The notes under the pieces are model-generated. The model saw nothing but the letters and a program-made list of their open reading frames with translations. It searched no databases and had not been told where the DNA came from. Source: a virus. From it: a stretch of DNA of 58,659 nucleotides. This document shows positions 1 through 58,659 of the stretch, in pieces. Location: IMG/VR virus record IMGVR_UViG_3300006864_000001, positions 1 through 58,659 of that record, one strand, 5' to 3'. Each line of letters opens with the position of its first letter. Within the stretch, counting starts at the first letter, position 1. The translations under genes and the position numbers were made by a program.

Positions 1-123
1 GCATTCTCAACGTCCTCATACTCACCCAGATTGTTCCAGCTGTCCACCTCCGGAAATATCGCTAGCAGTCTTGCCTCGGCCTGCCAGTCACCACTATCCC
101 GCTTCTTTGCTGTAGTGATGACA
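1..123. repeat. Direct terminal repeat copy 1 (assembly circularisation overlap or terminal redundancy)
   Basis: nt 1-123 recur verbatim at 58537-58659. Confidence 0.95.
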
Positions 124-263
124 ATCAAGCGCTCTACGGTTTCGTTGTCATTGTAGTAACTCAAGGCGGTAAACGTCTTCCCAGTTCCGACACCTCCTTT
201 GAGAATGCAGCCGTTGCGCATCTCACCGACTGCTTGTTTCTGGTGCGGCATGAGCTCGATCAT
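1..263 (-). CDS. SF2 (SNF2/DEAD-like) helicase, 5' part; continues through the circular junction into 57669..58536
   Basis: Minus-strand translation from ATG at 263: MIELMPHQKQAVGEMRNGCILKGGVGTGKTFTAL (Walker A). The frame is open to nt 1 and joins the ORF at the window end via the repeat (376 aa in total). Confidence 0.8.
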   Translation of the reverse strand, partial: MIELMPHQKQAVGEMRNGCILKGGVGTGKTFTALSYYNDNETVERLIVITTAKKRDSGDWQAEARLLAIFPEVDSWNNLGEYEDVEN

Positions 264-532
264 GGATCTAGTTTCATCATGGTTGACGCTGTGACGTGAA
301 ACTTATCTATAAGTCGACCGGCATCGACCTGAAGTATCATGTCTAGAGTAGCCAGGAACGATATATACGCCTCTTCACTCAAGTCTTCGGGACCAAGATA
401 AACTTCGTTTTTCCCGGTGTGTGTTTGGGTGATCAGAAGGAGTTCTTCAGATTCTTTGTGAATATCGATCGACCACTTAGCTGAGCTCCTGATCTTCGCG
501 AAAAACTCATCTTTGTCTAGGCGTTTTGGCAT
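260..532 (-). CDS. Small hypothetical protein, member of the ~80-aa EEFL-motif paralogue family
   Basis: 90-aa ORF. KDEFFAKI near the N-terminus and EVYLGPEDL..YISFL are shared with 517..753, 1383..1625 and 2832..3092. Its stop overlaps the helicase ATG (ATGA). Confidence 0.6.
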   Translation of the reverse strand: MPKRLDKDEFFAKIRSSAKWSIDIHKESEELLLITQTHTGKNEVYLGPEDLSEEAYISFLATLDMILQVDAGRLIDKFHVTASTMMKLDP

Positions 533-753
533 GCGCTCAGGAACTCCAGGTAACTAACCGGATCCGTTTCGGTTGGGTTTGGGCCGTAATAAGTTGTCGT
601 TTCGAGATCCCCGTCATCAAGAGTTACAAGTTTAGGCTCCAATCTCATGAAGTCCATCTTAATCTCGAATATCGGCTTTTTAAGCTCGAACGCAGAAGTA
701 GGCTCTATTCTGTTGAGAAACTCTTCGGCGGTTAGCCTCCGTAGCTCCACCAC
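517..753 (-). CDS. Small hypothetical protein, EEFL-motif paralogue
   Basis: 78-aa ORF with RLTAEEFLNRIEP and TYYGPNPTE..SYLEFL. Confidence 0.6.
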   Translation of the reverse strand: MVELRRLTAEEFLNRIEPTSAFELKKPIFEIKMDFMRLEPKLVTLDDGDLETTTYYGPNPTETDPVSYLEFLSACQNA

Positions 754-962
754 TGCACCTTCTTAAGCCAAGATGGTGGCAACATGGCGAACTGATTGAC
801 CTGTATCACAAACGCTAGGCCGTCCTCTTCGCTCATGTCACGGATCTTCGGTGAAACATAGATCGCCATATCAAACAAGCGATAGACATGCAGCTCGTAA
901 CGGCTGCGAGTGAAATCCTCGATGAGAATGCAGAATCCCTCTGGCTCCCAAATCTTCCGCAC
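732..962 (-). CDS. Hypothetical protein
   Basis: 76-aa ORF in the co-directional gene array; short overlaps with both neighbours. Confidence 0.5.
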   Translation of the reverse strand: MRKIWEPEGFCILIEDFTRSRYELHVYRLFDMAIYVSPKIRDMSEEDGLAFVIQVNQFAMLPPSWLKKVQWWSYGG

Positions 963-976
963 GAATGTTTCCGTGT

Positions 977-1243
977 CTACTTCTTGCTTTTCGATGCTCT
1001 CAATGCATCCATCCTTCGTTCGATGAGCCGGTTAATGTCGTCGGTTGAGTAGTTAGTAAAGTTTTCCCCTTCAAGCGCTGTGACCATGAGTAGCTTGTTA
1101 TCCGAAAGAAGCCCGTAGATCCTGTCTGTACCGCGAATCAAGAATTCGTCAGGATGTTCCTGAAGCCAGCTAAGTGTTTTAGAGAACTCCTCCTCAAACG
1201 AAGCTGGCTCGATATCGAACGGCGTGTAATGAAATTCGTCCAT
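977..1243 (-). CDS. Hypothetical protein
   Basis: 88-aa ORF with GAGGAG RBS just upstream of the ATG; contains PDEFLIRG, so possibly a distant EEFL-family relative. Confidence 0.6.
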   Translation of the reverse strand: MDEFHYTPFDIEPASFEEEFSKTLSWLQEHPDEFLIRGTDRIYGLLSDNKLLMVTALEGENFTNYSTDDINRLIERRMDALRASKSKK

Positions 1244-1251
1244 ATTTCTCC

Positions 1252-1386
1252 TCAGTGCAGGTGCAGATCCCGAAGTAGAGACTGCAAAGCGATTAGCAGA
1301 TTGTAAATGACATTCACCGATTCTGTCGGTGCGGCTAGCAGGATCAGCACACCGGTAATGATGATCTTCGTCTTGTGTTCCCTCAT
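1252..1386 (-). CDS. Small membrane protein (44 aa)
   Basis: Read by eye: MREHKTKIIITGVLILLAAP... The ATG overlaps the stop of 1383..1625. Below the ORF-track size cut-off. Confidence 0.35.
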   Translation of the reverse strand: MREHKTKIIITGVLILLAAPTESVNVIYNLLIALQSLLRDLHLH

Positions 1387-1625
1387 GCGTTTTCCTCTTT
1401 CTTGTGATAGTCGTATCTGAGTCGTCGAAGTTTGATCATGAAGTCTATGTATTCGTCTAGTGGAACTTCATCGCAAGCTGGATGCGTGTACTCGGTAATT
1501 ACATGCGAATCCTCGTTTTCGACAGCCAGCACAAATGCCTGAGTCTGCTTGTCGGTTGCGATCGCGAACATGCCGTCGTGTTTGTACATCTCGAGGAATT
1601 CATCTAGCGAAAGTTTTTCACGCAT
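1383..1625 (-). CDS. Small hypothetical protein, EEFL-motif paralogue
   Basis: ORF 1383..1646. Start moved to MREKLSLDEFLEMY, which is preceded by GAGAGG. C-terminal PLDEYIDFM matches the family pattern. Confidence 0.6.
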   Translation of the reverse strand: MREKLSLDEFLEMYKHDGMFAIATDKQTQAFVLAVENEDSHVITEYTHPACDEVPLDEYIDFMIKLRRLRYDYHKKEENA

Positions 1626-1872
1626 TGTTCGCCTCTCGAGCCGCATTAAAAGCGCAGCACGCCTAGGTTCCAGAGATTAAAGATGATTACGATGGCGAAT
1701 ATCCACCATGATGCGCATCGTTCACACAAACACATAGTTTTTACCGCAGAAGACCCGAGTAGAATACTGCCCAGATAAGCGCCCCGACAAGACCCCATCC
1801 TATGATGTAGAATCGTATCAGCCACAGAACATTTTTGTTGTACTCGGAGATTTGCATTCTTTGATTAGCCTT

Positions 1873-2106
1873 TCATTTTGTAGCAGGACAGTCAAAGCAT
1901 TTTTGCGTAACAACTCCGTCTACTGTCTCCCTCTCGAATTTGTGATTCGTCTTTGTTTCGTCTTGCACGTGCCCGCAGTTAATGGCGTCTTTGCAGTATC
2001 TGGTTCGAGTCTGAATGCAGTTGGCGTCCTTGAAGCCCCATGCAGACCAGTTATTCCAGTCATGTCTGTGAACGGAAGGGTCGGTACCCCATGAGAAAGA
2101 CATCAA
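1873..2106 (-). CDS. Cys-rich small protein
   Basis: 77-aa ORF with several Cys/His (CIQTRTRYCKDAINCGH, CFDC). Confidence 0.5.
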   Translation of the reverse strand: MMSFSWGTDPSVHRHDWNNWSAWGFKDANCIQTRTRYCKDAINCGHVQDETKTNHKFERETVDGVVTQKCFDCPATK

Positions 2107-2312
2107 TGGCCCCCGTCTCTAAACGCGATCCCGTCGTTCCAGCCATCTTCGTACATCTGCTGCTCTTCGCGCTTGCACTGGGCCTTTATCTCCTGGATCG
2201 TATTAGCCGCTTCGAGTGACCTGTTTCTGAGCATGCGGAAGAACATATGGAATACCCCGACGTAACCGATAGCCATGATGCCGATCACGGCGAACAAGAT
2301 TTCGTCTAGCAA
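2103..2312 (-). CDS. Small membrane protein
   Basis: 69-aa ORF with an N-terminal hydrophobic helix (ILFAVIGIMAIGYVGVF); ATGA overlap with the next gene. Confidence 0.5.
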   Translation of the reverse strand: MLDEILFAVIGIMAIGYVGVFHMFFRMLRNRSLEAANTIQEIKAQCKREEQQMYEDGWNDGIAFRDGGH

Positions 2313-2325
2313 GTTAATCGCCTAT

Positions 2326-2646
2326 CTAATCGTTTTGGATAAGAAAGAACTTACCCAATCTATAGAACTTAATTTTGTAATGACCCGGTTCCGTGATCAT
2401 CTTATCTCGTTCAAGATCGTTAAGAAGCATGAAGAACGTAAGATTCTTATAACTGAAACGTCCCCAAAATCCCACGCTTCGTTTGAACGTGATTGAGTAT
2501 GGTTCACTTGAACTATCGATTGTGAACGTCTTGACTATTCGCGGTTTCTTGTCATGACTTATTCTGATCAGATAAACCACTATGATGATACTGAGGATCG
2601 TAAAAACCCCAGCATACGTATAATACATTTGTAGTTGATAGGGCAT
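2326..2646 (-). CDS. Membrane-anchored hypothetical protein
   Basis: 106-aa ORF with an N-terminal TM helix (YAGVFTILSIIIVVYLI). Confidence 0.55.
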   Translation of the reverse strand: MPYQLQMYYTYAGVFTILSIIIVVYLIRISHDKKPRIVKTFTIDSSSEPYSITFKRSVGFWGRFSYKNLTFFMLLNDLERDKMITEPGHYKIKFYRLGKFFLIQND

Positions 2647-2647
2647 G

Positions 2648-2830
2648 TCACTCCCCGTTGTTCAGCACGTCATCGACACGAGCCAGATATCCGGCATTGT
2701 ACGAGTTATTGAGTTGTTCCTGCTTAGTCTTCCGCCAGTTACACTTAGCTTTGTAGAGGGCGCAGAGCACGCCAACATTGACTACGATACACCAGACTAG
2801 AATGATCTCGTAAATTTGCACCCAATGCAT
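2648..2830 (-). CDS. Small membrane protein
   Basis: ORF 2648..2899. Start moved to MHWVQIYEIILVWCIVVNVGVL, directly after the upstream stop. Confidence 0.45.
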   Translation of the reverse strand: MHWVQIYEIILVWCIVVNVGVLCALYKAKCNWRKTKQEQLNNSYNAGYLARVDDVLNNGE

Positions 2831-2831
2831 G

Positions 2832-3092
2832 TTAAACTCCGAACGTTCCGTTTGGTGAATCTGCAGCGACCTTCTCGAGATCTTCCAGGAACATGTCATA
2901 AACTTCCGGATTTGTATGAATAGGGCTCGGACCGAGATAGCTAATCGGGTTCTCGACCTCGTGCTGAACTATGAGCTCGATCTCGTTAATTTCTGTGTTG
3001 ATGATCAGCGCCCAGTGCGGTGCCTGAGCGACCTCGTTGAGGAATTCTTCGGCCGTTAGCCGCTTCATCTTGGGATTCTTTCGCTTAACCAT
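2832..3092 (-). CDS. Small hypothetical protein, EEFL-motif paralogue
   Basis: ORF 2832..3134. Start at MVKRKNPKMKRLTAEEFLNEV (TGATG overlap with the upstream stop). Contains ISYLGPSP..VYDMFLEDL. Confidence 0.6.
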   Translation of the reverse strand: MVKRKNPKMKRLTAEEFLNEVAQAPHWALIINTEINEIELIVQHEVENPISYLGPSPIHTNPEVYDMFLEDLEKVAADSPNGTFGV

Positions 3093-3325
3093 CAGTGCGC
3101 GTGCTCCTTGGTTCGGTACAACTCGTAGTCGCAATACCTTTTGATGATGAGCATGTAGACGCCCGGCTCATCAAAGCAGCCCTGGGCTTCATAGTTTTGG
3201 ATAGCCAGGAAAATTCGCAGATTGCGAAGACGCAGAAGCTGCTTGACTGTTAGAATTTTCAGAAACTGCTCGGAAACTGACGGGTCAAGCGTTCGTATTC
3301 TGAAAGTTTGCTTGATTTGCTTCAT
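3092..3325 (-). CDS. Hypothetical protein
   Basis: 77-aa ORF in the gene array. Confidence 0.5.
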   Translation of the reverse strand: MKQIKQTFRIRTLDPSVSEQFLKILTVKQLLRLRNLRIFLAIQNYEAQGCFDEPGVYMLIIKRYCDYELYRTKEHAH

Positions 3326-3335
3326 GACGTCCTTC

Positions 3336-3599
3336 CTAAAACTCTTCGATCATTTTGTTGAATTCCTGCTCGTCCTGTTGCCGCTGAGCTTCTGTTACCT
3401 GAGGCTCAAGAATATCGATACACAGATCCAGCACCTCGACAAGGTGGGCCCGGATGATAACGACTTTCAGTTCAAGGTCTCGCCGTTTTGCATCACGACG
3501 CTGCTTAATAGCGAGAAATGCGCAGGTCATCGTCGTAGATCCAGCAAACGCCCCGGCCAAAATTAGAGCGTTTGCCTGAGTTTTTGAAAGCTTTGGCAT
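3336..3599 (-). CDS. Membrane-anchored hypothetical protein
   Basis: 87-aa ORF with an N-terminal hydrophobic segment (ALILAGAFAGSTTMTCAFLAI). Confidence 0.55.
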   Translation of the reverse strand: MPKLSKTQANALILAGAFAGSTTMTCAFLAIKQRRDAKRRDLELKVVIIRAHLVEVLDLCIDILEPQVTEAQRQQDEQEFNKMIEEF

Positions 3600-3601
3600 A
3601 C

Positions 3602-3753
3602 TTAATCCTTCGAGTCGATTGGGTTGTCCGGACGTCGCAGACCGCGAAGAGACTGCTCATCGGTGAGATATCGGCAGATCGCAGTGTTCCAGCCTTCGTT
3701 GTACGACCGAGTCTTTTCCTCAGAGATTCTCCGATCAATGAATCGATTAGCAT
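3602..3753 (-). CDS. Small gene downstream of promoter-motif copy G; reading frame ambiguous (possible -1 shift)
   Basis: RBS AAAGGAAC plus ATG (MLIDSLIGE) lies about 27 nt after TATAAT. That frame runs 95 nt into the next gene. The -1 frame gives a protein-like ISEEKTRSYNEGWNTAICRYLTDEQ...SKD and stops 2 nt before the next ATG, but has no start codon. Confidence 0.3.
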
Positions 3754-3774
3754 AAGTGTTCCTTTCGTAGGGGG

Positions 3775-3803
3775 TTCATTATAGACCATGTTTTTCACGC
3801 GAA
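3775..3803 (-). promoter_or_regulatory. Conserved promoter-like motif, copy G
   Basis: Minus strand TTCGCGTGAAAAACATGGTCTATAATGAACCCC, matching the six other copies; sits right after hairpin 3804..3835. Confidence 0.5.
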
Positions 3804-3835
3804 TTTTAAGAGCCCCAGTCAAAGGGCTCTTAAAA
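3804..3835 (-). terminator. Stem-loop immediately downstream of gene 3838..4035 (I-shaped terminator candidate)
   Basis: 12-bp perfect stem ttttaagagccc / gggctcttaaaa with an 8-nt loop; no U-tract. Confidence 0.45.
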
Positions 3836-3837
3836 CG

Positions 3838-4035
3838 TCAGCCAGCTAACTTGACCGAACCGCAGTCGTCCGCTCCCAAAATGCAGTTCTTCGGTGGCTT
3901 ACCAGTTGACTCCTCGAGCCCAGCTAGGATCCTAGCTCGTGCCAATTTGTACTGAAGAATTTGAGACACGACGAGGAGTACGCCAAAGAAAATTACTACG
4001 GAGATAAAGAACCACCAGATCATGTTCCCTCGCAA
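3838..4035 (-). CDS. Small membrane protein
   Basis: 65-aa ORF with TM helix IWWFFISVVIFFGVLLVVSQIL. Confidence 0.55.
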   Translation of the reverse strand: MRGNMIWWFFISVVIFFGVLLVVSQILQYKLARARILAGLEESTGKPPKNCILGADDCGSVKLAG

Positions 4036-4085
4036 TACATAAGAGCCGAGGGGCAGGATCCGAAGACCCCACCCCTCAAACTCAC

Positions 4086-4286
4086 CTACGTAAGGCCGCC
4101 GATACCAGAGGGCGACGCATTCCGATGGACAGTGAAACCACGCCGCTCGAGCTCCGCGAGGAACTCCTCGGCCGTGTGCTTCTCGTTCCCGAACTTCGCG
4201 AGCACATCACGTGCGTGATCCCGAGGAGACTTCTCCTTTGAGGCCATGGCTCGCTTCGGTGCTTCCTGAATTCCGTCATCATTCAT
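4086..4286 (-). CDS. Hypothetical protein
   Basis: 66-aa ORF with AGAGGAG RBS; contains HTAEEFLAELERRGFTV. Confidence 0.55.
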   Translation of the reverse strand: MNDDGIQEAPKRAMASKEKSPRDHARDVLAKFGNEKHTAEEFLAELERRGFTVHRNASPSGIGGLT

Positions 4287-4332
4287 GATCGCTCCTCTGG
4301 CTTGTATCAGTTGAGCCTGGCGTTACTTGGTA

Positions 4333-4797
4333 CTACTTGCCGGACGCGTCGGTAGATGGCGTGACCGTGCTCGCGGGGACGACGGCGATACCATGCGCGA
4401 ATAGGTGAGCGAAGAACGCCTCCGCGTTGTGCACGCCGACGCCGATCTCCTCGAACACGGTCTTCACGTGGGCCACCATCGCCGGGTCGCCCTTGACCGT
4501 GGCCACGATCTGCTCGACGCCCGCAGCCGCCTCCTCCACCGTGGTGATGGTAAGCCCGTGCTGCGACAGGTTCGAGACGATCTGCTCGGCCTCCTTGACC
4601 GTGTAACCCGCGTCTGCCATCGCGGCCTTGAGCGGGTCCGTGACGACTGGAGTCGAAGCGCCGGTCACCGTGGTGCCCTCGGGCGGGTCCGCGGGAACAC
4701 CAACCAGCGTCTGCTCGACGGGGGCCTGCGCGACGTTCGACGCCTCGAACTCCTCGACGGTCTGTGCCGGCTTCGGGACCTCAACGTTTTCGGACAT
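4333..4797 (-). CDS. Acidic hypothetical protein
   Basis: 154-aa ORF with GAGGAG RBS. Locally GC-rich and Asp/Glu-rich, with internal AEQIVSNLSQHGLTI / AEAFFAHLFAHGIAV repeats. Confidence 0.65.
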   Translation of the reverse strand: MSENVEVPKPAQTVEEFEASNVAQAPVEQTLVGVPADPPEGTTVTGASTPVVTDPLKAAMADAGYTVKEAEQIVSNLSQHGLTITTVEEAAAGVEQIVATVKGDPAMVAHVKTVFEEIGVGVHNAEAFFAHLFAHGIAVVPASTVTPSTDASGK

Positions 4798-4844
4798 GAT
4801 TACTCCTCAGCGGTAGATGATGTTAGGGACAGCTACAACGCGTA

Positions 4845-4893
4845 TCCCACTATTGCGGCGTTTACTGTTGACATTAAGCTGCTCATCTCATGG
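4845..4893. repeat. ~50-nt intergenic element, copy 1 (about 48 nt upstream of the 4797 start)
   Basis: tcccactattgcggcgtttactgttgacattaagctgctcatctcatgg, roughly 80% identical to 5336..5386. Confidence 0.6.
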
Positions 4894-5020
4894 AATATCG
4901 CTTCCGCAAGGACGATATTCTTCTGATCTAAAGCCGCGAGCCAGTAGTGGTAGACTACGGGCATAGAATATAAAGCGACTTTGACGCAGCACAGCAATAC
5001 GCTCTGAGCCTAAGGGCTAT

Positions 5021-5293
5021 TTAGACTCGCTCAGACGAGTTAGTACTGTCCTTGTCGACGATCCAGATATAATTCGGCCGCCGGTCTTCCTCGTCTCCCC
5101 AGTCCAGCACGAAATATAGCCAGATCGTGTCCTCGATCCGGATGAACCCGATCACTTCCGTTTCCGCAACATGTCGCGGATCTGTCATGTTCTCGTTCCC
5201 GAAATGCGTCTTGGGAATCATCTCAGCGAATGCGAGCCGAGCCCAGATCGGCATCTCGCTGAGCGGCTGACGATCATGCGTGGGGGAAAGCAT
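5021..5293 (-). CDS. Hypothetical protein
   Basis: 90-aa ORF with AGGAG RBS. Confidence 0.6.
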   Translation of the reverse strand: MLSPTHDRQPLSEMPIWARLAFAEMIPKTHFGNENMTDPRHVAETEVIGFIRIEDTIWLYFVLDWGDEEDRRPNYIWIVDKDSTNSSERV

Positions 5294-5335
5294 GGGACTC
5301 CTATTTGAATTGGAGGTTGCTTAGGGATATAACCA

Positions 5336-5386
5336 CTCCCACTTTGGCGGCGATTTTCCGTTCGCATTAAGCTGCTCGGCTCGTGG
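5336..5386. repeat. ~50-nt intergenic element, copy 2 (about 43 nt upstream of the 5293 start)
   Basis: ctcccactttggcggcgattttccgttcgcattaagctgctcggctcgtgg. Confidence 0.6.
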
Positions 5387-5430
5387 ACCAAGACGATTTC
5401 GCAGCACCGCCAAACGCTCAAACGAGATCG

Positions 5431-5625
5431 TTACTTGTTCTTGTAGTACTCGACTGCTTCCAGAAATTCAGGAACAGTGACCATCATCAAGCTACGGCCA
5501 AGACAGACGTCCATGCCGAATGCCTCGGGATGATCTTTCAGCCACGCCACAGTCTCTTCGCGCGTTCCGTTGAACACTGGCATCATCTTGGCGTCGAGAA
5601 CCGCATCAAAGTACAATGCCGTCAT
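5431..5625 (-). CDS. Hypothetical protein
   Basis: 64-aa ORF with GAGGAG upstream; C-terminal VPEFLEAVEYY. Confidence 0.5.
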   Translation of the reverse strand: MTALYFDAVLDAKMMPVFNGTREETVAWLKDHPEAFGMDVCLGRSLMMVTVPEFLEAVEYYKNK

Positions 5626-5869
5626 CTCCCAGAATCTCCTCGACCCACGTGAGTGCCGGCGTTTCGGTCAGAGTTCTGCCGTCGACAACTACCCATGCAT
5701 AGCGTCTTGCGGTGATAGGATTGCGCATGATTGTCTGCACAATCTCGCTAGCCTCGGCCTCACTAACGATTCGACCAGTTTGATACTTAAGACAGAAACT
5801 CCACTGGACATCTTCCGCGTTGATGACGATCTTCTTGGTCGAGAAGTTGAATGGGTTAAAGAATTTCAT
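5606..5869 (-). CDS. Hypothetical protein
   Basis: ORF 5606..5875; start moved to the second ATG (AGGAG 6 nt upstream). Confidence 0.5.
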   Translation of the reverse strand: MKFFNPFNFSTKKIVINAEDVQWSFCLKYQTGRIVSEAEASEIVQTIMRNPITARRYAWVVVDGRTLTETPALTWVEEILGDDGIVL

Positions 5870-5913
5870 GTACATCTCCTGACTAGTCGCGCTTAGGCGC
5901 TATGTGTCTGAGG

Positions 5914-6108
5914 TTACTTGTCACGAAGATAATCGTCGACAGCTTTAGCTATATCGGCGACATACCTTTTAATTCGTTTTTCTGATTCAATCCTGCGGTG
6001 GCGTTCTTTGCAGAAGTCGATGCCGAAGATCACTACTCCGAACACAAAGGCTCCTGCATAGAACGCCAGCCATGCGAGATTGGCGAATCCGGTCCCGTTA
6101 ATCCGCAT
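5914..6108 (-). CDS. Small membrane protein
   Basis: 64-aa ORF with TM helix LAWLAFYAGAFVFGVVIFGI. Confidence 0.5.
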   Translation of the reverse strand: MRINGTGFANLAWLAFYAGAFVFGVVIFGIDFCKERHRRIESEKRIKRYVADIAKAVDDYLRDK

Positions 6109-6426
6109 CTATAATTCCGGAATTACGGCACTGCATTCGCAAACGCCTAGCGTTCCGAAGAAATGCTTCTGGACATCTCCCATCTTCGGATCGTAATGAC
6201 ATCGTCCACAGAATTTCCACTGCTCGTGCATGCCGTTCCCGACGTTATGCGGAGCACTCCACAACCAGTGTTTGTCGTGCGGGCAACTATCTTGATCGAC
6301 GTTATTTGGCTTTGGGACGTTACCGCTAGGCTTGCGCGGTTTGTCTTTAACAAAGTCGTTAACCATCGGACATTCACCAGGTCTATGGGTGGTCCCGCAT
6401 CGTTCGCAGTATGATGCTCTAGCCAT
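6109..6426 (-). CDS. Zinc-ribbon-like Cys-rich protein
   Basis: 105-aa ORF with CERCG...GECP and CGRCH...CEC pairs. Confidence 0.6.
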   Translation of the reverse strand: MARASYCERCGTTHRPGECPMVNDFVKDKPRKPSGNVPKPNNVDQDSCPHDKHWLWSAPHNVGNGMHEQWKFCGRCHYDPKMGDVQKHFFGTLGVCECSAVIPEL

Positions 6427-6433
6427 GATCAGG

Positions 6434-6724
6434 TTAGAACAGTTTGTCGTTGCTGGAAAATACGTCTGATTTATAGATCTTCTTCTTGCGCATAAAGCGC
6501 TTCTTGTCTGTGACTAGGTAGTAGTGCTTACCGGCATCGGTAGAAAATGCCCTGGAGTCGCGAGAGTTCTGCCAGATGCCCTCGCCGTTCTTGTCGCCCC
6601 AAACCTCAGGCGAATGATAGATCCACTCTTTCGGCTCATCTGTGAGCGGCGTAAGCGCGCCGTATCTGAGAAGCTGCTCGATAACCGGGATCGCGACTGA
6701 CGCTGATCCTCCAGAATGACCCAT
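6434..6724 (-). CDS. Hypothetical protein; possibly the 3' part of a gene starting at 6819 and joined by a -1 frameshift
   Basis: 96-aa ORF (MGHSGGSASVAIPVIEQLLRYG...) without an RBS. ORF 6514..6819 has a strong RBS (GGGGGTAATGATG) and a helical N-terminus, but turns Arg/Ser-rich exactly where this frame opens. Confidence 0.55.
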   Translation of the reverse strand: MGHSGGSASVAIPVIEQLLRYGALTPLTDEPKEWIYHSPEVWGDKNGEGIWQNSRDSRAFSTDAGKHYYLVTDKKRFMRKKKIYKSDVFSSNDKLF

Positions 6725-6829
6725 TCTTCGAAAAGCCTTAATGACTCGAAGATATCCGTCAATCGTCTCCGGGTCTTCTCGAGTTCGATTCTGGCGTGTA
6801 CTACGAGATTGCTCATCATTACCCCCTAA

Positions 6830-7633
6830 TTAGAACGGAGTATCGCCGCGAGTGATCGCCATCTGCTCGGACGCCTGATGAATCATGACTGGCTCAGGTT
6901 CTGTGAACATGGCGGATATCGCGCTGTCCGGCACGTCCATGTACTTCCTCTCGAGCTCGTCTTCGCGAATGGTTACGTAGATCGATTTGAGGTAGGCCTT
7001 CACGCCTGTCTTGCCACTGACCTCCCACTGGTGCGGTCGTATGATCATGTCGACGTTTTCGATCTCGGCCCAGTCGAGAATTGGTAGCATGCTCTCGTCA
7101 AGGGACGTCTTGCCCTTGGTGGTGATCATCACAACCCGTGGCGGCTGGCCGGCCCCGTAATGCACAGCCACTTCGAGTCGGGGCTGAGGCTTCGCGTCCT
7201 CTTCCTCAAGCCGTGGCTGAAGGTACTTAACGTTCCAGCCATCTTTGAGCATGGCGTCGGCGGTATCGTCGTCAAGGAGAACGTTGAAGTTGCGCTTGCC
7301 TTTGGCGTTGAATCGTCCTTCGGCGCCGGCGAAGTTGCGGAATATGATCCGAGCATCTTCGATGACTACTGGCTGCAGTCTGCTAACCATATTATTTCCT
7401 CTCAGCAAAGCGCGTAAACGCCAGCGTCCTTTTCCGGTCCCGCGACCGCATGATACGCAAGCATCGCCCACGATTTGATGTGCGTGCTTGCGTATTTCAA
7501 CCTGTGATTCTTGACATTTCGAGCAGGTCTGACCTTTGTGATCTTCTTCGTCAAACTTTCGTCCTTTGCCGAAGTATGACCAAGAGTCTTCGTCATCTAC
7601 CCAGTTATGACCGGTCAAACCGCAAGCCATCAT
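6830..7633 (-). CDS. ssDNA-binding protein candidate (T7 gp2.5 / DUF2815-like) with an N-terminal zinc ribbon
   Basis: CSKCQ..CVSCG at the N-terminus. ARIIFRNFAG...GKTGVKAYLKSIYV resembles the gp2.5-like OB fold, and the protein ends ...GDTPF (terminal aromatic residue as in gp2.5). ATGA coupling at 7633. An internal start at 7390 with GAGAGGAAA is also possible. Confidence 0.55.
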   Translation of the reverse strand: MMACGLTGHNWVDDEDSWSYFGKGRKFDEEDHKGQTCSKCQESQVEIRKHAHQIVGDACVSCGRGTGKGRWRLRALLRGNNMVSRLQPVVIEDARIIFRNFAGAEGRFNAKGKRNFNVLLDDDTADAMLKDGWNVKYLQPRLEEEDAKPQPRLEVAVHYGAGQPPRVVMITTKGKTSLDESMLPILDWAEIENVDMIIRPHQWEVSGKTGVKAYLKSIYVTIREDELERKYMDVPDSAISAMFTEPEPVMIHQASEQMAITRGDTPF

Positions 7634-7857
7634 CGCTCCTTAAGTCGGAAGGAGACACCGTCTTCCTGAATTCGTCTGATGATTAGCAGAGAGGTGCTGT
7701 GCATAAAACCGAGCCGACACAAACTGCCGTGCACCGAGTTATCAGCCAGCGCATTTTGATGCTCATCTTCTGCAGCCACTTCCGCATTTCGGGCCTTATA
7801 TTGCGCAAGGCCTTTTTCATTCCGCCGCTGGAGCTCTTGTGTCAGCCTCAGCGGCAT
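7630..7857 (-). CDS. Hypothetical protein
   Basis: 75-aa ORF; its stop overlaps the next ATG. Confidence 0.4.
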   Translation of the reverse strand: MPLRLTQELQRRNEKGLAQYKARNAEVAAEDEHQNALADNSVHGSLCRLGFMHSTSLLIIRRIQEDGVSFRLKER

Positions 7858-7875
7858 CGACCTATCACCATCTAG

Positions 7876-8034
7876 CTAAGGCCTTTCCCGAAATTCTATT
7901 CCGTCGTGTAGCATCTGATTAATCGCGGATCGGCAAGCGCTGTCGCTCAAGCCAGAACGCTTCAGGGATTCATACACCATGATGAGCGCGTTCTTGTCTT
8001 GGTCGACAGCGCTTGCCGACAGTTCCACTTTCAT
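7876..8034 (-). CDS. Small hypothetical protein (52 aa)
   Basis: Read by eye: MKVELSASAVDQDKNALIMVYESLKRSGLSD...; starts 2 nt after the upstream stop. Confidence 0.35.
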   Translation of the reverse strand: MKVELSASAVDQDKNALIMVYESLKRSGLSDSACRSAINQMLHDGIEFRERP

Positions 8035-8036
8035 CG

Positions 8037-8501
8037 TCAGACGAGCCCGAGCTCCGTCTTCATCTCAGCCTGCAGGGCAACGAACTTGCCCAGGAGCTGG
8101 CTGTACGAGATCGGGTTCACGTCCCGGATGATCCCGCTCTGCACCGACAGGAACGTCTCCTGCGCACGCGTGTAGGCCGGCACGTTGCCCGAAGACATGA
8201 AGGCCTGCTGCTCGGCGATGAATGCCCCCTGTGCACGTGCGTAAGCCGCGAGACTCACATCGACCTTGGTGTCTTCCGGCAGAACGTCGAAGCCACCGGC
8301 CGTCAGTCCGCGGTTAACGGCTTCCTTGAGGTGCTCCAGGTCATCGGCACCGTGGCGACGCGGCTTCGACAATGCCAAGCCGCTCAGACGAACACTGGGG
8401 TCATCGACGATTCGATCCCTGAGTCCTTCCTGTGCCGCAGGGTACGGGCCGCTGCCGTTGGTTGCGGCATGACGTGCAGCTTCTTCGATGGGCTGACCCA
8501 T
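8037..8501 (-). CDS. Hypothetical protein downstream of the receptor-binding protein genes
   Basis: 154-aa ORF with the same GC-rich composition as the fibre genes. Confidence 0.6.
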   Translation of the reverse strand: MGQPIEEAARHAATNGSGPYPAAQEGLRDRIVDDPSVRLSGLALSKPRRHGADDLEHLKEAVNRGLTAGGFDVLPEDTKVDVSLAAYARAQGAFIAEQQAFMSSGNVPAYTRAQETFLSVQSGIIRDVNPISYSQLLGKFVALQAEMKTELGLV

Positions 8502-8545
8502 GATCTTTCTCCCTCTAATTGTTCTTGGATTGGTAAGACTGTTGG

Positions 8546-10498
8546 TTAGCTGACGGTGACGGACATCCCGGCAAGAGAACCGGAGAAAGTGGGAACGAAC
8601 ACGTCACCCGGAACAAGCTTGAACCGGTAAAACACGCAACTTGCCGGGATCAACTGCGTGACACCATTGATCGTGAGCGCCGACAGCGTTCCGCCAGATA
8701 TCGCGAGTGTGACCTCGGCCTCACCGCCGTAAAGGTTGGTCCAGGTACCACCGGAAGCCGGCGGAGTGTGAACAGAAGACACCGGACCGCGGATACGCAG
8801 ACGGTCGTAGACTCGAACACCAGCGCCACCTGTGACCGGAACATTTCCGTAACCGTTGTTGGTGGTGCTGTCGTAGTTTCCGCCAGCGGTGATCGACCCT
8901 TCCATCAAGTTTCCAGGATCGTGAAGAACATCGGTGACACTCTCGTAGTCGATGCCAGAAATATCGCCCTTCACGACATTACCGCCAACGAATCCGGTGA
9001 CGCCAGACGGCATTGGCGAAACCGAGTAGCTGCAGTTCTCGGTCTTGATCTTGCTAAGGTCGAAGGAGTGCGCCATCGCCGTTCCGGAATATGGCCGAAT
9101 GGCGACGAAACAGTTGACCGCCGTTCCTTCAACACATGTCGCGTGCTCAGAAGGCATTGTTGCGTAAGGCAAGCCTTCTACAGACCATCGACCCATCTCT
9201 GCGATGGCGTTGTTGTTCGTATCCGGCATGCGACAACCACAAGCGGTCCTTGTGAGACTGCCGTAGTTCCCGAGCACCGGCCAAGCCGTTCCCGCAGGCA
9301 CCGTCGCCGCAGCCAGGTAACCCCAGTTCAGCATGGAGATCTCAGCCATGCCGAGCCAGTCGAAGCCCGTGAAACCGCAGTCCCTAGGCGCCATGATACC
9401 CACACCGTCAACACGAGTGTGCATGTTGCTGAACAGCGATGTGCCGCCACCGTATCCTGCGTAAGGACCACCGAAGACGCTGGGAGGACCGTAGGTGGAA
9501 TCGATGGTGCCGCCGCCAATTAGCACGACGATACCGCTACCATCCTCCTGCGGGTCTGTCTGCAGCCAGTGCGGAAGACTCGAAGCGTCGGAGTTCGTGA
9601 CGATAACGTTACGCCACTTGCGACTTGTCACCCCACGAGGAGCCATCGGGAACATCGCGTTGCCGGCAGTGCTTCCCCCAAGGACCGGAACGTCCGCAGC
9701 ACCGTAACCGTTCCCAAACAGGCAAAGCGCAGCTTCACGCCTTGAACCCGCCATGAATGTCCAGCTATCAGCTATCGCCGCTTTGATTGCCGGACTGGTG
9801 TTGGTACCGAACATGCAGCCGTGATTAGAGACGGTCGTACTGGCGTTGGCTGAGAGCACTGCTGTTGAATGGTCGGTTACGGAGACAATTGTGTGACCGT
9901 AGTAGTCACCGCCGCTTGGGCCGGCGCCGAAGATATAGACGAACTTGCCTCCCTCAATCGCTGTTGTGGTCAGTGGCTGAGTGGACGCGAATGACAAGAT
10001 GTTGCTACCAGCCGTGATCGACGCGTCACTGACGATAATCACATCGCCTTCGCCGTTGGGGTAATCCTCAGGCGCGAACTTGAAGTCCGATCGAAGAACG
10101 GCCGGCATGTTGAACTTCGTGACCGCACCACCTCCGCCACCAACACCGGCTTGCGGGGATGCCACAGCAAGATCCGACAGATTCTGATCGGGGCCATCCG
10201 TCGAAAGCAAGTTGAACGACCACGGCTGCGGGTTGCCGGGGCAATCATCGTAGTAGACGCGGTAGGACCAGCCCGGAGTCGCGTCATCGTTTTGTGGTCC
10301 GAGCAGGTCGTTCGGATATAGATTGACCACCGGCTTGCTGGTGCGATCGAACCAGACTGTCGCTTCAGTCATTTCGAGCAGCATGTGATTGACGGTATCA
10401 CTGACACGTTGCGATGGCACAAGCCGAATTCGGCCGGTCTTGAACTGGTTGCCGAATATATCGGCACTGTCAATTGTGACGGCGACCCTGTTTACCAT
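8546..10498 (-). CDS. Receptor-binding protein 1 (tailspike-like, Gly/Ser/Thr-rich C-terminal body; possible depolymerase)
   Basis: 650 aa. The N-terminal ~115 aa are paralogous to 11097..12278 (IDSADI..GR[IV]R[LI]VPS..LLEM..PNDL[LI]GPQ..PGW.Y..YYD[DE]CPG.P.PWSF). Confidence 0.7.
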   Translation of the reverse strand: MVNRVAVTIDSADIFGNQFKTGRIRLVPSQRVSDTVNHMLLEMTEATVWFDRTSKPVVNLYPNDLLGPQNDDATPGWSYRVYYDDCPGNPQPWSFNLLSTDGPDQNLSDLAVASPQAGVGGGGGAVTKFNMPAVLRSDFKFAPEDYPNGEGDVIIVSDASITAGSNILSFASTQPLTTTAIEGGKFVYIFGAGPSGGDYYGHTIVSVTDHSTAVLSANASTTVSNHGCMFGTNTSPAIKAAIADSWTFMAGSRREAALCLFGNGYGAADVPVLGGSTAGNAMFPMAPRGVTSRKWRNVIVTNSDASSLPHWLQTDPQEDGSGIVVLIGGGTIDSTYGPPSVFGGPYAGYGGGTSLFSNMHTRVDGVGIMAPRDCGFTGFDWLGMAEISMLNWGYLAAATVPAGTAWPVLGNYGSLTRTACGCRMPDTNNNAIAEMGRWSVEGLPYATMPSEHATCVEGTAVNCFVAIRPYSGTAMAHSFDLSKIKTENCSYSVSPMPSGVTGFVGGNVVKGDISGIDYESVTDVLHDPGNLMEGSITAGGNYDSTTNNGYGNVPVTGGAGVRVYDRLRIRGPVSSVHTPPASGGTWTNLYGGEAEVTLAISGGTLSALTINGVTQLIPASCVFYRFKLVPGDVFVPTFSGSLAGMSVTVS

Positions 10499-10514
10499 GT
10501 GTTCGTACCCTTCG

Positions 10515-11096
10515 TCAGACGATTGATGACATTAGCAGACCGGAGCTTATCGGAGTCGCGATAAGCTGTACTTCCGGGTCAAGCCAGTAGTTGCCGGCAT
10601 TGAATGAATCGACCGGACATCCTGGACTCGTACTGGGCAAGAAAGTGCATTGACCACCGTCTCCTGTGACACTAGCGTTGTTCGGTGCCGTAATCGGGCC
10701 ATTTGTGATGCCCGCAGAACCGTCGCCTGTGTCCCAGTAATGAGACGTTGCTGAATACCAAACCGTCGAAACGGGCTGATGAATCACAGCTTTGTAGTTG
10801 GTAGCTGCTGACAGAGTCGGCTTTGACGCAAACTCTGCACGAACTGAACCTGATCCTGCGGCTCCAGACCAAGTTGCTGTTTCGGTATGAACGAGCGTTG
10901 AATCTGAAGCCGTATAGAGGGCTATGTCTGAGGGAAGATCCGTTGCGCCAGATCCAGAATAGAACCAGATCGCATTCAGCTGACACGGATTGCTGACGCT
11001 GAATTCCACCGCAAAACTGTACGGTGAAGTGTCGCTGTTCTGAAGAGTTGGCAGCGCGACGAGCGGTTCGGGGAATAGAGTGTAGACGGTGGTCAT
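10515..11096 (-). CDS. DUF4082-like domain protein
   Basis: 193 aa. YSFAVEFSV..LNAIWFYSG..TATWSGAAGSG..ATNYKAVIH..GNYWLDPEV resembles the DUF4082 pattern. Confidence 0.6.
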   Translation of the reverse strand: MTTVYTLFPEPLVALPTLQNSDTSPYSFAVEFSVSNPCQLNAIWFYSGSGATDLPSDIALYTASDSTLVHTETATWSGAAGSGSVRAEFASKPTLSAATNYKAVIHQPVSTVWYSATSHYWDTGDGSAGITNGPITAPNNASVTGDGGQCTFLPSTSPGCPVDSFNAGNYWLDPEVQLIATPISSGLLMSSIV

Positions 11097-12278
11097 CTAG
11101 AAGCCCAGCGCAGGGCCGCGGTAAATCCATCCGCCAGCGCCACCATTTGCGTCGGCGTTATAGGCGAAGCCGACTTCGTCCACCTTGCCCGTTATAGATG
11201 TCCAGGCAGGCGGACCGGCCGTACCGAACTTGAATATAGCATTGAACAGCGGTGTGTATGCTCCGCCGTAAATGATCCTGAGAACGAAAACGTCGCCATC
11301 GACCGGATTTGACGGGGCGGCTAGCGTATGTGATGCGCCGCCGAGTGGCCAACGGTAAACGTTGCCCAAAGACGCGTCAAGCGCTACCGATGATCCGTCG
11401 GTGAGTGTCCGAACCTTTGGCGAGACACGATCGGGAAATGCGGTGTCGCCAGCCAAATTTGACGCAGTTGCTGCGTTTCCTGTGCCGACTGCATTCGTGG
11501 CGAATATCTCCGCGGTTGTCAGTGCGGTGGCTATCGCCGAAGCAGCGGCACTTGCCGCAGCAGTGGTAGCCGTAGTAACTGCGGCGCTAGCTGCATTAGC
11601 TGCGTATGTTTCCGCCGTAGTAATGGCGTTAGTCACCTGTGTTGGCGTTGCATAGTCAGTCCCGGCGGTTGCCGCTGAGACTGCCGTACCGTCACTCTTC
11701 AGGATTCCTGCGGCCGTCACTTCGAGTGTCACTGTCGGTGTCGTACTCGCACTAGCTACAGTTCCGGCAAAGCCGTTCGCACTGGCAATCGACATTCCGG
11801 TAACAGTGCCTGATCCACTGCCGGATTCATTACCCCAAACGGAGTTCTGAGATCCGTCGCCAATCGCCTTGGGGACCTGGTTAGCTGTCGGAATCCCTGC
11901 CGGCCGCGGCATAACCATCGTTCCCGGCTGAACCACCGGAGTCGCAGCGAGCGATCTCAATCGTTGTGGCGTGTTGTTCGTTGATAGCACATAGAACGAC
12001 CAAGGTCTGGGAGTACCTGGGCACTCATCGTAGTAGATGGTGTAGTACCATCCGGGAAGCGTGTCTCCCTGAGGCCCGATCAGGTCGTTTGGGAACAGAT
12101 CGACCTGCGGAGTTCCGATCTTGTCGAAACGCACTTCCGCGCCAGCCATTTCCAGCAACCCGCTATCTGCCGGATCCGGGATTCGCGTCGAGGGGACAAT
12201 GCGGACACGGCCGTAACGAAACGGCTTGTTCGTGATATCCGCACTGTCGAGGATCAGCGTTACCTTGGGTGTGGTCAC
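11097..12278 (-). CDS. Receptor-binding protein 2 (tail fibre)
   Basis: 393 aa. Shares the N-terminal anchor with 8546..10498 and has an Ala/Thr-rich fibrous segment (TAETYAANAASAAVTTATTAAASAAASA). Confidence 0.7.
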   Translation of the reverse strand: MTTPKVTLILDSADITNKPFRYGRVRIVPSTRIPDPADSGLLEMAGAEVRFDKIGTPQVDLFPNDLIGPQGDTLPGWYYTIYYDECPGTPRPWSFYVLSTNNTPQRLRSLAATPVVQPGTMVMPRPAGIPTANQVPKAIGDGSQNSVWGNESGSGSGTVTGMSIASANGFAGTVASASTTPTVTLEVTAAGILKSDGTAVSAATAGTDYATPTQVTNAITTAETYAANAASAAVTTATTAAASAAASAIATALTTAEIFATNAVGTGNAATASNLAGDTAFPDRVSPKVRTLTDGSSVALDASLGNVYRWPLGGASHTLAAPSNPVDGDVFVLRIIYGGAYTPLFNAIFKFGTAGPPAWTSITGKVDEVGFAYNADANGGAGGWIYRGPALGF

Positions 12279-12410
12279 GTGTTAACGTGCCTTTCTTAGT
12301 AATTCTTGTGGAACCGGATCTTCCCCTCAGAATCTACCGGTATTTCTGGCCTTACGGCGAGACTGTATGCGCCGTGATAACTTGTTCCACGCATAAGCGC
12401 TACTGCTTCT

Positions 12411-12632
12411 TCATTCGATGGATCGGAACGTCGATTCGATTTTCTGTTTGAAAATCTTCGCCGTTCCGATTACTTTGCGCGATCCACTAATATAAGTCGT
12501 TAGTGGAACTTCTATCGGCTCGTCGGACTCGCCAGCAACGGAATGCCAGAAATTGTTGCCTTCTGCAATTTCCTCACGAAGAACATCGAGACTAACTTCT
12601 TCTGGTGTAGGTAGTGGAACCTCGTTAGTCAT
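12411..12632 (-). CDS. Hypothetical protein
   Basis: 73-aa acidic ORF. Confidence 0.5.
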   Translation of the reverse strand: MTNEVPLPTPEEVSLDVLREEIAEGNNFWHSVAGESDEPIEVPLTTYISGSRKVIGTAKIFKQKIESTFRSIE

Positions 12633-12647
12633 TTCACTCCTTAACTA

Positions 12648-12688
12648 GAGCTCGGGGACATGACTCAAGCGGCCATGTCCCCGAGCTC
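12648..12688 (-). terminator. Strong stem-loop closing the GT2 module
   Basis: 15-bp perfect stem gagctcggggacatg / catgtccccgagctc with an 11-nt loop, about 30 nt after the stop at 12720; no U-tract. Confidence 0.45.
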
Positions 12689-12719
12689 AAAACCGACAGC
12701 GTGTTATTCCCGCGGGCTT

Positions 12720-13229
12720 CTAGTACTGAGAAGGCGTCTTCCCGTCAAGACCGGTTGGCTGCCCGTTCGGTCCGAGGAACCAAGACCAAGGGCGCGCATC
12801 CACCCGATAGGTCCACGCGTAGTCTGTGTTCGGCTTCGCTGCCGCCGGAACGATGATGTCCCAGCCGCTCCAGTCCACCGTGGCGAACCACTCAGGCGGC
12901 GGAGGCACGTCTTCCGGGGTGAGCTGTACGAACGGCTGCACCTTGTACGGCGTGGAGAACGTGACGTGGATGAGGCTGCCGGGCTCCGGATGCGAGCCAG
13001 TGTGGATGTGGATCTGGCCGATGGCGTCGTTGCCGTTGATCGAAGCCGTTCCGCCGCCGGTGCCGTTCATGGGCACGGCCTTGTCATTCAGCATCTGATA
13101 AACTCGTTGCTCGAAGGTGTCCTGAAAAGGTATCACAGACGTCCTGCTTTCGTGAATGTTGGTTCCGGGAAGAAACGCAACCGCGAGTGAGATAAGACAC
13201 AAGGTCGCGAGAATTACCAGCCTTCGCAC
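12720..13229 (-). CDS. Secreted protein of the GT2 module
   Basis: 169 aa, GTG start. Signal-peptide-like RRLVILATLCLISLAVAF. The start abuts the stop of the upstream mini-gene (TAAGTG). Confidence 0.65.
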   Translation of the reverse strand: MRRLVILATLCLISLAVAFLPGTNIHESRTSVIPFQDTFEQRVYQMLNDKAVPMNGTGGGTASINGNDAIGQIHIHTGSHPEPGSLIHVTFSTPYKVQPFVQLTPEDVPPPPEWFATVDWSGWDIIVPAAAKPNTDYAWTYRVDARPWSWFLGPNGQPTGLDGKTPSQY

Positions 13230-13385
13230 TTAGGACCGGCCGCGCCGCAACCTCTTTGCGGCCATGCCGGCAGCAGCGAGGGCAGCGAATCCCATGGCTA
13301 CCAAACCGGCCACCGTCCAATCTGAAAAAGTGGCTATGGTACCGAATGCTCCGAGTCCGCCGGCGATGTAATTGGGTGAGTACAC
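13230..13385 (-). CDS. Small membrane protein (51 aa) of the GT2 module
   Basis: Read by eye: (V)YSPNYIAGGLGAFGTIATFSDWTVAGLVAMGFAALAAAGMAAKRLRRGRS. GTG lies 3 nt after the GT2 stop. A hydrophobic helix is followed by a basic tail. Confidence 0.4.
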   Translation of the reverse strand: MYSPNYIAGGLGAFGTIATFSDWTVAGLVAMGFAALAAAGMAAKRLRRGRS

Positions 13386-13388
13386 GAG

Positions 13389-15059
13389 TTAATCCGTTTC
13401 TTGAAAGATATGGCCGCCGTCAGAATCATCCGATGGCTTGTCTCCAGCATTCATGACCGACAAATAGATGCCGAAGAATGCTGGAGTGATGATGAGAACC
13501 ACTGCGAAGACGCTCCCAGAAGCGGCGTCCACAAGTGCGGCCAGCACCACACTAGCTATGAGTTTGACTTTGTTCTGACGCAAAGCGCTTGCGAAGCTGA
13601 CCTTTCCCGCGGTCTTTGGCGTCACGTGGAACACACTTCCGCCAAATGTCGTCTTGAGCGACGCGAAGAGGCTGGCGAAATATACGGAACCGAACAGCGC
13701 CATCGAATGCAGAAGATAAGACACCAGCTTGCGTTTCGGCACGTGCCGCCACGTCAGGATGTCATTGAGCATTGGCGCAATCAGGAACGTCACTGTAGGA
13801 ATCAGCATCCACAACGGGAACTTGTTACTGAAATGCACCTCCGGGAATATGATGGCGTTGACGATAACGTACAAACTGAATACACCTGTCAACGGAAGGC
13901 TGAACGTGAAGAGGACGATGTCCAGCTTCTCGTACCATCTGAGTTGCTTGGAGAACAGAATCCGACCGGCATAAGTCCGGATGAATTCCATGTTGCCCTC
14001 GGTCCACTTCTTGTGGCGCTTCTCGAAGGCGAAGTAATCGACCGGGAATTCTTCACCGCAGAGAACGTCCTCCGCAAACTCCGTTCGGTAACCACCGCGC
14101 AGAGCATCGATGGCGAACCCGATGTCCTCGGCCACGATCTCTGGGAAACCACGAGCCGTCAGATATGCATCACGACTGACCATAGCACCGTGGCCTAGCA
14201 AAGACAGGAATCCGGCATGCGCCTTGACCTTCTGATATACAGGCCAGTGCGAATTCACTCCCGGAGCGAACATCTTCATGAATGATGTCCGATTACGTGT
14301 AGCAATGTGGTTTGCCTGGACGATACCGACACTTGGATCCTGGAAGTAGTCGAGGCAACGATCGATGAAGTTCGGCGGCAGCACCTCATCGGAGTCGACG
14401 ATGACGAAGTGATCCAGTCGTTGCCCAGCAGGGGACTGGAGGAAGTTATTCAAGTTTCCAGCCTTGAACCCCTTTGGCCGATTCGTTCGACGAATAACCG
14501 GGATTTTGTACATCCAAGCGAACCGATCAACACGTGCCTGGAACTCCGCCTTCGAGCTATCATCCAGGGCATAAACCTCGAAGTTTGGGTAGTTCTGCCT
14601 GATAGACAATCGAAGCGATTCTTCGCTAATGTCATTGCAGGTCACGTACAGCAGACCCACGAGCGGGCTACGACCTTGTGGACGTCGAGGAACCACTTGC
14701 TTCTTCCACGACGTGGCACGATAAGCGATTGGATATACTACGTCCTTCATACCATTGAGCCAGAAGTACATGATGAAGAGCGTCGTGGAAGAGACCGTAG
14801 CGCCGAGCAAGTCGCTTCGATTGAATGCTCCGCTGATGATTGGCGCCGCAGCCATCAGCATTGGGACGCATAGCAACGCCCACAAACCAACGATGCACCA
14901 GTACATGGTCGATGTTCGAGTTCGTACCCTAAACGCTTCCCGCGATATAGCGGGACGGGGCGTGAAGGTGGGACGCTGCAGTTCAGAAATGTTCCTGAGC
15001 TCTTTCAGCCCTTCGAATGGATCGTTTCTTACAGCCTCAAAAGGTCGGGTATTCGGCAC
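13389..15059 (-). CDS. Integral-membrane family-2 glycosyltransferase, processive synthase type (cellulose synthase / OpgH / PgaC-like)
   Basis: 556 aa. Motifs: YVTCNDI, LDDSS, RRTNRPKGFKAGNLNN, VDSDE, VAEDIGFA, RHKKWTEGN (plus QLRW downstream). TM helices flank the catalytic domain on both sides. Confidence 0.8.
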   Translation of the reverse strand: MPNTRPFEAVRNDPFEGLKELRNISELQRPTFTPRPAISREAFRVRTRTSTMYWCIVGLWALLCVPMLMAAAPIISGAFNRSDLLGATVSSTTLFIMYFWLNGMKDVVYPIAYRATSWKKQVVPRRPQGRSPLVGLLYVTCNDISEESLRLSIRQNYPNFEVYALDDSSKAEFQARVDRFAWMYKIPVIRRTNRPKGFKAGNLNNFLQSPAGQRLDHFVIVDSDEVLPPNFIDRCLDYFQDPSVGIVQANHIATRNRTSFMKMFAPGVNSHWPVYQKVKAHAGFLSLLGHGAMVSRDAYLTARGFPEIVAEDIGFAIDALRGGYRTEFAEDVLCGEEFPVDYFAFEKRHKKWTEGNMEFIRTYAGRILFSKQLRWYEKLDIVLFTFSLPLTGVFSLYVIVNAIIFPEVHFSNKFPLWMLIPTVTFLIAPMLNDILTWRHVPKRKLVSYLLHSMALFGSVYFASLFASLKTTFGGSVFHVTPKTAGKVSFASALRQNKVKLIASVVLAALVDAASGSVFAVVLIITPAFFGIYLSVMNAGDKPSDDSDGGHIFQETD

Positions 15060-15169
15060 TTCTATGATTCTCCGTTCTTATCGGATGATGAATGCCGAGA
15101 CTTAACGACATAGTCCGGAATATGATCTGGACAATATGACTGGATTATCGGAGGCGTAGCTCATGCGTG

Positions 15170-15442
15170 TTAAACCGGCGTGTGACAGTCTGTTTCTCCG
15201 CAGGCGATTGATGCGTTGGCCCACATAACAGTCTCACGAAGCTTAAGAATGGCCGTTGAACGATCACCGGTATCCGGACAGATTCGCAAGATCAGATCGG
15301 CGAAATGAGCTCCGACACTTCTGATAGCCTCATAACGCGCGGTCTGAGTTCCCTGAGGGGGATGATAAGAGAACTGATTTTTGATCATCGCTATATCGAA
15401 AGAATCAGGTTCAGATACTTGCAATTCTGGAATAATATTCAT
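15170..15442 (-). CDS. Small helical phage protein (Y.HPP...R...L.L.E..MWAN family)
   Basis: ORF 15170..15568. Start moved to MNIIPELQ (AGGGG RBS). Contains FSYHPPQGTQTARYEAIR...DRSTAILKLRETVMWANASIA. Confidence 0.55.
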   Translation of the reverse strand: MNIIPELQVSEPDSFDIAMIKNQFSYHPPQGTQTARYEAIRSVGAHFADLILRICPDTGDRSTAILKLRETVMWANASIACGETDCHTPV

Positions 15443-15453
15443 TTTGCCCCTAA

Positions 15454-15678
15454 CTATTTTCTTGATTTGACCCGGAATTTTTTCGGATTCAGTCCGGCCA
15501 TGATGATCTCGTCTAGTGTGGGCATTGCGCAGAACGCATCGCAATGATGATGAATTGTCCACGGACAATCACCACTTCCCAAACCGAGATGTTCACCGGC
15601 ATGCCCGAACTGTTGATTGCCAAACTCAAGCCGATCGATCCGGTATTTGCGGAAACCTCTTTCTAGTGGTTCGGTCAT
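15454..15678 (-). CDS. Hypothetical protein
   Basis: 74-aa ORF, His/Cys-containing (HHHCDAFC). Confidence 0.5.
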   Translation of the reverse strand: MTEPLERGFRKYRIDRLEFGNQQFGHAGEHLGLGSGDCPWTIHHHCDAFCAMPTLDEIIMAGLNPKKFRVKSRK

Positions 15679-15684
15679 GTTGCG

Positions 15685-15840
15685 TTAGTCATTCTCCTGG
15701 CACTTGCTAAGCCAGAGCTCGGCTTCTTCGATCTTGGTTAGCGCGAGCGAACGCTCGCGTCCAGGCTTGATCTCTTCCTCGATACCCTCTCGCAGCTGTG
15801 ACAGATTCGTCTTGAACCAGGGAATATAATCCTTAGCCAT
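15685..15840 (-). CDS. Small helical protein (51 aa)
   Basis: Read by eye: MAKDYIPWFKTNLSQLREGIEEEIKPGRERSLALTKIEEAELWLSKCQEND, with an AGGGG RBS. Confidence 0.4.
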   Translation of the reverse strand: MAKDYIPWFKTNLSQLREGIEEEIKPGRERSLALTKIEEAELWLSKCQEND

Positions 15841-15850
15841 TGTTTATCCC

Positions 15851-16132
15851 CTAGTCCGGAATGCAGACGTTGTCGAACTTCTTGTACGCGTCGAGATAAG
15901 ACTCGGCCTTGTCGCCGTTGTAGGTGACCTCGTAGTACATGCCATCCGGAAGAGTCGTACTGATGAGCGCCTTCCAGTTTTGCAGGGTCTTCGAGAACCA
16001 GACGACATAGACCTCGTCGAAGGCGAATGTGACATGCGTGTCGGTCTTCTCAAGGCGCTTCTTGATGTACTCGAAGGCGATCAGCTTCGCCTTGACGATG
16101 ATTCGTTGCTCGGGCATTTCTATTTCCGCCAT
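15851..16132 (-). CDS. Hypothetical protein, paralogue of 25365..25811
   Basis: ORF 15851..16201. Start at MAEIEMPEQ (AAGGAG RBS). VVWFSKTLQNWKALISTTLPDGMYYEVTYNGDK aligns with ILWFTRTSDDWQAICTSSVARGILWEVSFDGET. Confidence 0.6.
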   Translation of the reverse strand: MAEIEMPEQRIIVKAKLIAFEYIKKRLEKTDTHVTFAFDEVYVVWFSKTLQNWKALISTTLPDGMYYEVTYNGDKAESYLDAYKKFDNVCIPD

Positions 16133-16314
16133 CTTGGCGTCTCCTTTGCGTAGAGCATCACACGTTAGACAAGCACCTGGAACGTGAAGATAACTATCCA
16201 TCTTATTCCTAACTGGCTCGCTCGATCATCATCCGCTCACCGTTAACGTAAATAGTGAGCGGAACGTCTTTCATCGGCGTAGAGAGATTAGGCATTTCAT
16301 TCCTGAGTATTCAG

Positions 16315-16575
16315 CTACGGGCGCATGCCTTTCGCCATCGATTCCGCGCTCTCCACCTCAGCGACGCATTCCTCAAGATGAAGGTAGAACTGCGTAAGCT
16401 TCTGGCAAAGAACGCCGAGAGTTACGGAAGATATGTCGCCCGGAATGACTCGAAGACGCAAGACCCTGTCCGAAAGTTGATCGTTCATCGCCTGCGCTTG
16501 GGCGATTGCTTTTGAATTGGCTTCCAGGATCTTCCAGATTTCGTTCAGCGATTCGCGCTGCTTTGAGGTGGGCAT
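16315..16575 (-). CDS. Hypothetical protein
   Basis: 86-aa ORF. Confidence 0.5.
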   Translation of the reverse strand: MPTSKQRESLNEIWKILEANSKAIAQAQAMNDQLSDRVLRLRVIPGDISSVTLGVLCQKLTQFYLHLEECVAEVESAESMAKGMRP

Positions 16576-16638
16576 TCCTGTCCCTAACTGATTCTTATTT
16601 CGAATCTAATTTATTTTGTATCGTTTGATTTGAAGCGA

Positions 16639-16932
16639 TTAACTCTTATCCGGATATCTTCCGATCCATCGCCAGTCATGTGCGTCCACGAGAGTATGCT
16701 TTTCGCGAAGAACGTCAGGATTTCCGGTTTTCACCGGCTCCAGAGAGACTATCACGCGACCATCAGCCATGAATGTTGTATCTTTGACGCATCTCGAAGC
16801 CCAACCATCGGCCAGTTCGATCTGGTCACCTGGCCGCGGAACCGCCATCAGCCAGCGTCTGATACGAATACACCAGATACCCGCCTCAGCTGGAGGATTG
16901 GAGTAGATGTTGAGATCGATAATGACATACAT
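16639..16932 (-). CDS. Hypothetical protein
   Basis: ORF 16639..16959; start at MYVIIDLN (TAGGAG RBS, right after the replicase stop). Confidence 0.5.
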   Translation of the reverse strand: MYVIIDLNIYSNPPAEAGIWCIRIRRWLMAVPRPGDQIELADGWASRCVKDTTFMADGRVIVSLEPVKTGNPDVLREKHTLVDAHDWRWIGRYPDKS

Positions 16933-16943
16933 CGATGATACTC

Positions 16944-19900
16944 CTAGCTGGTGAACCATTCAAAGTCACCGTAATTGGAGATATTCGTGACAGCCGCATC
17001 CACGAGCTTCGTGAAATATGACATGTCGATTGATTCTTCTAGCTCCTCATCAATCCCGAACTTCAGGACGTGAGCTTCCTTCCAGAAGTGACCCTTGGTG
17101 CCGGAAGCCGCGTGGAATGCGCCGTCCTTACCCCGGAGTAGAGTGCCTCCGCCGGTTCCCGCGAGGACAGGAACGAATGCGCCCGCTCGTCCGACGAAGC
17201 GAGGCTCTCCATCGCCGAAATCAAGGTAGAGAGCAGTCGTGACAGTCTTTGTCTCAGTGAAGTCATGATAATTCAGAGGTTCCTTACTGAATAGAGTTTT
17301 GAAGACGTAAGGGTGCTGGAACTGTGCTCCGGTTGCCGTCCAAGTGCCATCGTGCTTCTTGGCGACGTAGACGGCGTCATTGACGAGACAGAACTTGGAA
17401 TATGTCTCTTCATGTTCAAAGTCGTAGCCATATTGTTGGCCGAATTCCATTACGAAGTTGACGATCTCCGGCGTTGCATCGGGGATCTTGATCGAATCGG
17501 TCTTAATATGAACGACCTTGAAGCCCTGCTTCTGGACCGCCTCTTTCAAGTCGATCATGAACAGGGCACCGCGCTTGGCGACGATGTTGTCTTTGTTACG
17601 CGGGTCACGGAACGGGTTGTCGAAGCTTGCTGATGTGAGACCGTAGACGATGTTGATTACGATCTTCAGCGCATAGGATAGCGCTGTGGCATCGTCTTCC
17701 GAATTGAGGTAAGGTTCGAGGGCACCGGAGAGCATTTTTCGAGCTGCAGTGTAATCCTTACGCTTGATGGCGATGCGAGCGGCCTTGAGATCTGCGAAAT
17801 TCTTCGTATAAGGACCGAATAGATCCAGCAGTTCAATCGACGTCGGGTGCATTGACGCAACGTCCAGCACGGCGACGTTTGAGTACATGCCAGGTTCGGC
17901 ATAAACATAGCCGCCCTCGCCTGTGATCTCACCCTTATACTCGCTCTTCCCGAATCCGTACGTATACCCCGGAAATAGCTCTGATAGATCTGTGTAGTTG
18001 AACTTCTCCTGCGGTCGCCTGTCGTCACCGAATATGATCCTCGCTGTGAGTTTCTGAGTGGTGTCGTTGACGGACATGCCGGCCATGTCTGCCAGGATCT
18101 GACGCGCTACGAAATCCTGCTTGCGGTCCTCGAAGACCTGTTCGGTTGTGATGACGTCGTTTGCGCAGTAGTCGAGCACATCAACCCACAAAGGCTCATC
18201 GACTGGACAGTCCCAGGGATGTCCGAGCTCCTTGTGGTTGAGTCCGAGCTCGATTTGGAATCTCTTCAGACCCTGCTTCTTGCTTGAGAAGTCGTAAATA
18301 TCGGCATACGACAATCCATACGCATCGCCGAACATCGACCCTTGCTCGCCATTGATGATCCGCTGGCTGAGTTTGAAGAGGGCCTCGTTGCTGTACCCCA
18401 TCACTCGAGCGTACAAAATATGGTTGTCGTACTTGCGGTTGTTGAATCCCACGAGCTTGAACTTGCAGAGATCCTCGATAGCAGGGCCGCTAGGATTGAG
18501 CATTTTGACGACGTTGGCATCGCCCGCGTACTTCCAGCACACCACGAAGAGATTTGGAAATACCTCAACGTCGTAGAACACAAGCCGTTCGTCCATCGGC
18601 TCAGGCTCTACCGACTTCTGAGCTGACTCCGACGCGAACTTCATGGCCATGACCGTCTTGACGCAGTACAACGAATGGTTCGTCGAGTTGTTGGCGAATG
18701 CCAGAATTCGCCCGCGCATGTCTGTCACGTCGTACGGAAGGCCGGAATTGAACGCGTCTTCGAGGATTTTCCAGATGAAGTCAACGCTTGACTTCGTTCC
18801 CGGATGAATTTCCTTCCGGAGGTTTTTCAGGATCAAAGCCCGCAAACCCTGCTCACTCTGGATAACTTTTGAATCGAGCATCTTCTCTTCCTTGATCGGC
18901 AAGCCTCCGGTGATGAGGGCGACTGGAATATCATTGCACTTGGTCAGCTTGCGTCGAAGTGAGGCTTCTCCCGTGAAGATTTTGACTTCGATTCCTTCGG
19001 CAAAGACACGACCAAGTTTCGAGACATCTCCATCATACAGGTAATGAAGGTGTATTCCTGCCTCGCCCTTACTGAATTCTGCATACGTTGCTGGCCAGAG
19101 GCTAGCTGCCTCAAGGTTTTTCTCGAGACTTTTAGCACCATTGTCTCCTTTCAGGTCAAAATCTATAACGACGTGCTGCTCGCCAGGCTTGACGTAGTGA
19201 ATCTTAGAGGTGTCAAGCTCTGCGAGCGTCGTCTTAACATTAGACCATTTCCGACCAGGAGTTTCATCCTCATTGGCATACTGCGCCGGCATATCAGCCA
19301 GCAGAGTATCGAGCAGGGAAGTCTCGACGTCCATGACTAGTGACGGCTCAGACTTGATCATCATAAGGTTAGGTCCTAGCTTATCGTGCTTGAATCCGGA
19401 GAACCAGCTGCGAATAAGAACGCCGTCGACACGCGCTCGCTCTTCGAATTTGTCGAAGTAGTTCCGCAATTCATCACGAAACTTAGACCGGTTAAGCGTC
19501 CAGTCGTAACCGCTTTCCTCACAGAACGCTTTGTATAGATTCCAGGCCTGAAGGAGCGTAGTGCCGTCTTGCTCCTTGAACAGGTCAAATTGTGACAGCA
19601 TGAAGTTATAGAATATGTCGCTTCTGAGGATCATATCGACAGGTCGATAAGTCGAGTAGTAGTTCTTTCCTAGTCGACGATATAGACGCAGGCAGTGATA
19701 TGCAATTGCGCCGAGTTCGAATCCAATTTGCGCCGTTGTTGCCGCATATTCTTCCGCCGGGATTTTTTCGCCCGTGGGGTGTACGTCGATCAAGCGCCTG
19801 ATGAGACCCGATTTTGCATCCGTAATGCGAACCGACTGGTTAGAGCCGATAAACAAGAACGCAAATATCTTGCTTGTGTAGGTGGTCTTGTACTTCTCGT

Positions 19901-20660
19901 TGATGACCAAATCTTCGTGGGATATGATCGAGTTAAGACGAGTGTTATCTTCGATCTTCGACAAGTCACCATCATGCTGAATTGCAACGAGCGGATTACC
20001 CCTAAACGCTTCCGTGGCAAACGGATTATTCGCGGTAGTTATAGCTTTCGCGTCGAACGCGGCGTAGTAACCGACGAACAACTGCTGCAGAATATTTAGG
20101 AACGTCGACTTGCCTGTCCCGGCCTCACCATACAACACGAAGAATTTCTGAATATGCCTAGAGTCGCCTGCTAGTATTGCACCGATTCCCCATTCGAGCT
20201 TACGACGCTCTTCGACAGAATATAGCACACTCATCAGACGATCGTACGCCACGATCGATCCATCTTCGATGGAATACGGCAAACGCTTTGAACTGTAATC
20301 CGCCTTCCTTGGCGGCGTATTTGCGAAGGCTAGCTTCGCGTCTAGATGATGGTTCGAATCCGGCAAGTTTCCGCAATAACTGCGAAATTCCTGCCATAGC
20401 TTGCTCCTGTAGCTCCCGAGAGTCCGAACGTGGACCGACACATCCGGACTCTCGAGTTCGTCAGCACGCTTGTAGAGATCGGCGTCAAGCAGTCGTTGGA
20501 CATCAAATTCATCCGTTGACCACAGGCCCGCTTCTTCATCCCAGATTGCATAGAAAGAGCCACCGCGAACCATCAGGTCGGACGAGCGGCGAACCGTAAA
20601 GTCTGGGTAAACCTCGACTCCACTCTTCGTCACCCGGTCTCTGACCTGATAGAAGTCCAT
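16944..20660 (-). CDS. Fusion replicase: SF3 (D5-like) helicase + AEP primase-polymerase + family B DNA polymerase with 3'-5' exonuclease
   Basis: 1238 aa. Walker A YGEAGTGKST. AEP motifs VVIDFDLK and EAGIHLHY. Exo I FYDVEVF, Exo II GFNNRKYDNHIL, Exo III YCANDV. PolB motif A LDVASMHPT, motif B KIVINIVYG, motif C HIKTDSI. Confidence 0.85.
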   Translation of the reverse strand: MDFYQVRDRVTKSGVEVYPDFTVRRSSDLMVRGGSFYAIWDEEAGLWSTDEFDVQRLLDADLYKRADELESPDVSVHVRTLGSYRSKLWQEFRSYCGNLPDSNHHLDAKLAFANTPPRKADYSSKRLPYSIEDGSIVAYDRLMSVLYSVEERRKLEWGIGAILAGDSRHIQKFFVLYGEAGTGKSTFLNILQQLFVGYYAAFDAKAITTANNPFATEAFRGNPLVAIQHDGDLSKIEDNTRLNSIISHEDLVINEKYKTTYTSKIFAFLFIGSNQSVRITDAKSGLIRRLIDVHPTGEKIPAEEYAATTAQIGFELGAIAYHCLRLYRRLGKNYYSTYRPVDMILRSDIFYNFMLSQFDLFKEQDGTTLLQAWNLYKAFCEESGYDWTLNRSKFRDELRNYFDKFEERARVDGVLIRSWFSGFKHDKLGPNLMMIKSEPSLVMDVETSLLDTLLADMPAQYANEDETPGRKWSNVKTTLAELDTSKIHYVKPGEQHVVIDFDLKGDNGAKSLEKNLEAASLWPATYAEFSKGEAGIHLHYLYDGDVSKLGRVFAEGIEVKIFTGEASLRRKLTKCNDIPVALITGGLPIKEEKMLDSKVIQSEQGLRALILKNLRKEIHPGTKSSVDFIWKILEDAFNSGLPYDVTDMRGRILAFANNSTNHSLYCVKTVMAMKFASESAQKSVEPEPMDERLVFYDVEVFPNLFVVCWKYAGDANVVKMLNPSGPAIEDLCKFKLVGFNNRKYDNHILYARVMGYSNEALFKLSQRIINGEQGSMFGDAYGLSYADIYDFSSKKQGLKRFQIELGLNHKELGHPWDCPVDEPLWVDVLDYCANDVITTEQVFEDRKQDFVARQILADMAGMSVNDTTQKLTARIIFGDDRRPQEKFNYTDLSELFPGYTYGFGKSEYKGEITGEGGYVYAEPGMYSNVAVLDVASMHPTSIELLDLFGPYTKNFADLKAARIAIKRKDYTAARKMLSGALEPYLNSEDDATALSYALKIVINIVYGLTSASFDNPFRDPRNKDNIVAKRGALFMIDLKEAVQKQGFKVVHIKTDSIKIPDATPEIVNFVMEFGQQYGYDFEHEETYSKFCLVNDAVYVAKKHDGTWTATGAQFQHPYVFKTLFSKEPLNYHDFTETKTVTTALYLDFGDGEPRFVGRAGAFVPVLAGTGGGTLLRGKDGAFHAASGTKGHFWKEAHVLKFGIDEELEESIDMSYFTKLVDAAVTNISNYGDFEWFTS

Positions 20661-20675
20661 AGAAGTCCTCTCTCG

Positions 20676-21221
20676 CTAATACATCATGTTTTCTGTCATG
20701 TAAGCGCTCATCTGGAGCCAAAGCTCGACGTTACGCTGATCTTGATTCGGAATCTCGAGTGGGAATATTCCTCCTCGGCCAGACGGTCCATACGCACGAT
20801 CATTGAAGCGATTGAGCTTGCGCTCTATTCGCCACATGTCAGTAGGAAGTATGCGTTTATCGTTAAGATGAACTAGACCGAGGTTAATCAAGAATTGCTT
20901 AAACCACCAGCCAACAGTTCGATCAACCATGAAATCGGCTCTTTTGGAAATTCCGATCAGCACCTCAAATATAGAAGCGTCTGAGGCGAGAAGTTCATCC
21001 CAAGTAGCCAGGCCTGTAACGACATCCATTTCTTTGATGAATTCGTTACGAAGCTCGCTACCATCCGCATTTCGATTAATGTCCTGCGGAATGATAGCGT
21101 TGAAGAGTTTCTGATGCATAATGTCACATAGCTTCAAATATGACAACTGCGAATCCGAGTCCCGAACAGTAAATACTTGATCGTAAAGCCAGCAGAAATA
21201 TCGCTGGCTCAGATCTCGCAC
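20676..21221 (-). CDS. Conserved phage protein of unknown function
   Basis: 181 aa. Motifs DINRNADGSELR, GRGGIFPL and DQRNVELWLQM recall a widespread family often adjacent to phage replication genes. Confidence 0.6.
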   Translation of the reverse strand: MRDLSQRYFCWLYDQVFTVRDSDSQLSYLKLCDIMHQKLFNAIIPQDINRNADGSELRNEFIKEMDVVTGLATWDELLASDASIFEVLIGISKRADFMVDRTVGWWFKQFLINLGLVHLNDKRILPTDMWRIERKLNRFNDRAYGPSGRGGIFPLEIPNQDQRNVELWLQMSAYMTENMMY

Positions 21222-22081
21222 TTCTCACCTCTTTTCTTAGAGTTAGGATTGCCGTAATTGAGAACGGCTTCCACGTATTCCGTTCGATTCAGGACGATGT
21301 CGAAATCAGCTTCCAGCTTGTGATTCCGCACGTACTGAATATACGGATCGAGTGAGACCCCGCCAAAGTCTTCGATCCTAAGCGGTCCGGTAATTCCGTC
21401 AAAGGTCCGGATCGGATCATCCTTATCGTCGACTAGGACGTTGTCGCCAGCGTAGTAAGTTACACTGATTTTGTTGTAGTGTTCGTAGGCCTCTTCGTTG
21501 AATTCGGCACTATCTATTCGGAAGGGTCTGGATTCGTCTCGGTCTGCGGGAGGCCAGATGATGACTCCGTCGAGACCATCTCGATTTCGTCCCTGGATGG
21601 ATCCTTCTGCCACCGTTCGATGGATTCCTGAATTTGAGCGAACCGAACTTTCTGCGCGGTAGTTTTCGGAAAGTGATATCCCATCTCTCTCGCGAATTCC
21701 CTCAGTCGTACCGGGCCAAGCGGGATCGGATCCAAGATCGGATTCGTCGTTGTTTCCGCCAGCGCCCTCACCTTCCACGCGTCCGTCTTCGTCGGGTCCA
21801 TATTCTCCGGAAGGATCACCGTATCCCAGTTCAGCGGCTCGTGCGAGCCCTGCTCGGTAAGCGAGGTATCCTGAGTCATTGGTGCCAAGCTTGGCCAGGT
21901 CGGCATCTGCTCGAAGACGGTAATGTTGCCGGACGGATTCAATTTCGGCATCAGCGGAAGCCTGAACTCGGTTGCGTAGAAGTAGATAACCGAGAATACC
22001 CCCAGCAACACAGCCACCCACAGCACCGAGAACAAAAGAGGGTGCATGCATATGACGGACATTGATTTTCACGCCTTTCAT
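21209..22081 (-). CDS. Membrane-anchored hypothetical protein
   Basis: 290 aa with an N-terminal TM helix (FVLGAVGGCVAGGILGYLLL) and an acidic low-complexity middle. Confidence 0.6.
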   Translation of the reverse strand: MKGVKINVRHMHAPSFVLGAVGGCVAGGILGYLLLRNRVQASADAEIESVRQHYRLRADADLAKLGTNDSGYLAYRAGLARAAELGYGDPSGEYGPDEDGRVEGEGAGGNNDESDLGSDPAWPGTTEGIRERDGISLSENYRAESSVRSNSGIHRTVAEGSIQGRNRDGLDGVIIWPPADRDESRPFRIDSAEFNEEAYEHYNKISVTYYAGDNVLVDDKDDPIRTFDGITGPLRIEDFGGVSLDPYIQYVRNHKLEADFDIVLNRTEYVEAVLNYGNPNSKKRGEKCEI

Positions 22082-22082
22082 A

Positions 22083-22955
22083 TCAGATCCGGATTACGCC
22101 GTCGACATTGAAGTCGAGGAGGATGCTGGCCTCTAGCCCGTTAACGAACTCACGAGCGCTTTCGTTGTACCGATCGTAAAGACCGAAGTCAACGAAGCCG
22201 TCACCAGTTTCGCTGTCCCTCTTCCAGCCCACGACCTGACCGGACTGCGTACGCTCCAGACCGAGGGACTCATAGATCTCGTTCAGAAATATGTAACCGT
22301 AGGCGTTAAGACGGTTGTTCGCCCACTCCTGCTGACTGCGCAGGAATATGTGATTGTACTCCGCCGTGTTGGTCCAGTTACGCGAAGTTGCGTCGAAGAA
22401 TCGCGCGTATGGTGACGGGATCTGATCACTCAAATCGATGACTTCGCCGGTCTCTTTGCCTTCGGCGTCAAATATGCGCATCTTCTTGACACCGCGATAG
22501 AGCTCGAGTTCCTTCTCCTCACCGATCTCGTCCTGAACGCGCTTGCGGTAGGCCTTGTAGCCCGCGTCGAGGACGCCATACGCTGCAACGAGTGCGGACT
22601 GACGCTTGAGCATGATGCCGTGGCCAGCCAGCACGCAGGATATGGATACGGCACCGAGAACGATTGCTGGTCCGTAGTTCTTGGCGAGCTCGGCGCCGGC
22701 CTCGATCCAGATTTCTCCGGTCTTCTTAGCAAGCTCGTTCTTGGTTAGCTCCTGACCGCCATCATTGGTTAGCGTGTCAACACGCTCCTTGGCGGAACTG
22801 GCGATGCCCTGAGACTTGAGAGCCGCCTTTCCGACGAAAATCGCGGTCGCGACGAAACCGACTACGCCGGCGCCCGTCAAGATTGTTGGTGCATTCTGCT
22901 TCAACGCACCTCGCACGGAGCCTAGAGCTCGCGTACTGAGTTTCGAGATGTTCAC
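22083..22955 (-). CDS. Membrane-anchored protein (DUF6353-like), paralogue of 26256..27071
   Basis: 290 aa, GTG start with a TAAGGA RBS. NAPTILTGAGVVGFVATAIFVGKAALK aligns with NSPTILSGMAVAGVVGTVVLAVKATPK. Confidence 0.6.
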   Translation of the reverse strand: MNISKLSTRALGSVRGALKQNAPTILTGAGVVGFVATAIFVGKAALKSQGIASSAKERVDTLTNDGGQELTKNELAKKTGEIWIEAGAELAKNYGPAIVLGAVSISCVLAGHGIMLKRQSALVAAYGVLDAGYKAYRKRVQDEIGEEKELELYRGVKKMRIFDAEGKETGEVIDLSDQIPSPYARFFDATSRNWTNTAEYNHIFLRSQQEWANNRLNAYGYIFLNEIYESLGLERTQSGQVVGWKRDSETGDGFVDFGLYDRYNESAREFVNGLEASILLDFNVDGVIRI

Positions 22956-22965
22956 GAATATGTCC

Positions 22966-23355
22966 TTACAGAGTTGTTTTGACGTTGTCGATGGATGGGT
23001 AAGCTACCCAGGTTGACGCTTCCCATTTTGGAACGACGCCATGCGTCTCGGTCATGTTGAGCCAGGCGTTGCGAACTTCTTCAGTGGTGAATGTATCGAT
23101 CGCGTACTTTTCGCCATCTTTGTAGCAGATTGCATGATCGACCACACCACCTAGTGGCACGGAACCAAGATCTTGAACACGACCGCAGTCGATTTGTCTG
23201 GCTACGTCCACAGCAGACATGGTCTGCGCCACGTATGTGTACGTACCATTTCCGGATTTTGGTGCCGCCTGATAGCTGGCGTACCCTACACCCAGAAGAC
23301 CCAGAGTTAGAAGAACTGAAGCGAATGCCTGGAGTCGAGTTTTGCGGGCGTCCAT
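22966..23355 (-). CDS. Secreted or membrane-anchored hypothetical protein
   Basis: 129 aa with a signal-like N-terminus (LQAFASVLLTLGLLGVGYA). Confidence 0.6.
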   Translation of the reverse strand: MDARKTRLQAFASVLLTLGLLGVGYASYQAAPKSGNGTYTYVAQTMSAVDVARQIDCGRVQDLGSVPLGGVVDHAICYKDGEKYAIDTFTTEEVRNAWLNMTETHGVVPKWEASTWVAYPSIDNVKTTL

Positions 23356-23372
23356 GATCCTTTTCTTTCTTG

Positions 23373-24029
23373 TTATGTTATCGGTTGAGTGCGGGGAAGA
23401 ATTAGCAGATATCCGCCGCGAATTGCGCGAACGCTAGCGCTGCGAAGGTCGTACCATCCCCACTTGTCGTCGGTGAATTCCCCTGAAATACCGACTAGGT
23501 CGTAGAGATCGTTGACCGTAGCAACATCGTACTTGTCGATCAGAAATCGAAGACGATCTAGAACATCTTCGGCATCCCCTCGAGATTCAAGGATAATGTC
23601 ACTGAAGTCATGCGTAGTTCGTGCTTGACGAGTCATCGTGCGTTGTGGTGTTGACTGCGGTTGAGCACGACTGTGGTTAGTGTATCCGGGTCGACTGCCT
23701 TGTGTTGCCCGAGGCCGAATATCGCCAAACATGAGTCGTTCAACGCCCTGACTGACAGCGTCGCTGATCATGTTTTTGGCCGCTGGAACGAGAACTTCCA
23801 TGACGACATATTGAACGACCGAGTTTGAACTTTCGCTGAAGAACGTTTCGTAAATCTTCGAACCGACGCCCTTTTTACGGGTAACGACATCACCGGTGAC
23901 GATTTTTTCTTGCTTCGGCTTGTCTTCCTCAGGGTCGATTCTAGCCCGCTTGGAGTTTGACGGATAGTCGACCTTGACTGTTCGTTGGCGACCCCCGCCC
24001 ACGTCAACATTCATCATTCCATCAGTCAT
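23373..24029 (-). CDS. Hypothetical protein
   Basis: 218-aa ORF; the C-terminal RGDAEDVLDRLRFLIDKYDVATVNDLYDLVG...GGYLLILP segment looks conserved. Confidence 0.6.
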   Translation of the reverse strand: MTDGMMNVDVGGGRQRTVKVDYPSNSKRARIDPEEDKPKQEKIVTGDVVTRKKGVGSKIYETFFSESSNSVVQYVVMEVLVPAAKNMISDAVSQGVERLMFGDIRPRATQGSRPGYTNHSRAQPQSTPQRTMTRQARTTHDFSDIILESRGDAEDVLDRLRFLIDKYDVATVNDLYDLVGISGEFTDDKWGWYDLRSASVRAIRGGYLLILPRTQPIT

Positions 24030-24231
24030 TGTCGTTCTCCATCGTCAGATATTCCTCGATTTCTTGGGCCATCTGATGACAGGTCTCCACGGCTTCTCGT
24101 TCATTAGAAGTAGTGGGCTCTGCTGACTTTAGCATTGGCCGCAACTCTTCTTCAAGAGTAGCCCTGGCGTAAGCGAATGATCCGTAGTTCTCACGCAGTT
24201 CTTCAAACCTGCTTGGAGGTGTTATCTTCAT
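24022..24231 (-). CDS. Small acidic protein, tandem paralogue of 24228..24428
   Basis: PSRFEELRENYGS aligns with KSRFQLLKHRYGS; both end in EY.(L/T). Confidence 0.5.
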   Translation of the reverse strand: MKITPPSRFEELRENYGSFAYARATLEEELRPMLKSAEPTTSNEREAVETCHQMAQEIEEYLTMENDND

Positions 24232-24428
24232 CGTTGCTCCCCAAGCTCCAGATATTCGTTAAGCTCGTCACGAATAACCTTTGCGCGAGATATATCGTCG
24301 GAATTAAGTTCTTCATCCTCGGGGTTAGCGATCTGGCCGTTCAGCTCAGATCTATAGCTCGAGGCATCCGAAAGCGAACCGTAACGATGCTTCAGAAGCT
24401 GAAACCTAGATTTTGTTACGTCGTCCAT
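24228..24428 (-). CDS. Small acidic protein, tandem paralogue
   Basis: ORF 24228..24452; start at MDDVTKSRF (TTAGGAG RBS). Confidence 0.5.
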   Translation of the reverse strand: MDDVTKSRFQLLKHRYGSLSDASSYRSELNGQIANPEDEELNSDDISRAKVIRDELNEYLELGEQR

Positions 24429-24509
24429 CGTTCTCCTAAATATGAGGGGCACATTTATCTTTGTCGTTTGAGATCTAGCGAGGCGCTGATCCCCCTCAAG
24501 AATATGGAT

Positions 24510-25361
24510 CTAGCTATCCTGCGGATGCCAGTTCAGGTTGGTCCTGCGGTGATAAACCTCCCGTAGCTGAAGAGCGCTCATCTGCTCCAGTTCGATCAAC
24601 GTCGGTTCGCGATACGCCCAGGGAAGGAGTTCACCATTGTCATCGAAGGGGTGCGACAAGCCGTTCGCCATGTCACGCTGGGGCATGACCGATGCAGACC
24701 AACCGCTGTTCTTGCGCCTGAACGCGTCGTGCATCCTGACCTTAGACATCTGCGCGAGCTCGATACTCGTTGGCTCGCGGAACGCCCAGGGAAGGAACTG
24801 ACCGTTGCCGTCACGTGGATTGTCGAGGCCGGTCGTCATGTCACGCGGATCACCGGCTGGCCAGGAACCATTGGGCCCGTCAAGACCGTTCGGGTCTGGA
24901 AGTTCCCGAATCTGACCCACAACCACGCCCTTGACGTTCGAGATCGTTGGCTCCGGCAACCCCGCCTCCAGAACCGCCTTCTTGATGTCGGCCTCGCTCG
25001 CCAGATCCTTTGGTATGATGCCGACGATGAACTCCACTGCAAGCCGCGGATCAGTAGCGAGTTCCATGAGCAACGCGTCGAAGGCGGGCGAACTCGCGAA
25101 CGCGTCTCGAATTTCGTCGGTCTTGTCAAATCGCGCACCGTCAGGCGACTTGGCTCCGTAGGAACGAAGAATGAAATCGCTGATCGCGGCGATGATCTTC
25201 GCGCCGTTCTTGGACTCGGCGATCTGGGCGAGCATCTTGCTCATACCGCCCTCGATTTCGACATCCATCCTAACAAGCTCCATCTTAGACAGATGGAAGT
25301 AATGCGTCTCAGTCTTCGGCTCATCGTTGAAGTCGGTGAAGCTGATAGTCTTCTTGATCAT
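24510..25361 (-). CDS. Hypothetical protein with a C-terminal tandem ~45-aa repeat
   Basis: 283 aa with an AAGGAA RBS. Repeats: GLDNPRDGNGQFLPWAFREPTSIELAQMS / GLSHPFDDNGELLPWAYREPTLIELEQMS. Confidence 0.65.
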   Translation of the reverse strand: MIKKTISFTDFNDEPKTETHYFHLSKMELVRMDVEIEGGMSKMLAQIAESKNGAKIIAAISDFILRSYGAKSPDGARFDKTDEIRDAFASSPAFDALLMELATDPRLAVEFIVGIIPKDLASEADIKKAVLEAGLPEPTISNVKGVVVGQIRELPDPNGLDGPNGSWPAGDPRDMTTGLDNPRDGNGQFLPWAFREPTSIELAQMSKVRMHDAFRRKNSGWSASVMPQRDMANGLSHPFDDNGELLPWAYREPTLIELEQMSALQLREVYHRRTNLNWHPQDS

Positions 25362-25364
25362 TGT

Positions 25365-25811
25365 TCACATTTCCTTGCTGATGGTGACGGTGTTGAGTCG
25401 CTTGTAGATATTGAGATGGATCTCGTCGGTCTCTCCGTCAAACGAAACTTCCCAGAGAATTCCTCGAGCGACGGAAGATGTACAGATGGCCTGCCAATCA
25501 TCGCTCGTACGCGTGAACCAGAGGATGTCCACCGCACTGGGCAGTAGCGACGGGAGACGACTCTTGTCGCGGTGCTGGTTGTAGTTGTCGCATACGACTT
25601 CTTTGGCCCGGGTCAAGAACTTGTCCGGGTCGTGTCCCTTGCGGATCCTCACCGGAGGCTTCTTAAGCGAAGTCTTCGACTTGGCGGTCACCCTGGCCGC
25701 TTTACGAATCGAATCCTCCGGTGCCGGCGACATGCCCGGCTCGGCAAACGCGATCTGGCTTCCTTCCCCGACGTGCACGACGCCGTTGGGGATCTGAATC
25801 TGCTCGGTCAC
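25365..25811 (-). CDS. Hypothetical protein, paralogue of 15851..16132
   Basis: ORF 25365..26003; start at GTG (VTEQIQIPNG), preceded by AAGGAG. Confidence 0.6.
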   Translation of the reverse strand: MTEQIQIPNGVVHVGEGSQIAFAEPGMSPAPEDSIRKAARVTAKSKTSLKKPPVRIRKGHDPDKFLTRAKEVVCDNYNQHRDKSRLPSLLPSAVDILWFTRTSDDWQAICTSSVARGILWEVSFDGETDEIHLNIYKRLNTVTISKEM

Positions 25812-25897
25812 GTAAATCTCCTTGCTGAAAATATGAGACCTCGAGTTTTGGTTATTATCTCGGGGTCTCACAAGCCGATCTGGCTGATGGGTGTTAC

Positions 25898-26248
25898 TTA
25901 GCGGGGCTTGGAAACGAATCGCTTCAGGTCCTTCGGGACGCGGAAGGCAGCGTTTAGTATGGCGATGGCAGCGACTGCGCCAAGGACCACACCAGCGCCA
26001 CATGCCGCGGCTACGATGACCGTGTTAGTGACTTTCCTGGGCTTGGCCATGGGTGGCTCCTTATCAGGTGGATTGGGGTTCATTATACCCCTTGTAATTC
26101 TCGCGAGTTCGCGCCGAAGCTTTGCATGCTGCGTCTTTGGGAGGGGCTTTCCAGTGAACCGCAAATATGCACGTCCGACAATCCGCGTGATGATGTACGG
26201 CCAGATTAGCCAGAATATGAATGCCCCAACGGTCGGGAACAGCTTCAC
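25898..26248 (-). CDS. Membrane protein (two TM segments); start uncertain
   Basis: Only the 3' third of ORF 25898..26707 looks coding (FPTVGAFIFWLIWPYII..., VIVAAACGAGVVLGAVAAIAIL). An alternative start is MAKPRK at 26050, which has an AAGGAG RBS. Confidence 0.4.
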   Translation of the reverse strand: MKLFPTVGAFIFWLIWPYIITRIVGRAYLRFTGKPLPKTQHAKLRRELARITRGIMNPNPPDKEPPMAKPRKVTNTVIVAAACGAGVVLGAVAAIAILNAAFRVPKDLKRFVSKPR

Positions 26249-26255
26249 AATCCAG

Positions 26256-27071
26256 CTAGAGCTTGGAGTACGCCTCGATTGGAAGACCAGCGTATCCCAC
26301 AGCCAGACACGGGCGGTTGTCTGCAGAGATGTGGCTCGAGAAGACAATCTGGACCGTATGCTCGATGTTGAATCCAAGTGCATCGCCGAGAGTTGTCGAA
26401 TCCAGCCCCAGAAGTCTCCAGAACTCGTTGAGGGAAGCATACAGGTCCTGAAATATGCTCGCGTTGATGTCATTCGCGCAACGCCGGATCGTCTCTGCGT
26501 CACTTTTGAAATACCGACCTGACAACGTCTCGTAGCATAGTTGATCACCCCCGCTGGTGATGATGACCTGCGAGTCCTTGACCGGATTCTCCTCGATGTG
26601 CCTCTGCACCACCGCATCGTGGACCTTCCCCGCTTTGGTGACGCCGATCTGCTTGACGACCTCGTCCTTGTATTCCCGGAAAGCTGTGTCGGCGAGGGTA
26701 TAGGCACCCAGCAGTGCCGCGTTGCGCCTCAAGCCGATCTGGTTCGCGCCGATGATGCAAGCGATGGTTGCTGTGCCGGAGATTGCGGCTGGCAAATATA
26801 GCTTCCAGGTTGCCTGTACGATCTCCTTACTCGTTAGAGGAACATAATCGTCGACAGGGATGCCTTTTGTATGTGCATCTGCCTGAGCTTCAGTCCAGAC
26901 GTTCTTCGAGATCTCTGCTTCGCTGACGGAAACCGTAGCCTTCGGAGTCGCCTTGACCGCTAGGACAACAGTACCGACAACACCGGCCACGGCCATTCCT
27001 GAGAGAATCGTCGGCGAATTCATGCCGATCGAACGCGCGATTCGACGCGCTAGTATTGGAATTTGCATCAT
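26256..27071 (-). CDS. Membrane-anchored protein (DUF6353-like), paralogue of 22083..22955
   Basis: ORF 26256..27191; start at MMQIPILARR (GGAGAA RBS). Confidence 0.6.
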   Translation of the reverse strand: MMQIPILARRIARSIGMNSPTILSGMAVAGVVGTVVLAVKATPKATVSVSEAEISKNVWTEAQADAHTKGIPVDDYVPLTSKEIVQATWKLYLPAAISGTATIACIIGANQIGLRRNAALLGAYTLADTAFREYKDEVVKQIGVTKAGKVHDAVVQRHIEENPVKDSQVIITSGGDQLCYETLSGRYFKSDAETIRRCANDINASIFQDLYASLNEFWRLLGLDSTTLGDALGFNIEHTVQIVFSSHISADNRPCLAVGYAGLPIEAYSKL

Positions 27072-27175
27072 TTCTCCATGAATTTGACTAGCTTGTCGAA
27101 CTTGGAAATCGCTTCCCAGAACCTGTCGGCGTCGTGGTCTGCTACTTCGACGTCCATCTCGACTGAGAATTTCAT
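27068..27175 (-). CDS. Tiny acidic protein (35 aa)
   Basis: Read by eye: MKFSVEMDVEVADHDADRFWEAISKFDKLVKFMEK; overlap-coupled at both ends. Confidence 0.3.
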   Translation of the reverse strand: MKFSVEMDVEVADHDADRFWEAISKFDKLVKFMEK

Positions 27176-27312
27176 GACACTTCGTACCCATCCCAGTCGA
27201 TGAGACCGTTCAGGTACGCCTCGGATAGCGCGTAGCAGCCAAAATGCTCGTCGACATTTTCGCGGTTGGTTCGAAGGGCGGCGAGGCTGTCTTCATTCAT
27301 GGCGATGTACAT
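27172..27312 (-). CDS. Small protein (46 aa)
   Basis: Read by eye: MYIAMNEDSLAALRTNRENVDEHFGCYALSEAYLNGLIDWDGYEVS, with a GAAGGAG RBS. Confidence 0.4.
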   Translation of the reverse strand: MYIAMNEDSLAALRTNRENVDEHFGCYALSEAYLNGLIDWDGYEVS

Positions 27313-27364
27313 AATTGCTCCTTCATGAAACTATGAGCCCTTGTTTAAGGGCTCTGATAGCTTG

Positions 27365-27553
27365 TTACTCGTTCTCGTTCTCGGGTGCGATGGACTGCTT
27401 GACGTGGTTGTGGATGCGGTCGATGAGGACGCTCGCGACTCCGGCCAGCACGATAGACACGACTGTTGCGGTAACAGCAGCTGTGACTTCGCGCTTGCGG
27501 GAGTTGGCGGGGATTTCCTCGACGACGGTTCCTTCAACGGTATCTTCGGGCAT
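27365..27553 (-). CDS. Small membrane protein
   Basis: 62 aa with an AGGAGAG RBS, about 40 nt downstream of promoter-motif copy A; TM helix AAVTATVVSIVLAGVASVLI. Confidence 0.55.
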   Translation of the reverse strand: MPEDTVEGTVVEEIPANSRKREVTAAVTATVVSIVLAGVASVLIDRIHNHVKQSIAPENENE

Positions 27554-27583
27554 GTGAATCTCTCCTAAAATACGGTGACGGGT

Positions 27584-27612
27584 TTCATTATAGGCCGTGT
27601 AAAAGCTGCGAG
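27584..27612 (-). promoter_or_regulatory. Conserved promoter-like motif, copy A
   Basis: Minus strand CTCGCAGCTTTTACACGGCCTATAATGAAACCC, followed by an RBS and ATG. Confidence 0.6.
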
Positions 27613-27613
27613 G

Positions 27614-27775
27614 CTAGATGGGCTTGGTCTCCTTCAGCTTCTCGGTGAACTGCTGAATGGACGGCGTTACGGCCTTGGCGACAGCGGCGCACACGAGCCT
27701 GGTCGCGTAGATCGAAACTACGACCTTGATTACAGTCTTCGCTTTGATTGTGATGATTATCTTTTCTGTGTACAC
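27614..27775 (-). CDS. Possible small protein (53 aa) downstream of copies B and C
   Basis: Read by eye: (V)YTEKIIITIKAKTVIKVVVSIYATRLVCAAV...; weak RBS. Confidence 0.25.
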   Translation of the reverse strand: MYTEKIIITIKAKTVIKVVVSIYATRLVCAAVAKAVTPSIQQFTEKLKETKPI

Positions 27776-27887
27776 GACGTTACTCACTTTCTAGAAGTTA
27801 AAATAAGAAGCCAAGTCGTGAACTTGGGTGCATCTTCGTACTCCTCATGGGAGTCCAGTCGTGAGCTGGAATGCGGCTATGTACTTC

Positions 27888-27916
27888 TTCATTATAAGCC
27901 GTGTAAAAGCTGCGAG
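27888..27916 (-). promoter_or_regulatory. Conserved promoter-like motif, copy B
   Basis: Minus strand CTCGCAGCTTTTACACGGCTTATAATGAAGAAG. Confidence 0.55.
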
Positions 27917-27999
27917 CTTATAATGAAACCCACATAATCGTTAACTCCTCTAAAGAGGTGATCGACCTTCCCTAAAGGGATGATCGCGATTATATGGGC

Positions 28000-28028
28000 T
28001 TCATTATAGGCCGTGTAAAAGCTGCGAG
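28000..28028 (-). promoter_or_regulatory. Conserved promoter-like motif, copy C
   Basis: Minus strand CTCGCAGCTTTTACACGGCCTATAATGAAGCCC; abuts the stop of 28030..28407. Confidence 0.55.
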
Positions 28029-28029
28029 C

Positions 28030-28407
28030 TTATTCTGATACTACAGCCTTACCCAACTTCTTGAAAATGCGGCCTTTTACGTCAGGAAGTTTTCCAGCCA
28101 AATTTTCTGAAATTCTAGCTGGAGAAACTTTTAGTTCACGTGCGGCTTGTCCCTGACTAGCGTAAATAATTCCCGTAGTCATGTCCTGAATGATGTTCCC
28201 CGGATCACCCAGAGCTTCCACGAACACTTCAACCGTTTGCTTAGACTTCCAAGTAAGAACCTGAAACTGACGAACATTGGAAAGGGACGTCTTCGGTGCT
28301 ATAAGCAGCGTTACTCCAGCGCATACTGCTCCAGTTATCACGCATGAAATGTAAATTCTCTTGTTTTCGTCGAAGTACTTTTTGATTTTTTCAAGATGTG
28401 TTTTCAT
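28030..28407 (-). CDS. Membrane-anchored protein with a C-terminal NUMOD1-like HTH
   Basis: 125 aa. TM helix IYISCVITGAVCAGVTLLI, then IYASQGQAARELKVSPARISENLAGKLPDVKGRIF, which resembles the NUMOD1 pattern. Confidence 0.55.
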   Translation of the reverse strand: MKTHLEKIKKYFDENKRIYISCVITGAVCAGVTLLIAPKTSLSNVRQFQVLTWKSKQTVEVFVEALGDPGNIIQDMTTGIIYASQGQAARELKVSPARISENLAGKLPDVKGRIFKKLGKAVVSE

Positions 28408-28476
28408 TTTGCCCTCGAGTTCTCTGACTGAAATATGAAAACCTTAAGCCCGTGTTAGGGGCTGTTGGATTAACTG

Positions 28477-28650
28477 CTACTTAGTAATCTTGTTCTTTCG
28501 GTTGCGAAGGGTGCGAATTCCTTCAACACTCCAGTCGTAGCCGAGCTTGCCGATTCCGTAGACGCCATATGATAGGGCGACTCCGGCAGCGACGAGCACG
28601 ACAACTTCTTGAGCGCTGATTTTATTAGCTTGCTCTTCGGTTTCGTCCAT
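28477..28650 (-). CDS. Small membrane protein (57 aa)
   Basis: Read by eye: MDETEEQANKISAQEVVVLVAAGVALSYGVYGIGKLGYDW... AAGGAG RBS about 12 nt after copy D. Replaces the spurious ORF 28470..28763. Confidence 0.5.
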   Translation of the reverse strand: MDETEEQANKISAQEVVVLVAAGVALSYGVYGIGKLGYDWSVEGIRTLRNRKNKITK

Positions 28651-28670
28651 GACGTTCTCCTTAGTAGGGG

Positions 28671-28699
28671 TTCATTATACCCCATGTAAATCCTGCGAG
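28671..28699 (-). promoter_or_regulatory. Conserved promoter-like motif, copy D
   Basis: Minus strand CTCGCAGGATTTACATGGGGTATAATGAACCCC. Confidence 0.6.
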
Positions 28700-28800
28700 A
28701 CAAACTCTTAGACCCCACGTAAAACAGTACCCCGTGTCTGCAATGGAGGGACATAGCAGACACGGGGTACTGGTTCGAGGGCCGCGGTTAGGCGGTGGTG

Positions 28801-29106
28801 TCAGATCTTGATCTTCGGGATGAAACTCAGGCCTTTGGAGGTGATCACGTTGGCCTTCTCAAATCCGAGGATCAGAAGTACGCCGACGATACTGCCGCCC
28901 ACGGAGAGCATCGTGTCTGCGCTCAATCGGTTAGGTGCATCGGTAGCTTCATCAAGCTGCCGAGCCTCGACGAGCACTTTCAAGTTGCTCACCATGGTGG
29001 TGTATTCTTCGGTATCTGGGTTCTGATCGCTCATCAATGAGATGACGCGAGTGATCTCATCTTCGAGATCTGAGGGTGTATCGTTCTTGGATTCGCGATT
29101 AAACAC
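28801..29106 (-). CDS. Membrane protein (C-terminal TM helix)
   Basis: 101 aa, GTG start, with an AAAGGAAAA RBS directly after copy E. Confidence 0.6.
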   Translation of the reverse strand: MFNRESKNDTPSDLEDEITRVISLMSDQNPDTEEYTTMVSNLKVLVEARQLDEATDAPNRLSADTMLSVGGSIVGVLLILGFEKANVITSKGLSFIPKIKI

Positions 29107-29126
29107 GGTTTTCCTTTCGGTTAGCT

Positions 29127-29155
29127 CTCACTATACGCCGTGTTTTTCTCGCGAA
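29127..29155 (-). promoter_or_regulatory. Conserved promoter-like motif, copy E (divergent, TATAGT)
   Basis: Minus strand TTCGCGAGAAAAACACGGCGTATAGTGAGAGC. Confidence 0.5.
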
Positions 29156-29282
29156 TATAAGTCTCTATGCACGGGACACGCTAGATCCCGAATAATCACC
29201 CATTTGCCATTCGCCCAAGTCGCATCGCCACACGTGCAGTTTGCTGGCCTGCTCGGCGGCAAAGTTGTCGGTTCGCTGTCAG

Positions 29283-29609
29283 TCATGAGGGCTTCACCTC
29301 GAGAGTGATAACGCTTTTCCCAGCGATCTCGCTGATTGGCGTCGTAAGCTCCAGACTGTAGAGATCCTTGATCGGGTGACTTTTGTCGACGACGAGATTT
29401 CCATCTGTCACCGGCGAAAAACCCGAACTCGAGATCGCCAGCACGGCGCCCAGAAACGTGTCGAGTGCGCCAATGGACCCGATTACTTGCGTGGTGTCGT
29501 GGAATCCCCAGATAGACGCCACTGTGAAATATAGCGTGCCCAACGCCGGGAGCCAGACCTGCGCGATGCTTTTGAGCACATCGTAAAATGGGCTGCTGAA
29601 TTTGATCAT
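29283..29609 (-). CDS. Holin, Dp-1 family-like
   Basis: 108 aa. FYDVLKSIAQVWLPALGTLYFTVASIWG...GSIGALDTFLGAVL resembles the Dp-1 holin signature. Confidence 0.7.
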   Translation of the reverse strand: MIKFSSPFYDVLKSIAQVWLPALGTLYFTVASIWGFHDTTQVIGSIGALDTFLGAVLAISSSGFSPVTDGNLVVDKSHPIKDLYSLELTTPISEIAGKSVITLEVKPS

Positions 29610-29628
29610 GATTTTCCTTGAATATGAG

Positions 29629-30006
29629 TTATCCGTGACGTAGACTTATCAGCCACGTAATCAACGCTGATACCGCGACGGCAGCGCTGAGCATGATGGC
29701 CACGCGAGACAACGGAGACCATCGTTTTTCTGTCGTATCGCGAAGGGTCGTTCGCTGATTCTCCACTGCTTCTGCGGTGGATTTGCGTTCAGCTTCAACG
29801 GCCATAGCTGTAGTAGCTACGATTCTTTGATTCGAATCGACCGCATCCGTCAAGCGTTGCAAGTCCATTCGAAGACCGACGAGCTCAGCTTTAACCAAAG
29901 TCAATTGACGCGCGACTTCAGCTTGCGAGCCGTTGATTTTCTCGAAGTGATCATCGTGTCCTTGCAGACGCTGATCTTGAATTCCCCGATCATATTCGTC
30001 GCTCAC
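29629..30006 (-). CDS. Coiled-coil protein with a C-terminal TM anchor (lysis-associated candidate)
   Basis: 125 aa, GTG start with an AGAGAGG RBS; C-terminal helix VAIMLSAAVAVSALITWLI. Confidence 0.55.
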   Translation of the reverse strand: MSDEYDRGIQDQRLQGHDDHFEKINGSQAEVARQLTLVKAELVGLRMDLQRLTDAVDSNQRIVATTAMAVEAERKSTAEAVENQRTTLRDTTEKRWSPLSRVAIMLSAAVAVSALITWLISLRHG

Positions 30007-30050
30007 GCACGCCTCTCTAGCAACCTAAAAATGCTCAGTTTGACGACGTT

Positions 30051-30233
30051 TTACTGAGGTTTTCCGGTTACTAGACGAAGGCATTCTGACATAGAAATGA
30101 GCGTAACGTCAGATACTACTTGGCAAATCTTATGATTGTTAAGATTAACCTCGTTCGTGAACTTCAGATCGTTAACGTTGATTTCCCTTATTGTAAACAG
30201 GATCGCAAACGTCGTGAGAATGATTGAAATCAT
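30051..30233 (-). CDS. Small membrane protein; start uncertain
   Basis: 3' part of ORF 30051..30398 (MISIILTTFAILFTI...). Confidence 0.3.
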   Translation of the reverse strand: MISIILTTFAILFTIREINVNDLKFTNEVNLNNHKICQVVSDVTLISMSECLRLVTGKPQ

Positions 30234-30528
30234 CACCAGCGTGATGTAACTTTTCCTTTCCTTCACCAGTGTCCCCGGAGACAGATGGCGGTGAATGCGG
30301 CTGCTCCGGTGGTTGAGAAGATTCCGAGGATTGCCCAGGAACGGACAAGATTGTAGAAATGGCCGACCTGGCCGACGGGAACATGCAACCGAACCCAACG
30401 AATGCGAGATACGGGTTTGGGGTTGCTGCGTACACCTGTTTCCAGATAATCCATGCTCCGAAACCTAGGAGCAGAACGTCTCGAATGCTTTGGCGAATAA
30501 GCGACAGCCATTTGGCCTCTTTTCTCAT
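30172..30528 (-). CDS. Two-TM membrane protein
   Basis: ORF 30172..30648; start at MRKEAKWLSL, directly after the upstream stop. TM segments VLLLGFGAWIIW and YLAFVGFGCMF. The 3' end overlaps the next ORF. Confidence 0.4.
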   Translation of the reverse strand: MRKEAKWLSLIRQSIRDVLLLGFGAWIIWKQVYAATPNPYLAFVGFGCMFPSARSAISTILSVPGQSSESSQPPEQPHSPPSVSGDTGEGKEKLHHAGDDFNHSHDVCDPVYNKGNQR

Positions 30529-30530
30529 TA

Positions 30531-31349
30531 CTAGCTGGTTAGTTTCCACGTACCGCCGGAGCGAACGTATGGCACAGCTAGCTTCCACACCCCTCCCGTA
30601 CGGACGTATGGTACGACTTGTTTCCAGGTCCCGCCGCTTCTTATCCACGCGCCGCCAAACATCTGTATCGTGGCAGTTCCTGATGGATTAGAATATCCCC
30701 CGTTATCAGCGGCGTTGTTTTTAGCTAGGACCTCGAATGTGTAAACTCCTCCGGGGGTAAGATCAGTAAGATTTCGACTCAAGTTCAAGGCGAAACTACT
30801 GGAATATGTACCGGATGTATCTGGACCCTTGTAGATCCTAAGCTGATAGCCCGTAAGTAGGTTTCCCTCATTATTAGGAGACCCAGCCCACGATACAGTC
30901 AAGCTTGTCGGGAGTTCATTTGAGAAGGTGGGCAAACCGGGCGGCGCGGGACGTCTCGGAATTCGAATAAGCGTTAGAACTACGCTTACCGTTTGCTCGC
31001 TTCCGAAATATGCCGTTCCAGTCGAGCCGTAATGCACGTCGAACGTTACGACTTTGTTTCCGTCAAGCCCATGGCTAACGGTAAACGTGTGCTCGATGAA
31101 GGTTAGGGAATCGCCGGGGGCTAGGGCAAATCCGAAATGCGGCCCGGTGAAACTCGCTTCTCCGCCAATGTCGCAAAGGATGTTTTTACTGGAGGAAGTT
31201 GATCCACCACTTCCAACATTCCCGATACGACCCGTAACGGTGACTTGAGAGGTGTTGTCTGGCCAGTTTGAAGACTCCTGGGTGACGATTATCTCAAGAT
31301 TACCACCACTGCTGACAGATATCGTGTGCGAATTCTGGGCTAGTGACAT
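30531..31349 (-). CDS. Minor tail protein with a fibronectin type III domain
   Basis: 272 aa. PPGLPTF..LTVSWAG...GYQLRIY...GGVYTFEVLAKN is an FN3 pattern. The C-terminus carries GGTWKQVVPYVRTGGVWKLAVPYVRSGGTWK repeats. Confidence 0.65.
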   Translation of the reverse strand: MSLAQNSHTISVSSGGNLEIIVTQESSNWPDNTSQVTVTGRIGNVGSGGSTSSSKNILCDIGGEASFTGPHFGFALAPGDSLTFIEHTFTVSHGLDGNKVVTFDVHYGSTGTAYFGSEQTVSVVLTLIRIPRRPAPPGLPTFSNELPTSLTVSWAGSPNNEGNLLTGYQLRIYKGPDTSGTYSSSFALNLSRNLTDLTPGGVYTFEVLAKNNAADNGGYSNPSGTATIQMFGGAWIRSGGTWKQVVPYVRTGGVWKLAVPYVRSGGTWKLTS

Positions 31350-31352
31350 CGG

Positions 31353-31637
31353 CTATAGAATCTTGAAGTAAACGGAGCCGTTGACATTGTTTGCGACACC
31401 GTCAGAAGGCGCCGCCGTCCCGGAATATATGCCTAGCCCCTGTCTTCCTTGGGCCGGCGTTGTGCCTCCGGTGCCACCACGGGTAACTGGCCAGGTAGTG
31501 AGAATCAGCGCTTTAACCTGAGCGACGAAGTCTCTTGTGCGATTTATCTCCTGGCCGCCAAGGCGTACCAGGGCATCATCCCCAGTGTTGGGGACCAGCG
31601 GGTATCCTGCCGCTGCAGCATCATCTCCTACGGCCAC
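31353..31637 (-). CDS. Minor tail protein (small)
   Basis: 94 aa, GTG start with a GAAAGGAA RBS; assigned by position in the tail module. Confidence 0.5.
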   Translation of the reverse strand: MAVGDDAAAAGYPLVPNTGDDALVRLGGQEINRTRDFVAQVKALILTTWPVTRGGTGGTTPAQGRQGLGIYSGTAAPSDGVANNVNGSVYFKIL

Positions 31638-31652
31638 GAATATGATTCCTTT

Positions 31653-32822
31653 CTAGATGGTTCCCCAATACTCTGACGGATCGACAGTATTCCAAACAGC
31701 TCCGGCATCCCAAGCCAGCCAAGTGCCTGGAGTGATGGTCTGGACCAGCGTCAGTGTCGGGTAAGACTTCTCGCCAGTGTTATCCGAGGAGAATATTTGT
31801 TCAGTCACGATCATCTGATTGCCGAGACCGTTTTCGGTTCGTTCTTCGACAATATCCCCAAGCACGTAGTCTACTCCGTATACATACGGGAGATTTTGCG
31901 GCATGGTTCCGTCGAATTGATAAACCGGACGATATGACGCTAGAGCAACAAGTCCTTCTTGCTGCAAAGCTGCGGTCAAAGCCGTCCCAGCAACCGTTGT
32001 GTTGTTCGAATTGACTAGCAAAATACGACGATCTGCGCCATTTGCAGTCTGATCAGCGGTTGGTGAATACACAACGGCTGTTCCATTTTGAGCGAACACA
32101 TACGCAACGGTTTTGACGTTGGCCATTGACGTGAGGGTCGTCACGTCCTCTAGCGTTTCGAGATTCGGATCAAATATTACCGGAGGAAGAAGCGTTTGGG
32201 TGGAGGTGCGATCGCTTCCGGTATATACCTCGAAGTAAACTAGACCTTTTTCTCCATCCTTGACTAGACGAAACCCGAGCGCGTACATGTCGCAAATCTT
32301 CTTGACCGAATTGTACACGGTGTCGGGCGTAAAAGCTACCGAGATGATGTCTGTCGGTTCCGGTATTGAGCCCGAACCAATAAGTGTTCCGAAAGCGTAA
32401 TACGGCATCACGTCGAGTTGATTAAGTGCCGCAGTAACGCAAACAACGTTAAATATCTGTCTTGCGATGTTTGCGGGGTTTCCGGTAATGACCCAGTACG
32501 GCGCTGTGATCGTGGCCGTGAGCGATGGCATGGCAACGCGATCTTCGAGCAATGCCTCAAACGATCTACCCACAATCGTGAGAGTTTTGGTTCCATCTTG
32601 CGCGATACTGTCAGTGACAGTTTCGATAGTCGCTACACGATACGAATTATTTCTCGTGACTCGAATGCCTGGGGTGAACAATCGCCGATTATTAGAATTC
32701 GACGGCATCACTATCTGAAAATCACCCCAGGCTGAATAACGTTCTGTCCAAATAATCGAAATGTAATTCTGGATCAGAAAATCGCGCCTAAGTAGATCGT
32801 CAAGAACATAGTATTCCATCAA
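31653..32822 (-). CDS. Minor tail protein, siphovirus Gp37-like
   Basis: 389 aa. N-terminal YYVLDDLLRRDFLIQNYISIIWTERYSAWGDFQIV fits the remembered Gp37-like pattern. Lies downstream of Dit. Confidence 0.6.
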   Translation of the reverse strand: MMEYYVLDDLLRRDFLIQNYISIIWTERYSAWGDFQIVMPSNSNNRRLFTPGIRVTRNNSYRVATIETVTDSIAQDGTKTLTIVGRSFEALLEDRVAMPSLTATITAPYWVITGNPANIARQIFNVVCVTAALNQLDVMPYYAFGTLIGSGSIPEPTDIISVAFTPDTVYNSVKKICDMYALGFRLVKDGEKGLVYFEVYTGSDRTSTQTLLPPVIFDPNLETLEDVTTLTSMANVKTVAYVFAQNGTAVVYSPTADQTANGADRRILLVNSNNTTVAGTALTAALQQEGLVALASYRPVYQFDGTMPQNLPYVYGVDYVLGDIVEERTENGLGNQMIVTEQIFSSDNTGEKSYPTLTLVQTITPGTWLAWDAGAVWNTVDPSEYWGTI

Positions 32823-33685
32823 ATCGCCCCGTATTTAGGCGTATAGGTTAGAGTGAACGGAAGCGGGCTTCCGTCGTAGAACGAAAATATGTTCGGAATT
32901 CCGACGTAGAATACTCGGAAATCATTGTCGCCCTTAGCAAGGCTTATCCAGGTTGACTTCGGATCCAAATATGAATGCATTGAGGTTACGACCCCAGCAC
33001 GATTAAGCGTTACCGATTTGGATCCGGGTATCGTAGAAACTGATAGAACATCGCCATTAACAAGAATGGGCAAGTTTGGAAATGACATGATCTGAACGGT
33101 TCCATCGGACTGAGTGCAGTAAATGCTGAAACTCGCGCCAACGGCGATCGTCGCATTCAGATTAAGATTAAACAGCACGCCGGCGTCTGACGATCCGGGA
33201 TAAGATATCGTCGTGACATTCGTATTGGGCACCGTGAGCGTACTAAGAACTGAAGACGTCGGTGCATAGAAATCTGGATCATAGCAAATGATCGAAATAT
33301 CTACTTCTGGATCAGCTGAGAAAAGTACGTTGTCAAAGCTTTCAACTTGACCGGACGTAATCGCGTAAAGGGTATCGTCCAAATATAGTCCAACTTGTAC
33401 GTTCGACTTCGGCATGAAGTAATCATACAGATCGGATCTTAGTGATTGGACGTCGTTCGTTACATAATCAGGCTCAAGGCCGATTTTAAGCAGAATGTTC
33501 CTAGTTGTGCGGGTGGCGTTTTGGGGCTGAGCCCCGTCTTCTTGCGCCATTGACGACGAAGTCAATGTTGCCTTAACGGGACTCAGCCCTTCCACATCAC
33601 GAACCACATAGCCAGCGGAAGCATCGAGAAGAGGAAGCTGTAGTGTTCCGTTTCGCTGATTCGTGATCTCGACCATTGTTAGCAT
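32819..33685 (-). CDS. Distal tail protein (Dit) candidate
   Basis: 288 aa, immediately after the tape measure gene and overlap-coupled to it. Confidence 0.6.
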   Translation of the reverse strand: MLTMVEITNQRNGTLQLPLLDASAGYVVRDVEGLSPVKATLTSSSMAQEDGAQPQNATRTTRNILLKIGLEPDYVTNDVQSLRSDLYDYFMPKSNVQVGLYLDDTLYAITSGQVESFDNVLFSADPEVDISIICYDPDFYAPTSSVLSTLTVPNTNVTTISYPGSSDAGVLFNLNLNATIAVGASFSIYCTQSDGTVQIMSFPNLPILVNGDVLSVSTIPGSKSVTLNRAGVVTSMHSYLDPKSTWISLAKGDNDFRVFYVGIPNIFSFYDGSPLPFTLTYTPKYGAI

Positions 33686-36600
33686 TATCCGGGCAGCGCT
33701 CCTCTCACGATCGATAGCTGGTTTTTTGTCTGACGATAGATGGTTGCGTCTGAAAGCGCCACCGGAGAAGTGTTGTACTGATTAAACGTCAAGCTCTTAC
33801 CTATGGACGCTGTCTGACTAGCTGCAATCGCTGCTGATGCAGCCGCGTTACTCGCAGATATAGACGACGCCGTAGAGCTTGATGCCGTCGCATTGATGAT
33901 CTGCGACTTGGAGAGGTTATTCAGGGCATTGAAACCCTTAGTTGCCTCAGTTAGATCGATTACTGGAGTGATCTTTGGACTGAGATTAAGACTGTCGTTG
34001 ACCACGCCATCAAGGCCCGAGAGACTCTGTTGTATGGCACTTAGCGCGGACGATCCGACAGCTGCAGCAGAATCGCTTACGCGCTGCACTTTGTTATCTA
34101 GACCGATCGCGAACCCTTCACCGGAGAATTCACCAACATCAATGAACTTCTTTGCCGGTGAGGCAGCGCCTACAGCATGCATCGCGGCGTGCCAAGCGCT
34201 TGTTCCGAGATTCGCTGCTGCCGAAACTATGGTTCCGACACCGTTAGCGAGCCCTATAGCCATGCCCTGGATGATCGCGGTTGCCAGATTACCGCCAGCA
34301 GCCCCTAGCCTTGGGCCGTCCTTGCGGATTTCCGCAGCGAGTCCGTTGATGAAGTTAATGATCATGTTTGCGCCAGCGCGAATAATAGCTAGCTCGGAGA
34401 CGCCTATTGCCGTGATGAACGCGACGACAACCCTGACTGCAGCCGCTGCTATTTTGGGTATGTTATTAGCAAGCCCATTAAGCAGGTTCTCGATCAAGTG
34501 CAGCCCGGCTACGATGAATTGCGGATAGTACTTCGCGACCGCTTCAAGCAATCTTAGCACGAGATTGCCTATTGTAGCGATGATCTTCGGCGCGTATTTG
34601 TCAACGGCAGTGATGATCGCCGTGAGGACTGTACCGAAAGCCTTTGCTGCGAGCGGAACCACCTTGATGATCGCTGTCAACAGCGCAGTCAAAATCGCCT
34701 GAACTGCTCTAGCTATCGCGGGGCCGCCCTTACCGATGACGTCGGCGAATGCGATGACGCCAGCGCCAAGCTGCTTGAGTACGGCAGGTATCAGGCCGAG
34801 AATGCTAGTGACAAACGAGAGAATTGCCGCACCAGATGCTGTGACAGCGACGGCAAGAGCAGTTAGCCCAATCGCGAACAGGGCAACGCCGGCTCCAGCA
34901 GCCAATATACCTACGCCAAGAAGCGTGATGGCAAGGCCGAGTCCAAGCAGTGTTGGGATGAGAGGCGTAAGAATGATACCCGCTGCTGCAATTACGAGGA
35001 ATACCCCAGCCAGCGTCAAGAGCGCTTTAGCAATACCTTCCCAGGAAAGTTCACTGAACACCTTAAGAACTGGCGCTAGCAGGGAAAGAGCTGCGGCAAC
35101 GACGACCAGTGCTGCTGCTCCGGGAAGAGCTTCGGTCATCAAGATCATGGCTACTGCGATGAGTGCCAGCGAACCAGCGAGCAACACAAGCGATCGCGCA
35201 ACTGCACTCCAGGACAAAGCGCCCATGGTGGTAAGCGCTTTGGATAGCAACACCAAAGCTCCCGCTACCAGAAGCAGCGCTACTGATGTAGCGATCATCG
35301 TCGGCGGCATCAAATTCATCGCAAGAGCAATGATAAGTAGTGCTGCAGCGACAGAGATTAGTCCCTTTGCGAGCGTGTCCGTAGACATAGAGCCGAGAGT
35401 TTCCACGGCCTTAGCGATGACATTAAGTGCCACGCCAAGCACAAGCATTGCTGCAGCAGTGGATACGAGTCCGACTCCGCCACCGAACTTATTGAATGCG
35501 CCTAGTATGAGCAGAAGCGCAGCTATAGCGCCAATGCCCTTGGCTAGGGAAGCGAATGGAATCTTCGACAAACGCTCTACGGCTAGTGCCAGAACGTTCA
35601 ACGCGATGGCCATAACTTGCATAGAATAGGCCGAAGCCACAAGACCCTTGACGTTGGTCGCCATCAAGTTCGTAGCGCCCACAAGAAGCGTGAGAAGAAT
35701 GGCTATAGCACTTAGACCCTTGGCCAGTTGAGTCCAGCTGAATTGAGCTAGTATTGCAACTGCTCCGGAAAGTATAAGGATCGCAGTAGCAAGCAAGTTA
35801 AGGGCTACCCCCACCGCTGCCATTTTGAGGACTCCGGCTGAACCAGCGATTCTGGTTACGACGGCTAGCGCCAACATCAATTCGCCGAACAGAATCGTGA
35901 TCGCGCCGATGCTCTTGGCCAGATTCTTGACGTCGATGAACGACAACGCCACGATTGATGCCACCAGAAGCGCCACCGCAATAGCGATATTCTCGAGCGT
36001 CTCCGACTTGAGCGCAGTTTGCATGCTCTTCAAGGCGCCAGTCAGACTTTCGAACGACTCCTTGATCGTGTCGAATAGACCTGGTTTATCTGCGGCACCG
36101 CCCTTGCCTAGGCTGCTGATGAACTTCCGAATAGAGAGAAGAACACCGCCAAACAAAAGCTGGTTCAGAAGATTTACAACGTTTGAGAACCCGCCACTCG
36201 AGATGCCCTTGGCAATGGCGTCGCCGAGCTTACTAAATTCTGAGCCGATCTGTTGAATGAATGGCTTAATGAACCCAGTGACCTTGCTGATCACTCCGCT
36301 TAGGCCACCAAGCGATCCCGTGATCTTCTCGATGCCCTTGAATGGCAACTCGAGAATGTTTCCTAGAACATCGAAGAACTTGTTTAGTGCTCCGCCGGAT
36401 TCAATCACTTTCCGGATGTTCGTAAGAAAATCTCCGAGTCGCGCAGTCAGAGACAGAATTCCGCCGCCGCTTGTCGCTGCTCCGCCAGCTGCCCCAAACA
36501 CCTTACCCAGAGCACTTCCGACTCCGCCGAGAACGTCAAGGACAATCTTTACGACCGAGAAGAGACCATCGAAAGTCTTACGCAGTTCTTTTCCGCCAGC

Positions 36601-37905
36601 AGCACTAAGTTGAAGCCGATTCGCAAGCGCAAAGAGGCCTTCGACAAATCCCAGCAACGCGTTAGCCGACGCCGGAGGAAAGATGTCTTGGAAAGCTTTC
36701 TTGATAGGCTCGAAGATTAGCCCTAGATCTTTCCAAGCTTGCGTCATCGCTTGGATAAGTACTGTACGACCACCCAAAGCATCAAATGCCTTGAGGAAAT
36801 TGGCCAGAGCGTAAACTGGCTTAGTGAACAAGCTCTCAAGAACGTTGTGAACGCTCGTCAAGAGCGTCGTTGCCGTACCGATGTTGCCGATGATCGCTTC
36901 CCAGACCTGCGACCAGGCAGTAGCAACTTCTTCCTTCAAAGCTGCTTGAAGTTGAGTAATCGTCCTTATCTGGGTAGCGGAGTTAACCGCCGCCTTAGCT
37001 TGCGCCAAAATCGCTTCAGTTTGTTGCTTCGTGTATCCAAGACTCCTAAGCTGTGCCGCGCTCATATCACCCGTGAAGGTGTTTAGCGTGTCAGTCAGAA
37101 TCTTGGATGTCAACCAGCCATTTTGAAGCGTGTTTCGAAATCCGCCGTCCTTCTTGATCATGGCGTCAATCGCAACACCATGAACTCGGGCATCTTCGAT
37201 CAAAGCGTTCTGGAAAACCTTACCGCCAAGACCGGCGTTAACGACAGAGTTCCAGTCCTGCAGTTTCACTCGACCGGCTGCAATTGCCTGTGAAAGCTGA
37301 TACATCGCAGTTGATGCTTGTTCAGCACTTGACCCAGACAGAGCTGCCAGGTTTGCGATGCCCTTAATCGAGGATACTGCAGTGTTCAGTCCAACGCCTG
37401 CGGCGGTGAAGGTACCGATGTTCTGAGCCATCTGACCGAAATTATATACCGTTTTGTTGGCATACGTATTTAGATTAGCCAGAGCAGCAGTTACCTGATT
37501 CAGCGTTGTTCCAGCAGCTTTCGTGTTGGAAAGTACAACCTGAATCGCGTTTAGCTTTGTTTCATAAACGCTAAATCCGGCTTTAATCGGGTCAATCGTC
37601 AAAGCCTTCAGCATGCTTATGCCGGCGTTTACAGCTCGGTTGGTCAGATTTGACAGAACTGTGAGTCCGACAACACCCATACCGGTAAATTTAGAGGCGA
37701 TCGAGTCGACTCCAGAGGCAATATTGCCAAGCGAGAACTTCTTACCCGCGGCATCTAGATTGTTGATCGCTGACTCGGAACCGCTAAGTCCGTTCAACTT
37801 TTCTTTCAACAGCCCAAGACCCGTAACAGTTCTTCTGACTCCATCAGCAAACGTAGAATCGTTGAACTTCATCTCGACAATACGTTCGTCGATTGTCGCA
37901 CTCAC
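33685..37905 (-). CDS. Tape measure protein
   Basis: ORF 33685..37926. Start at GTG after GGAAGGAGGTGA (GTGA overlap with the upstream stop). 1406 aa, with long Ala/Leu/Gly-rich periodic repeats. Confidence 0.9.
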   Translation of the reverse strand: MSATIDERIVEMKFNDSTFADGVRRTVTGLGLLKEKLNGLSGSESAINNLDAAGKKFSLGNIASGVDSIASKFTGMGVVGLTVLSNLTNRAVNAGISMLKALTIDPIKAGFSVYETKLNAIQVVLSNTKAAGTTLNQVTAALANLNTYANKTVYNFGQMAQNIGTFTAAGVGLNTAVSSIKGIANLAALSGSSAEQASTAMYQLSQAIAAGRVKLQDWNSVVNAGLGGKVFQNALIEDARVHGVAIDAMIKKDGGFRNTLQNGWLTSKILTDTLNTFTGDMSAAQLRSLGYTKQQTEAILAQAKAAVNSATQIRTITQLQAALKEEVATAWSQVWEAIIGNIGTATTLLTSVHNVLESLFTKPVYALANFLKAFDALGGRTVLIQAMTQAWKDLGLIFEPIKKAFQDIFPPASANALLGFVEGLFALANRLQLSAAGGKELRKTFDGLFSVVKIVLDVLGGVGSALGKVFGAAGGAATSGGGILSLTARLGDFLTNIRKVIESGGALNKFFDVLGNILELPFKGIEKITGSLGGLSGVISKVTGFIKPFIQQIGSEFSKLGDAIAKGISSGGFSNVVNLLNQLLFGGVLLSIRKFISSLGKGGAADKPGLFDTIKESFESLTGALKSMQTALKSETLENIAIAVALLVASIVALSFIDVKNLAKSIGAITILFGELMLALAVVTRIAGSAGVLKMAAVGVALNLLATAILILSGAVAILAQFSWTQLAKGLSAIAILLTLLVGATNLMATNVKGLVASAYSMQVMAIALNVLALAVERLSKIPFASLAKGIGAIAALLLILGAFNKFGGGVGLVSTAAAMLVLGVALNVIAKAVETLGSMSTDTLAKGLISVAAALLIIALAMNLMPPTMIATSVALLLVAGALVLLSKALTTMGALSWSAVARSLVLLAGSLALIAVAMILMTEALPGAAALVVVAAALSLLAPVLKVFSELSWEGIAKALLTLAGVFLVIAAAGIILTPLIPTLLGLGLAITLLGVGILAAGAGVALFAIGLTALAVAVTASGAAILSFVTSILGLIPAVLKQLGAGVIAFADVIGKGGPAIARAVQAILTALLTAIIKVVPLAAKAFGTVLTAIITAVDKYAPKIIATIGNLVLRLLEAVAKYYPQFIVAGLHLIENLLNGLANNIPKIAAAAVRVVVAFITAIGVSELAIIRAGANMIINFINGLAAEIRKDGPRLGAAGGNLATAIIQGMAIGLANGVGTIVSAAANLGTSAWHAAMHAVGAASPAKKFIDVGEFSGEGFAIGLDNKVQRVSDSAAAVGSSALSAIQQSLSGLDGVVNDSLNLSPKITPVIDLTEATKGFNALNNLSKSQIINATASSSTASSISASNAAASAAIAASQTASIGKSLTFNQYNTSPVALSDATIYRQTKNQLSIVRGALPG

Positions 37906-38297
37906 GAAGAGGTCACCTCCTTCCAAACGCTAGCTGCAATCTGGTCAAATATCGGCCGAATTGCTGGATTGATGTAATCTTTCCCCTGCACATATCCACC
38001 GGTGCCAGTTCCGTGCCCATACTGCAGCAATATGGCTACCGGCGTACTGCCATTGTCCAGATGCGTATTCGTCCACCTGATCGTACGAGATCGACCTGAG
38101 ATATCAATCTCATAACCCCACGAAGCCGCCGTGACACCAGTGTTTTCGGGTGTTGCCGCTGACAAAGCTTCAACGCCTTGTTGCGCATAGCCTTCAAGCG
38201 ATCGGTAAATGTCGCCTCTGGATATGTGATTCAGGAAATTGTCGGTGTTCTGAAAGGAACCTGTCGATTTTATCTGAAGCACACAGGCTCCTTTCAA
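37902..38297 (-). CDS. HK97 gp10-like tail/neck protein
   Basis: 131 aa. TGVTAASW...VAILLQYGHGTG...YINPAIRP resembles the gp10 family. Confidence 0.6.
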   Translation of the reverse strand: MKGACVLQIKSTGSFQNTDNFLNHISRGDIYRSLEGYAQQGVEALSAATPENTGVTAASWGYEIDISGRSRTIRWTNTHLDNGSTPVAILLQYGHGTGTGGYVQGKDYINPAIRPIFDQIAASVWKEVTSS

Positions 38298-38298
38298 A

Positions 38299-39024
38299 CT
38301 AGATCTTAATGATGAAGTTGACGTTGGTGAACGGTGGTTGATTGTCTGTTACCGAGCCGGTTACGGTCGTGCCGCCAGCTGCGCTATTACCGGTAACTCT
38401 CGCGCCAACGCCGACAGCGTGCGTACTAGTCCCAACCGCAGTCGCATCGCCCTGAAAGTTTGCCGTCCAGGTTCCGCCGGAGGAAACTCGTTCCATGTAC
38501 GCGTTCGGAGCAGCGCCAGACTCAAGTTCTATATGTGCCGTGGCTTGAGGGCTACCACCATCAAGATTGTGCGCGTGAGTGGCAATCGAATGCGTGTGTG
38601 TAGTATTGCCGCCCGTAACACCTAGATTAGCCTGATTTGCGTCCATCCGCGGATAGTGATTCCGCATGTCAGGCAACCCGAATGTGGTGGTTCCATTGCC
38701 GATGCCGTAAGTCGTGCCTATCGCAGCGAAAAGTGCAGCATAAGTCGTTCTTGAAACGAGCGTGTTGTCGCACAGAAGCCAACCGGTCGGCGGGATTGAT
38801 GCGCCAAACATGACAATCGTACCCGAGGGCATGATGCCAGATGCCCCTTGCAGACCAGTGAGACCTGTTGGGCCTGTTGGGCCCTGAACGCTTCCCGCAT
38901 CGACCGTTCCTCCGCCACTCTTCGTGAGGATCAAATGGCCCGAACCGTTAACGGTGCCACTAACAATACTCGCGTCAGCGATAGTTTGCATTGCCGTGGC
39001 GGTCTTACCTGTTACTGTCGACAT
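38299..39024 (-). CDS. Tail fibre protein with a short collagen-like stretch and a phage tail-collar domain
   Basis: ORF 38299..39090; start at MSTVTGK (GGAGGA RBS). Contains GPTGPTGLTGLQGASG, then GTIVMFGASIPPTGWLLCDNTLVSRTTYAALFAAIGTTYG..TTFGLPDMR. Confidence 0.75.
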   Translation of the reverse strand: MSTVTGKTATAMQTIADASIVSGTVNGSGHLILTKSGGGTVDAGSVQGPTGPTGLTGLQGASGIMPSGTIVMFGASIPPTGWLLCDNTLVSRTTYAALFAAIGTTYGIGNGTTTFGLPDMRNHYPRMDANQANLGVTGGNTTHTHSIATHAHNLDGGSPQATAHIELESGAAPNAYMERVSSGGTWTANFQGDATAVGTSTHAVGVGARVTGNSAAGGTTVTGSVTDNQPPFTNVNFIIKI

Positions 39025-39035
39025 TGGTCCTCCAT

Positions 39036-39770
39036 TCAGAGTGATCGAATCGTGTATGTGTTCGCATCTATGAACACCGCAGATTCCCAATTAATCTGGA
39101 AAGTGGTTGCGTCGATCATCGAAACCGCACTGTCCGGTCCAGTCGCGGTCCAGGTTCCGTCTCCGTTGTCAGTGATTCTGACAACAGTATAGGCCTCAAA
39201 TATGTCGAGCACCGAAGCTGGATCTGGAAGAGATGGATCATCTGCGTCGTCGCCATAAAGAAGCGCCTCAAGATCGTTCAAAGCATTCACGTTTGCCTGA
39301 TCAAGCAAAATGACCAAATGCGCAGAAGGCCTACTCACGGGAATATCAACCGGCACAGTAGTGAAACCCCACTGAAATGTCACAGGGGTTGCGCTCAGTC
39401 CTACCGAAACATACTGATCGTTTGATGGAGTAATGAGCGCGTTGTATACGATGTGCAGTTCGTTGTTCGTTCGGTATGAAAACCCAAACGGAATCCTTGA
39501 TTGTCCCATCACATTGCCCGACTGACCGTTGTACGGTTCGAATTCATCGGGATATGTAAACGCCGAGATAGTTCCAGAGAAATTCCCAGGAAGGACTCGA
39601 TTCCTGAACTTATTACCGTCGAGATAAACAGCATCCTGAGATGCGTCGCCTTTCTCGAGAACGGAGACAAGTCCGTTCCAAGCTACCCCCGGGGAATTTT
39701 GCGGATAGAAGACGCCCTGACTAATTCCCGATGAGTAAGCTGGATCAGTGCTGTCCCAAGATATGCGCAC
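39036..39770 (-). CDS. Tail tube protein paralogue 3
   Basis: 244 aa, GTG start with a TAGGAG RBS. Shares WD...G[IV]..GV[FL]Y...AWNGL.SV.E, FGFSYRT..LH.VYNAL and LE.LLYGDD with 39778..40413 and 40970..41833. Confidence 0.6.
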   Translation of the reverse strand: MRISWDSTDPAYSSGISQGVFYPQNSPGVAWNGLVSVLEKGDASQDAVYLDGNKFRNRVLPGNFSGTISAFTYPDEFEPYNGQSGNVMGQSRIPFGFSYRTNNELHIVYNALITPSNDQYVSVGLSATPVTFQWGFTTVPVDIPVSRPSAHLVILLDQANVNALNDLEALLYGDDADDPSLPDPASVLDIFEAYTVVRITDNGDGTWTATGPDSAVSMIDATTFQINWESAVFIDANTYTIRSL

Positions 39771-39777
39771 GATGCTC

Positions 39778-40413
39778 CTAGGAAGTAAGAGTCAAGAACT
39801 CTTGAGCCGATAGAAAACGAGGACCATTCGAGTCATCTCCGTAGAGAATTGCTTCTAGCTCACTCAAGACGGTTGGGTCCATAGTTCTGCTGTCAGCAAC
39901 AAAGTGTGACGCGGGCTTGTAGCCAGTAACAATTACCGGAATTGTTGTGATCGCCCATGAATATGTCGACACGTTAGCTGTATTAGTGGTCGTTCCGTGT
40001 GTGAAATCGGAAATTTGCGCAAGAGCATTATAAACAAGATGCACCTTGTACGCGAAATCCACACCAGAAACATCATTGCCGATCATTGTTCGATATGAGA
40101 AACCGAAACTTTGTCGAGGCTGATCGGCAATGTAAAACGCTGGTGAGATCTCGCTTCTGCCCGCACAAGGAGCGAATTCCAATGGACTTGCGAAGCTTTC
40201 GATCTTTGCTGTGAATTCTTCGGAGGAGGAAACACTAAGAATTTTCCTGCCGTCCAAGAAGTAATCTTGTGGTGTGCCACCGGTGGGCGCCTCTGTGACA
40301 CTCGTGAGACCACTCCACGGCACAGCGACGTTAGCGCCAACATAGAGCATACCGCGATCTACGCCTGCGTGGAACAAACGTGTTCCCGCGTCATCCCACG
40401 TCGCTCTCGGCAT
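39778..40413 (-). CDS. Tail tube protein paralogue 2
   Basis: 211 aa; same shared motifs (TWDDAGTRLFHAGVDRGMLY, FGFSYRT, HLVYNAL, LEAILYGDD). Confidence 0.6.
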   Translation of the reverse strand: MPRATWDDAGTRLFHAGVDRGMLYVGANVAVPWSGLTSVTEAPTGGTPQDYFLDGRKILSVSSSEEFTAKIESFASPLEFAPCAGRSEISPAFYIADQPRQSFGFSYRTMIGNDVSGVDFAYKVHLVYNALAQISDFTHGTTTNTANVSTYSWAITTIPVIVTGYKPASHFVADSRTMDPTVLSELEAILYGDDSNGPRFLSAQEFLTLTS

Positions 40414-40424
40414 GCCTATCCTTT

Positions 40425-40958
40425 CTACTTTAGTTCGGCTCGACGTTGCGCGTTTAGTGCTCGGTTCTGCGCCGCAAGTTCCTGGGGACTGAGTTGTTTC
40501 TCAGGAGCATTCTTGAGATTGCAGACTTTGATTAGCGTGAGTAGACGATTAAGATGCCAATCTTGGCACTCGAACGGAATACCAAGAGCGATCATCCAAT
40601 AATAAATCAACTCCGCCGTTATTATCTCTTGTGTTTGTGTTTTCTTTTCGCTGTCGCTAAACCATGTCGCTGACATCTTAGCATTTATGTAGTTGTTAAT
40701 GTCTACGTAGTTCTGCTCTGAAATACGAGCGAAGACCTCCTGGGCCGGTGACTCACCGAGAATCATCATCCGGACATAATCCGTAGTATGTTCTTCGGTT
40801 TTGTCACCGGTACCCAGAAACGGCTTCTCCCACTTCGCCTCCCATTTTGACAGAGAGACGAGGGAATGCTCGAGCTTCAGAGTGACAACGTCCGTAGAGA
40901 CGAACTCACTTGTCTCTTCGTTGAACCCATCGCCCAACGACACTATTAGCTCGAGCAT
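40425..40958 (-). CDS. Tail assembly chaperone-like protein (by position)
   Basis: 177 aa, immediately after the major tail gene. No slippery-site product identified. Confidence 0.4.
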   Translation of the reverse strand: MLELIVSLGDGFNEETSEFVSTDVVTLKLEHSLVSLSKWEAKWEKPFLGTGDKTEEHTTDYVRMMILGESPAQEVFARISEQNYVDINNYINAKMSATWFSDSEKKTQTQEIITAELIYYWMIALGIPFECQDWHLNRLLTLIKVCNLKNAPEKQLSPQELAAQNRALNAQRRAELK

Positions 40959-40969
40959 TCCTAGCCCTA

Positions 40970-41833
40970 TCAGGTGTGGGGGAAGAACCAGCGGTCGACG
41001 GAGACGACCGGGAAGATGTAACCCGCCGCCGGAACCGCGTTGACGACCGTGTTGACGGTGATGGTGACCGTGCCGGTCTTGGTGACGCCGTTGATCTTGT
41101 AGACCACGCCGGTGACGGTCGGGATCGTGATGACGTCGCTGGAGATGGTAGGCGCTGTCGGAACGGCAGTGGTAGTGACCGTGCCGGAGAAGAGCGCCAA
41201 GACTTCATCGGGCAAGGGCAGACGCGGATTGACACCGACGGTGCCATACAGCAGCTGCTCGAGAGCCGCGAGGGCGGTAGCATCGACCTTGGTGCTGTCG
41301 AGGGTGAGAAGGGAACACGGCGCGTATCCCGAGACGTTTACCGGTGTACTAGTGAACGTCCACGAGAAACCGACTGCCGCAGATGAAGCGTTGACCGAAA
41401 CGAAGGCACGCTGCGAAGGTGACGCAAGCAAACCGTAAGCCAGATGGGTCTTGTGACCGAGGTTCTGCGAGACGTCGTTACCGACGTTGGTCTGATACGA
41501 CAACCCGAACGTCTTTCGAGTCTGCTGTCCGATGACCACGCCGGCCTCAGGTGACTCGGTACCGTCCATCAGAGCGAACTGATCGGGATAGGTGAATGCC
41601 TGAATGTCACCACCGAAAGTCTCGGCGGAAAGAAGGTCGAGATACTTGATGTTGTCCGCGTACTGCGGGTTGCTCGCAGCGCCGGCCGGCGTCTCGGTGA
41701 CGGTGGTAATGCCGTTCCAAGCGTAACCGGTGTCATACGCGGAAGTTCCGGTGTTAAGCGGGTAGATGACACCTTTGTCAACGCCCTGCTCAAACCGCTT
41801 GTTGCCTGTGTCATCCCAGACAAGCGCAGTCAT
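40970..41833 (-). CDS. Major tail (tube) protein with a C-terminal Ig-like domain
   Basis: 287 aa with a GAGGAG RBS. N-terminal VWDDTGNKRFEQGVDKGVIYP...YAWNGITTVTE. C-terminal PTISSDVITIPTVTGVVYKINGV... Confidence 0.7.
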   Translation of the reverse strand: MTALVWDDTGNKRFEQGVDKGVIYPLNTGTSAYDTGYAWNGITTVTETPAGAASNPQYADNIKYLDLLSAETFGGDIQAFTYPDQFALMDGTESPEAGVVIGQQTRKTFGLSYQTNVGNDVSQNLGHKTHLAYGLLASPSQRAFVSVNASSAAVGFSWTFTSTPVNVSGYAPCSLLTLDSTKVDATALAALEQLLYGTVGVNPRLPLPDEVLALFSGTVTTTAVPTAPTISSDVITIPTVTGVVYKINGVTKTGTVTITVNTVVNAVPAAGYIFPVVSVDRWFFPHT

Positions 41834-41843
41834 GTACTTCTCC

Positions 41844-42164
41844 TCAGAAGTAGATGTCGAATATGTCGTGATTCAAGTTTTCGGTCGTGTAATGCCGGAG
41901 ATACGTCGTCAACGGCAATTCAGCGACCTTGTCTGGTATGAGACTGTCGGGATCTGGATCAATCACCGTAACCTGCCATCGCCATTGCCTAGAATACGGA
42001 TTATTATCGGCAAAATGCACCGACTGATAATCCCGGTTGTAAACAATGGCAGGAAAGAGCATCGTTATGCTTGGCGGTGGCTGATAATAAACGTTGACAT
42101 CATCTTGAAGACTCTTGAGCAGGGTATGAAGGTCAAGCCGTGCGCCCATCCCACCGATCTCCAA
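41844..42164 (-). CDS. Head-tail joining / neck protein (by position)
   Basis: 106 aa; VYYQPPPSITMLFPAIVYNRDY...VTVIDPDPDS pattern between the capsid and tail genes. Confidence 0.5.
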   Translation of the reverse strand: MEIGGMGARLDLHTLLKSLQDDVNVYYQPPPSITMLFPAIVYNRDYQSVHFADNNPYSRQWRWQVTVIDPDPDSLIPDKVAELPLTTYLRHYTTENLNHDIFDIYF

Positions 42165-42465
42165 TCGTCAAGATAAGGCGTGGCCGGTGGACCTCAACAT
42201 TAGTGATGATCCAGTTAATCCCTTGCCAGTTGACATATCTCATGTTAAGGAAATTGTCGTAGGCTTCGGCGTCCGCCATTATGCTGAACGAGTTCGAAAG
42301 ACCGACGTTGGCATTCAGCGTAGGGGGGACTTGCGGTGGTGTCTCCAGGCGTCTGGAGTTTCGAATGACATCACCGTAATAGTTTCTTTCGGTAATAACA
42401 TCCACCCAGACGCCTGGAGTTTCTTCCACACTGGTCGCATAGCCTACGGCTCCGTAGAACCGCAT
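42133..42465 (-). CDS. Head-tail joining / neck protein (by position)
   Basis: 110 aa with an AAGGGAG RBS. Confidence 0.5.
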   Translation of the reverse strand: MRFYGAVGYATSVEETPGVWVDVITERNYYGDVIRNSRRLETPPQVPPTLNANVGLSNSFSIMADAEAYDNFLNMRYVNWQGINWIITNVEVHRPRLILTIGDRWDGRTA

Positions 42466-42516
42466 TAATGCTCCCTTATCATGGGAGTAGATCGATTGCT
42501 CGAGCTCCCATTTTGA

Positions 42517-44583
42517 CTATGACCTGGTGAACTTCCAGTCCTGACTGGCGTCATCCGCGAAGGAGTACGTGGAGGCGGCCAGGGCCCGGATGTGAATCGT
42601 GGCACCGGACGCGATCGCGGTCTGCGCACCTGCGGTCAGAGCGCTGCCCACGGTGCCGTCGGTGTCGTTGACGACCACGTAGGTCACGTGAGTCGTGGTC
42701 GGGATGGTGACAACGCCCGTGGTTGTCACAAAGGTCGGAACGGTCGGGTTCGGAAGCATGCCACCGGCACCGGTGAACTCGGTGAGCGTGAGCGCGCCCT
42801 TGTACTTGGTCATGGCGCCCGACACGCGGGTCTCCATCAAGTACTTGAACTGGTTGTAATCGATGTCGAAGAAGTCGAACATCGACACTTCGCCGCCCTT
42901 GTCAGCGCCGATGGTGTAGTCGGTGAGGTTGACGATGATGCCGATGAGACCGACCGTCGACTCAAGTGCTTCGCACGCGATGATGTCGGTGACGCCCATC
43001 GCGGCCGCCAGTTCCTGCTTGGTCGGGTAGAGACGCCGGCCGAGCGTGTCCTTGGTCAGCAGCATCCGACTGATGTACGGCAACGTGCTGTACAGGATCG
43101 GGTTCCCGGAGCCTCGGTAGTTGCGCATTCCGAGAACCACCGCGTCGACGATCTCGTCCGTGGTGCTGCTGGCGTCGGTCAAGTCGACGTTGAGCGCCGT
43201 AACGTACAGCTCGTCATCGCCATAGATCGGGCGAACGTTGCTCGGGCTGATCTTGTCCGAGTCGTCGACCTCGCGGCCATCACCGACCAGGATCGCGCGC
43301 GCGAGCTCCTCGTCCAGCATGACCCGCATCTCGGTCTGAAGCCAGGTCACCACGTCGAAGTCGGTAATGTCCAGGATGTCGTCGCGGTCCAGCTTCTGCT
43401 TCTTGTAGATGGTCTGCGGAGTCGTGATGCGCCGCGCAACCGCGAAGTACTGCTCCTTCTTCAGGTTGGTCTTGACGTAACCCTTGGCGCGAGCCTCGTC
43501 GAGGGTCAGGTCGGCGGTCCAGCTCCTGATTCGAGCAAACGGGGTCTTCCGAGTTCCGGCCAGTACGGAAGCCACCCACTCCATCCTCCGAGAAATCCAC
43601 TCGGGGGTGTCGGTGACAGCCTGGTCATACGGGAACAGCGTGGAGATGTCGTCGATGCCGTGGGCCAGCGCATATTCCTCAACGGCGCCGCGAAGTGAAC
43701 CGGTCTTGTGCGCGGACGCGAAAATGCTTCCAACGTCAGAGTGGGTGAGCGTGCTGCCCGGCTTCTTCTTGTCGGCGTCGCCCTGGTCGAATGCGTTACG
43801 GGACACTGAGCCCTCGCCCTTCTGAGTAGTGGTTGAACCGTCCTGGTCATCGCCCAGTCCGTCTTGCTTCATGGCCGCACCAACAAGGGCGTACATGACG
43901 TTTTTCTGCTCAGGCGTCATCGTGTCGACGACTTGCTGAACAGTGGCGTCCGGGCCAAGACCGCCATCTGCCGGATCGAACAGATCGTTGTCTCCGTCGC
44001 CATCCGGGTCAGGGTTGTCAGCGGTGGGCGTAGGCATCTTGCCCTTCTCCATGTCCATGCCGGCCTTTGGGGCAGCAGGCTTGGGCATGGAGACCTTCTT
44101 CGCACCGGTGACGTTGGTCGAAGCATGCACGAGCTCATCGTCCGTGTAGATCACGACTTCGTCGGGAGAATCGACCCAGTCTCCATCACCATGCTGGATG
44201 TTCACGTTGTCTATCAGAGCGCCCGGGTTTGCTCCGGACAAGACAAGACTGCCCTCGACGAGGTTTCCGTGAGTGACAATCGAACCATTCTGTTGCAGAG
44301 CGTTCGCATAGATGCTGAGATTCTTGACATCCTTGTGCTTGACGAGAGCCTTGCCGTTCTGACCCTGCTCTGTGTCGTTGAAGAAGCCCTGAGCGTAGAC
44401 ACCATCTTCGCGGTGCTGAAGAATCAGGTGACCGAGAACGTTAGTCGCTTCCTTGTGCTGGTGCTGCCACACAAGCGGGATCTGAGCGCCATCCTCGTGC
44501 GCGAAGGCGTGGGCGCGAATCGTCCGGCCATCGGAGCACTTGATCCCGTACTTGGTGACGTACCCGGTGAAATCAGGTACCAT
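42517..44583 (-). CDS. Prohead protease (HK97 / S78-like) fused to an HK97-fold major capsid protein with a C-terminal Ig-like domain
   Basis: 688 aa with an AAGGAG RBS. N-terminal PLVWQHQH..LSIYANAL..EGSLVLSGANPGA is a protease pattern. An acidic linker follows, then a capsid-like body, then a C-terminal ...VVTIPTTTHVTYVV... domain. Confidence 0.8.
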   Translation of the reverse strand: MVPDFTGYVTKYGIKCSDGRTIRAHAFAHEDGAQIPLVWQHQHKEATNVLGHLILQHREDGVYAQGFFNDTEQGQNGKALVKHKDVKNLSIYANALQQNGSIVTHGNLVEGSLVLSGANPGALIDNVNIQHGDGDWVDSPDEVVIYTDDELVHASTNVTGAKKVSMPKPAAPKAGMDMEKGKMPTPTADNPDPDGDGDNDLFDPADGGLGPDATVQQVVDTMTPEQKNVMYALVGAAMKQDGLGDDQDGSTTTQKGEGSVSRNAFDQGDADKKKPGSTLTHSDVGSIFASAHKTGSLRGAVEEYALAHGIDDISTLFPYDQAVTDTPEWISRRMEWVASVLAGTRKTPFARIRSWTADLTLDEARAKGYVKTNLKKEQYFAVARRITTPQTIYKKQKLDRDDILDITDFDVVTWLQTEMRVMLDEELARAILVGDGREVDDSDKISPSNVRPIYGDDELYVTALNVDLTDASSTTDEIVDAVVLGMRNYRGSGNPILYSTLPYISRMLLTKDTLGRRLYPTKQELAAAMGVTDIIACEALESTVGLIGIIVNLTDYTIGADKGGEVSMFDFFDIDYNQFKYLMETRVSGAMTKYKGALTLTEFTGAGGMLPNPTVPTFVTTTGVVTIPTTTHVTYVVVNDTDGTVGSALTAGAQTAIASGATIHIRALAASTYSFADDASQDWKFTRS

Positions 44584-44601
44584 TTTGACGTACTCCTTGG
44601 G

Positions 44602-45918
44602 CTAGTTGTTGTTGAGCACTGACGGAACGGGGTCGTTGCTCGGGACAGCCGGAATCTGCAGGAAAGGCGACTTCGGCGGTAGTTTTGGTCTCGTGAGATT
44701 GACACCGTCTGATGGAAGCGCGCCGTACGCGGCCGGGATGTTCTTGTTAAGCAGAAGATCGGCCTTGGCATCCTTGGATGGCTGGAAGCCTATGATGCTG
44801 CGCATGTCGTTAGACGAGAGAACCTCGTTACGAGTAAACTTGTCAGCGATCTCAGCAAGGTCCTTGACCGGAACAAGCTTGAACGGATTCCTGATGTAAA
44901 CGATCGACTGGCCTTGTGACCTAGCCGTCTTAGTCAGGAATGTTCTTGACATGGCTTCACAAACCGCTGTCAGAATCGGTTCGATAGTTCGGTTATAATA
45001 CCCGAGCATCGCTTCTTCTGGCGCCATACCATTCATGATCTCCTCGGTCAGCCCGAGTTGACTATACAGAAGGTTCGTGAGGTAGGTGATCTGATCCATC
45101 AAGTTGTTAGTCGCCGGCCGATTCAGCTGGGTAATCTTCTCAGTACCGTCAGTATAGGCGATACCATACTGAGAACCTTTCAGCTGGAACTCAATCTCCT
45201 TAAGGCGTTTATCAGCCTCTGCTCGGCGCGCTTCAGTCTTGATGACGTACGGAAGTTGAATGATCAAATCAAGCTGACCAGAAGCACTCTGCTCATCGAC
45301 CGCATCGAGAAGCGAAAGTTTTCTTAGAAGACGCTGAAGAGTGGAGCTTGGCTCGTTCATGACCGAGTACAGCGGATTCTCGACGATAGCCACCATGCTT
45401 TTTGGCATAGTTACGTCTTGATGAATGCCCTTGGCATCGTTGTACGCACGAATACGAACATGCTGAGGAAACCACTGCAAAATCCGACCGACACGCATCG
45501 AGTTGATGTCGTATCCGCCCGTAGAAATGGGGTTCAGCGTGGTATCAACTGGCAGGATCGCAACAACGCCCTCGTCAAAGAGTGTCTGAATAAGATCTTG
45601 GCGAAACATTGTTCCGCCCTGATCGATGTTCGCTTCTACCATCAGGCAGTCGTTAAGTCCACTCGACATGTCCTGCTGATATTGCCGGTTATTGTCAAGA
45701 CGAACGTGCTTAATAGGAACAGCCGCAGCGTCAATGGCCATTCGATTATAAATTGCCGTGACAATAGTTCGCTCATTAGTGAATCTGAGTCGAGTTTTCT
45801 GCGGACGATATGAAGACGATGGCCCCAGATTCATCGCCGAGGTTATAGTCTGCGGATTTTGCTCTTGAAATGCGAACGCGTTCCAGGCGTGCTTGATCCG
45901 GTCCATGAATTTACCCAA
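44602..45918 (-). CDS. Portal protein
   Basis: 438 aa, TTG start after GAAAGGGGGTGA. Assigned by size and by synteny between terminase and capsid. Confidence 0.7.
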   Translation of the reverse strand: MGKFMDRIKHAWNAFAFQEQNPQTITSAMNLGPSSSYRPQKTRLRFTNERTIVTAIYNRMAIDAAAVPIKHVRLDNNRQYQQDMSSGLNDCLMVEANIDQGGTMFRQDLIQTLFDEGVVAILPVDTTLNPISTGGYDINSMRVGRILQWFPQHVRIRAYNDAKGIHQDVTMPKSMVAIVENPLYSVMNEPSSTLQRLLRKLSLLDAVDEQSASGQLDLIIQLPYVIKTEARRAEADKRLKEIEFQLKGSQYGIAYTDGTEKITQLNRPATNNLMDQITYLTNLLYSQLGLTEEIMNGMAPEEAMLGYYNRTIEPILTAVCEAMSRTFLTKTARSQGQSIVYIRNPFKLVPVKDLAEIADKFTRNEVLSSNDMRSIIGFQPSKDAKADLLLNKNIPAAYGALPSDGVNLTRPKLPPKSPFLQIPAVPSNDPVPSVLNNN

Positions 45919-45965
45919 TACGTCACCCCCTTTCTAATATCGTTGGGCTTTTACTCGTGTCAGGA

Positions 45966-46298
45966 CTACGGAACCTTCTTAGAGAGCTGGTACGCAGTAT
46001 TTCCCGCTATTCTGTACACTACGACCGTTCCGACAACAGCGAGTGCGATTTTAGCGGCTTTCCTACCATTCACTTGATGTCCAGCGATAATTGTACTCGA
46101 AGAACTTTCTTTGCCTAGCTTATCGATAGTGCTAAGCGCGGCTTTCTTTCCGGAGATCACAGCAGACGAGCTAAGTTTAGCTTCGTGCCTACCGCTCGAA
46201 CCTTTTTCCTCTTCAGTGGTGCTCCGATTGTGAACACCCCACTTCATGCCCCTGATGCCATGGTGAGCGAGGAATTCGTCAACTGTTTGTTCCGACAT
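45966..46298 (-). CDS. Virion-module protein with an N-terminal HHG(I/V)(R/K)GMKWGV motif
   Basis: 110 aa; MSEQTVDEFLAHHGIRGMKWGVHNRS; C-terminal hydrophobic segment. Confidence 0.6.
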   Translation of the reverse strand: MSEQTVDEFLAHHGIRGMKWGVHNRSTTEEEKGSSGRHEAKLSSSAVISGKKAALSTIDKLGKESSSSTIIAGHQVNGRKAAKIALAVVGTVVVYRIAGNTAYQLSKKVP

Positions 46299-46332
46299 GA
46301 CACCTTCTTCCGAGATCCGATCCTATAGAATA

Positions 46333-46917
46333 CTAACCGGACTTTGTTTTCAGTTTGGCGGATTTCCGGTTTTCTTTAGCGATAAGATCGAGGTGTCGCT
46401 GTATTTCACTCTGCTTGTAGTGCAAACCTTCGACGGTTTTAGCCTGATGAAGAGAATTCAACTGGCTAATTCGCATAGCGCCATTTGTTGCGAGAATAAG
46501 CAATGTTACTTTTTTCGCGAGAACTACATTTTTTGTCTGAACGTGTTGAGAGGCAAGATTCCCACCAGCCAGAATCAATGCGGTTTCCGCAGCCCCTCTA
46601 GTCACCACCGATCTAGTGGCTATCCGATAGGACTTCTTGTCATACGCTCGTCTAGCTTCGGGCGAAAGTTTCTTGTACTCGAAACTTGGATCTCGTTTGA
46701 TGGCCTTGTCGTACTGCTTTGCTCCAGCCCAACCCTTCAGACCGTAGCCAGCAACGACATGACTTCCACTTTTCTTATCTAGTTTCGCGTGTACCTTATC
46801 GAGGCTTCGCTTCAGATCTGCCGAGGTTTCCGCAGTAGATTTTTCCTCGTGTACGCCCCACTTCATGCCTTTGACGCCATGATGAGCAAGGAATTCGTCT
46901 ACACTTAGTTCTGGCAT
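46333..46917 (-). CDS. Virion-module protein with an N-terminal HHG(I/V)(R/K)GMKWGV motif
   Basis: 194 aa with a GAGAGGAGGTGA RBS; MPELSVDEFLAHHGVKGMKWGVHEEKS. Confidence 0.6.
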   Translation of the reverse strand: MPELSVDEFLAHHGVKGMKWGVHEEKSTAETSADLKRSLDKVHAKLDKKSGSHVVAGYGLKGWAGAKQYDKAIKRDPSFEYKKLSPEARRAYDKKSYRIATRSVVTRGAAETALILAGGNLASQHVQTKNVVLAKKVTLLILATNGAMRISQLNSLHQAKTVEGLHYKQSEIQRHLDLIAKENRKSAKLKTKSG

Positions 46918-46949
46918 TTCACCTCCTCTCTAAGATACGTTTCGGCTGA

Positions 46950-47219
46950 CTACTTGGAGGGCTTGACGTTCGCTTCCAGCTCTGCGATCCTCGCTTCGAG
47001 CTTGGCGAAAGCCGCGTTGGCCGTGTCCTCTGACGAGATGTTGTCGGGATGTTCCGTCAGCGACGATTCGTAGCCGGTCAGGAGCAATGTCTCGCCGGTG
47101 TCGGAGGTCGGGCCGATGGGCGTGCCGTCCGGGTTGAAGAGAGCGATGCGTTCGGTCTTCTGGTGCTGCTTGAACTTCTCCGTGGGAAGAACGATCGCCT
47201 GCGTGATACCCTGGTTCAT
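46950..47219 (-). CDS. Hypothetical protein
   Basis: 89 aa; ATGA overlap with the terL stop. Confidence 0.55.
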   Translation of the reverse strand: MNQGITQAIVLPTEKFKQHQKTERIALFNPDGTPIGPTSDTGETLLLTGYESSLTEHPDNISSEDTANAAFAKLEARIAELEANVKPSK

Positions 47220-48961
47220 TCGAATTGCTCCTTGTTGAGCTTGTACGCCACGTAAGCGTCAAGCATGGCTGCAACGTTGTCGATCTTCTGCTCTTGCCGC
47301 TTCTTGTAAAGCTTCCGGTTGCCGTTCGTGTCCTCGATCGTGATGGCGTTGCCCATCGCGAAGGTCATAAGCGCTTGATCGAAAATCAACATCCGCTCAC
47401 CAGACAAAGCCTTAAGCTCGCCCAGCGGGACCGATTCTGTTCGAGCACCCTGAATGACCTTTTCGATTCCGAACGGACCGTTCTCAGACTCCCAACGGGT
47501 CACGAATTCTTTGGCGTTGTACGGGTCGAAACCGAATGCCCGCACATCGAACTCGTTCGCCAATATGAAGCGCTCGAGATCGTCATAGACCTCCATCATG
47601 TCTAGGACAACGCCCTCTAGTACATGAAGACTGCCTTCCTCGATGAACTCCTCATACTTCTGGCGCATGGCGCCGGGAAGTTTCATCATTGTCAGGCTGG
47701 AGATATAGCTTCGAGTCTTGAGGCCAAACATGCCATCCCGAATCGGGAAGAGGAACGTGAATGCTGTGAAGTCGTCGCCTTGCGAGAGGTCAGCACCCAT
47801 CGCACAGGGCATCTTCCAGAATTCGCGTTTGCGATGCGGGAGCGTTTCCTCATACGTGAAGAAATACGTGAACCCTTCCATCGGGATCCCGAACCGCTTA
47901 GCGAGAATATCGTTCCGTGAGGCTGGCGCTTTTTCAGCACGCTCGACATCGAGCTGATATGTCTCGTAGCTTACAGTGATCCCGATGTTCGGATTAGCCT
48001 TCGGCCACATCGCTGGGTCCGCGACTTCTTCCAGCTCATCAAGTTTGTAATGCCAGATCGAAACGTGCGGATTGATGTAGTCGCCCTTGAGAATGTCGGC
48101 AAGTTCCAACTTGATCGTGTCGCCAGAACCATTCCGTACAGTTCCTTCGGAACTTGTAGCGACAATGATGTAGTCGTCGAGTTTAGAAGCCCCCTGCTCG
48201 ATGGCGCCGATTACATCCTCGCGAAGATCCCCGGAAAGCCACTCGTCGACCGACGAAACCTTAGGGCGCAAGCCCTGCAGTTTGTTGATCGCCATGGGAC
48301 GTACTTCAAGCATCGACCCGGTCAGGAAATTCTCGATGCCCTTCTTAGTTGACGCCAACTTGACTCGGTTGGCTCTCGATCCAGTCGTGTTCTGGAGAGA
48401 ACCTTCGGTCAAGAACTGAAACAATGGCCCGCGAGATCGCGTGATCGCTGTCCTGAACGGTGCCATCACTTCTTCGGCTTGTTTCATAGTCGGCGCTGTT
48501 GCGATTTGATGCGTCGTCTGTGTATCAACGACAAGAAAGTAACTTTGAATGCATTCGGCATACATGGATTTAGCCGAACCACGAGCCACAATCAAGTACT
48601 GCTTGTTAATGAGTCGCTTGCAGATGGTCTTTCGCTCGTAATGACCGCCATGACCATCTTTGCTCGGAACGTAAACGCTTCGCTCGATGAAGTAGAACCA
48701 AGCGAGAAGATCTTCGGCCCAGAGTTTGAAGCTTTCTAGCAGATAGAAATCGCTGCCATCCGTAAGTGTTAGTTCAGCTTCGCAATACTTAACGAAACCG
48801 TCAATCGCAGAGTCATCGTAATAGAAATTCGGATCGGCAATGAGCTCATCGATGAGGTTCATCCGAAGCGAGACTTCCCGGTTAACAGGTATCTCTCCGC
48901 GTAGAACCGCAGCACGGAAGGCACCGTAGTACTTTGGTGTCGCCGTGTTCGATAGCGTCAC
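47216..48961 (-). CDS. terL: Terminase large subunit
   Basis: 581 aa, GTG start after GAAAGGAGG. Walker A-like VARGSAKS, Walker B VSSVDEW, and a C-terminal nuclease region (GFDPYNAKEF). Confidence 0.9.
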   Translation of the reverse strand: MTLSNTATPKYYGAFRAAVLRGEIPVNREVSLRMNLIDELIADPNFYYDDSAIDGFVKYCEAELTLTDGSDFYLLESFKLWAEDLLAWFYFIERSVYVPSKDGHGGHYERKTICKRLINKQYLIVARGSAKSMYAECIQSYFLVVDTQTTHQIATAPTMKQAEEVMAPFRTAITRSRGPLFQFLTEGSLQNTTGSRANRVKLASTKKGIENFLTGSMLEVRPMAINKLQGLRPKVSSVDEWLSGDLREDVIGAIEQGASKLDDYIIVATSSEGTVRNGSGDTIKLELADILKGDYINPHVSIWHYKLDELEEVADPAMWPKANPNIGITVSYETYQLDVERAEKAPASRNDILAKRFGIPMEGFTYFFTYEETLPHRKREFWKMPCAMGADLSQGDDFTAFTFLFPIRDGMFGLKTRSYISSLTMMKLPGAMRQKYEEFIEEGSLHVLEGVVLDMMEVYDDLERFILANEFDVRAFGFDPYNAKEFVTRWESENGPFGIEKVIQGARTESVPLGELKALSGERMLIFDQALMTFAMGNAITIEDTNGNRKLYKKRQEQKIDNVAAMLDAYVAYKLNKEQFE

Positions 48962-48976
48962 TGCCGATCCTCCTTT

Positions 48977-49717
48977 CTAGCCTGCTGCGGCTTTCGCTGC
49001 CGCCTTAGCTGCGGCTTTCGCTAGAGCCTTGTCGATCCCCTTAGCAGCGTACTTGTTTGCGTAGCTGGTAGCTTGTTGTTTCCCAACGTTACCGCCGATA
49101 CCAAGGAGCTCGTTCGCGAACTTCTTGCCAGCGCTGACATGCTCCGGATTTAGTCGAGCATGTTGCGATTCGAGATTCTGCCGCTCAACTAGAAGCTTCA
49201 GATCCTCATTGCTGAGTGCAGCCGTACCGTGCTTGCCGACAACCCTCTTGAGTTCTGAGGCTCTTGCGTGATCTTCCGAAACGTTGGATCCCGAATCACC
49301 ACGATTCTTGCGGACGCCCCACTTCATACCTCGGACGCCAAAGTGTTCGATGTAATCACGAGTCGAGCGGTCTAGCTGCTCGTAAGCAATCTCGGCTTTC
49401 TGAACCTGAACTCGATCTTCGACTATTGTGTCAATCCCGAGCCGAGAAAGAAGTACGTCGAGGTTCCCGTGCTTCAGCGATCCATCAGGACCCCAAGTGT
49501 CAGGAATCTTGTCTTCCATATGAAGAGACTTCGCCCTGGCGATAATATGACGCCGAATCCCGGATCCGCTATCGCCGGCGTTCTCGCCTCTGCCGACAGA
49601 CATGATCGCGTCTTGCAGATCTGTGCCGTTCCTGACATAAAATGATCCGTCAGGCATCGCTATGCCCATCTTCGCAAACATCTTGCGCTGGGCAGCCGTG
49701 ACCGACGCCATAGTCAC
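48977..49717 (-). CDS. Virion-module protein with an AMPDGSF motif and an internal HFGVRGMKWGV motif
   Basis: 246 aa. MGIAMPDGSFYVRNGTDLQDAI... is followed by DYIEHFGVRGMKWGVRKNRG. Lys/Ala-rich C-terminus. Confidence 0.6.
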   Translation of the reverse strand: MTMASVTAAQRKMFAKMGIAMPDGSFYVRNGTDLQDAIMSVGRGENAGDSGSGIRRHIIARAKSLHMEDKIPDTWGPDGSLKHGNLDVLLSRLGIDTIVEDRVQVQKAEIAYEQLDRSTRDYIEHFGVRGMKWGVRKNRGDSGSNVSEDHARASELKRVVGKHGTAALSNEDLKLLVERQNLESQHARLNPEHVSAGKKFANELLGIGGNVGKQQATSYANKYAAKGIDKALAKAAAKAAAKAAAG

Positions 49718-49747
49718 CGCCTTTCTATGCTTGGTTGGTGACGACGT

Positions 49748-50029
49748 TTAGTCGAAGAACCACTGCATGGTCGGCGCCGCGGAACCGATCCAGGCGATCG
49801 TGCTGCCGGGACGCACGCTGAACGAGCCGCTGGTTCGCGCTCCGACAGTCACGCCATCGACCTTGACGCCAGTCACGGTACCACCGGTGACCTCGACGCG
49901 CATCTTGTGCGGGGTTGTGTTCGTCATGGCGACGGTGGTTGCCGCAACGGCAGGCTTCGCCGTCCAGTCACCAAGCGGCTTCTGCTTCTCGGCAACTGCG
50001 ATCAGGGTGTTGTACTCGTCGAGATCCAT
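49748..50029 (-). CDS. Hypothetical protein
   Basis: 93 aa with an AGAAAGG RBS. Confidence 0.5.
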   Translation of the reverse strand: MDLDEYNTLIAVAEKQKPLGDWTAKPAVAATTVAMTNTTPHKMRVEVTGGTVTGVKVDGVTVGARTSGSFSVRPGSTIAWIGSAAPTMQWFFD

Positions 50030-50044
50030 GATGGACCTTTCTGT

Positions 50045-50497
50045 TTAGCGTTCTAGGTTGAAATCTAGCGCAAGTTCACGTGCGATTTCACTGTATGAAT
50101 CTTCGATGCCAAACGGATTATGCTTCTGCAGATGCCGCGGCGAGCCTGGCGGGTTAATCGTTTCGGCCGCATGGTTGATCCGCCATTCGAGATCTTTGAT
50201 CTGCTCCTGAATTGCCTGAAGAACGAAACGCGAATCTGACGGATCGAACGCTAGACGGCACTTCATGTAAACGTAATTTTGAACTAGCCCAAGAAGCAAC
50301 TTCTCGGATGTTAGTTCGGCCCAGAGCGTCGTGTTGTCCTGAACGAAAACACCTTCGACTGGGCCAACGCCCAACTGCTGGAGAGCACCCATGGACGAGT
50401 TGACAAATATAGTGACGTCGAGATCGAACGCGGTAAAATCCGCCTCAAGCCCAAGAACCTTCTTAACCGAATCAAGAATGCTATCGGGGTTTGCCAT
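50045..50497 (-). CDS. Head-tail connector / DNA-packaging (gp6-like) protein candidate
   Basis: 150 aa; ILDSVKKVLGLEADFTAFDLDVTIFVNSSMGALQQLGV...LEWRI pattern. Confidence 0.5.
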   Translation of the reverse strand: MANPDSILDSVKKVLGLEADFTAFDLDVTIFVNSSMGALQQLGVGPVEGVFVQDNTTLWAELTSEKLLLGLVQNYVYMKCRLAFDPSDSRFVLQAIQEQIKDLEWRINHAAETINPPGSPRHLQKHNPFGIEDSYSEIARELALDFNLER

Positions 50498-50639
50498 GGG
50501 GGCTCTCCAGAGTCAGTTAGTGATTGTCGTTCCCGGGAAGCGATGGGATTGGATCGCCGCCAACTTCCGATTGATTTACTCGATCGTAACGCGAGGCGCC
50601 GTGAGATCGCGTTCGAGAATCTCACGCTCGGTCTCGTCA

Positions 50640-51524
50640 TCAGTCATGGCATGCCGCTCGAGCCTGAACGAATGCCTTGTTGCTGTTGACTACCCAGTCG
50701 CCGTCCACACCCTTCGGGTCAAACCCCATGGCCTTGAGCGCCGTTTGGGCGTTGCGAACTGTGGCGGCGAGAGCCGTCTTGGACTTGAGCCCCCAGACCC
50801 CGTCCTGAGTGGCGCCGACTACGGACTGAGCGAACGCGACACCGTACGGAAACGTGTAATCGCCGAACGCCGTGGCCGAAATCAGAGCCTGGGCATGCTT
50901 GTCGGTGTTGCTCCCCCAGTCGTTGTCCGGCGTAGTGCGGATCGCGATCTGGAACGAACCACAATCCGGCTTGCCCGAACCTGAGGGCGTACCACCGAGC
51001 GTCTTGAAGTGGGCATTGACTCGACTGAGAAACTCCGTCCAAGGGAAGTTCGGGCCTGGGTCGGTGTGATCACCATCCTGGAAAACGCGGTTGACGTCGA
51101 CATGACCAGCGAGACCCTTTTCGCCAGCGGCGATCTGTGAGTCGGTCAGATGCCGAACGGGGATGTCGTACTTCTTGCACCACTCAGCGACGCAAAGAGC
51201 TGCATTGTCGAGCGTGAGGATCGAGTACGCATCGTTCCACTCACCAGGAGTCTGACCGGCGTAACCGGCCATATCCACATTGAGCGAGTAGTCGTTGGTC
51301 GGAGGCATCGTCCAGGCGGTGTCCTCGTCGTAGACAACTCGCACTCGGGTCTTGTCGTCGACGCACCAGTGAGACGAAGCCTGAACCGTCTTGAAATAGT
51401 TCGCGACCGCCATGGCAACGCCCTCATTCTCGGGCGCCTCCATCGTGTGAATACCGATCAGAGTAATGCCGCGTGAACGACCGGACTGATACTGATTCGT
51501 GAGATTTGTCAGGGTGTTAACCAT
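50640..51524 (-). CDS. Endolysin: N-acetylmuramoyl-L-alanine amidase (amidase_2 / PGRP-like) with a C-terminal wall-binding repeat region
   Basis: 294 aa with a TAGGAG RBS. Contains GIHTMEAP, LAGHVDV and HTDPGPNFPW. C-terminal GVWG..T..AV...Q / GVDGDW repeats. Confidence 0.8.
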   Translation of the reverse strand: MVNTLTNLTNQYQSGRSRGITLIGIHTMEAPENEGVAMAVANYFKTVQASSHWCVDDKTRVRVVYDEDTAWTMPPTNDYSLNVDMAGYAGQTPGEWNDAYSILTLDNAALCVAEWCKKYDIPVRHLTDSQIAAGEKGLAGHVDVNRVFQDGDHTDPGPNFPWTEFLSRVNAHFKTLGGTPSGSGKPDCGSFQIAIRTTPDNDWGSNTDKHAQALISATAFGDYTFPYGVAFAQSVVGATQDGVWGLKSKTALAATVRNAQTALKAMGFDPKGVDGDWVVNSNKAFVQARAACHD

Positions 51525-51531
51525 CGTTCTC

Positions 51532-51948
51532 CTACCAGAGTTTTGTGTCTCCAGGTCGTCTAAGGATCAACGGCTTGGCTAGAAGATTTGCGTCACCGTA
51601 ATGAACGGCGTTATGCGTAGTATGTGTAACCGCGATCAGAAATTCAGGATCGAGGATGTTTTCATTACCCGAGTCAATGTCTTCGACGGTCATCGGGTTC
51701 ATGTGATGAATGATGATGCGATCGTTAATCTCGTAGCCTTCGACACCCAGATCACAGCCACGATCTCTTACGATCACTTCATTGCGAACGTGTCTCCATT
51801 GGGCGGACGTGTAGAAACGTTGATTGACGTAACGTTCAAAGCCGAACGTAGCAACGCCAACTTCCGACCTAAGTCTTAGATAATCGTATCGCTCAACAAA
51901 GCCTCGAATTCGAGACAGTTCGGTATACGTTTTACTGATCATACTCAT
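51532..51948 (-). CDS. HNH endonuclease
   Basis: ORF 51532..52038; start at MSMISKTY. Contains RDRGCDLG...IIIHHMNP...HNAVHYG. Confidence 0.8.
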   Translation of the reverse strand: MSMISKTYTELSRIRGFVERYDYLRLRSEVGVATFGFERYVNQRFYTSAQWRHVRNEVIVRDRGCDLGVEGYEINDRIIIHHMNPMTVEDIDSGNENILDPEFLIAVTHTTHNAVHYGDANLLAKPLILRRPGDTKLW

Positions 51949-52264
51949 CAGGCTCAGCTTGCCCGGAGTAAGATCGCATTGCAGCAAGAGCTTTCTTGTA
52001 AAGTTCTTCGGTTCGTTCTGCAGAAGATAGTGAGTCAACCTTTGCCTGAAGAAGTTTGTTCTCCTGACGAAGTTTATCTCGCTCTAGTTCCTCACGACCT
52101 GACCCCAGCTTGAGGAAGTGAGTGAGGACTTGAGATGTTGCTGTGCCATCGGCGATCTGCTTCTCGGCTAGATCGATCGCGGAAGCGATCAGTTGGTTCT
52201 CACGTTGCCGAGGAGTTGTGGCCGGCGGACGTCTAGTTCTTGGTCTCCCCTCAGAAGAAGCCAC
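51932..52264 (-). CDS. Basic coiled-coil protein; small-terminase / packaging-accessory candidate (weak)
   Basis: ORF 51932..52333; start at GTG after GGGGGTGA. Basic N-terminus RPRTRRPPATTPRQ, then ENQLIASAIDLAEKQIADGTATSQVLTHFLKLGS. Sits directly upstream of the HNH gene. Confidence 0.4.
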   Translation of the reverse strand: MASSEGRPRTRRPPATTPRQRENQLIASAIDLAEKQIADGTATSQVLTHFLKLGSGREELERDKLRQENKLLQAKVDSLSSAERTEELYKKALAAMRSYSGQAEPDEYDQ

Positions 52265-52487
52265 GAGTTCACCCCCAGTTACAAGGACTTTCGGAGTAGT
52301 TACAGATTGGCCCAGTAAGAGGCGCGGGAACATCTTGTGCCTGCAGTGCTGGGGTGCTGGCGAAGCTAGCGACGAAACGGGGTCGGCAAGTCACTAGCCC
52401 AAGGGAAATCCCGCTCCTCCTACTGAGGCAACCTGTAACCTCGCATGAGAAACATGGACTCTAGTAGAACCTACCAAAGGAGAAGCT

Positions 52488-52697
52488 ATGGCTATGCCCA
52501 CAGAATGTCAAACTCCTGGCGCGCAGTTCCACACAATCACCAGCGATGAAAAGCTACTTGTGTCAGTCGACTTTGGGAGACGTCTCAACCTCAGCGAGGA
52601 AGAGGCCGTCCTTCTGGAGACGAATGTCCACAACGCTTTGGAGTTGGTGCTTGCCCGGTACTACACCAAGAGTTACCGTTCTGGCCGAACCACGTAG
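52488..52697 (+). CDS. Hypothetical protein; the only plus-strand gene
   Basis: 69 aa with an AAGGAG RBS 5 nt before the ATG, followed by its own rho-independent terminator. Confidence 0.55.
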   Translation: MAMPTECQTPGAQFHTITSDEKLLVSVDFGRRLNLSEEEAVLLETNVHNALELVLARYYTKSYRSGRTT

Positions 52698-52717
52698 ACC
52701 CGAAGCCGGTTAAGAGT

Positions 52718-52745
52718 TAGAGCCCGACATGGGCTCTAATTTTTT
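52718..52745 (+). terminator. Rho-independent terminator of the plus-strand gene
   Basis: Stem tagagccc / gggctcta with loop gacat, followed by attttttc. Confidence 0.7.
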
Positions 52746-52756
52746 CGTGTGTCAAG

Positions 52757-52805
52757 CTTGAGTGGTCCTGTGAGCCTACTCCGGTTAACTCCAGGACCAC
52801 TCAAG
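52757..52805. other. Large stem-loop in the structured non-coding stretch
   Basis: 14-bp perfect stem cttgagtggtcctg / caggaccactcaag. Further hairpins (ggccgaccttcggcc; G7...C7) follow up to about 52905. Confidence 0.6.
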
Positions 52806-52922
52806 CGGCTCCAGGTGGGCCGACCTTCGGCCAATTTTTCCGCCGGGGCATTTTTGTGGACAGCGGCGATGCATAGGGGGGGAGCTGTTTTGCGATAGGC
52901 CCCCCCTCTACCCTTCAACGAC

Positions 52923-53183
52923 TCACACTGTTGCTGCGATAGGATTAGTCGCCTTAGTGTACAGTCCATTCACGTTAAGCTTGCAGATCTCATCGATCGC
53001 TTGCTCAATCGCTAGTGCTTGATCGGCTTCGGACAAGTCAAACGATGTATTGACAACACGAGCGAGGTAGCCAGGTGTGTCGTACCCGTGTGCACGATCC
53101 CATTGCCACCATTCATCGTAGTTAGTCCACGGATTCCACGGGTTGTCGATCGTCGTCAAGAGATGTTCTTCGCCGTCATCCAT
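52923..53183 (-). CDS. Conserved small phage protein of unknown function
   Basis: 86 aa with an AAAGGAGG RBS; TTIDNPWNPWTNYDEWWQWDRAHGYDTPGYLARV pattern. Confidence 0.6.
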   Translation of the reverse strand: MDDGEEHLLTTIDNPWNPWTNYDEWWQWDRAHGYDTPGYLARVVNTSFDLSEADQALAIEQAIDEICKLNVNGLYTKATNPIAATV

Positions 53184-55862
53184 CTAGCCTCCTTTACGAT
53201 GAAGAGCAGCATCTAGTGTGCTGACTGGAATACCCAGTGAATCGGCTACTTCGGCCTGCGTAAAGCCAGACGCGAGCCGTGCTTCTGCTAGCGCTAGCTT
53301 AGAAGGAGTTACTTCTAGAGTGGCGCGAGGTGTTGCTAGTTCTCTAATTCGTTCCGTGTTTGCGTTCTCGAGAATGCTACGCAGCCTGCTAGTTGTAATA
53401 GCGCCAGCCTGTATAGCAGCCCATTGTTGATCGGTTATGTGGATCTCTTGCTTCTTAGCGCCAACGCGATCGCGAGCAGTGTTTAGTGCCTGACCTTTAA
53501 TCTTTTTAAGGTTGGCGTTCTCCATGCCCGGGTTGTCCCTGATCTTCGCTGCCACCATGGCATTGGCTAGCAACTGCGCTTGCCGTTCTAGTGGCTTGTT
53601 CTTGAGCGCTAGATTAAGGGCGCTATTCAGTTGTGCCACTTCATGCTTGTACGTTAGCGCTGCACTATTCGAGTAATCGATGCGACCTGTAGCGAGTGCT
53701 TCTTTACGAGCAGAGTTGGCCAACGCTTTCAACCTGTTAGAGTGGTTAGCGTAGACCTCTTCTATGGGCATGCCTGACGACAAGGTGTGCGCGTTGTTAG
53801 TCTCGAGCAAAGGCTTGGACGTTGTCAACTTAACAACTGTTTTGCCAGTGTTCTTGTTAACATAACTAGCGCCAGTCTGGACATAGATCTTCTCACCAGA
53901 CTTGGGGTCCACGGATCCGCCTTGTGAGGCCTTACGCAGAACCTTCTCAGGAACCTTAATTGCAGCGTTACCTGATCTGGAGATGATAGTTGATGCGCCT
54001 GCTAGACGACCAGACTTGCCTCGTCCTTGATAGGTCTCTTTGAGCGAGGCTATGCCGTTGTCTACGTATGACTGCCGATAGTTAAGATTGTGTTTCTCGG
54101 CATCGATGACGACCATCGAATGACGAACGGCTCGAGCGAGCTCGTCATTCCTGGCGCCCTTGATTGTCATATCCGTGATAAGGTTTGAGACGTCGCCCAT
54201 TTGCTGCTGCTTAGCTCTTGCCGTCATCGGTACCATACCGGGGTACTCTTTATACGCCTCTTTAGGGTCGAAGTTTTCTAGCCCTTTAAGTGGCGATGTA
54301 GTTTTTAGTTCTCGCTTATCGTTGGGAATGACGAGCACTGTGTCCCCGTCGAAGTCCGCACCAGATAGGCGTTCTGCTACCTTAGGATGAATACCGATAG
54401 CGTCACGAGCTTCGCCGATAGTTGATCTTGATTCGGCATGCTTATTATTTACTCGCACTTCAGGGATCTCAAAAGTTCCCCCATGCGGGAAACGCACCAA
54501 AGCGACAGTAGTACCGTTCCTGAAGTTGGGCGCGTAAACCTCATTTTCTTTCAGCGATTCGATAGGTAGAATAACTCGAGTCGCTTGACCCGGCAAAGCC
54601 GCAGCCTTAAGATGAACAGACGCAGACTCTGCCCCATCAGCAAAAGACTCCAAGAGTTTCTGCTTGACAACGGGGTTTGTCAGCTTTGATATTTCATCGA
54701 ACTCATCTACTCTTGATTTGTAGGCGAGATCGAGTTGTCGTTTTGCTAGACCGGTACTCTGCTTCGCCAAGACCTGACTTGACAGTGAACGAGACCAATC
54801 GTTCCAATCGCCTTCTTCGTTAACGACATTCATCGGTGACTGATGTTGTTTACCATCTTTACCGAGATACGTTTTCTGCCGAACAGTTGCGCCGAACGGG
54901 TTCTCTTCGTCCGACTGCTTCTTCATGGTGTCGAGCTTGTTGCCCGTGTCATGCTTGTTCGTGTTGAACTGAAGGTCGACTCCTGCTGGGAGACCATCTT
55001 TGTACATGGCCATACCTTTAAGGTAATGTGTGCCATCGACAGCGATTCGAACTTGTGCATATCTGGATGTCCCAAGTGAAATATCGGGAACACCAGGACG
55101 AACATAGATAACGCCGTCGGCATTTGTGCCGCCTTGTTCTGCGTAGCGAATTCCGATTCTCTTGGAATCCACGTTGACCGGAGGTTTGACACCGATATAT
55201 GAAAGACCACCATCTTCGCTGTATGCGGCAACGGTCTTGATCTTGTCTGGGTTCTTTACGATGTCCACATATTTAGTTCCTGGTGGAGCAAGAACTTTAA
55301 TTGTGGTTTTCTTATTACCGCCAACCCCAACGTTCGGCGCCTGAATTTTGTGAACTTCGTAACCTCGCTCTTGAAGCAAAGCGACGGCGGTTGAAAGTTT
55401 AGTCTTGCTGATCGCTAGATGATTTTCGGTTCCTTCGCCGATATCGAGATAGCTGCCATCAGCAAGCTTGTCCTTAAGCATGTTCGACGTCGACATCAGA
55501 ACATTGCGCTTCTCCGTAAGCGCTGGATTAAGCAAAGAACGAACCGAAGACTCGTTGATGCCCATTCGTTCGCCAATGGCGACATTGGACATACCTTTAT
55601 TCTTCAGCCGTAGCGCTTGTGCGGCATCGGCTTTCTGCGTTTCGTTCTTAGCGATCGATTTGGCAGCACGAAGTTGCGTGGTAGTGATGCCAAGACCTTT
55701 GGCGATATTGGTGTCTGTCACGCCTTTGGTTTTGAGCTCTGCTACGTAGCCCAAGAAACCGCGATTATGTTCTTGTGGTTCGAGACCCGACCCCCACGGA
55801 TATCGGCCAGATCGGCGAAGGACGCCATAGTGAAGCAGTTCGTCAGCAGCAGCGTCAGCCAT
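53184..55862 (-). CDS. Candidate single-subunit two-barrel RNA polymerase (YonO / RdRP-like) with N- and C-terminal HTH domains
   Basis: 892 aa. LKGMAMYKDGLPAGVDLQFNTNK (beta-like barrel), VALVRFPHGG and SGADFDGDTVLVIPND (DxDGD metal loop). HTHs at VTDTNIAKGLGITTTQL, MSNVAIGERMGINESSV and FTQAEVADSLGIPVSTL. N-terminal LLHYGVLRRSGRYPWGSG. The CDS itself is certain; the confidence refers to the function. Confidence 0.6.
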   Translation of the reverse strand: MADAAADELLHYGVLRRSGRYPWGSGLEPQEHNRGFLGYVAELKTKGVTDTNIAKGLGITTTQLRAAKSIAKNETQKADAAQALRLKNKGMSNVAIGERMGINESSVRSLLNPALTEKRNVLMSTSNMLKDKLADGSYLDIGEGTENHLAISKTKLSTAVALLQERGYEVHKIQAPNVGVGGNKKTTIKVLAPPGTKYVDIVKNPDKIKTVAAYSEDGGLSYIGVKPPVNVDSKRIGIRYAEQGGTNADGVIYVRPGVPDISLGTSRYAQVRIAVDGTHYLKGMAMYKDGLPAGVDLQFNTNKHDTGNKLDTMKKQSDEENPFGATVRQKTYLGKDGKQHQSPMNVVNEEGDWNDWSRSLSSQVLAKQSTGLAKRQLDLAYKSRVDEFDEISKLTNPVVKQKLLESFADGAESASVHLKAAALPGQATRVILPIESLKENEVYAPNFRNGTTVALVRFPHGGTFEIPEVRVNNKHAESRSTIGEARDAIGIHPKVAERLSGADFDGDTVLVIPNDKRELKTTSPLKGLENFDPKEAYKEYPGMVPMTARAKQQQMGDVSNLITDMTIKGARNDELARAVRHSMVVIDAEKHNLNYRQSYVDNGIASLKETYQGRGKSGRLAGASTIISRSGNAAIKVPEKVLRKASQGGSVDPKSGEKIYVQTGASYVNKNTGKTVVKLTTSKPLLETNNAHTLSSGMPIEEVYANHSNRLKALANSARKEALATGRIDYSNSAALTYKHEVAQLNSALNLALKNKPLERQAQLLANAMVAAKIRDNPGMENANLKKIKGQALNTARDRVGAKKQEIHITDQQWAAIQAGAITTSRLRSILENANTERIRELATPRATLEVTPSKLALAEARLASGFTQAEVADSLGIPVSTLDAALHRKGG

Positions 55863-56418
55863 TGTATCCTTCCGCCTTGAGCGATTCTATGTATCTGTCG
55901 AAGACGATGATCTTACTCATGATGTGAGCGATCGTATCTACTTCAGGAATGCTCATTATTATTTCATCGTTTTGATACATGCGAAGCTCTATCTCGATTT
56001 CCCCAGGCTTAACGCCGTATTCGAGACAATACAAAGCCGCATAGATCTCCAGCTGGTGGATTGACCCAGGAATCACGCCAGTTTTGAGATCGTGAATTCG
56101 CAGAAAATCTTTCTTGAATCCGATGGTGTCGGCTGTTCCGTAGCTATTATCCGAGTAATACAGAATTTGTTCGGTAATCATACGAAAGCCAATACCATCG
56201 TTCACGTACATATTAAGCGTCTTACTTGTACGTGGAAGTTTGATTCCGAGTTTAATTGCGTTGTGGGCGAACTCGTGGAGTTCCGTGCCCCGACGCGCCG
56301 CTTGGGCGTTGCGGAAGACTGTCGCCAGTTTCTCGTCGTCGTAGTTTATCCAATGATAGTTGCTGGCGCTGAGAAATGCGTGACGCCCCACAAGATCCGA
56401 ATGCGAGTTGAAGTTCAC
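55855..56418 (-). CDS. PD-(D/E)xK nuclease (RecB/Cas4-like fold)
   Basis: ORF 55855..56460; start at GTG after AAGGAAG. Contains GTADTIGF...LRIHDLKTG (D...D-x-K). Confidence 0.6.
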   Translation of the reverse strand: MNFNSHSDLVGRHAFLSASNYHWINYDDEKLATVFRNAQAARRGTELHEFAHNAIKLGIKLPRTSKTLNMYVNDGIGFRMITEQILYYSDNSYGTADTIGFKKDFLRIHDLKTGVIPGSIHQLEIYAALYCLEYGVKPGEIEIELRMYQNDEIIMSIPEVDTIAHIMSKIIVFDRYIESLKAEGYNG

Positions 56419-56686
56419 GGAGGACGTCTTCCTTGTTTTGCGGATGGATAAAGGCCGCAAAAGACATCGCGTTCATCAGGTCAACGTAGTATTCCTGGTT
56501 TGGCTGTCTGACGGCTGTCGCGGAAGCTTTGCATTCGAGAACGGCCCACTTATCTCCCCAGAGAATCAGTCGGTCCGGTATGCCTTGAACTAGGTTCGGA
56601 TCTAGTTTCTGAATTATGCAGCCAGGGAACATGACGCGAAGTTCGATGACAAGATTTTTTTCAAATTCAGTTTCTATGCGAGCCAT
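56252..56686 (-). CDS. VRR-NUC-like nuclease
   Basis: AAAGGAGG RBS. GIPDRLILWGDKWAVLECK matches the PD-(D/E)xK motif. The last ~50 aa are Arg/Ser/Gly-rich and overlap the next gene by 167 nt. Confidence 0.65.
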   Translation of the reverse strand: MARIETEFEKNLVIELRVMFPGCIIQKLDPNLVQGIPDRLILWGDKWAVLECKASATAVRQPNQEYYVDLMNAMSFAAFIHPQNKEDVLRELQLAFGSCGASRISQRQQLSLDKLRRRETGDSLPQRPSGASGHGTPRVRPQRN

Positions 56687-56701
56687 CGAACCTCCTTTTT
56701 A

Positions 56702-56869
56702 TCAGTCCTCAGTCAGAAAGAATTCGGCGGCCGGATGACGACTTTCGACATCGCCCATCTTGAGGATGACGGTGTTGCCGAAATCTTTAACTCCCTGAAC
56801 CGTGTGCTTACCGCCGGGATCGATGATGACATCGTTCTGCTTAATCTGACTAGCTTCTTTCCAGGGCAT
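56702..56869 (-). CDS. Small protein (55 aa)
   Basis: Read by eye: MPWKEASQIKQNDVIIDPGGKHTVQGVKDFGNTVILKMGDVESRH..., with an AAGGAG RBS. Confidence 0.45.
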   Translation of the reverse strand: MPWKEASQIKQNDVIIDPGGKHTVQGVKDFGNTVILKMGDVESRHPAAEFFLTED

Positions 56870-56936
56870 GGCTATCTCCTTTTGTAGAATTTAAACTGCG
56901 AAATTTAGAACACGAATTCATTACGCGTTCGTGTTG

Positions 56937-57242
56937 TTATGTGGGACTATCCGCCCAGATTCTATTGCCGCATGAGCACTCCCATCGATGCGTGTGCAAT
57001 CCGGCGTCGTAACCTTTATAGACGGTGTGCGAATGAGAATGCGTTGAGGGCTTCACTGGTTCAGCAGGCTTTGCGTTGGGATCTGGGTTTGGATTAGGTC
57101 GTCTGTGTTTTGGCTGTTTGATGACAAAACCAATCGGTTCGATAAACTTAGAGAATGAGCTCAAAATGAGCAAGCATTCTCTATCTTCTATTATAGGCCA
57201 TGTAATTCCTGCGAGGACTCGACCATGGTCGACTATGTACAA
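56937..57242 (-). CDS. Possible His/Cys/Pro-rich protein; 5' end doubtful
   Basis: ORF with a TTG start and no RBS. Promoter-motif copy F lies inside its 5' third, so the true start (if any) is probably downstream of 57180. Confidence 0.3.
   Translation of the reverse strand: MYIVDHGRVLAGITWPIIEDRECLLILSSFSKFIEPIGFVIKQPKHRRPNPNPDPNAKPAEPVKPSTHSHSHTVYKGYDAGLHTHRWECSCGNRIWADSPT
57186..57215 (-). promoter_or_regulatory. Conserved promoter-like motif, copy F (head of the nuclease/RNAP operon)
   Basis: Minus strand CTCGCAGGAATTACATGGCCTATAATAGAAG. Confidence 0.55.
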
Positions 57243-57270
57243 AGTAGGACAAAAGGGTGTGTGCCACTTT

Positions 57271-57297
57271 GTGCCACTTTTGTTTTAAAAGTGGCAC
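57271..57297. promoter_or_regulatory. 27-bp palindromic site (11-5-11), GTGCCACTTTT half-sites
   Basis: gtgccacttttgttttaaaagtggcac; an extra direct half-site lies at 57261-57270. Confidence 0.7.
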
Positions 57298-57308
57298 AGT
57301 GTTTTTAG

Positions 57309-57330
57309 GGTGTTTCCGCAGGTCAGAGCC
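57309..57330. repeat. Left arm of a 22-nt inverted repeat
   Basis: ggtgtttccgcaggtcagagcc, versus the reverse complement of 57479..57500. Confidence 0.8.
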
Positions 57331-57420
57331 TTGTGTGACACTTTTTGTGCCACTTTTCCACTTTTTTTGCTAAACTTTAAAAATCTGAGTTTTTTGAGAC
57401 ATTTATCCATTCCCCCTTAT

Positions 57421-57438
57421 ATTATTATTATTATTATT
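57421..57438. repeat. (ATT)6 microsatellite in an AT-rich core
   Basis: attattattattattatt, within the AT-rich stretch at about 57350-57470. Confidence 0.85.
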
Positions 57439-57478
57439 TAAAAAGTTATAAGAAAAAAGTGGTAAAGTGGCACAAACA

Positions 57479-57500
57479 GCCTCTGACCTGCGGAAACACC
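57479..57500. repeat. Right arm of the 22-nt inverted repeat
   Basis: gcctctgacctgcggaaacacc. Confidence 0.8.
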
Positions 57501-57527
57501 GTGCCACTTTTGTTCAAAAAGTGGCAC
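57501..57527. promoter_or_regulatory. Second 27-bp palindromic site (11-5-11)
   Basis: gtgccacttttgttcaaaaagtggcac. Further half-sites AAAAGTGGCAC lie at about 57347, 57465, 57537 and 57655. Confidence 0.7.
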
Positions 57528-57590
57528 AACTTAATCAAAAAGTGGCACAAAATCGCTCGAGCAAGCAAAATTTAGATCCCGAGTTGCTCC

Positions 57591-57626
57591 CGCCACTCAG
57601 ATCAAACTTGCGAGATCTGAGTGGCG
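57591..57626 (-). terminator. Stem-loop downstream of the helicase gene (end of the long minus-strand transcription unit)
   Basis: 13-bp perfect stem cgccactcagatc / gatctgagtggcg with a 10-nt loop; no clear U-tract. Confidence 0.45.
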
Positions 57627-57668
57627 TTTAGTCAATGTCCAAAATGTCTGATTCAAAAGTGGCACACA

Positions 57669-58659
57669 TCATGCGGCAGATCGAAGGTATTCGGTTTGAT
57701 TGAAGTTCCGTTTAGCACAGAGTGACTTCCAGATAGCCACATCAATCATCGCCGAACTTCTAATCACGTAGTACTTCAAATCTGTGAACGATGTATTTAG
57801 GCGATCAGTTCGTCCTTTCGCTTGCTCGAACATTCTGTAAGAGTACGTCAGCGAATAGAAAACCATCGCGTCCGTCTCAATGCAATTCCAGCCCTCTGCC
57901 CCTGAGGCGTATTGTACTAGATACACCCACTCAAGCTGATCGGGAATCGGCTCATGCTTGTGCCCGTTCCATTCGCCGATGTGCGTATCAAGCTGCCTGA
58001 GTATCTCGAGTTCGTAGTCGTAGTTGTAGAAGATGATCAACCTAGGATGCTTGATCATCAGATCCCGAATCGCCAAGATTCTGCTAAGATCGCTATTGAC
58101 GATCCTCCGCATCAAGGCGAACAATTCGCTCACATGCCGGATCGGTCGATTCTCGAACGGATTCCATCGTCTTCGCCAGACAGTGTCAAAAAGCTCTCTG
58201 TCGTATTCCGCGAAAACGTCCACAGTATGCCGGGTCGTGTGTTTCTGGAACGGCATCTCCACAAGAATACTGCGGAGTTCCCGTACAAGCCGCTCCGTCC
58301 CAACATACCGATCCACTTTCGGGTACTTTGCGAAACGCGAGAAAACGACATGCTCGCGCAAGAACTCGGTTCTGTTCTTGTAGAACCCGTTTGCGATGAA
58401 GACTGGAATATAGTCGAGCCAGGTGTCCCCAGGTGTAGCACTCAAGAGCACCCACTGATTCTTCTTGACTATCTTCAGGAACGCCTGTACCCATACGCCC
58501 GATCCCACCACTCTCTGCTCGTCGAAGATGAAGAACGCATTCTCAACGTCCTCATACTCACCCAGATTGTTCCAGCTGTCCACCTCCGGAAATATCGCTA
58601 GCAGTCTTGCCTCGGCCTGCCAGTCACCACTATCCCGCTTCTTTGCTGTAGTGATGACA
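57669..58659 (-). CDS. SF2 (SNF2/DEAD-like) helicase, 3' part (frame open at the window end; continues at 263..1)
   Basis: ORF 57669..58583 extends without a stop to 58659. Motif II FIFDEQRVVG, C-terminal lobe YASGAEGWN, motif VI QAKGRTDR. Confidence 0.85.
   Translation of the reverse strand, partial: VITTAKKRDSGDWQAEARLLAIFPEVDSWNNLGEYEDVENAFFIFDEQRVVGSGVWVQAFLKIVKKNQWVLLSATPGDTWLDYIPVFIANGFYKNRTEFLREHVVFSRFAKYPKVDRYVGTERLVRELRSILVEMPFQKHTTRHTVDVFAEYDRELFDTVWRRRWNPFENRPIRHVSELFALMRRIVNSDLSRILAIRDLMIKHPRLIIFYNYDYELEILRQLDTHIGEWNGHKHEPIPDQLEWVYLVQYASGAEGWNCIETDAMVFYSLTYSYRMFEQAKGRTDRLNTSFTDLKYYVIRSSAMIDVAIWKSLCAKRNFNQTEYLRSAA
58537..58659. repeat. Direct terminal repeat copy 2
   Basis: Identical to nt 1-123. 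Confidence 0.95.

Follow-up and report, generated by a model that had tools for sequence, protein, structure and literature searches.

Probable polymerase gene and its neighbourhood

The window (the whole 58,659-nt stretch of virus record IMGVR_UViG_3300006864_000001; GC content about 52%) encoded an 892-aa protein on its minus strand (53184..55862), the sole ATG-initiated ORF at this place. The product matched PHROG 4291 over its full length (E = 0, profile positions 7-907 of 909) and was assigned to this family as a two-barrel single-subunit RNA polymerase homologue. A T7-like right-hand polymerase, of which the first-pass annotation had seen no signature, was rejected, as no RNA_pol-type match was obtained in Pfam, NCBIfam or PHROGs, nor among structural matches. 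These profile searches also returned no confident match to an unrelated family.

Structure searches supported the earlier proposal of a single-chain RNA polymerase with two double-psi beta-barrels. An AF2 model of the protein (pLDDT 80.8, pTM 0.66), compared with the PDB using Foldseek, matched QDE-1 (E 3.7e-10), P74-26 gp62 (4.5e-8), P23-45-type gp64 (1.9e-7) and RDR2 (7.9e-7). All 24 PDB matches at E < 1e-4 belonged to these single-chain two-barrel polymerases, while Rpb1 and beta-prime chains ranked after them. A search of BFVD agreed (including P23-45 A7XX94), and no match other than two-barrel polymerases was found at E <= 1e-3 in either database. TM-scores were low (about 0.3), so that superposition was limited to the core. 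A PDB sequence search with the polymerase gave no match. Pfam RdRP (PF05183) matched aa 494-593, beginning at the catalytic loop, at 17.7 bits; as the gathering threshold is 23.8, membership by score was rejected. The same profile scored 15-22 bits, also below threshold, in 5 of 10 diverse relatives.

The first, beta-subunit-like barrel (aa ~236-349; 54816..55157, minus strand), delimited by the AF2 strand pattern and conserved residues, contained GGTNADGVIYV (D249), R272, K282-G283 and GLPAGVDLQFNTNK (P292, D296, K303). The second, beta-prime-like barrel (aa ~427-513; 54324..54584, minus strand) displayed six strands in the AF2 model. Three polymerase-like segments reported before were recovered in order and at the same residues in the translation: LKGMAMYKDGLPAGVDLQFNTNK at aa 281-303 (nt 54954-55022) and, in the second barrel, VALVRFPHGG at aa 453-462 (nt 54477-54506) and SGADFDGDTVLVIPND at aa 500-515, with the metal-binding loop GADFDGD (DFDGD at nt 54342-54356). 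We take GLPAGVDLQFN of the 892-aa protein to resemble GTPVDIVLNP of bacterial beta. When 105 diverse members of the family were aligned (43-77% identity), K282, G283, P292, R457, P459, H460, G501, A502, D503, D505, G506 and D507 were invariant, as was R272, a candidate first-barrel residue, while D249, D296 and K303 were conserved in at least 90% of the sequences. K282, R272, D249, D296 and K303 are candidate equivalents of Rpb2 K979, K987 and D837 (beta K1065/K1073/D814). The succession of R-x-P and DxDGD in the beta-prime-like barrel is that of Rpb1 R446, P448, D481, D483 and D485 (PMC2919709). The active site would lie between the two barrels, with R457-x-P459-H460 preceding a putative Mg2+-binding loop, D503-F-D505-G-D507. 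Very probably, the gene product is a compact RNA polymerase made of one chain and akin to the catalytic core of cellular RNAPs; the protein would be a free-standing nucleotide polymerase of the two-double-psi-beta-barrel superfamily, which has the cellular RNAP core fold.

Helix-turn-helix (HTH) modules flanked this core, two before the barrels and a third at the C-terminus, and all three, as proposed earlier, were recovered by Pfam and in the AF2 model. The tandem N-terminal modules (aa ~45-115; 55518..55730, minus strand) resembled sigma region 4 and HTH_23, with Pfam matches at aa 78-115 (HTH_23, 4e-8; Sigma70_r4, best stretch aa 89-115) and AF2 helix pairs at aa 50-88 (helices 50-57/61-88) and 93-133 (93-100/104-133). 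The C-terminal module (aa 853-891; 53190..53306, minus strand) matched Sigma70_r4_2 (1.5e-7) and HTH_3 (1.1e-5) at aa 858-889 and was modelled as helices 853-864, 869-876 and 880-891. HTH modules were present on both ends in all 10 diverse relatives examined. The 105-sequence alignment also displayed a conserved N-terminal peptide, HYGxxRxSGRYPWGSG (aa 11-26; 55785..55832, minus strand), in which G13, S18, G19, R20 and G24 were invariant; it was disordered in the AF2 model (pLDDT < 50 over aa 1-27).

An 86-aa ORF (PHROG 4303; 52923..53183, minus strand) abutted the polymerase stop codon. The polymerase gene was followed at once by this ORF, with the strand unchanged, in 81 of the 82 loci whose flanking DNA was long enough, among them those of the Lactococcus phage, Clostridia MAG contigs and the portal-fusion contig described below. 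Its AF2 model was confident (pLDDT 90.7), and PDB searches gave neither a fold match (best E 2.5) nor a sequence match. We infer that this protein probably acts as a polymerase partner, and it is a candidate for an obligate one. Further downstream, an element of the form GGTAGAGGGGGGG-CCTATCGCAAAAC-AGCTCCCCCCC-TA-TGCATCGCCGC...AAAAATGCCCCGG (52841..52913, minus strand) was kept in all 14 relatives compared. The genome of Streptomyces phage Scap1 physically ends about 14 nt after TGCATCGC, by analogy to which the element is a putative genome end (cos); only about 320 nt would then separate the polymerase gene from the physical end on the right.

Relatives and characterised two-barrel enzymes

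Full-length homologues were found in 250 isolate phages, and the core was matched by at least 1545 clusters at 50% identity. This very large family, PHROG 4291, is the signature gene of a siphovirus supergroup encompassing Arthrobacter AM/AU/AW, Gordonia DJ, Streptomyces BI, Lactococcus 1706-like and Faecalibacterium phages. The window protein was homologous over its full length to the supergroup proteins (e.g., Scap1 gp55 and Mudcat gp94; E = 0, 38-58% identity to isolate phages); like them, it had HTHs on either side of the core as well as the DxDGD loop. The gene position (last large gene before the right end, after helicase, endonuclease and exonuclease genes) and the overall genome plan were also alike. 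No isolate phage exceeded 58% identity to the polymerase or matched at the nucleotide level.

The HTH-flanked architecture, first thought to be undescribed, is already represented in PHROG 4291 and RefSeq, both of which name the family 'RNA-dependent RNA polymerase', and in Koert et al. (bioRxiv 10.1101/842583), where the same HTH-RdRP-like-HTH protein is the signature of the Arthrobacter/Gordonia/Streptomyces/Lactococcus phage supergroup. That description, which was computational only and left promoters unmentioned, reported HTHs at both ends, the DxDGD loop and an HHpred match to Pfam RdRP at 95.7% probability. A protein of Lactococcus phage 1706, a member of the same supergroup, had been placed among YonO-like proteins (Ruprich-Robert and Thuriaux 2010, PMC2919709). 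The family had already been flagged by sequence analysis; new here are the motif findings below, the near-constant presence of the 86-aa ORF after the polymerase gene and the two HTH-less relatives. A biochemical, transcriptomic or other experimental study of a PHROG 4291 member was not found in the literature.

YonO of Bacillus prophage SPbeta, also a single-chain two-barrel enzyme (about 840 aa), is a demonstrated DNA-dependent RNA polymerase for the SPbeta late genes, and its promoter-finding mode is unresolved according to its paper (PMC5467207). The label 'YonO-like' given to the window protein was appropriate for fold and catalytic signature, and inappropriate as a sequence family: hhalign of 105 polymerase-family sequences against 58 YonO-family sequences was not significant (probability 2.5%, E 0.019) and aligned the catalytic barrel alone, and YonO family membership was rejected. 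An earlier 104-sequence profile against YonO alone had given a probability of 1.4%. In the hhalign register, R-x-P-H and D-x-D-G-D were aligned, R457, P459, H460, D503, D505 and D507 corresponding to YonO R492, P494, H495, D535, D537 and D539.

P23-45 gp64 and P74-26 gp62 (PDB 8F72, 8F5M) are likewise single-chain two-barrel enzymes of siphoviruses and non-virion RNAPs. Their structural similarity to the window protein (Foldseek E 4.5e-8 to 1e-6; TM-score 0.36-0.44 normalised to target) was not accompanied by detectable sequence similarity, and they are shorter (about 600 aa versus 892 aa). QDE-1, the best structural match, and RDR2 (PF05183), both eukaryotic RNA-silencing enzymes, were 11-12% identical to the window protein in structural alignment.

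The Thermus phage additionally has a tape-measure-fused virion polymerase (PMC10770324). Two relatives of the 892-aa protein, P0125 and P0127, had the core at the C-terminus of a protein of roughly 1800 aa, with the catalytic signature kept and all HTHs absent; the P0125 protein begins with a portal domain, and its gene lies inside a head-gene module. In this they recall the virion RNAPs, which are fused to structural proteins or packaged with them (the P23-45 tape-measure fusion gp96 and crAss-like phi14:2 gp66), whereas the window protein stands alone and has HTH modules in place of such a fusion.

A promoter-like motif and its possible readers

The conserved promoter-like motif noticed in the first-pass annotation was confirmed; it was the top repeat family of the genome. 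Its 32-nt consensus, CTCGCAGrAwTTACAnGGyyTATAATGArACC, had 8 copies in the window, all on the coding strand, where 0 were expected, and a 29-nt pattern (up to 3 mismatches) gave 6 matches in the window against 0 in 100 shuffles. One copy, CTCGCAGGAATTACATGGCCTATAATAGAAGA (57184..57215, minus strand), followed a hairpin (57269-57299, 14-bp stem) and headed the operon of a small ORF, endonuclease, exonuclease and polymerase, 1.3 kb before the polymerase start; 15 related IMG/VR loci had an equivalent copy 892-1064 nt upstream of the polymerase start, mostly as the TATAATAGAAGG variant. Six copies clustered on the minus strand between tail genes and replication genes (26076..29155), at 29124-29155 (weak), 28668-28699, 27997-28028, 27885-27916, 27581-27612 and 26076-26107, scoring 20-47 bits with the PWM versus at most 8.9 in shuffles. 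Three of them (28668, 27581 and 26076) were inspected in the alignment, and each had a Shine-Dalgarno sequence and the start codon (ATG) of a small gene about 25-35 nt downstream. A weaker copy, TTCGCGTGAAAAACATGGTCTATAATGAACCC (3772..3803, minus strand; 24.5 bits), likewise had a Shine-Dalgarno sequence and an ATG after it. A degenerate plus-strand copy (52440..52471; 10.7 bits, near noise level) was followed by AAGGAG, the ATG of a 69-aa gene (52488-52697), the only plus-strand gene noted in its region, and a terminator-like hairpin; homologues of this gene at loci L038 and L039 kept position and orientation.

Recognisable variants occurred in all three isolate phages checked (Streptomyces, Arthrobacter and Lactococcus) and in related metagenomic contigs. 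The core WWACA-N5-TATART-R occurred 8, 2, 7 and 11 times in four genomes, and the motif was absent from three control phages, with 0 core occurrences in SPbeta (the YonO phage), sk1 and phiC31. Thirty-four IMG/VR stretches matched all 21 specified bases, although their polymerase proteins were 25-69% identical, and conservation extended to positions unspecified in the search pattern, notably GArACC right after TATAAT. In 779 kb around 80 homologues, 39 matches were on the coding strand versus 2 on the opposite one. The polymerase family travels with a conserved promoter-like signal, which may be its target.

The motif could instead be read by the host RNAP, with TATAAT as -10 and the upstream boxes as phage-regulator sites. 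The phage enzyme, still a genuine two-barrel RNAP, would then transcribe the motif-less late (structural) operon, entering it at one site close to the joined ends, much as YonO transcribes the late genes of SPbeta as one operon. The TATAAT of the motif is a perfect housekeeping-sigma -10 consensus, and -10-only promoters are common in Actinobacteria. A genome announcement, that of phage Vardy, took the motif for a sigma-70 promoter with TATAAT as -10 (PMC9671010). A host reader is also the simplest for the motif-driven operon of the polymerase itself, and the roughly 22-kb structural operon, which had no motif upstream, would have the polymerase gene immediately before it once the ends are joined. 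The YonO system has a single late promoter (PMC5467207), and a hairpin conserved beside the genome end has a TCTCGCAAAA loop similar to the upstream half-site of the motif.

The geometry of the motif argues against such a host promoter. TTTACA and CTCGCA lie 5 and 14 nt upstream of TATAAT, so that a sigma-70-type arrangement (hexamers 16-19 nt apart) was rejected; no hexamer was conserved in the motif at 17 nt from TATAAT, the TGn extension was absent too, and a sigma-70 consensus scan gave no enrichment of sites near the polymerase gene. The same non-sigma-70 geometry was found across Streptomyces, Arthrobacter and Lactococcus phages. The Lactococcus phage has TATAGT with no -35 or TG extension, which would be a poor promoter in Lactococcus, and sk1, from the same host genus, has no motif and carries ordinary -35/-10 promoters, its annotated host promoters displaying the normal 17-nt spacing. 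Conservation 6 nt beyond TATAAT is also as in phage-specific polymerase promoters. This alternative as a whole appeared unlikely, while deserving consideration.

Proposed function of the polymerase

The reading that we favour, and hold to be moderately probable as a whole, is that of an HTH-fused two-barrel DNA-dependent RNAP with the 32-nt motif as its promoter and the 86-aa protein as its partner. The enzyme would synthesise RNA on DNA templates and most likely act on phage genes without need for a host sigma factor. Its fused HTH modules, presumably dividing the labour among them, would read the upstream half of the promoter (yTCGCAG..TTTACA), and the TATAAT part would melt. Such promoters would stand before small genes of early or middle expression, and before the operon to which the polymerase gene itself belongs. 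The earlier suggestion that promoter recognition is built into the polymerase was strengthened by the motif analysis, short of proof. With the phage enzyme as the only reader of the motif, its first molecules would need another source, either virion-packaged enzyme or basal host transcription, and the motif-less structural operon leaves late transcription unexplained under this proposal. A bolder version is more doubtful, if quite conceivable: a sigma-independent, self-sufficient RNAP whose own HTHs read a 32-bp promoter near-unchanged across phages of two bacterial phyla, with the 86-aa protein as obligate partner and the first round primed by virion-carried enzyme. Such a carried enzyme is suggested by the HTH-less relatives, one of them portal-fused; evidence of packaging was not obtained for the window protein.

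It is improbable that the enzyme mainly uses RNA or single-stranded templates, making double-stranded or antisense RNA or replication primers rather than mRNA. The phage genome is double-stranded DNA, the core is fused to three DNA-binding HTH modules, and the replicase already has a primase-type region (PHROG primase matches, Pox_D5), such as PMC12205980 describes for phage 1706 GP55. QDE-1 and plant RDR2 are the best structural matches, the sub-threshold Pfam RdRP match recurs in half of the tested relatives, helicase, endonuclease and exonuclease genes adjoin the polymerase gene, and QDE-1 is active on both DNA and RNA templates (PMC9508822), all compatible with such templates; but the P74-26 and P23-45-type enzymes, which rank next among the structural matches, are transcriptases that depend on DNA. 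That the protein is merely an HTH regulator or DNA-binding protein with a catalytically dead core, in keeping with the label 'helix-turn-helix DNA-binding domain protein' in most isolate-phage GenBank records and with the HTH domains alone passing Pfam thresholds, is scarcely credible given the invariance of the metal-binding aspartates and R-x-P-H strand across aligned members, the two fusion proteins that keep the core without any HTH, and a conservation over 700 aa unexpected for a dead scaffold. This GenBank name and the RefSeq name are probably both misleading.

Single-chain two-barrel RNAPs are treated as models of the enzyme from which all cellular RNA polymerases descend. YonO, the two P23-45 enzymes, crAss-like gp66 and QDE-1 are the few to have been investigated, and their way of finding promoters is still largely an open matter, as the YonO paper states (PMC5467207). 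The family is practical to work with, including hundreds of cultivable SEA-PHAGES isolates and dairy Lactococcus phages, and its size, recognisable HTHs and sharply defined candidate promoter make promoter recognition directly testable. If the self-sufficient version holds, a promoter-recognition module that is both defined and built in would be known for the first time in a two-barrel polymerase. Should enzyme and 32-bp promoter prove to be an orthogonal pair, they could serve as a compact tool for transcription in Actinobacteria and Firmicutes.

Fold and family of the 892-aa protein

The window contained one long ORF encoding an 892-aa protein (53184-55862, minus strand, ATG start), read in the first-pass annotation as a candidate two-barrel RNA polymerase. 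The three segments on which that reading was built were all recovered from the translation at the residue positions given there: the first, beta-like segment LKGMAMYKDGLPAGVDLQFNTNK (aa 281-303), VALVRFPHGG (aa 453-462), and the catalytic-loop segment SGADFDGDTVLVIPND (aa 500-515), with DFDGD at nt 54342-54356. Across an alignment of 105 sequences of the family (43-77% identity to the query), K282, G283, P292, R457, P459, H460, G501, A502, D503, D505, G506 and D507 were invariant, and D249, D296 and K303 near-invariant, a conservation that supports a putative active enzyme. An N-terminal peptide (HYGxxRxSGRYPWGSG, aa 11-26; 55785-55832, minus strand) was also almost invariant in the family; it was predicted to be disordered and may be an interaction or packaging signal.

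The AlphaFold2 model, built with 104 homologues as input (mean pLDDT 80.8, pTM 0.66), displayed beta-rich regions at aa 236-349 and 427-513 set between helical regions, with helix-turn-helix (HTH) units at both ends. Top Foldseek matches in the PDB were two-barrel polymerases only, namely QDE-1 (E 3.7e-10), P74-26 gp62 (E 4.5e-8), P23-45-type gp64 (E 1.9e-7) and RDR2 of maize and Arabidopsis (E 8e-7 to 3e-5), followed by Pol IV, Rpb1, archaeal A' and bacterial beta-prime chains (E about 1e-3). A search of a viral structure library gave the same outcome. With these structural matches and the invariant catalytic residues, the two-barrel reading proved essentially right; a lack of paired barrels and a confident match to an unrelated family were both looked for, and neither was found. 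We rejected a primase and a structural role, as no profile or fold evidence pointed to either, and for a primase also because the viral replicase already has a primase-type region. The HTH modules proposed before the barrels and at the C-terminus were likewise recovered, both in the model and as Pfam matches (HTH_23 and Sigma70_r4 at aa 78-115; Sigma70_r4_2 and HTH_3 at aa 858-889).

Sequence profiles matched the catalytic core more faintly. Pfam RdRP (PF05183) was sub-threshold over aa 494-593 (E 0.0015; 17.7 bits vs a cut-off of 23.8), the match beginning at the catalytic loop, and it was sub-threshold in all ten diverse relatives scanned as representatives of the 105-member alignment, five of them scoring 15-22 bits. 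NCBIfam returned sub-threshold sigma-like HTH matches only, and searches of PDB sequences, queried by the protein itself and by a 104-sequence profile, gave only marginal HTH-region and chance matches, none to the core. YonO was taken from SPbeta, its family was collected and profiles were compared by hhalign: the probability was 2.5% against the YonO family and 1.4% against YonO alone, neither being significant. The hhalign alignment nevertheless covered the correct segment, with YonO R492/P494/H495 in register with R457/P459/H460 and D535/D537/D539 with D503/D505/D507. Fold and catalytic signature thus place the window protein in the two-barrel superfamily. At the sequence level its family stands as one of its own, distinct from YonO, the Thermus-phage enzymes and eukaryotic RdRPs, because the YonO profile match was not significant, the core was unmatched in PDB sequences and Pfam RdRP was sub-threshold.

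This family is very large. Phrog_4291 ('RNA-dependent RNA polymerase') matched the protein over its full length (E = 0, PHROGs), a word-indexed protein search gave at least 8000 candidates, and HMMER, run exhaustively with just the core (aa 130-840), yielded 1545 clusters at 50% identity (E <= 1e-3). By tblastn, full-length homologues (38-58% identity) were found in 250 isolate phages of Arthrobacter, Gordonia, Streptomyces, Microbacterium, Curtobacterium, Rhodococcus, Lactococcus and Faecalibacterium. Most isolate records annotate the homologue as 'helix-turn-helix DNA-binding domain protein', and RefSeq as 'RNA-dependent RNA polymerase'. The first-pass view that the HTH-flanked architecture was undescribed does not stand, since Koert et al. 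(bioRxiv 10.1101/842583) had reported the same protein with HTH domains at both ends and a DxDGD loop, obtained an HHpred probability of 95.7% to PF05183, and proposed it as a possible RNA polymerase and as the signature of a supercluster. That supercluster groups Arthrobacter AM/AU/AW, Gordonia DJ, Rhodococcus CC, Microbacterium EL and Streptomyces BI phages with Lactococcus 1706-like and Faecalibacterium phages. A protein of phage 1706 had also been placed among YonO-like proteins (Ruprich-Robert and Thuriaux 2010, PMC2919709). The window protein is a new and divergent addition to a family that sequence analysis had previously picked out.

Genome organization around the polymerase gene

Window positions 1-123 were identical to 58537-58659, so the assembly is circular, its unit being 58,536 bp, and the helicase gene (57669-58583) crosses the junction. 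The virus is a siphovirus, and nearly every gene lies on the minus strand. Gene order is that of phages Scap1 (Streptomyces), Mudcat (Arthrobacter) and CHPC971 (Lactococcus): helicase, endonuclease, exonuclease, polymerase, 86-aa ORF, genome end, small ORF, HNH endonuclease and endolysin, then large terminase, portal, protease-capsid fusion, tail genes and many small genes, and last a large primase-polymerase replicase and an annealing protein. A nucleotide search of 50,697 phage records gave no match, and a tRNA scan found none. As to the host, GTDB genomes offered only eight MAG contigs, binned as Scandinavium, Saccharibacteria, Clostridia, Ruminococcus, Roseburia and Peptostreptococcaceae, which were not informative.

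The replicase (1238 aa, PHROG 4210, DUF5906 and Pox_D5 domains; 16944-20660, minus strand) probably corresponds to GP55 of Lactococcus phage 1706, a 'four-in-one' helicase-primase-polymerase characterised in 2025 (PMC12205980). A pair of DUF6353 paralogues (290 and 311 aa; 22083-22955 and 26256-27191, minus strand) flanked the early-gene region. Two large genes (8546-10498 and 11097-12278, minus strand) adjoined a family-2 glycosyltransferase gene (13389-15059, minus strand) within 8546-15059, and are probably paralogues because they have in common a repeated 87-nt segment (72% identity). A 50-nt coding segment occurred three times (46228-46277, 46847-46896 and 49308-49357; 72-84% identity) in small genes close to those encoding terminase and portal, which suggests a small paralogous gene family.

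The 86-aa ORF (PHROG 4303; 52923-53183, minus strand) abutted the polymerase stop codon, and lay directly 3' of the polymerase gene in 81 of the 82 loci whose flanking DNA was long enough; these cover every lineage and include Lactococcus, Clostridia MAG contigs and the portal-fusion contig. Its product was modelled confidently (pLDDT 90.7) with no PDB fold match, sequence match or Pfam family, and is probably a partner protein of the polymerase. On its 3' side, a G-run/C-run hairpin with a TCGCAAAA-type loop was followed by TGCATCGCC...AAAAATGCCCCGG (52841-52913, minus strand). This element was kept in all 14 relatives compared and spans the physical genome ends in Scap1; by analogy, it is probably the cos site. 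As the Scap1 ends fall within it, the polymerase gene would stop some 320 nt short of the right-hand end of the DNA as packaged. The hairpin loop TCTCGCAAAA resembled the upstream half of the promoter-like motif. Beyond the element, a 69-aa ORF (52488-52697) was the only plus-strand gene noted in an otherwise minus-strand region. It faced the polymerase module, with a degenerate motif copy and AAGGAG on its 5' side and a hairpin plus T-run on its 3' side (52440-52750 overall), and had homologues at the same place in two related loci (L038 and L039).

Two homologous proteins, P0125 (1789 aa) and P0127 (1809 aa), held the polymerase core only (equivalent to window-protein aa 117-847) at their C-terminus, with RHPHGG and GADFDGD intact and without HTH regions, so that core and HTH modules are separable as independent units. 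The N-terminus of P0125 was a Pfam Phage_portal domain, and its gene (L119:1866-7235, Logan SRR12949875) was located in the head-gene module of an otherwise unrelated contig (68.6% GC), with a 533-aa ORF, presumably the terminase, on one side and protease and capsid genes on the other; a homologue of the 86-aa ORF came after it. P0125 thus looks like a portal-polymerase fusion, which suggests that the enzyme is built into the virion in at least one lineage and recalls the tape-measure-fused polymerase of P23-45 (PMC10770324).

Distribution and geometry of the promoter-like motif

The promoter-like motif of the first-pass annotation was real and reached further than reported, as a 32-nt consensus (CTCGCAGrAwTTACAnGGyyTATAATGArACC) present in eight copies, all on the coding strand, with PWM scores of 20-47 bits vs a shuffle maximum of 8.9. 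Six copies lay between the tail and replication modules (26.1-29.2 kb, minus strand), a weaker one at 3.8 kb (3772, minus strand), and one (57184-57215, minus strand) directly 3' of a hairpin with a 14-bp stem, 1.3 kb upstream of the polymerase start. Spacing to genes was read for three aligned copies (28668, 27581 and 26076) and the weaker copy at 3772, each of which had, about 25-35 nt downstream, a small gene's ATG with its Shine-Dalgarno sequence.

When IMG/VR was scanned for exact matches to a pattern in which 21 bases were specified, 34 stretches were retrieved, 30 of which carried syntenic homologues of window proteins at just 25-69% identity; bases outside the search pattern were conserved too, including the six after TATAAT. 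Lineage variants, in multiple copies and all on the coding strand, were found in Scap1 (yTCGCAAnTTTTACAnGCnnTATAGTGAGACC), Mudcat (CGCGwAAATTACAnGGGCTATAAT) and CHPC971 (TTCACAnGTTTTACAnnnnCTATAGTAGAAAG). The lineage-neutral core WWACA-N5-TATART-R gave 8, 2, 7 and 11 matches in these four genomes (the window, Scap1, Mudcat and CHPC971); the controls SPbeta, sk1 (a Lactococcus phage) and phiC31 (a Streptomyces phage) had none. In the 779 kb surrounding 80 homologous polymerase genes, 39 motif matches were on the coding strand vs 2 on the opposite one, and 15 of them lay 892-1064 nt upstream of the polymerase start. The motif appeared to fall into two sub-classes (IMG/VR loci L037-L110; window 57184-57215 vs 26076-28699): copies 5' of the polymerase operon mostly ended in TATAATAGAAGG and many elsewhere in TATAATGAGACC or TATAATGAAnCC, which may reflect different timing or initiating nucleotides.

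As aligned, the motif is unlike a sigma-70 promoter in geometry: TTTACA stood 5 nt and CTCGCA 14 nt from TATAAT, and the copies had no hexamer conserved at 17 nt and no TGn extension. The annotated host promoters of sk1, unlike the motif, have the normal 17-nt spacing. A sigma-70 promoter scan around the polymerase gene was not above chance. In the genome announcement of Gordonia phage Vardy (PMC9671010), five copies of a 50-bp motif were reported, its TATAAT read as a sigma-70 -10 element, with no link to the polymerase. No second repeated motif was found as a candidate late promoter, and the conserved element that separates the polymerase module from the structural genes looks like the cos site.

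Candidate pairing of polymerase and motif

Most likely, the window polymerase would read this motif as a promoter, the two forming a candidate enzyme-motif pair. The fused HTH modules would bind the upstream boxes, and the barrels would next initiate just 3' of the melted TATAAT. Support for this reading comes from the fold, from catalytic residues that do not vary, from the fused DNA-binding modules and from the motif occurring together with the polymerase, as well as from the form of the motif, which is specific to the phage lineage and not to the host. Because a motif copy precedes the polymerase gene too, the first polymerase molecules must come from elsewhere.

The main alternative, which we regard as rather unlikely, is that the host polymerase reads the motif, and that the phage enzyme transcribes the structural operon, which has no motif and begins just beyond the point where the genome ends are joined. 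Promoters with a -10 element alone are common in Actinobacteria, so a host enzyme could read the motif, and the genome-end hairpin loop, which resembles the upstream half-site, could be an entry site of the phage enzyme. There is also a parallel in YonO, which transcribes the late genes of SPbeta as one operon (PMC5467207). Lineage specificity and a geometry unlike that of sigma-70 promoters favor recognition of the motif by the phage polymerase.

Full-text literature searches turned up no experimental work on this polymerase family, be it biochemical, structural or transcriptomic; this, its very large size and its presence in cultivable phages make it of interest. A sharply defined candidate promoter accompanies it and is conserved in phages that infect two phyla, so that the way in which a minimal two-barrel polymerase recognises promoters can be tested directly.

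Follow-up and report, generated by a model that had tools for sequence, protein, structure and literature searches.

A compact non-coding region of this circular phage genome, analysed here as a single window (the whole stretch of 58,659 nt) and referred to as the hub, is, to judge from its sequence and from its relatives, probably a conserved protein-bound control site. We put the chances at about even that it is a bidirectional, iteron-flanked replication origin that is physically coupled to the promoter of the RNA polymerase (RNAP) operon. Literature searches found no description of this region, and the hub is a previously undescribed cis module of the actinophage/Firmicutes-phage supercluster with YonO-like RNA polymerase. 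The initial annotation had offered an origin or a set of operators for a dimeric helix-turn-helix (HTH) regulator without ranking the two. The anatomy and the comparative data fit an origin better than such operators, with some link to transcription. Several features favour the origin reading: no part of the genome is richer in AT than the core, the sites are phased, the layout is mirrored without a divergent gene, there are no sites elsewhere and the repeated words change in concert. It is also supported by the position of the hub at the end of the replication block and by the phage having its own SF3-helicase/polymerase replicase. Counting against it are the failure to find an initiator, the conservation of the replication proteins, the linkage to the RNAP operon and the lack of DnaA boxes.

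All 10 GTGCCACTTTT sites (≤1 mismatch) in the window fall within 405 bp (57261-57665), against an expectation from shuffles of 0.85 ± 0.88 (maximum 4), which bears out the earlier estimate of about ten; scans of the genome with 10-mer and 7-mer cores gave no credible GTGCCACTTTT-type site outside the hub. On the helicase side, an outlying minus-strand copy, S1 (GTGCCACTTTT, 57655-57665), abuts the helicase stop, and S2 (minus strand, 57538-57548) lies 21 bp, or two helical turns, from S3. S3 and S4 together form a perfect 11-5-11 outer palindrome, GTGCCACTTTT-N5-AAAAGTGGCAC (57501-57527), and its promoter-side counterpart (57271-57297), built from S9 (57271-57281) and S8 (57287-57297), is equally perfect, so that both 27-bp palindromes first described were recovered. 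S10 (GTGCCACTTTG, 57261-57271) lies 10 bp from the latter. Inside the palindromes are the two arms of an inverted repeat, 57478-57500 (GGTGTTTCCGCAGGTCAGAGGCT on the gene strand) and 57309-57331. This repeat had been given as 22 nt, which is its perfect part; in full it is 23 nt with 96% complementarity. CCGCAGGTCAG, within the helicase-side arm, recurs in the hubs of phage Scap1 and of the related loci L044, L051, L074 and L075. Further inward are S5 (GTGCCACTTTA, minus strand, 57463-57473) and, about 10 bp from it, a degenerate half-site CCACTTTTTT identified by direct reading (minus strand, 57453-57462). The matching promoter-side series, all on the plus strand, consists of S7 (GTGACACTTTT, 57335-57345), S6 (57347-57357) and a second degenerate CCACTTTTTT (57358-57367) at spacings of 12 and 11 bp. 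Spacings across the hub are therefore close to one or two helical turns. Between hub and promoter, GTCCTACTTTG (minus strand, 57240-57250) matches TTTTGTGCCACTTTT at 12 of 15 positions, which is weak evidence for one more degenerate site. Direct reading ruled out the hub sites as host -35 boxes, as there is no -10 element at 17 bp.

Sites, inverted-repeat arms and palindromes follow one another in mirrored order about an axis near 57400, at which lies an 85-bp AT-rich core (57368-57452), a candidate DNA-unwinding element assigned from base composition. The 100 nt at 57360-57459 have the lowest GC content of any such window in the genome (20%; next lowest 31%; genome 52%), and the (ATT)6 noticed earlier was found as a (TAT/ATT)x6 triplet repeat at 57420-57438 (6.3 copies by TRF). 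Inverted AACTTTTTAAA and TTTTTAAAGTT tracts lie inside the core, and 44-nt inverted arms overlap its two ends (57341-57384 and 57436-57479). As a whole, 57269-57529 (~260 nt) is a single imperfect palindrome with its axis near 57400: its alignment to its own reverse complement scores 63 versus 23.3 ± 5.0 for 200 shuffles, and its single-stranded DNA fold is -85 kcal/mol (z = -13.6). The dyad symmetry is present without a divergent gene. A simple minus-strand gene call has its widest gap at the hub, in agreement with the earlier description of a large non-coding region. GC skew does not switch at the hub, a result of little weight because all genes are co-oriented. DnaA boxes are absent from the hub, and TTWTNCACA occurs once in the window, at 7698.

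One explanation for such a palindrome is that it is a cruciform at which recombination begins. A four-way junction would be cut by the phage VRR-Nuc, an enzyme of the Holliday-junction-resolvase type, and the ends resected by the Cas4/RecB-like exonuclease, after which an annealing protein would start recombination-dependent replication or help in concatemer processing. The very stable fold would suit this, as would the continuous palindromes of 115-170 nt that make up many related hubs. Cis sites often adjoin the genes for products that act on them, and the VRR-Nuc and Cas4 genes directly follow the hub in most relatives; in phage 1706, however, they are ~3 kb away. We consider a recombination site decidedly unlikely. 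The hub palindrome has no long perfect stems, its arms being 70-85% complementary overall, and a cruciform requires neither tandem direct repeats in each arm nor the concerted switching of words, both of which argue for sequence-specific binding. The idea that a small RNA or small basic peptides are encoded here is barely credible. ORFs of 41 amino acids (57285-57410) and 40 amino acids (57446-57568) do exist, and there is a plus-strand sigma-70-like match at 57394-57423. However, the ORFs consist of repeat words and no counterparts were seen in relatives, the promoter scan was similar to shuffles (4 matches vs 2.2 ± 1.6), and Rfam gave no real match (best 43.5 bits against a gathering score of 195). 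The sub-threshold Rfam matches are to long plant miRNA hairpins and are an effect of the palindrome, which also explains the dubious 36-48-amino-acid "hypothetical proteins" annotated over the hub in GenBank records.

The neighbours of the hub are much as first described. On the minus strand, the 3' part of an SF2 DNA helicase gene (57669-58659; phrog_62 DNA helicase, E 1e-35) ends with its stop codon at 57671-57669, 3 nt before S1. Window positions 1-123 equal 58537-58659 and the circular genome is 58.5 kb; the helicase frame runs over the junction to about window position 302 (~376 amino acids). The minus-strand hairpin reported at 57591-57626 was recovered as a 13-bp perfect stem with a 10-nt loop and no U-tract. 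It is terminator-like, its RNA fold with flanks being -30 kcal/mol (z = -4.4), and we infer that it closes the helicase operon. Beyond the other end of the hub, promoter-like motif F, CCTCGCAGGAATTACATGGCC-TATAAT-AGAA (minus strand, 57186-57216), has a position weight matrix (PWM) score of 40.2; the eight minus-strand copies score 34-44, the next best minus-strand match 9.5 and the single plus-strand copy 21.3. Promoter F heads an operon of a small ORF and, within 53184-56686 on the minus strand, a VRR-Nuc-like endonuclease (56252-56686), a Cas4/RecB-like exonuclease (55855-56460) and an 892-amino-acid two-barrel (YonO/RdRP-like) RNAP with N- and C-terminal HTH domains (53184-55862). No other promoter of this class precedes the ~27 kb of RNAP, lysis and structural genes. 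The nearest full site is 45 bp upstream of motif F, none overlaps the promoter, and a scan of this hub with the promoter-class PWM gave no matches. The terminase region is ~5-8 kb from the hub. The phage-encoded replicase is a 1238-amino-acid fusion of a D5-like SF3 helicase (DUF5906 and Pox_D5) and a B-family polymerase. A DNA-binding domain was sought in the replicase and in the SF2 helicase and detected in neither, and a PDB sequence search gave no match for the helicase and only a weak Pol II (B-family) match for the replicase.

Five GenBank phages (Roney, Arcadia, Scap1, 1706 and Qui) and most of the 80 metagenomic relatives compared have an AT-rich, dyad-symmetric non-coding region at the same place, upstream of the promoter of the VRR-Nuc/Cas4/RNAP operon and usually just 3' of the SF2 helicase gene. 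Nearly all 80 IMG/VR loci, as well as Roney and Scap1, have the hub immediately after the helicase, where the block of replication genes ends. Three phages, 1706 of Lactococcus and Arcadia and Qui of Arthrobacter, have it away from the helicase but still directly upstream of the RNAP operon, which makes the transcription unit, and not a replication gene, the constant partner of the hub. A motif-F promoter follows the hub in 32 of 78 related loci, symmetry exceeds z = 3 in half of 78 hubs, and the lowest-GC window of the ~12-kb locus falls ≤600 nt after the helicase stop in 45 of 70 loci (~6% expected). At least four copies of a 10-mer were present in 9/40 related hubs compared with 0/40 coding controls. 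A modular design recurs in the family, with outer variable words, an A6CT4-type tract, an inner element and an AT centre. The comparison of the half-site with related phages that had been suggested thus gave a divided answer: the design is kept in most of them, but the words themselves are lineage-specific.

The adjacent promoter has a lineage-specific -31 to -23 element (the -30 element), and inverted copies of this element make up the hub centre in many relatives. Its density is 2.43/kb in hubs versus 0.21/kb elsewhere; the hub copies have no -10 element at promoter spacing. Several relatives have the inner hub element at -31 to -23 of the promoter, the -30 position is held by the hub word itself in L080, and Roney has, past an inserted HNH gene, a fifth inner-site copy directly against the promoter. 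These copies in the hub centre and the constant linkage to the RNAP operon support a tie to transcription, and a transcription factor alone could account for the copies. It is possible, if rather doubtful, that the hub is concerned purely with transcriptional control and has no role in replication, being an operator/enhancer array for a lineage-specific phage regulator of promoter F, of the RNAP operon and, after circularisation, possibly of the late genes. The features just described speak for such an array, as do the hub always being upstream of a conserved promoter and the RNAP operon wherever the helicase sits, and the lone position of promoter F before so many genes; concerted word switching is also typical of repressor/operator immunity pairs. 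Set against this are the 45 bp between motif F and the nearest full site, a mirror-symmetric array of ~400 bp with no diverging gene, a 20%-GC core with A/T tracts that has no obvious operator role, the absence of a promoter-class motif from the hub and the absence of sites elsewhere in the genome. In addition, no co-varying regulator gene was found, and Roney has no annotated DNA-binding protein besides the RNAP.

Another possibility, which we regard as unlikely, is that the hub is a transcription-primed bidirectional origin run by the YonO-like two-barrel RNAP of the phage. Two back-to-back copies of the -30 element at the hub centre would be recognised by the RNAP itself or by a partner protein. 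Transcription running outwards across the A/T tracts would supply RNA to prime or open the origin, and the outer lineage-specific words would be bound by a separate specificity protein. If true, this would account for the inseparability of hub and RNAP operon in phages of Actinobacteria and Firmicutes, and it would be the first replication role for the YonO-like polymerase family.

In the deposited linear records of Roney, Arcadia, Scap1, 1706 and Qui, 3.5-4.7 kb separate the hub from the right end, a distance that rules it out as a cos/pac packaging site. The constancy of this distance is what an injection-stop or anchoring site similar to the T5 iss region might show, one that would hold back or anchor the incoming DNA while the nucleases and RNAP were expressed from the 3.5-5 kb that enter first. 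Entry would begin with the right end, as lambda-type cos packaging would suggest by analogy. The promoter is on the end-proximal side of the hub and points to the end, and the HNH insertion pattern is the same here. This explanation is nevertheless very unlikely: to our knowledge two-step transfer is restricted to T5-like phages, the polarity of entry is inferred, and the hub has no DnaA boxes. Furthermore, lineage-specific words imply a phage-encoded binder, which would be absent before phage gene expression unless injected with the DNA.

The words of the hub are lineage-specific and change in concert even among close relatives. L044 and L075, whose backbones are 87% identical, have switched words at seven or more dispersed sites. 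Among the Gordonia DJ phages, the copies in the left arm change as a set, from TTGGC in Roney and Petito to TTGAC in Perkunas and Duffington, and the right arm is mixed, with GG in Roney, one G and one A in Petito and Perkunas, and AA in Duffington. Concerted change of this kind indicates that a sequence-specific protein reads the words. The RNAP-like HTH domains, proposed earlier as candidate binders, are disfavoured and were rejected as readers, as their recognition helices (NESSVRALL and GVSxSTLK types) are nearly invariant over word classes A, B, C and others in 49 RNAPs. No column of the RNAP alignment separates TAGATATT from TAGATACC lineages, and the variable patch (residues 190-215) and N-terminus track phylogeny, not word class. 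The replicase, another of the candidates named earlier, is also disfavoured, though less firmly: no hypervariable segment was found among 16 sequences or between L044 and L090, a comparison that assumes L090 to be the L075-type phage, and few loci had both a polymerase and clear words. The words of L044 and L075 are switched throughout, and their helicase, VRR-Nuc, Cas4 and RNAP proteins share 75-85% identity. The proteins encoded immediately before the helicase vary greatly and are heterogeneous. The sole strongly divergent neighbour in L044 and L075 is the TPIFDxLxxEY family (phrog_17813), which is absent from this window. An HNH endonuclease gene beside the hub is mosaic; Arcadia, Qui and this window have none at that position, which makes a mobile insertion more likely. 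No cognate initiator or regulator gene was recognised among the hub neighbours or in the annotation of Roney, in which the RNAP is the sole annotated DNA-binding protein; many small ORFs have no assigned function.

For a protein-dependent origin coupled to promoter F, we propose that a phage-encoded sequence-specific protein would oligomerise on both arms, bending or wrapping the DNA, and would melt the core or extrude it as a cruciform. The replicative machinery, comprising the SF3/polymerase fusion, the SF2 helicase encoded upstream and an ssDNA-binding/annealing protein, could then load in both directions. Promoter F, presumed strong, would fire away from the core, 45 bp past the last site, and may aid opening through negative supercoiling or a shared factor. 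Coupling of promoter and hub would link replication with the expression of the RNAP and late operon, and the upstream hairpin may shield the origin from read-through transcription.

The supercluster includes >590 helicase relatives in IMG/VR and 250 isolated phages, with hosts among Arthrobacter, Gordonia, Streptomyces, Lactococcus and others. Its signature enzyme is the YonO-like RNA polymerase, and it has so far been without a mapped origin or defined promoters. The hub and adjacent promoter provide a conserved, testable cis module in easily grown SEA-PHAGES isolates, and raise the questions of where replication starts, what reads the switching words and whether replication and the RNAP operon are wired together. 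Ready-made specificity experiments exist in the natural word swaps of L044/L075 and the Gordonia DJ phages. If the hub is an ordinary iteron origin, its value would lie chiefly in annotation.

Among known systems, iteron-plus-DUE origins, such as the lambdoid ori within gene O, oriL and oriR of SPP1 and ori/crr of P4, resemble the hub in having clustered, helically phased short words beside an AT-rich unwinding region, in lying within or beside replication genes and in the switching of words between relatives; cloned origins of lactococcal and Streptococcus thermophilus phages confer PER. The hub differs from these in its mirror-image arrays on both sides of the core, in place of one-sided direct repeats, and in its long imperfect palindrome, its constant RNAP-operon neighbour and the lack of an identified cognate initiator gene. 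Dyad-symmetric origins are known in eukaryotic viruses (HSV-1 oriS/oriL, the SV40 core origin and the papillomavirus E1 site), and their initiators are helicases, UL9 of SF2 and LTag and E1 of SF3. As in the hub, where the sites are putative, inverted initiator sites flank an AT-rich centre, and the phage likewise encodes an SF2 helicase, beside the hub, and a replicase with an SF3 domain. However, both phage helicases are too conserved to explain the word switching, and the systems are not related by evolution. Promoter-coupled origins include T4 oriF(uvsY) and oriG(34) and the primary origin of T7, and in T4 a MotA box at -30 is combined with an adjacent unwinding element. Comparably, the hub centre in many relatives repeats the -30 element of promoter F, although these copies have no -10 at promoter spacing and the hub in this window has no promoter-class motif. 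Operator arrays, such as lambda OR/OL and the stoperators of Cluster A mycobacteriophages, share with the hub a repeated short asymmetric or palindromic word whose specificity switches between relatives. Stoperators occur all over the genome, whereas the copies here are confined to a single 405-bp region, and, unlike in operator arrays, no site lies over the promoter in this window and no repressor gene was found. The phage family is lytic (PMC5513430). The T5 iss region, a conserved element, has DnaA boxes and is associated with two-step transfer (bioRxiv 10.1101/866236). The hub has no DnaA boxes and its words are lineage-specific, but its position a constant few kb from one end would fit a non-coding repeat/palindrome region of the iss type, and like the iss region it is split by an HNH gene in some members (bioRxiv 10.1101/866236).

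In our best single model the hub, the non-coding repeat region at about 57243–57668, would be a bidirectional, iteron-flanked origin coupled to the adjacent promoter, a reading to which we give roughly even chances. The hub features listed in the initial annotation were all found in place. About ten sites had been counted, and GTGCCACTTTT occurs ten times at ≤1 mismatch, all within 57261–57665 (0.85 expected), with no credible copy elsewhere in the window; both 11-5-11 palindromes are perfect, the hairpin has a perfect 13-bp stem and the (ATT)6 triplet repeat measures 6.3 copies. The inverted repeat is 23 nt long with one mismatch, the 22 nt first noted being its perfect part. Each arm also has a degenerate half-site on its inner margin, two in all (CCACTTTTTT); sites are spaced by 10, 11, 12 or 21 bp, and within each palindrome 16 bp separate the starts of the two 11-nt half-sites. 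Sites, 23-nt arm, palindrome and extra site follow in mirrored order on both sides of an axis near 57400, and the hub aligns to its own reverse complement with a score of 63, against 23.3 ± 5.0 in shuffles. With 20% G+C, the core (57360–57459) is by a wide margin more AT-rich than any other 100-nt stretch of the genome (next lowest G+C 31%). Together, the confinement of the apparently protein-read word array to one place, the mirror layout at the AT-richest, A/T-tract-rich segment, the lack of a divergent gene and a location where the replication block ends are what would be expected of a bidirectional, iteron-flanked origin. The initial annotation had offered an iteron-plus-DUE origin or operators for a dimeric HTH regulator; the origin is the better fit, whereas an operator array alone explains word confinement, mirror layout, absence of a divergent gene and replication-block position poorly. 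As ssDNA, 57255–57555 forms a single hairpin (−85 kcal/mol, z = −13.6). Such a fold could also make the hub a substrate of the adjacent VRR-Nuc and Cas4, as a cruciform or a start site of recombination, an explanation that we consider unlikely.

The first and last 123 bases of the window (1–123 and 58537–58659) are 100% identical over 123 nt; the assembly thus closes as a circle, and the phage genome is 58,536 bp long, with essentially every gene on the minus strand. In gene direction, the SF2 helicase (phrog_62; minus strand, from about 302 across the circular junction to its stop at 57669) is followed by the hub, a promoter-like motif (57216–57186), a VRR-Nuc-type endonuclease, a Cas4/RecB-type exonuclease and an 892-aa two-barrel (YonO/RdRP-like) RNA polymerase (RNAP; 53184–55862, minus strand; phrog_4291, 1260 bits). 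In Pfam the last resembles RdRP weakly; it also has an HTH_23 close to its N-terminus and a C-terminal HTH resembling sigma-70 region 4. A preprint classes this protein as a YonO/crAss-like two-barrel RNA polymerase, the signature gene of a supercluster that includes Streptomyces BI, Arthrobacter AM/AU, Gordonia DJ, Lactococcus 1706 and Faecalibacterium FP_oengus phages (bioRxiv 10.1101/842583); the words 'repeat', 'intergenic' and 'promoter' are absent from the text of that preprint. The RNAP is encoded in 250 GenBank phages; all records listed or inspected place its gene at the far right end of their linear genomes. We note that its N-terminus carries a strictly conserved HYGxxRxSGRYPWGSG motif and two tandem HTH-like segments, which, like the C-terminal sigma-region-4-like HTH, are near-invariant in 49 relatives. 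The replicase is a single 1238-aa fusion (16944–20660, minus strand) of an N-terminus without assignment, a D5-like SF3 helicase (DUF5906 + Pox_D5) and a polymerase with only one PDB match, a weak one to the B-family E. coli Pol II; GenBank relatives name it 'DNA primase/polymerase'. Upstream of the helicase (about 260–2900, minus strand) lie tandem small acidic ORFs of 76–100 aa with no database family; BLAST groups only the 90-aa with the 100-aa ORF, and the common motifs of the remainder (LTAEEFLN..., Y(L/Y)GP..., ...FL) were judged by eye. Elsewhere in coding regions, two pairs of diverged direct repeats (46228–46308/46847–46927 and 10199–10285/11979–12065, 72–84% identical) point to paralogy between neighbouring genes.

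In related phages the same type of region recurs, with words that differ by lineage. A helicase search of IMG/VR confirmed at least 594 related stretches, from which 80 loci were retained. In most loci the gap after the helicase stop is 130–560 nt, with a G+C content 10–25 points under the locus value, and in 45 of 70 the lowest-GC 100-nt window of the ~12-kb locus falls within 600 nt past that stop (~6% expected). Half of 78 hubs have significant self-complementarity (z > 3), and many are continuous imperfect palindromes of 115–170 nt. Arm-to-arm comparison reveals a common plan of outer repeated word, GAAAAAACTTTT-type A/T tract, inner element (TATCTA, TAATAC and similar) and AT-rich centre; AAAGTTTT is present in 29/81 hubs versus 2/282 control chunks. 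GenBank phages with the same kind of region are Gordonia Roney, Arthrobacter Arcadia and Qui, Streptomyces Scap1 and Lactococcus 1706, in all of which 3.5–4.7 kb separate it from the right end of the linear sequence as deposited, a distance that rules out a cos or pac role. The hubs of 1706 (L117:21634-22083) and Roney (L084:34898-35308) have in common an inner inverted repeat, CTTTAATAC...GTATTAAAG; their outer words and host phyla differ. Hypothetical proteins of 36–48 aa are often annotated over the hub region in GenBank, and GC skew, Rfam, DnaA-box and sigma-70 scans gave nothing useful for the hub; that it is a small RNA or peptide gene we regard as extremely improbable.

The promoter-like motif downstream of the hub belongs to a 31-nt family, yCTCGCrG-N3-wTTACAyGGss-TATAAT-GAA, with eight minus-strand copies (3774–3804, 26078–26108, 27583–27613, 27887–27917, 27999–28029, 28670–28700, 29126–29156 and 57186–57216), six of them grouped at 26–29 kb. 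These score 34–44 with a PWM built from the same eight copies; the next-best minus-strand match scores 9.5 and one plus-strand copy 21.3. None of the eight has a canonical -35 at 17 bp and none lies inside the window's hub, the copy at 57186–57216 (copy F) being outside it. Retention of the motif in relatives from very different hosts suggests that it may be read by the phage's own RNA polymerase, not a host sigma factor. The weaker plus-strand copy (52439–52469) precedes an RBS and a 69-aa ORF (52488–52697, plus strand), the sole candidate plus-strand gene, which has no family match and adjoins the inferred cos/small-terminase region. Downstream of copy F is a mini-ORF of nine codons, MLAHFELIL (57162–57177, minus strand), and upstream of it a perfect 14-nt palindrome, TCGACCATGGTCGA (57225–57238), absent in relatives; the 101-aa ORF at 56937–57242 is probably mis-called or shorter, since its start precedes copy F.

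Of 78 related loci, 32 have this promoter (...TATAATAGAAGG...) downstream of the hub (0.32 per kb versus 0.012 elsewhere). The hub of 1706, Arcadia and Qui lies away from the helicase, yet directly upstream of RNAP or VRR-Nuc/Cas4/RNAP genes, so that its constant partner is the promoter and RNAP operon. In many relatives a lineage-specific promoter 9-mer (-31 to -23; for example GTAGATATT, TTAGATACC, AGTAGTATC, GTACATAAT, AAATACACC and GTAACTATT) is repeated in the hub, usually as a central back-to-back inverted pair, at 2.43 per kb in hubs versus 0.21 elsewhere; none of these hub copies is accompanied by a -10 element at the distance seen in the promoter. Inverted pairs are found, for instance, at L059:7161+47/+83 (offsets from the helicase stop) and in L043, L028, L006 and L076, and the stretch matched between promoter and hub reaches 18 nt, as with AAAGATACCAAGT in L043. 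In the window the recurrence is weaker: the 23-nt arms hold CCGCAGG, close to the promoter box TCGCAGG, and the longer CCGCAGGTCAG that they contain is shared with the hubs of Scap1, L044, L051, L074 and L075. Promoter-element sharing and unbroken RNAP-operon linkage show a hub that is apparently also wired to transcription. One explanation is that it is purely a transcriptional control region; this is conceivable but doubtful, as an operator array leaves the origin-like features poorly accounted for. For the origin model, we propose that origin and promoter could be coupled via a factor common to both, via the negative supercoiling that arises behind the promoter as it fires outwards, or via both.

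The dominant hub word varies among lineages: AAAAGTGGCAC in the window, AAGTGGCACA in L070 and L072, AAAGTGGCCA or AAAGTGGGCA in Arcadia, Qui, L021 and L029, TCTTGGCAAA in about ten loci, AGATTTGACA in about ten others, and TTAGTCACTT, GTTATCCTAA, CAGATACTG and TACACACCTT in other loci; a 10-mer in at least four copies was found in 9/40 hubs versus 0/40 helicase-coding controls. Two natural experiments show hub words apparently being read as words. The metagenomic loci L044 and L075 are close relatives (helicase 83%, RNAP 80% and VRR-Nuc 85% identical) with hubs that align at 87% identity, in which no fewer than seven dispersed positions nevertheless have TTAGTCA in one hub and CTTGACG or TTTGCCA in the other. 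In the Gordonia DJ phages the left-arm copies are TGCCAAATCTG in Roney and Petito, TGTCAAATCTG in Perkunas and GGTCAAATCTG in Duffington, and the right-arm copies are mixed (GG in Roney, one G and one A in Petito and Perkunas, AA in Duffington); elements other than the switching copies are invariant. On these alignments, hub words are evidently evolving in concert. The RNAP HTHs, put forward as hub binders, have near-identical recognition helices in all word classes, and no column of the RNAP alignment follows a word variant; variation in its patches goes with phylogeny. The replicase, whose N-terminus had been suggested, seems a less likely reader: it is evenly conserved with no divergent domain (50–68% in all regions; 83% for L044 against L090, its nearest relative). 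In the L044/L075 pair, where words switch, one neighbour alone is strongly divergent, the phrog_17813 protein (49%), which is acidic, very variable, directly upstream of the helicase and of no assigned function (L044:5038-5988, L075:354-1172, L039:5273-5983, L042:5183-5920, L019:53-658, L003:1687-1962). Its N-terminal TPIFDxLxxEY motif recurs in at least eight lineages, and the protein is absent from the window.

In many relatives a mosaic HNH/NUMOD4 endonuclease gene is inserted between hub and promoter (L084:35309-35791, Roney gene 88; L085:15044-15526, Perkunas gene 90; L044:7607-8191); it is missing there in the window, Arcadia and Qui. Its Roney and Perkunas copies are 54% identical, the flanking helicase and VRR-Nuc 95–99%, and Roney has an additional, fifth copy of the inner hub site past the HNH gene, abutting the promoter. 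The iss of T5, too, is a conserved, maze-like set of repeats and palindromes close to one end, and in some phages an HNH gene divides it (10.1101/866236); that the hub is an entry-pause site of this kind seems quite improbable to us. The hub module, worth testing in the family's many cultivable members, has no description in the literature searched. Iterons plus a DUE are an already familiar kind of element, of which the hub is a distinct variant, marked by a long modular palindrome whose outer words vary and whose inner element is related to the promoter, and by obligatory pairing with a YonO-like RNAP operon in phages of two bacterial phyla.
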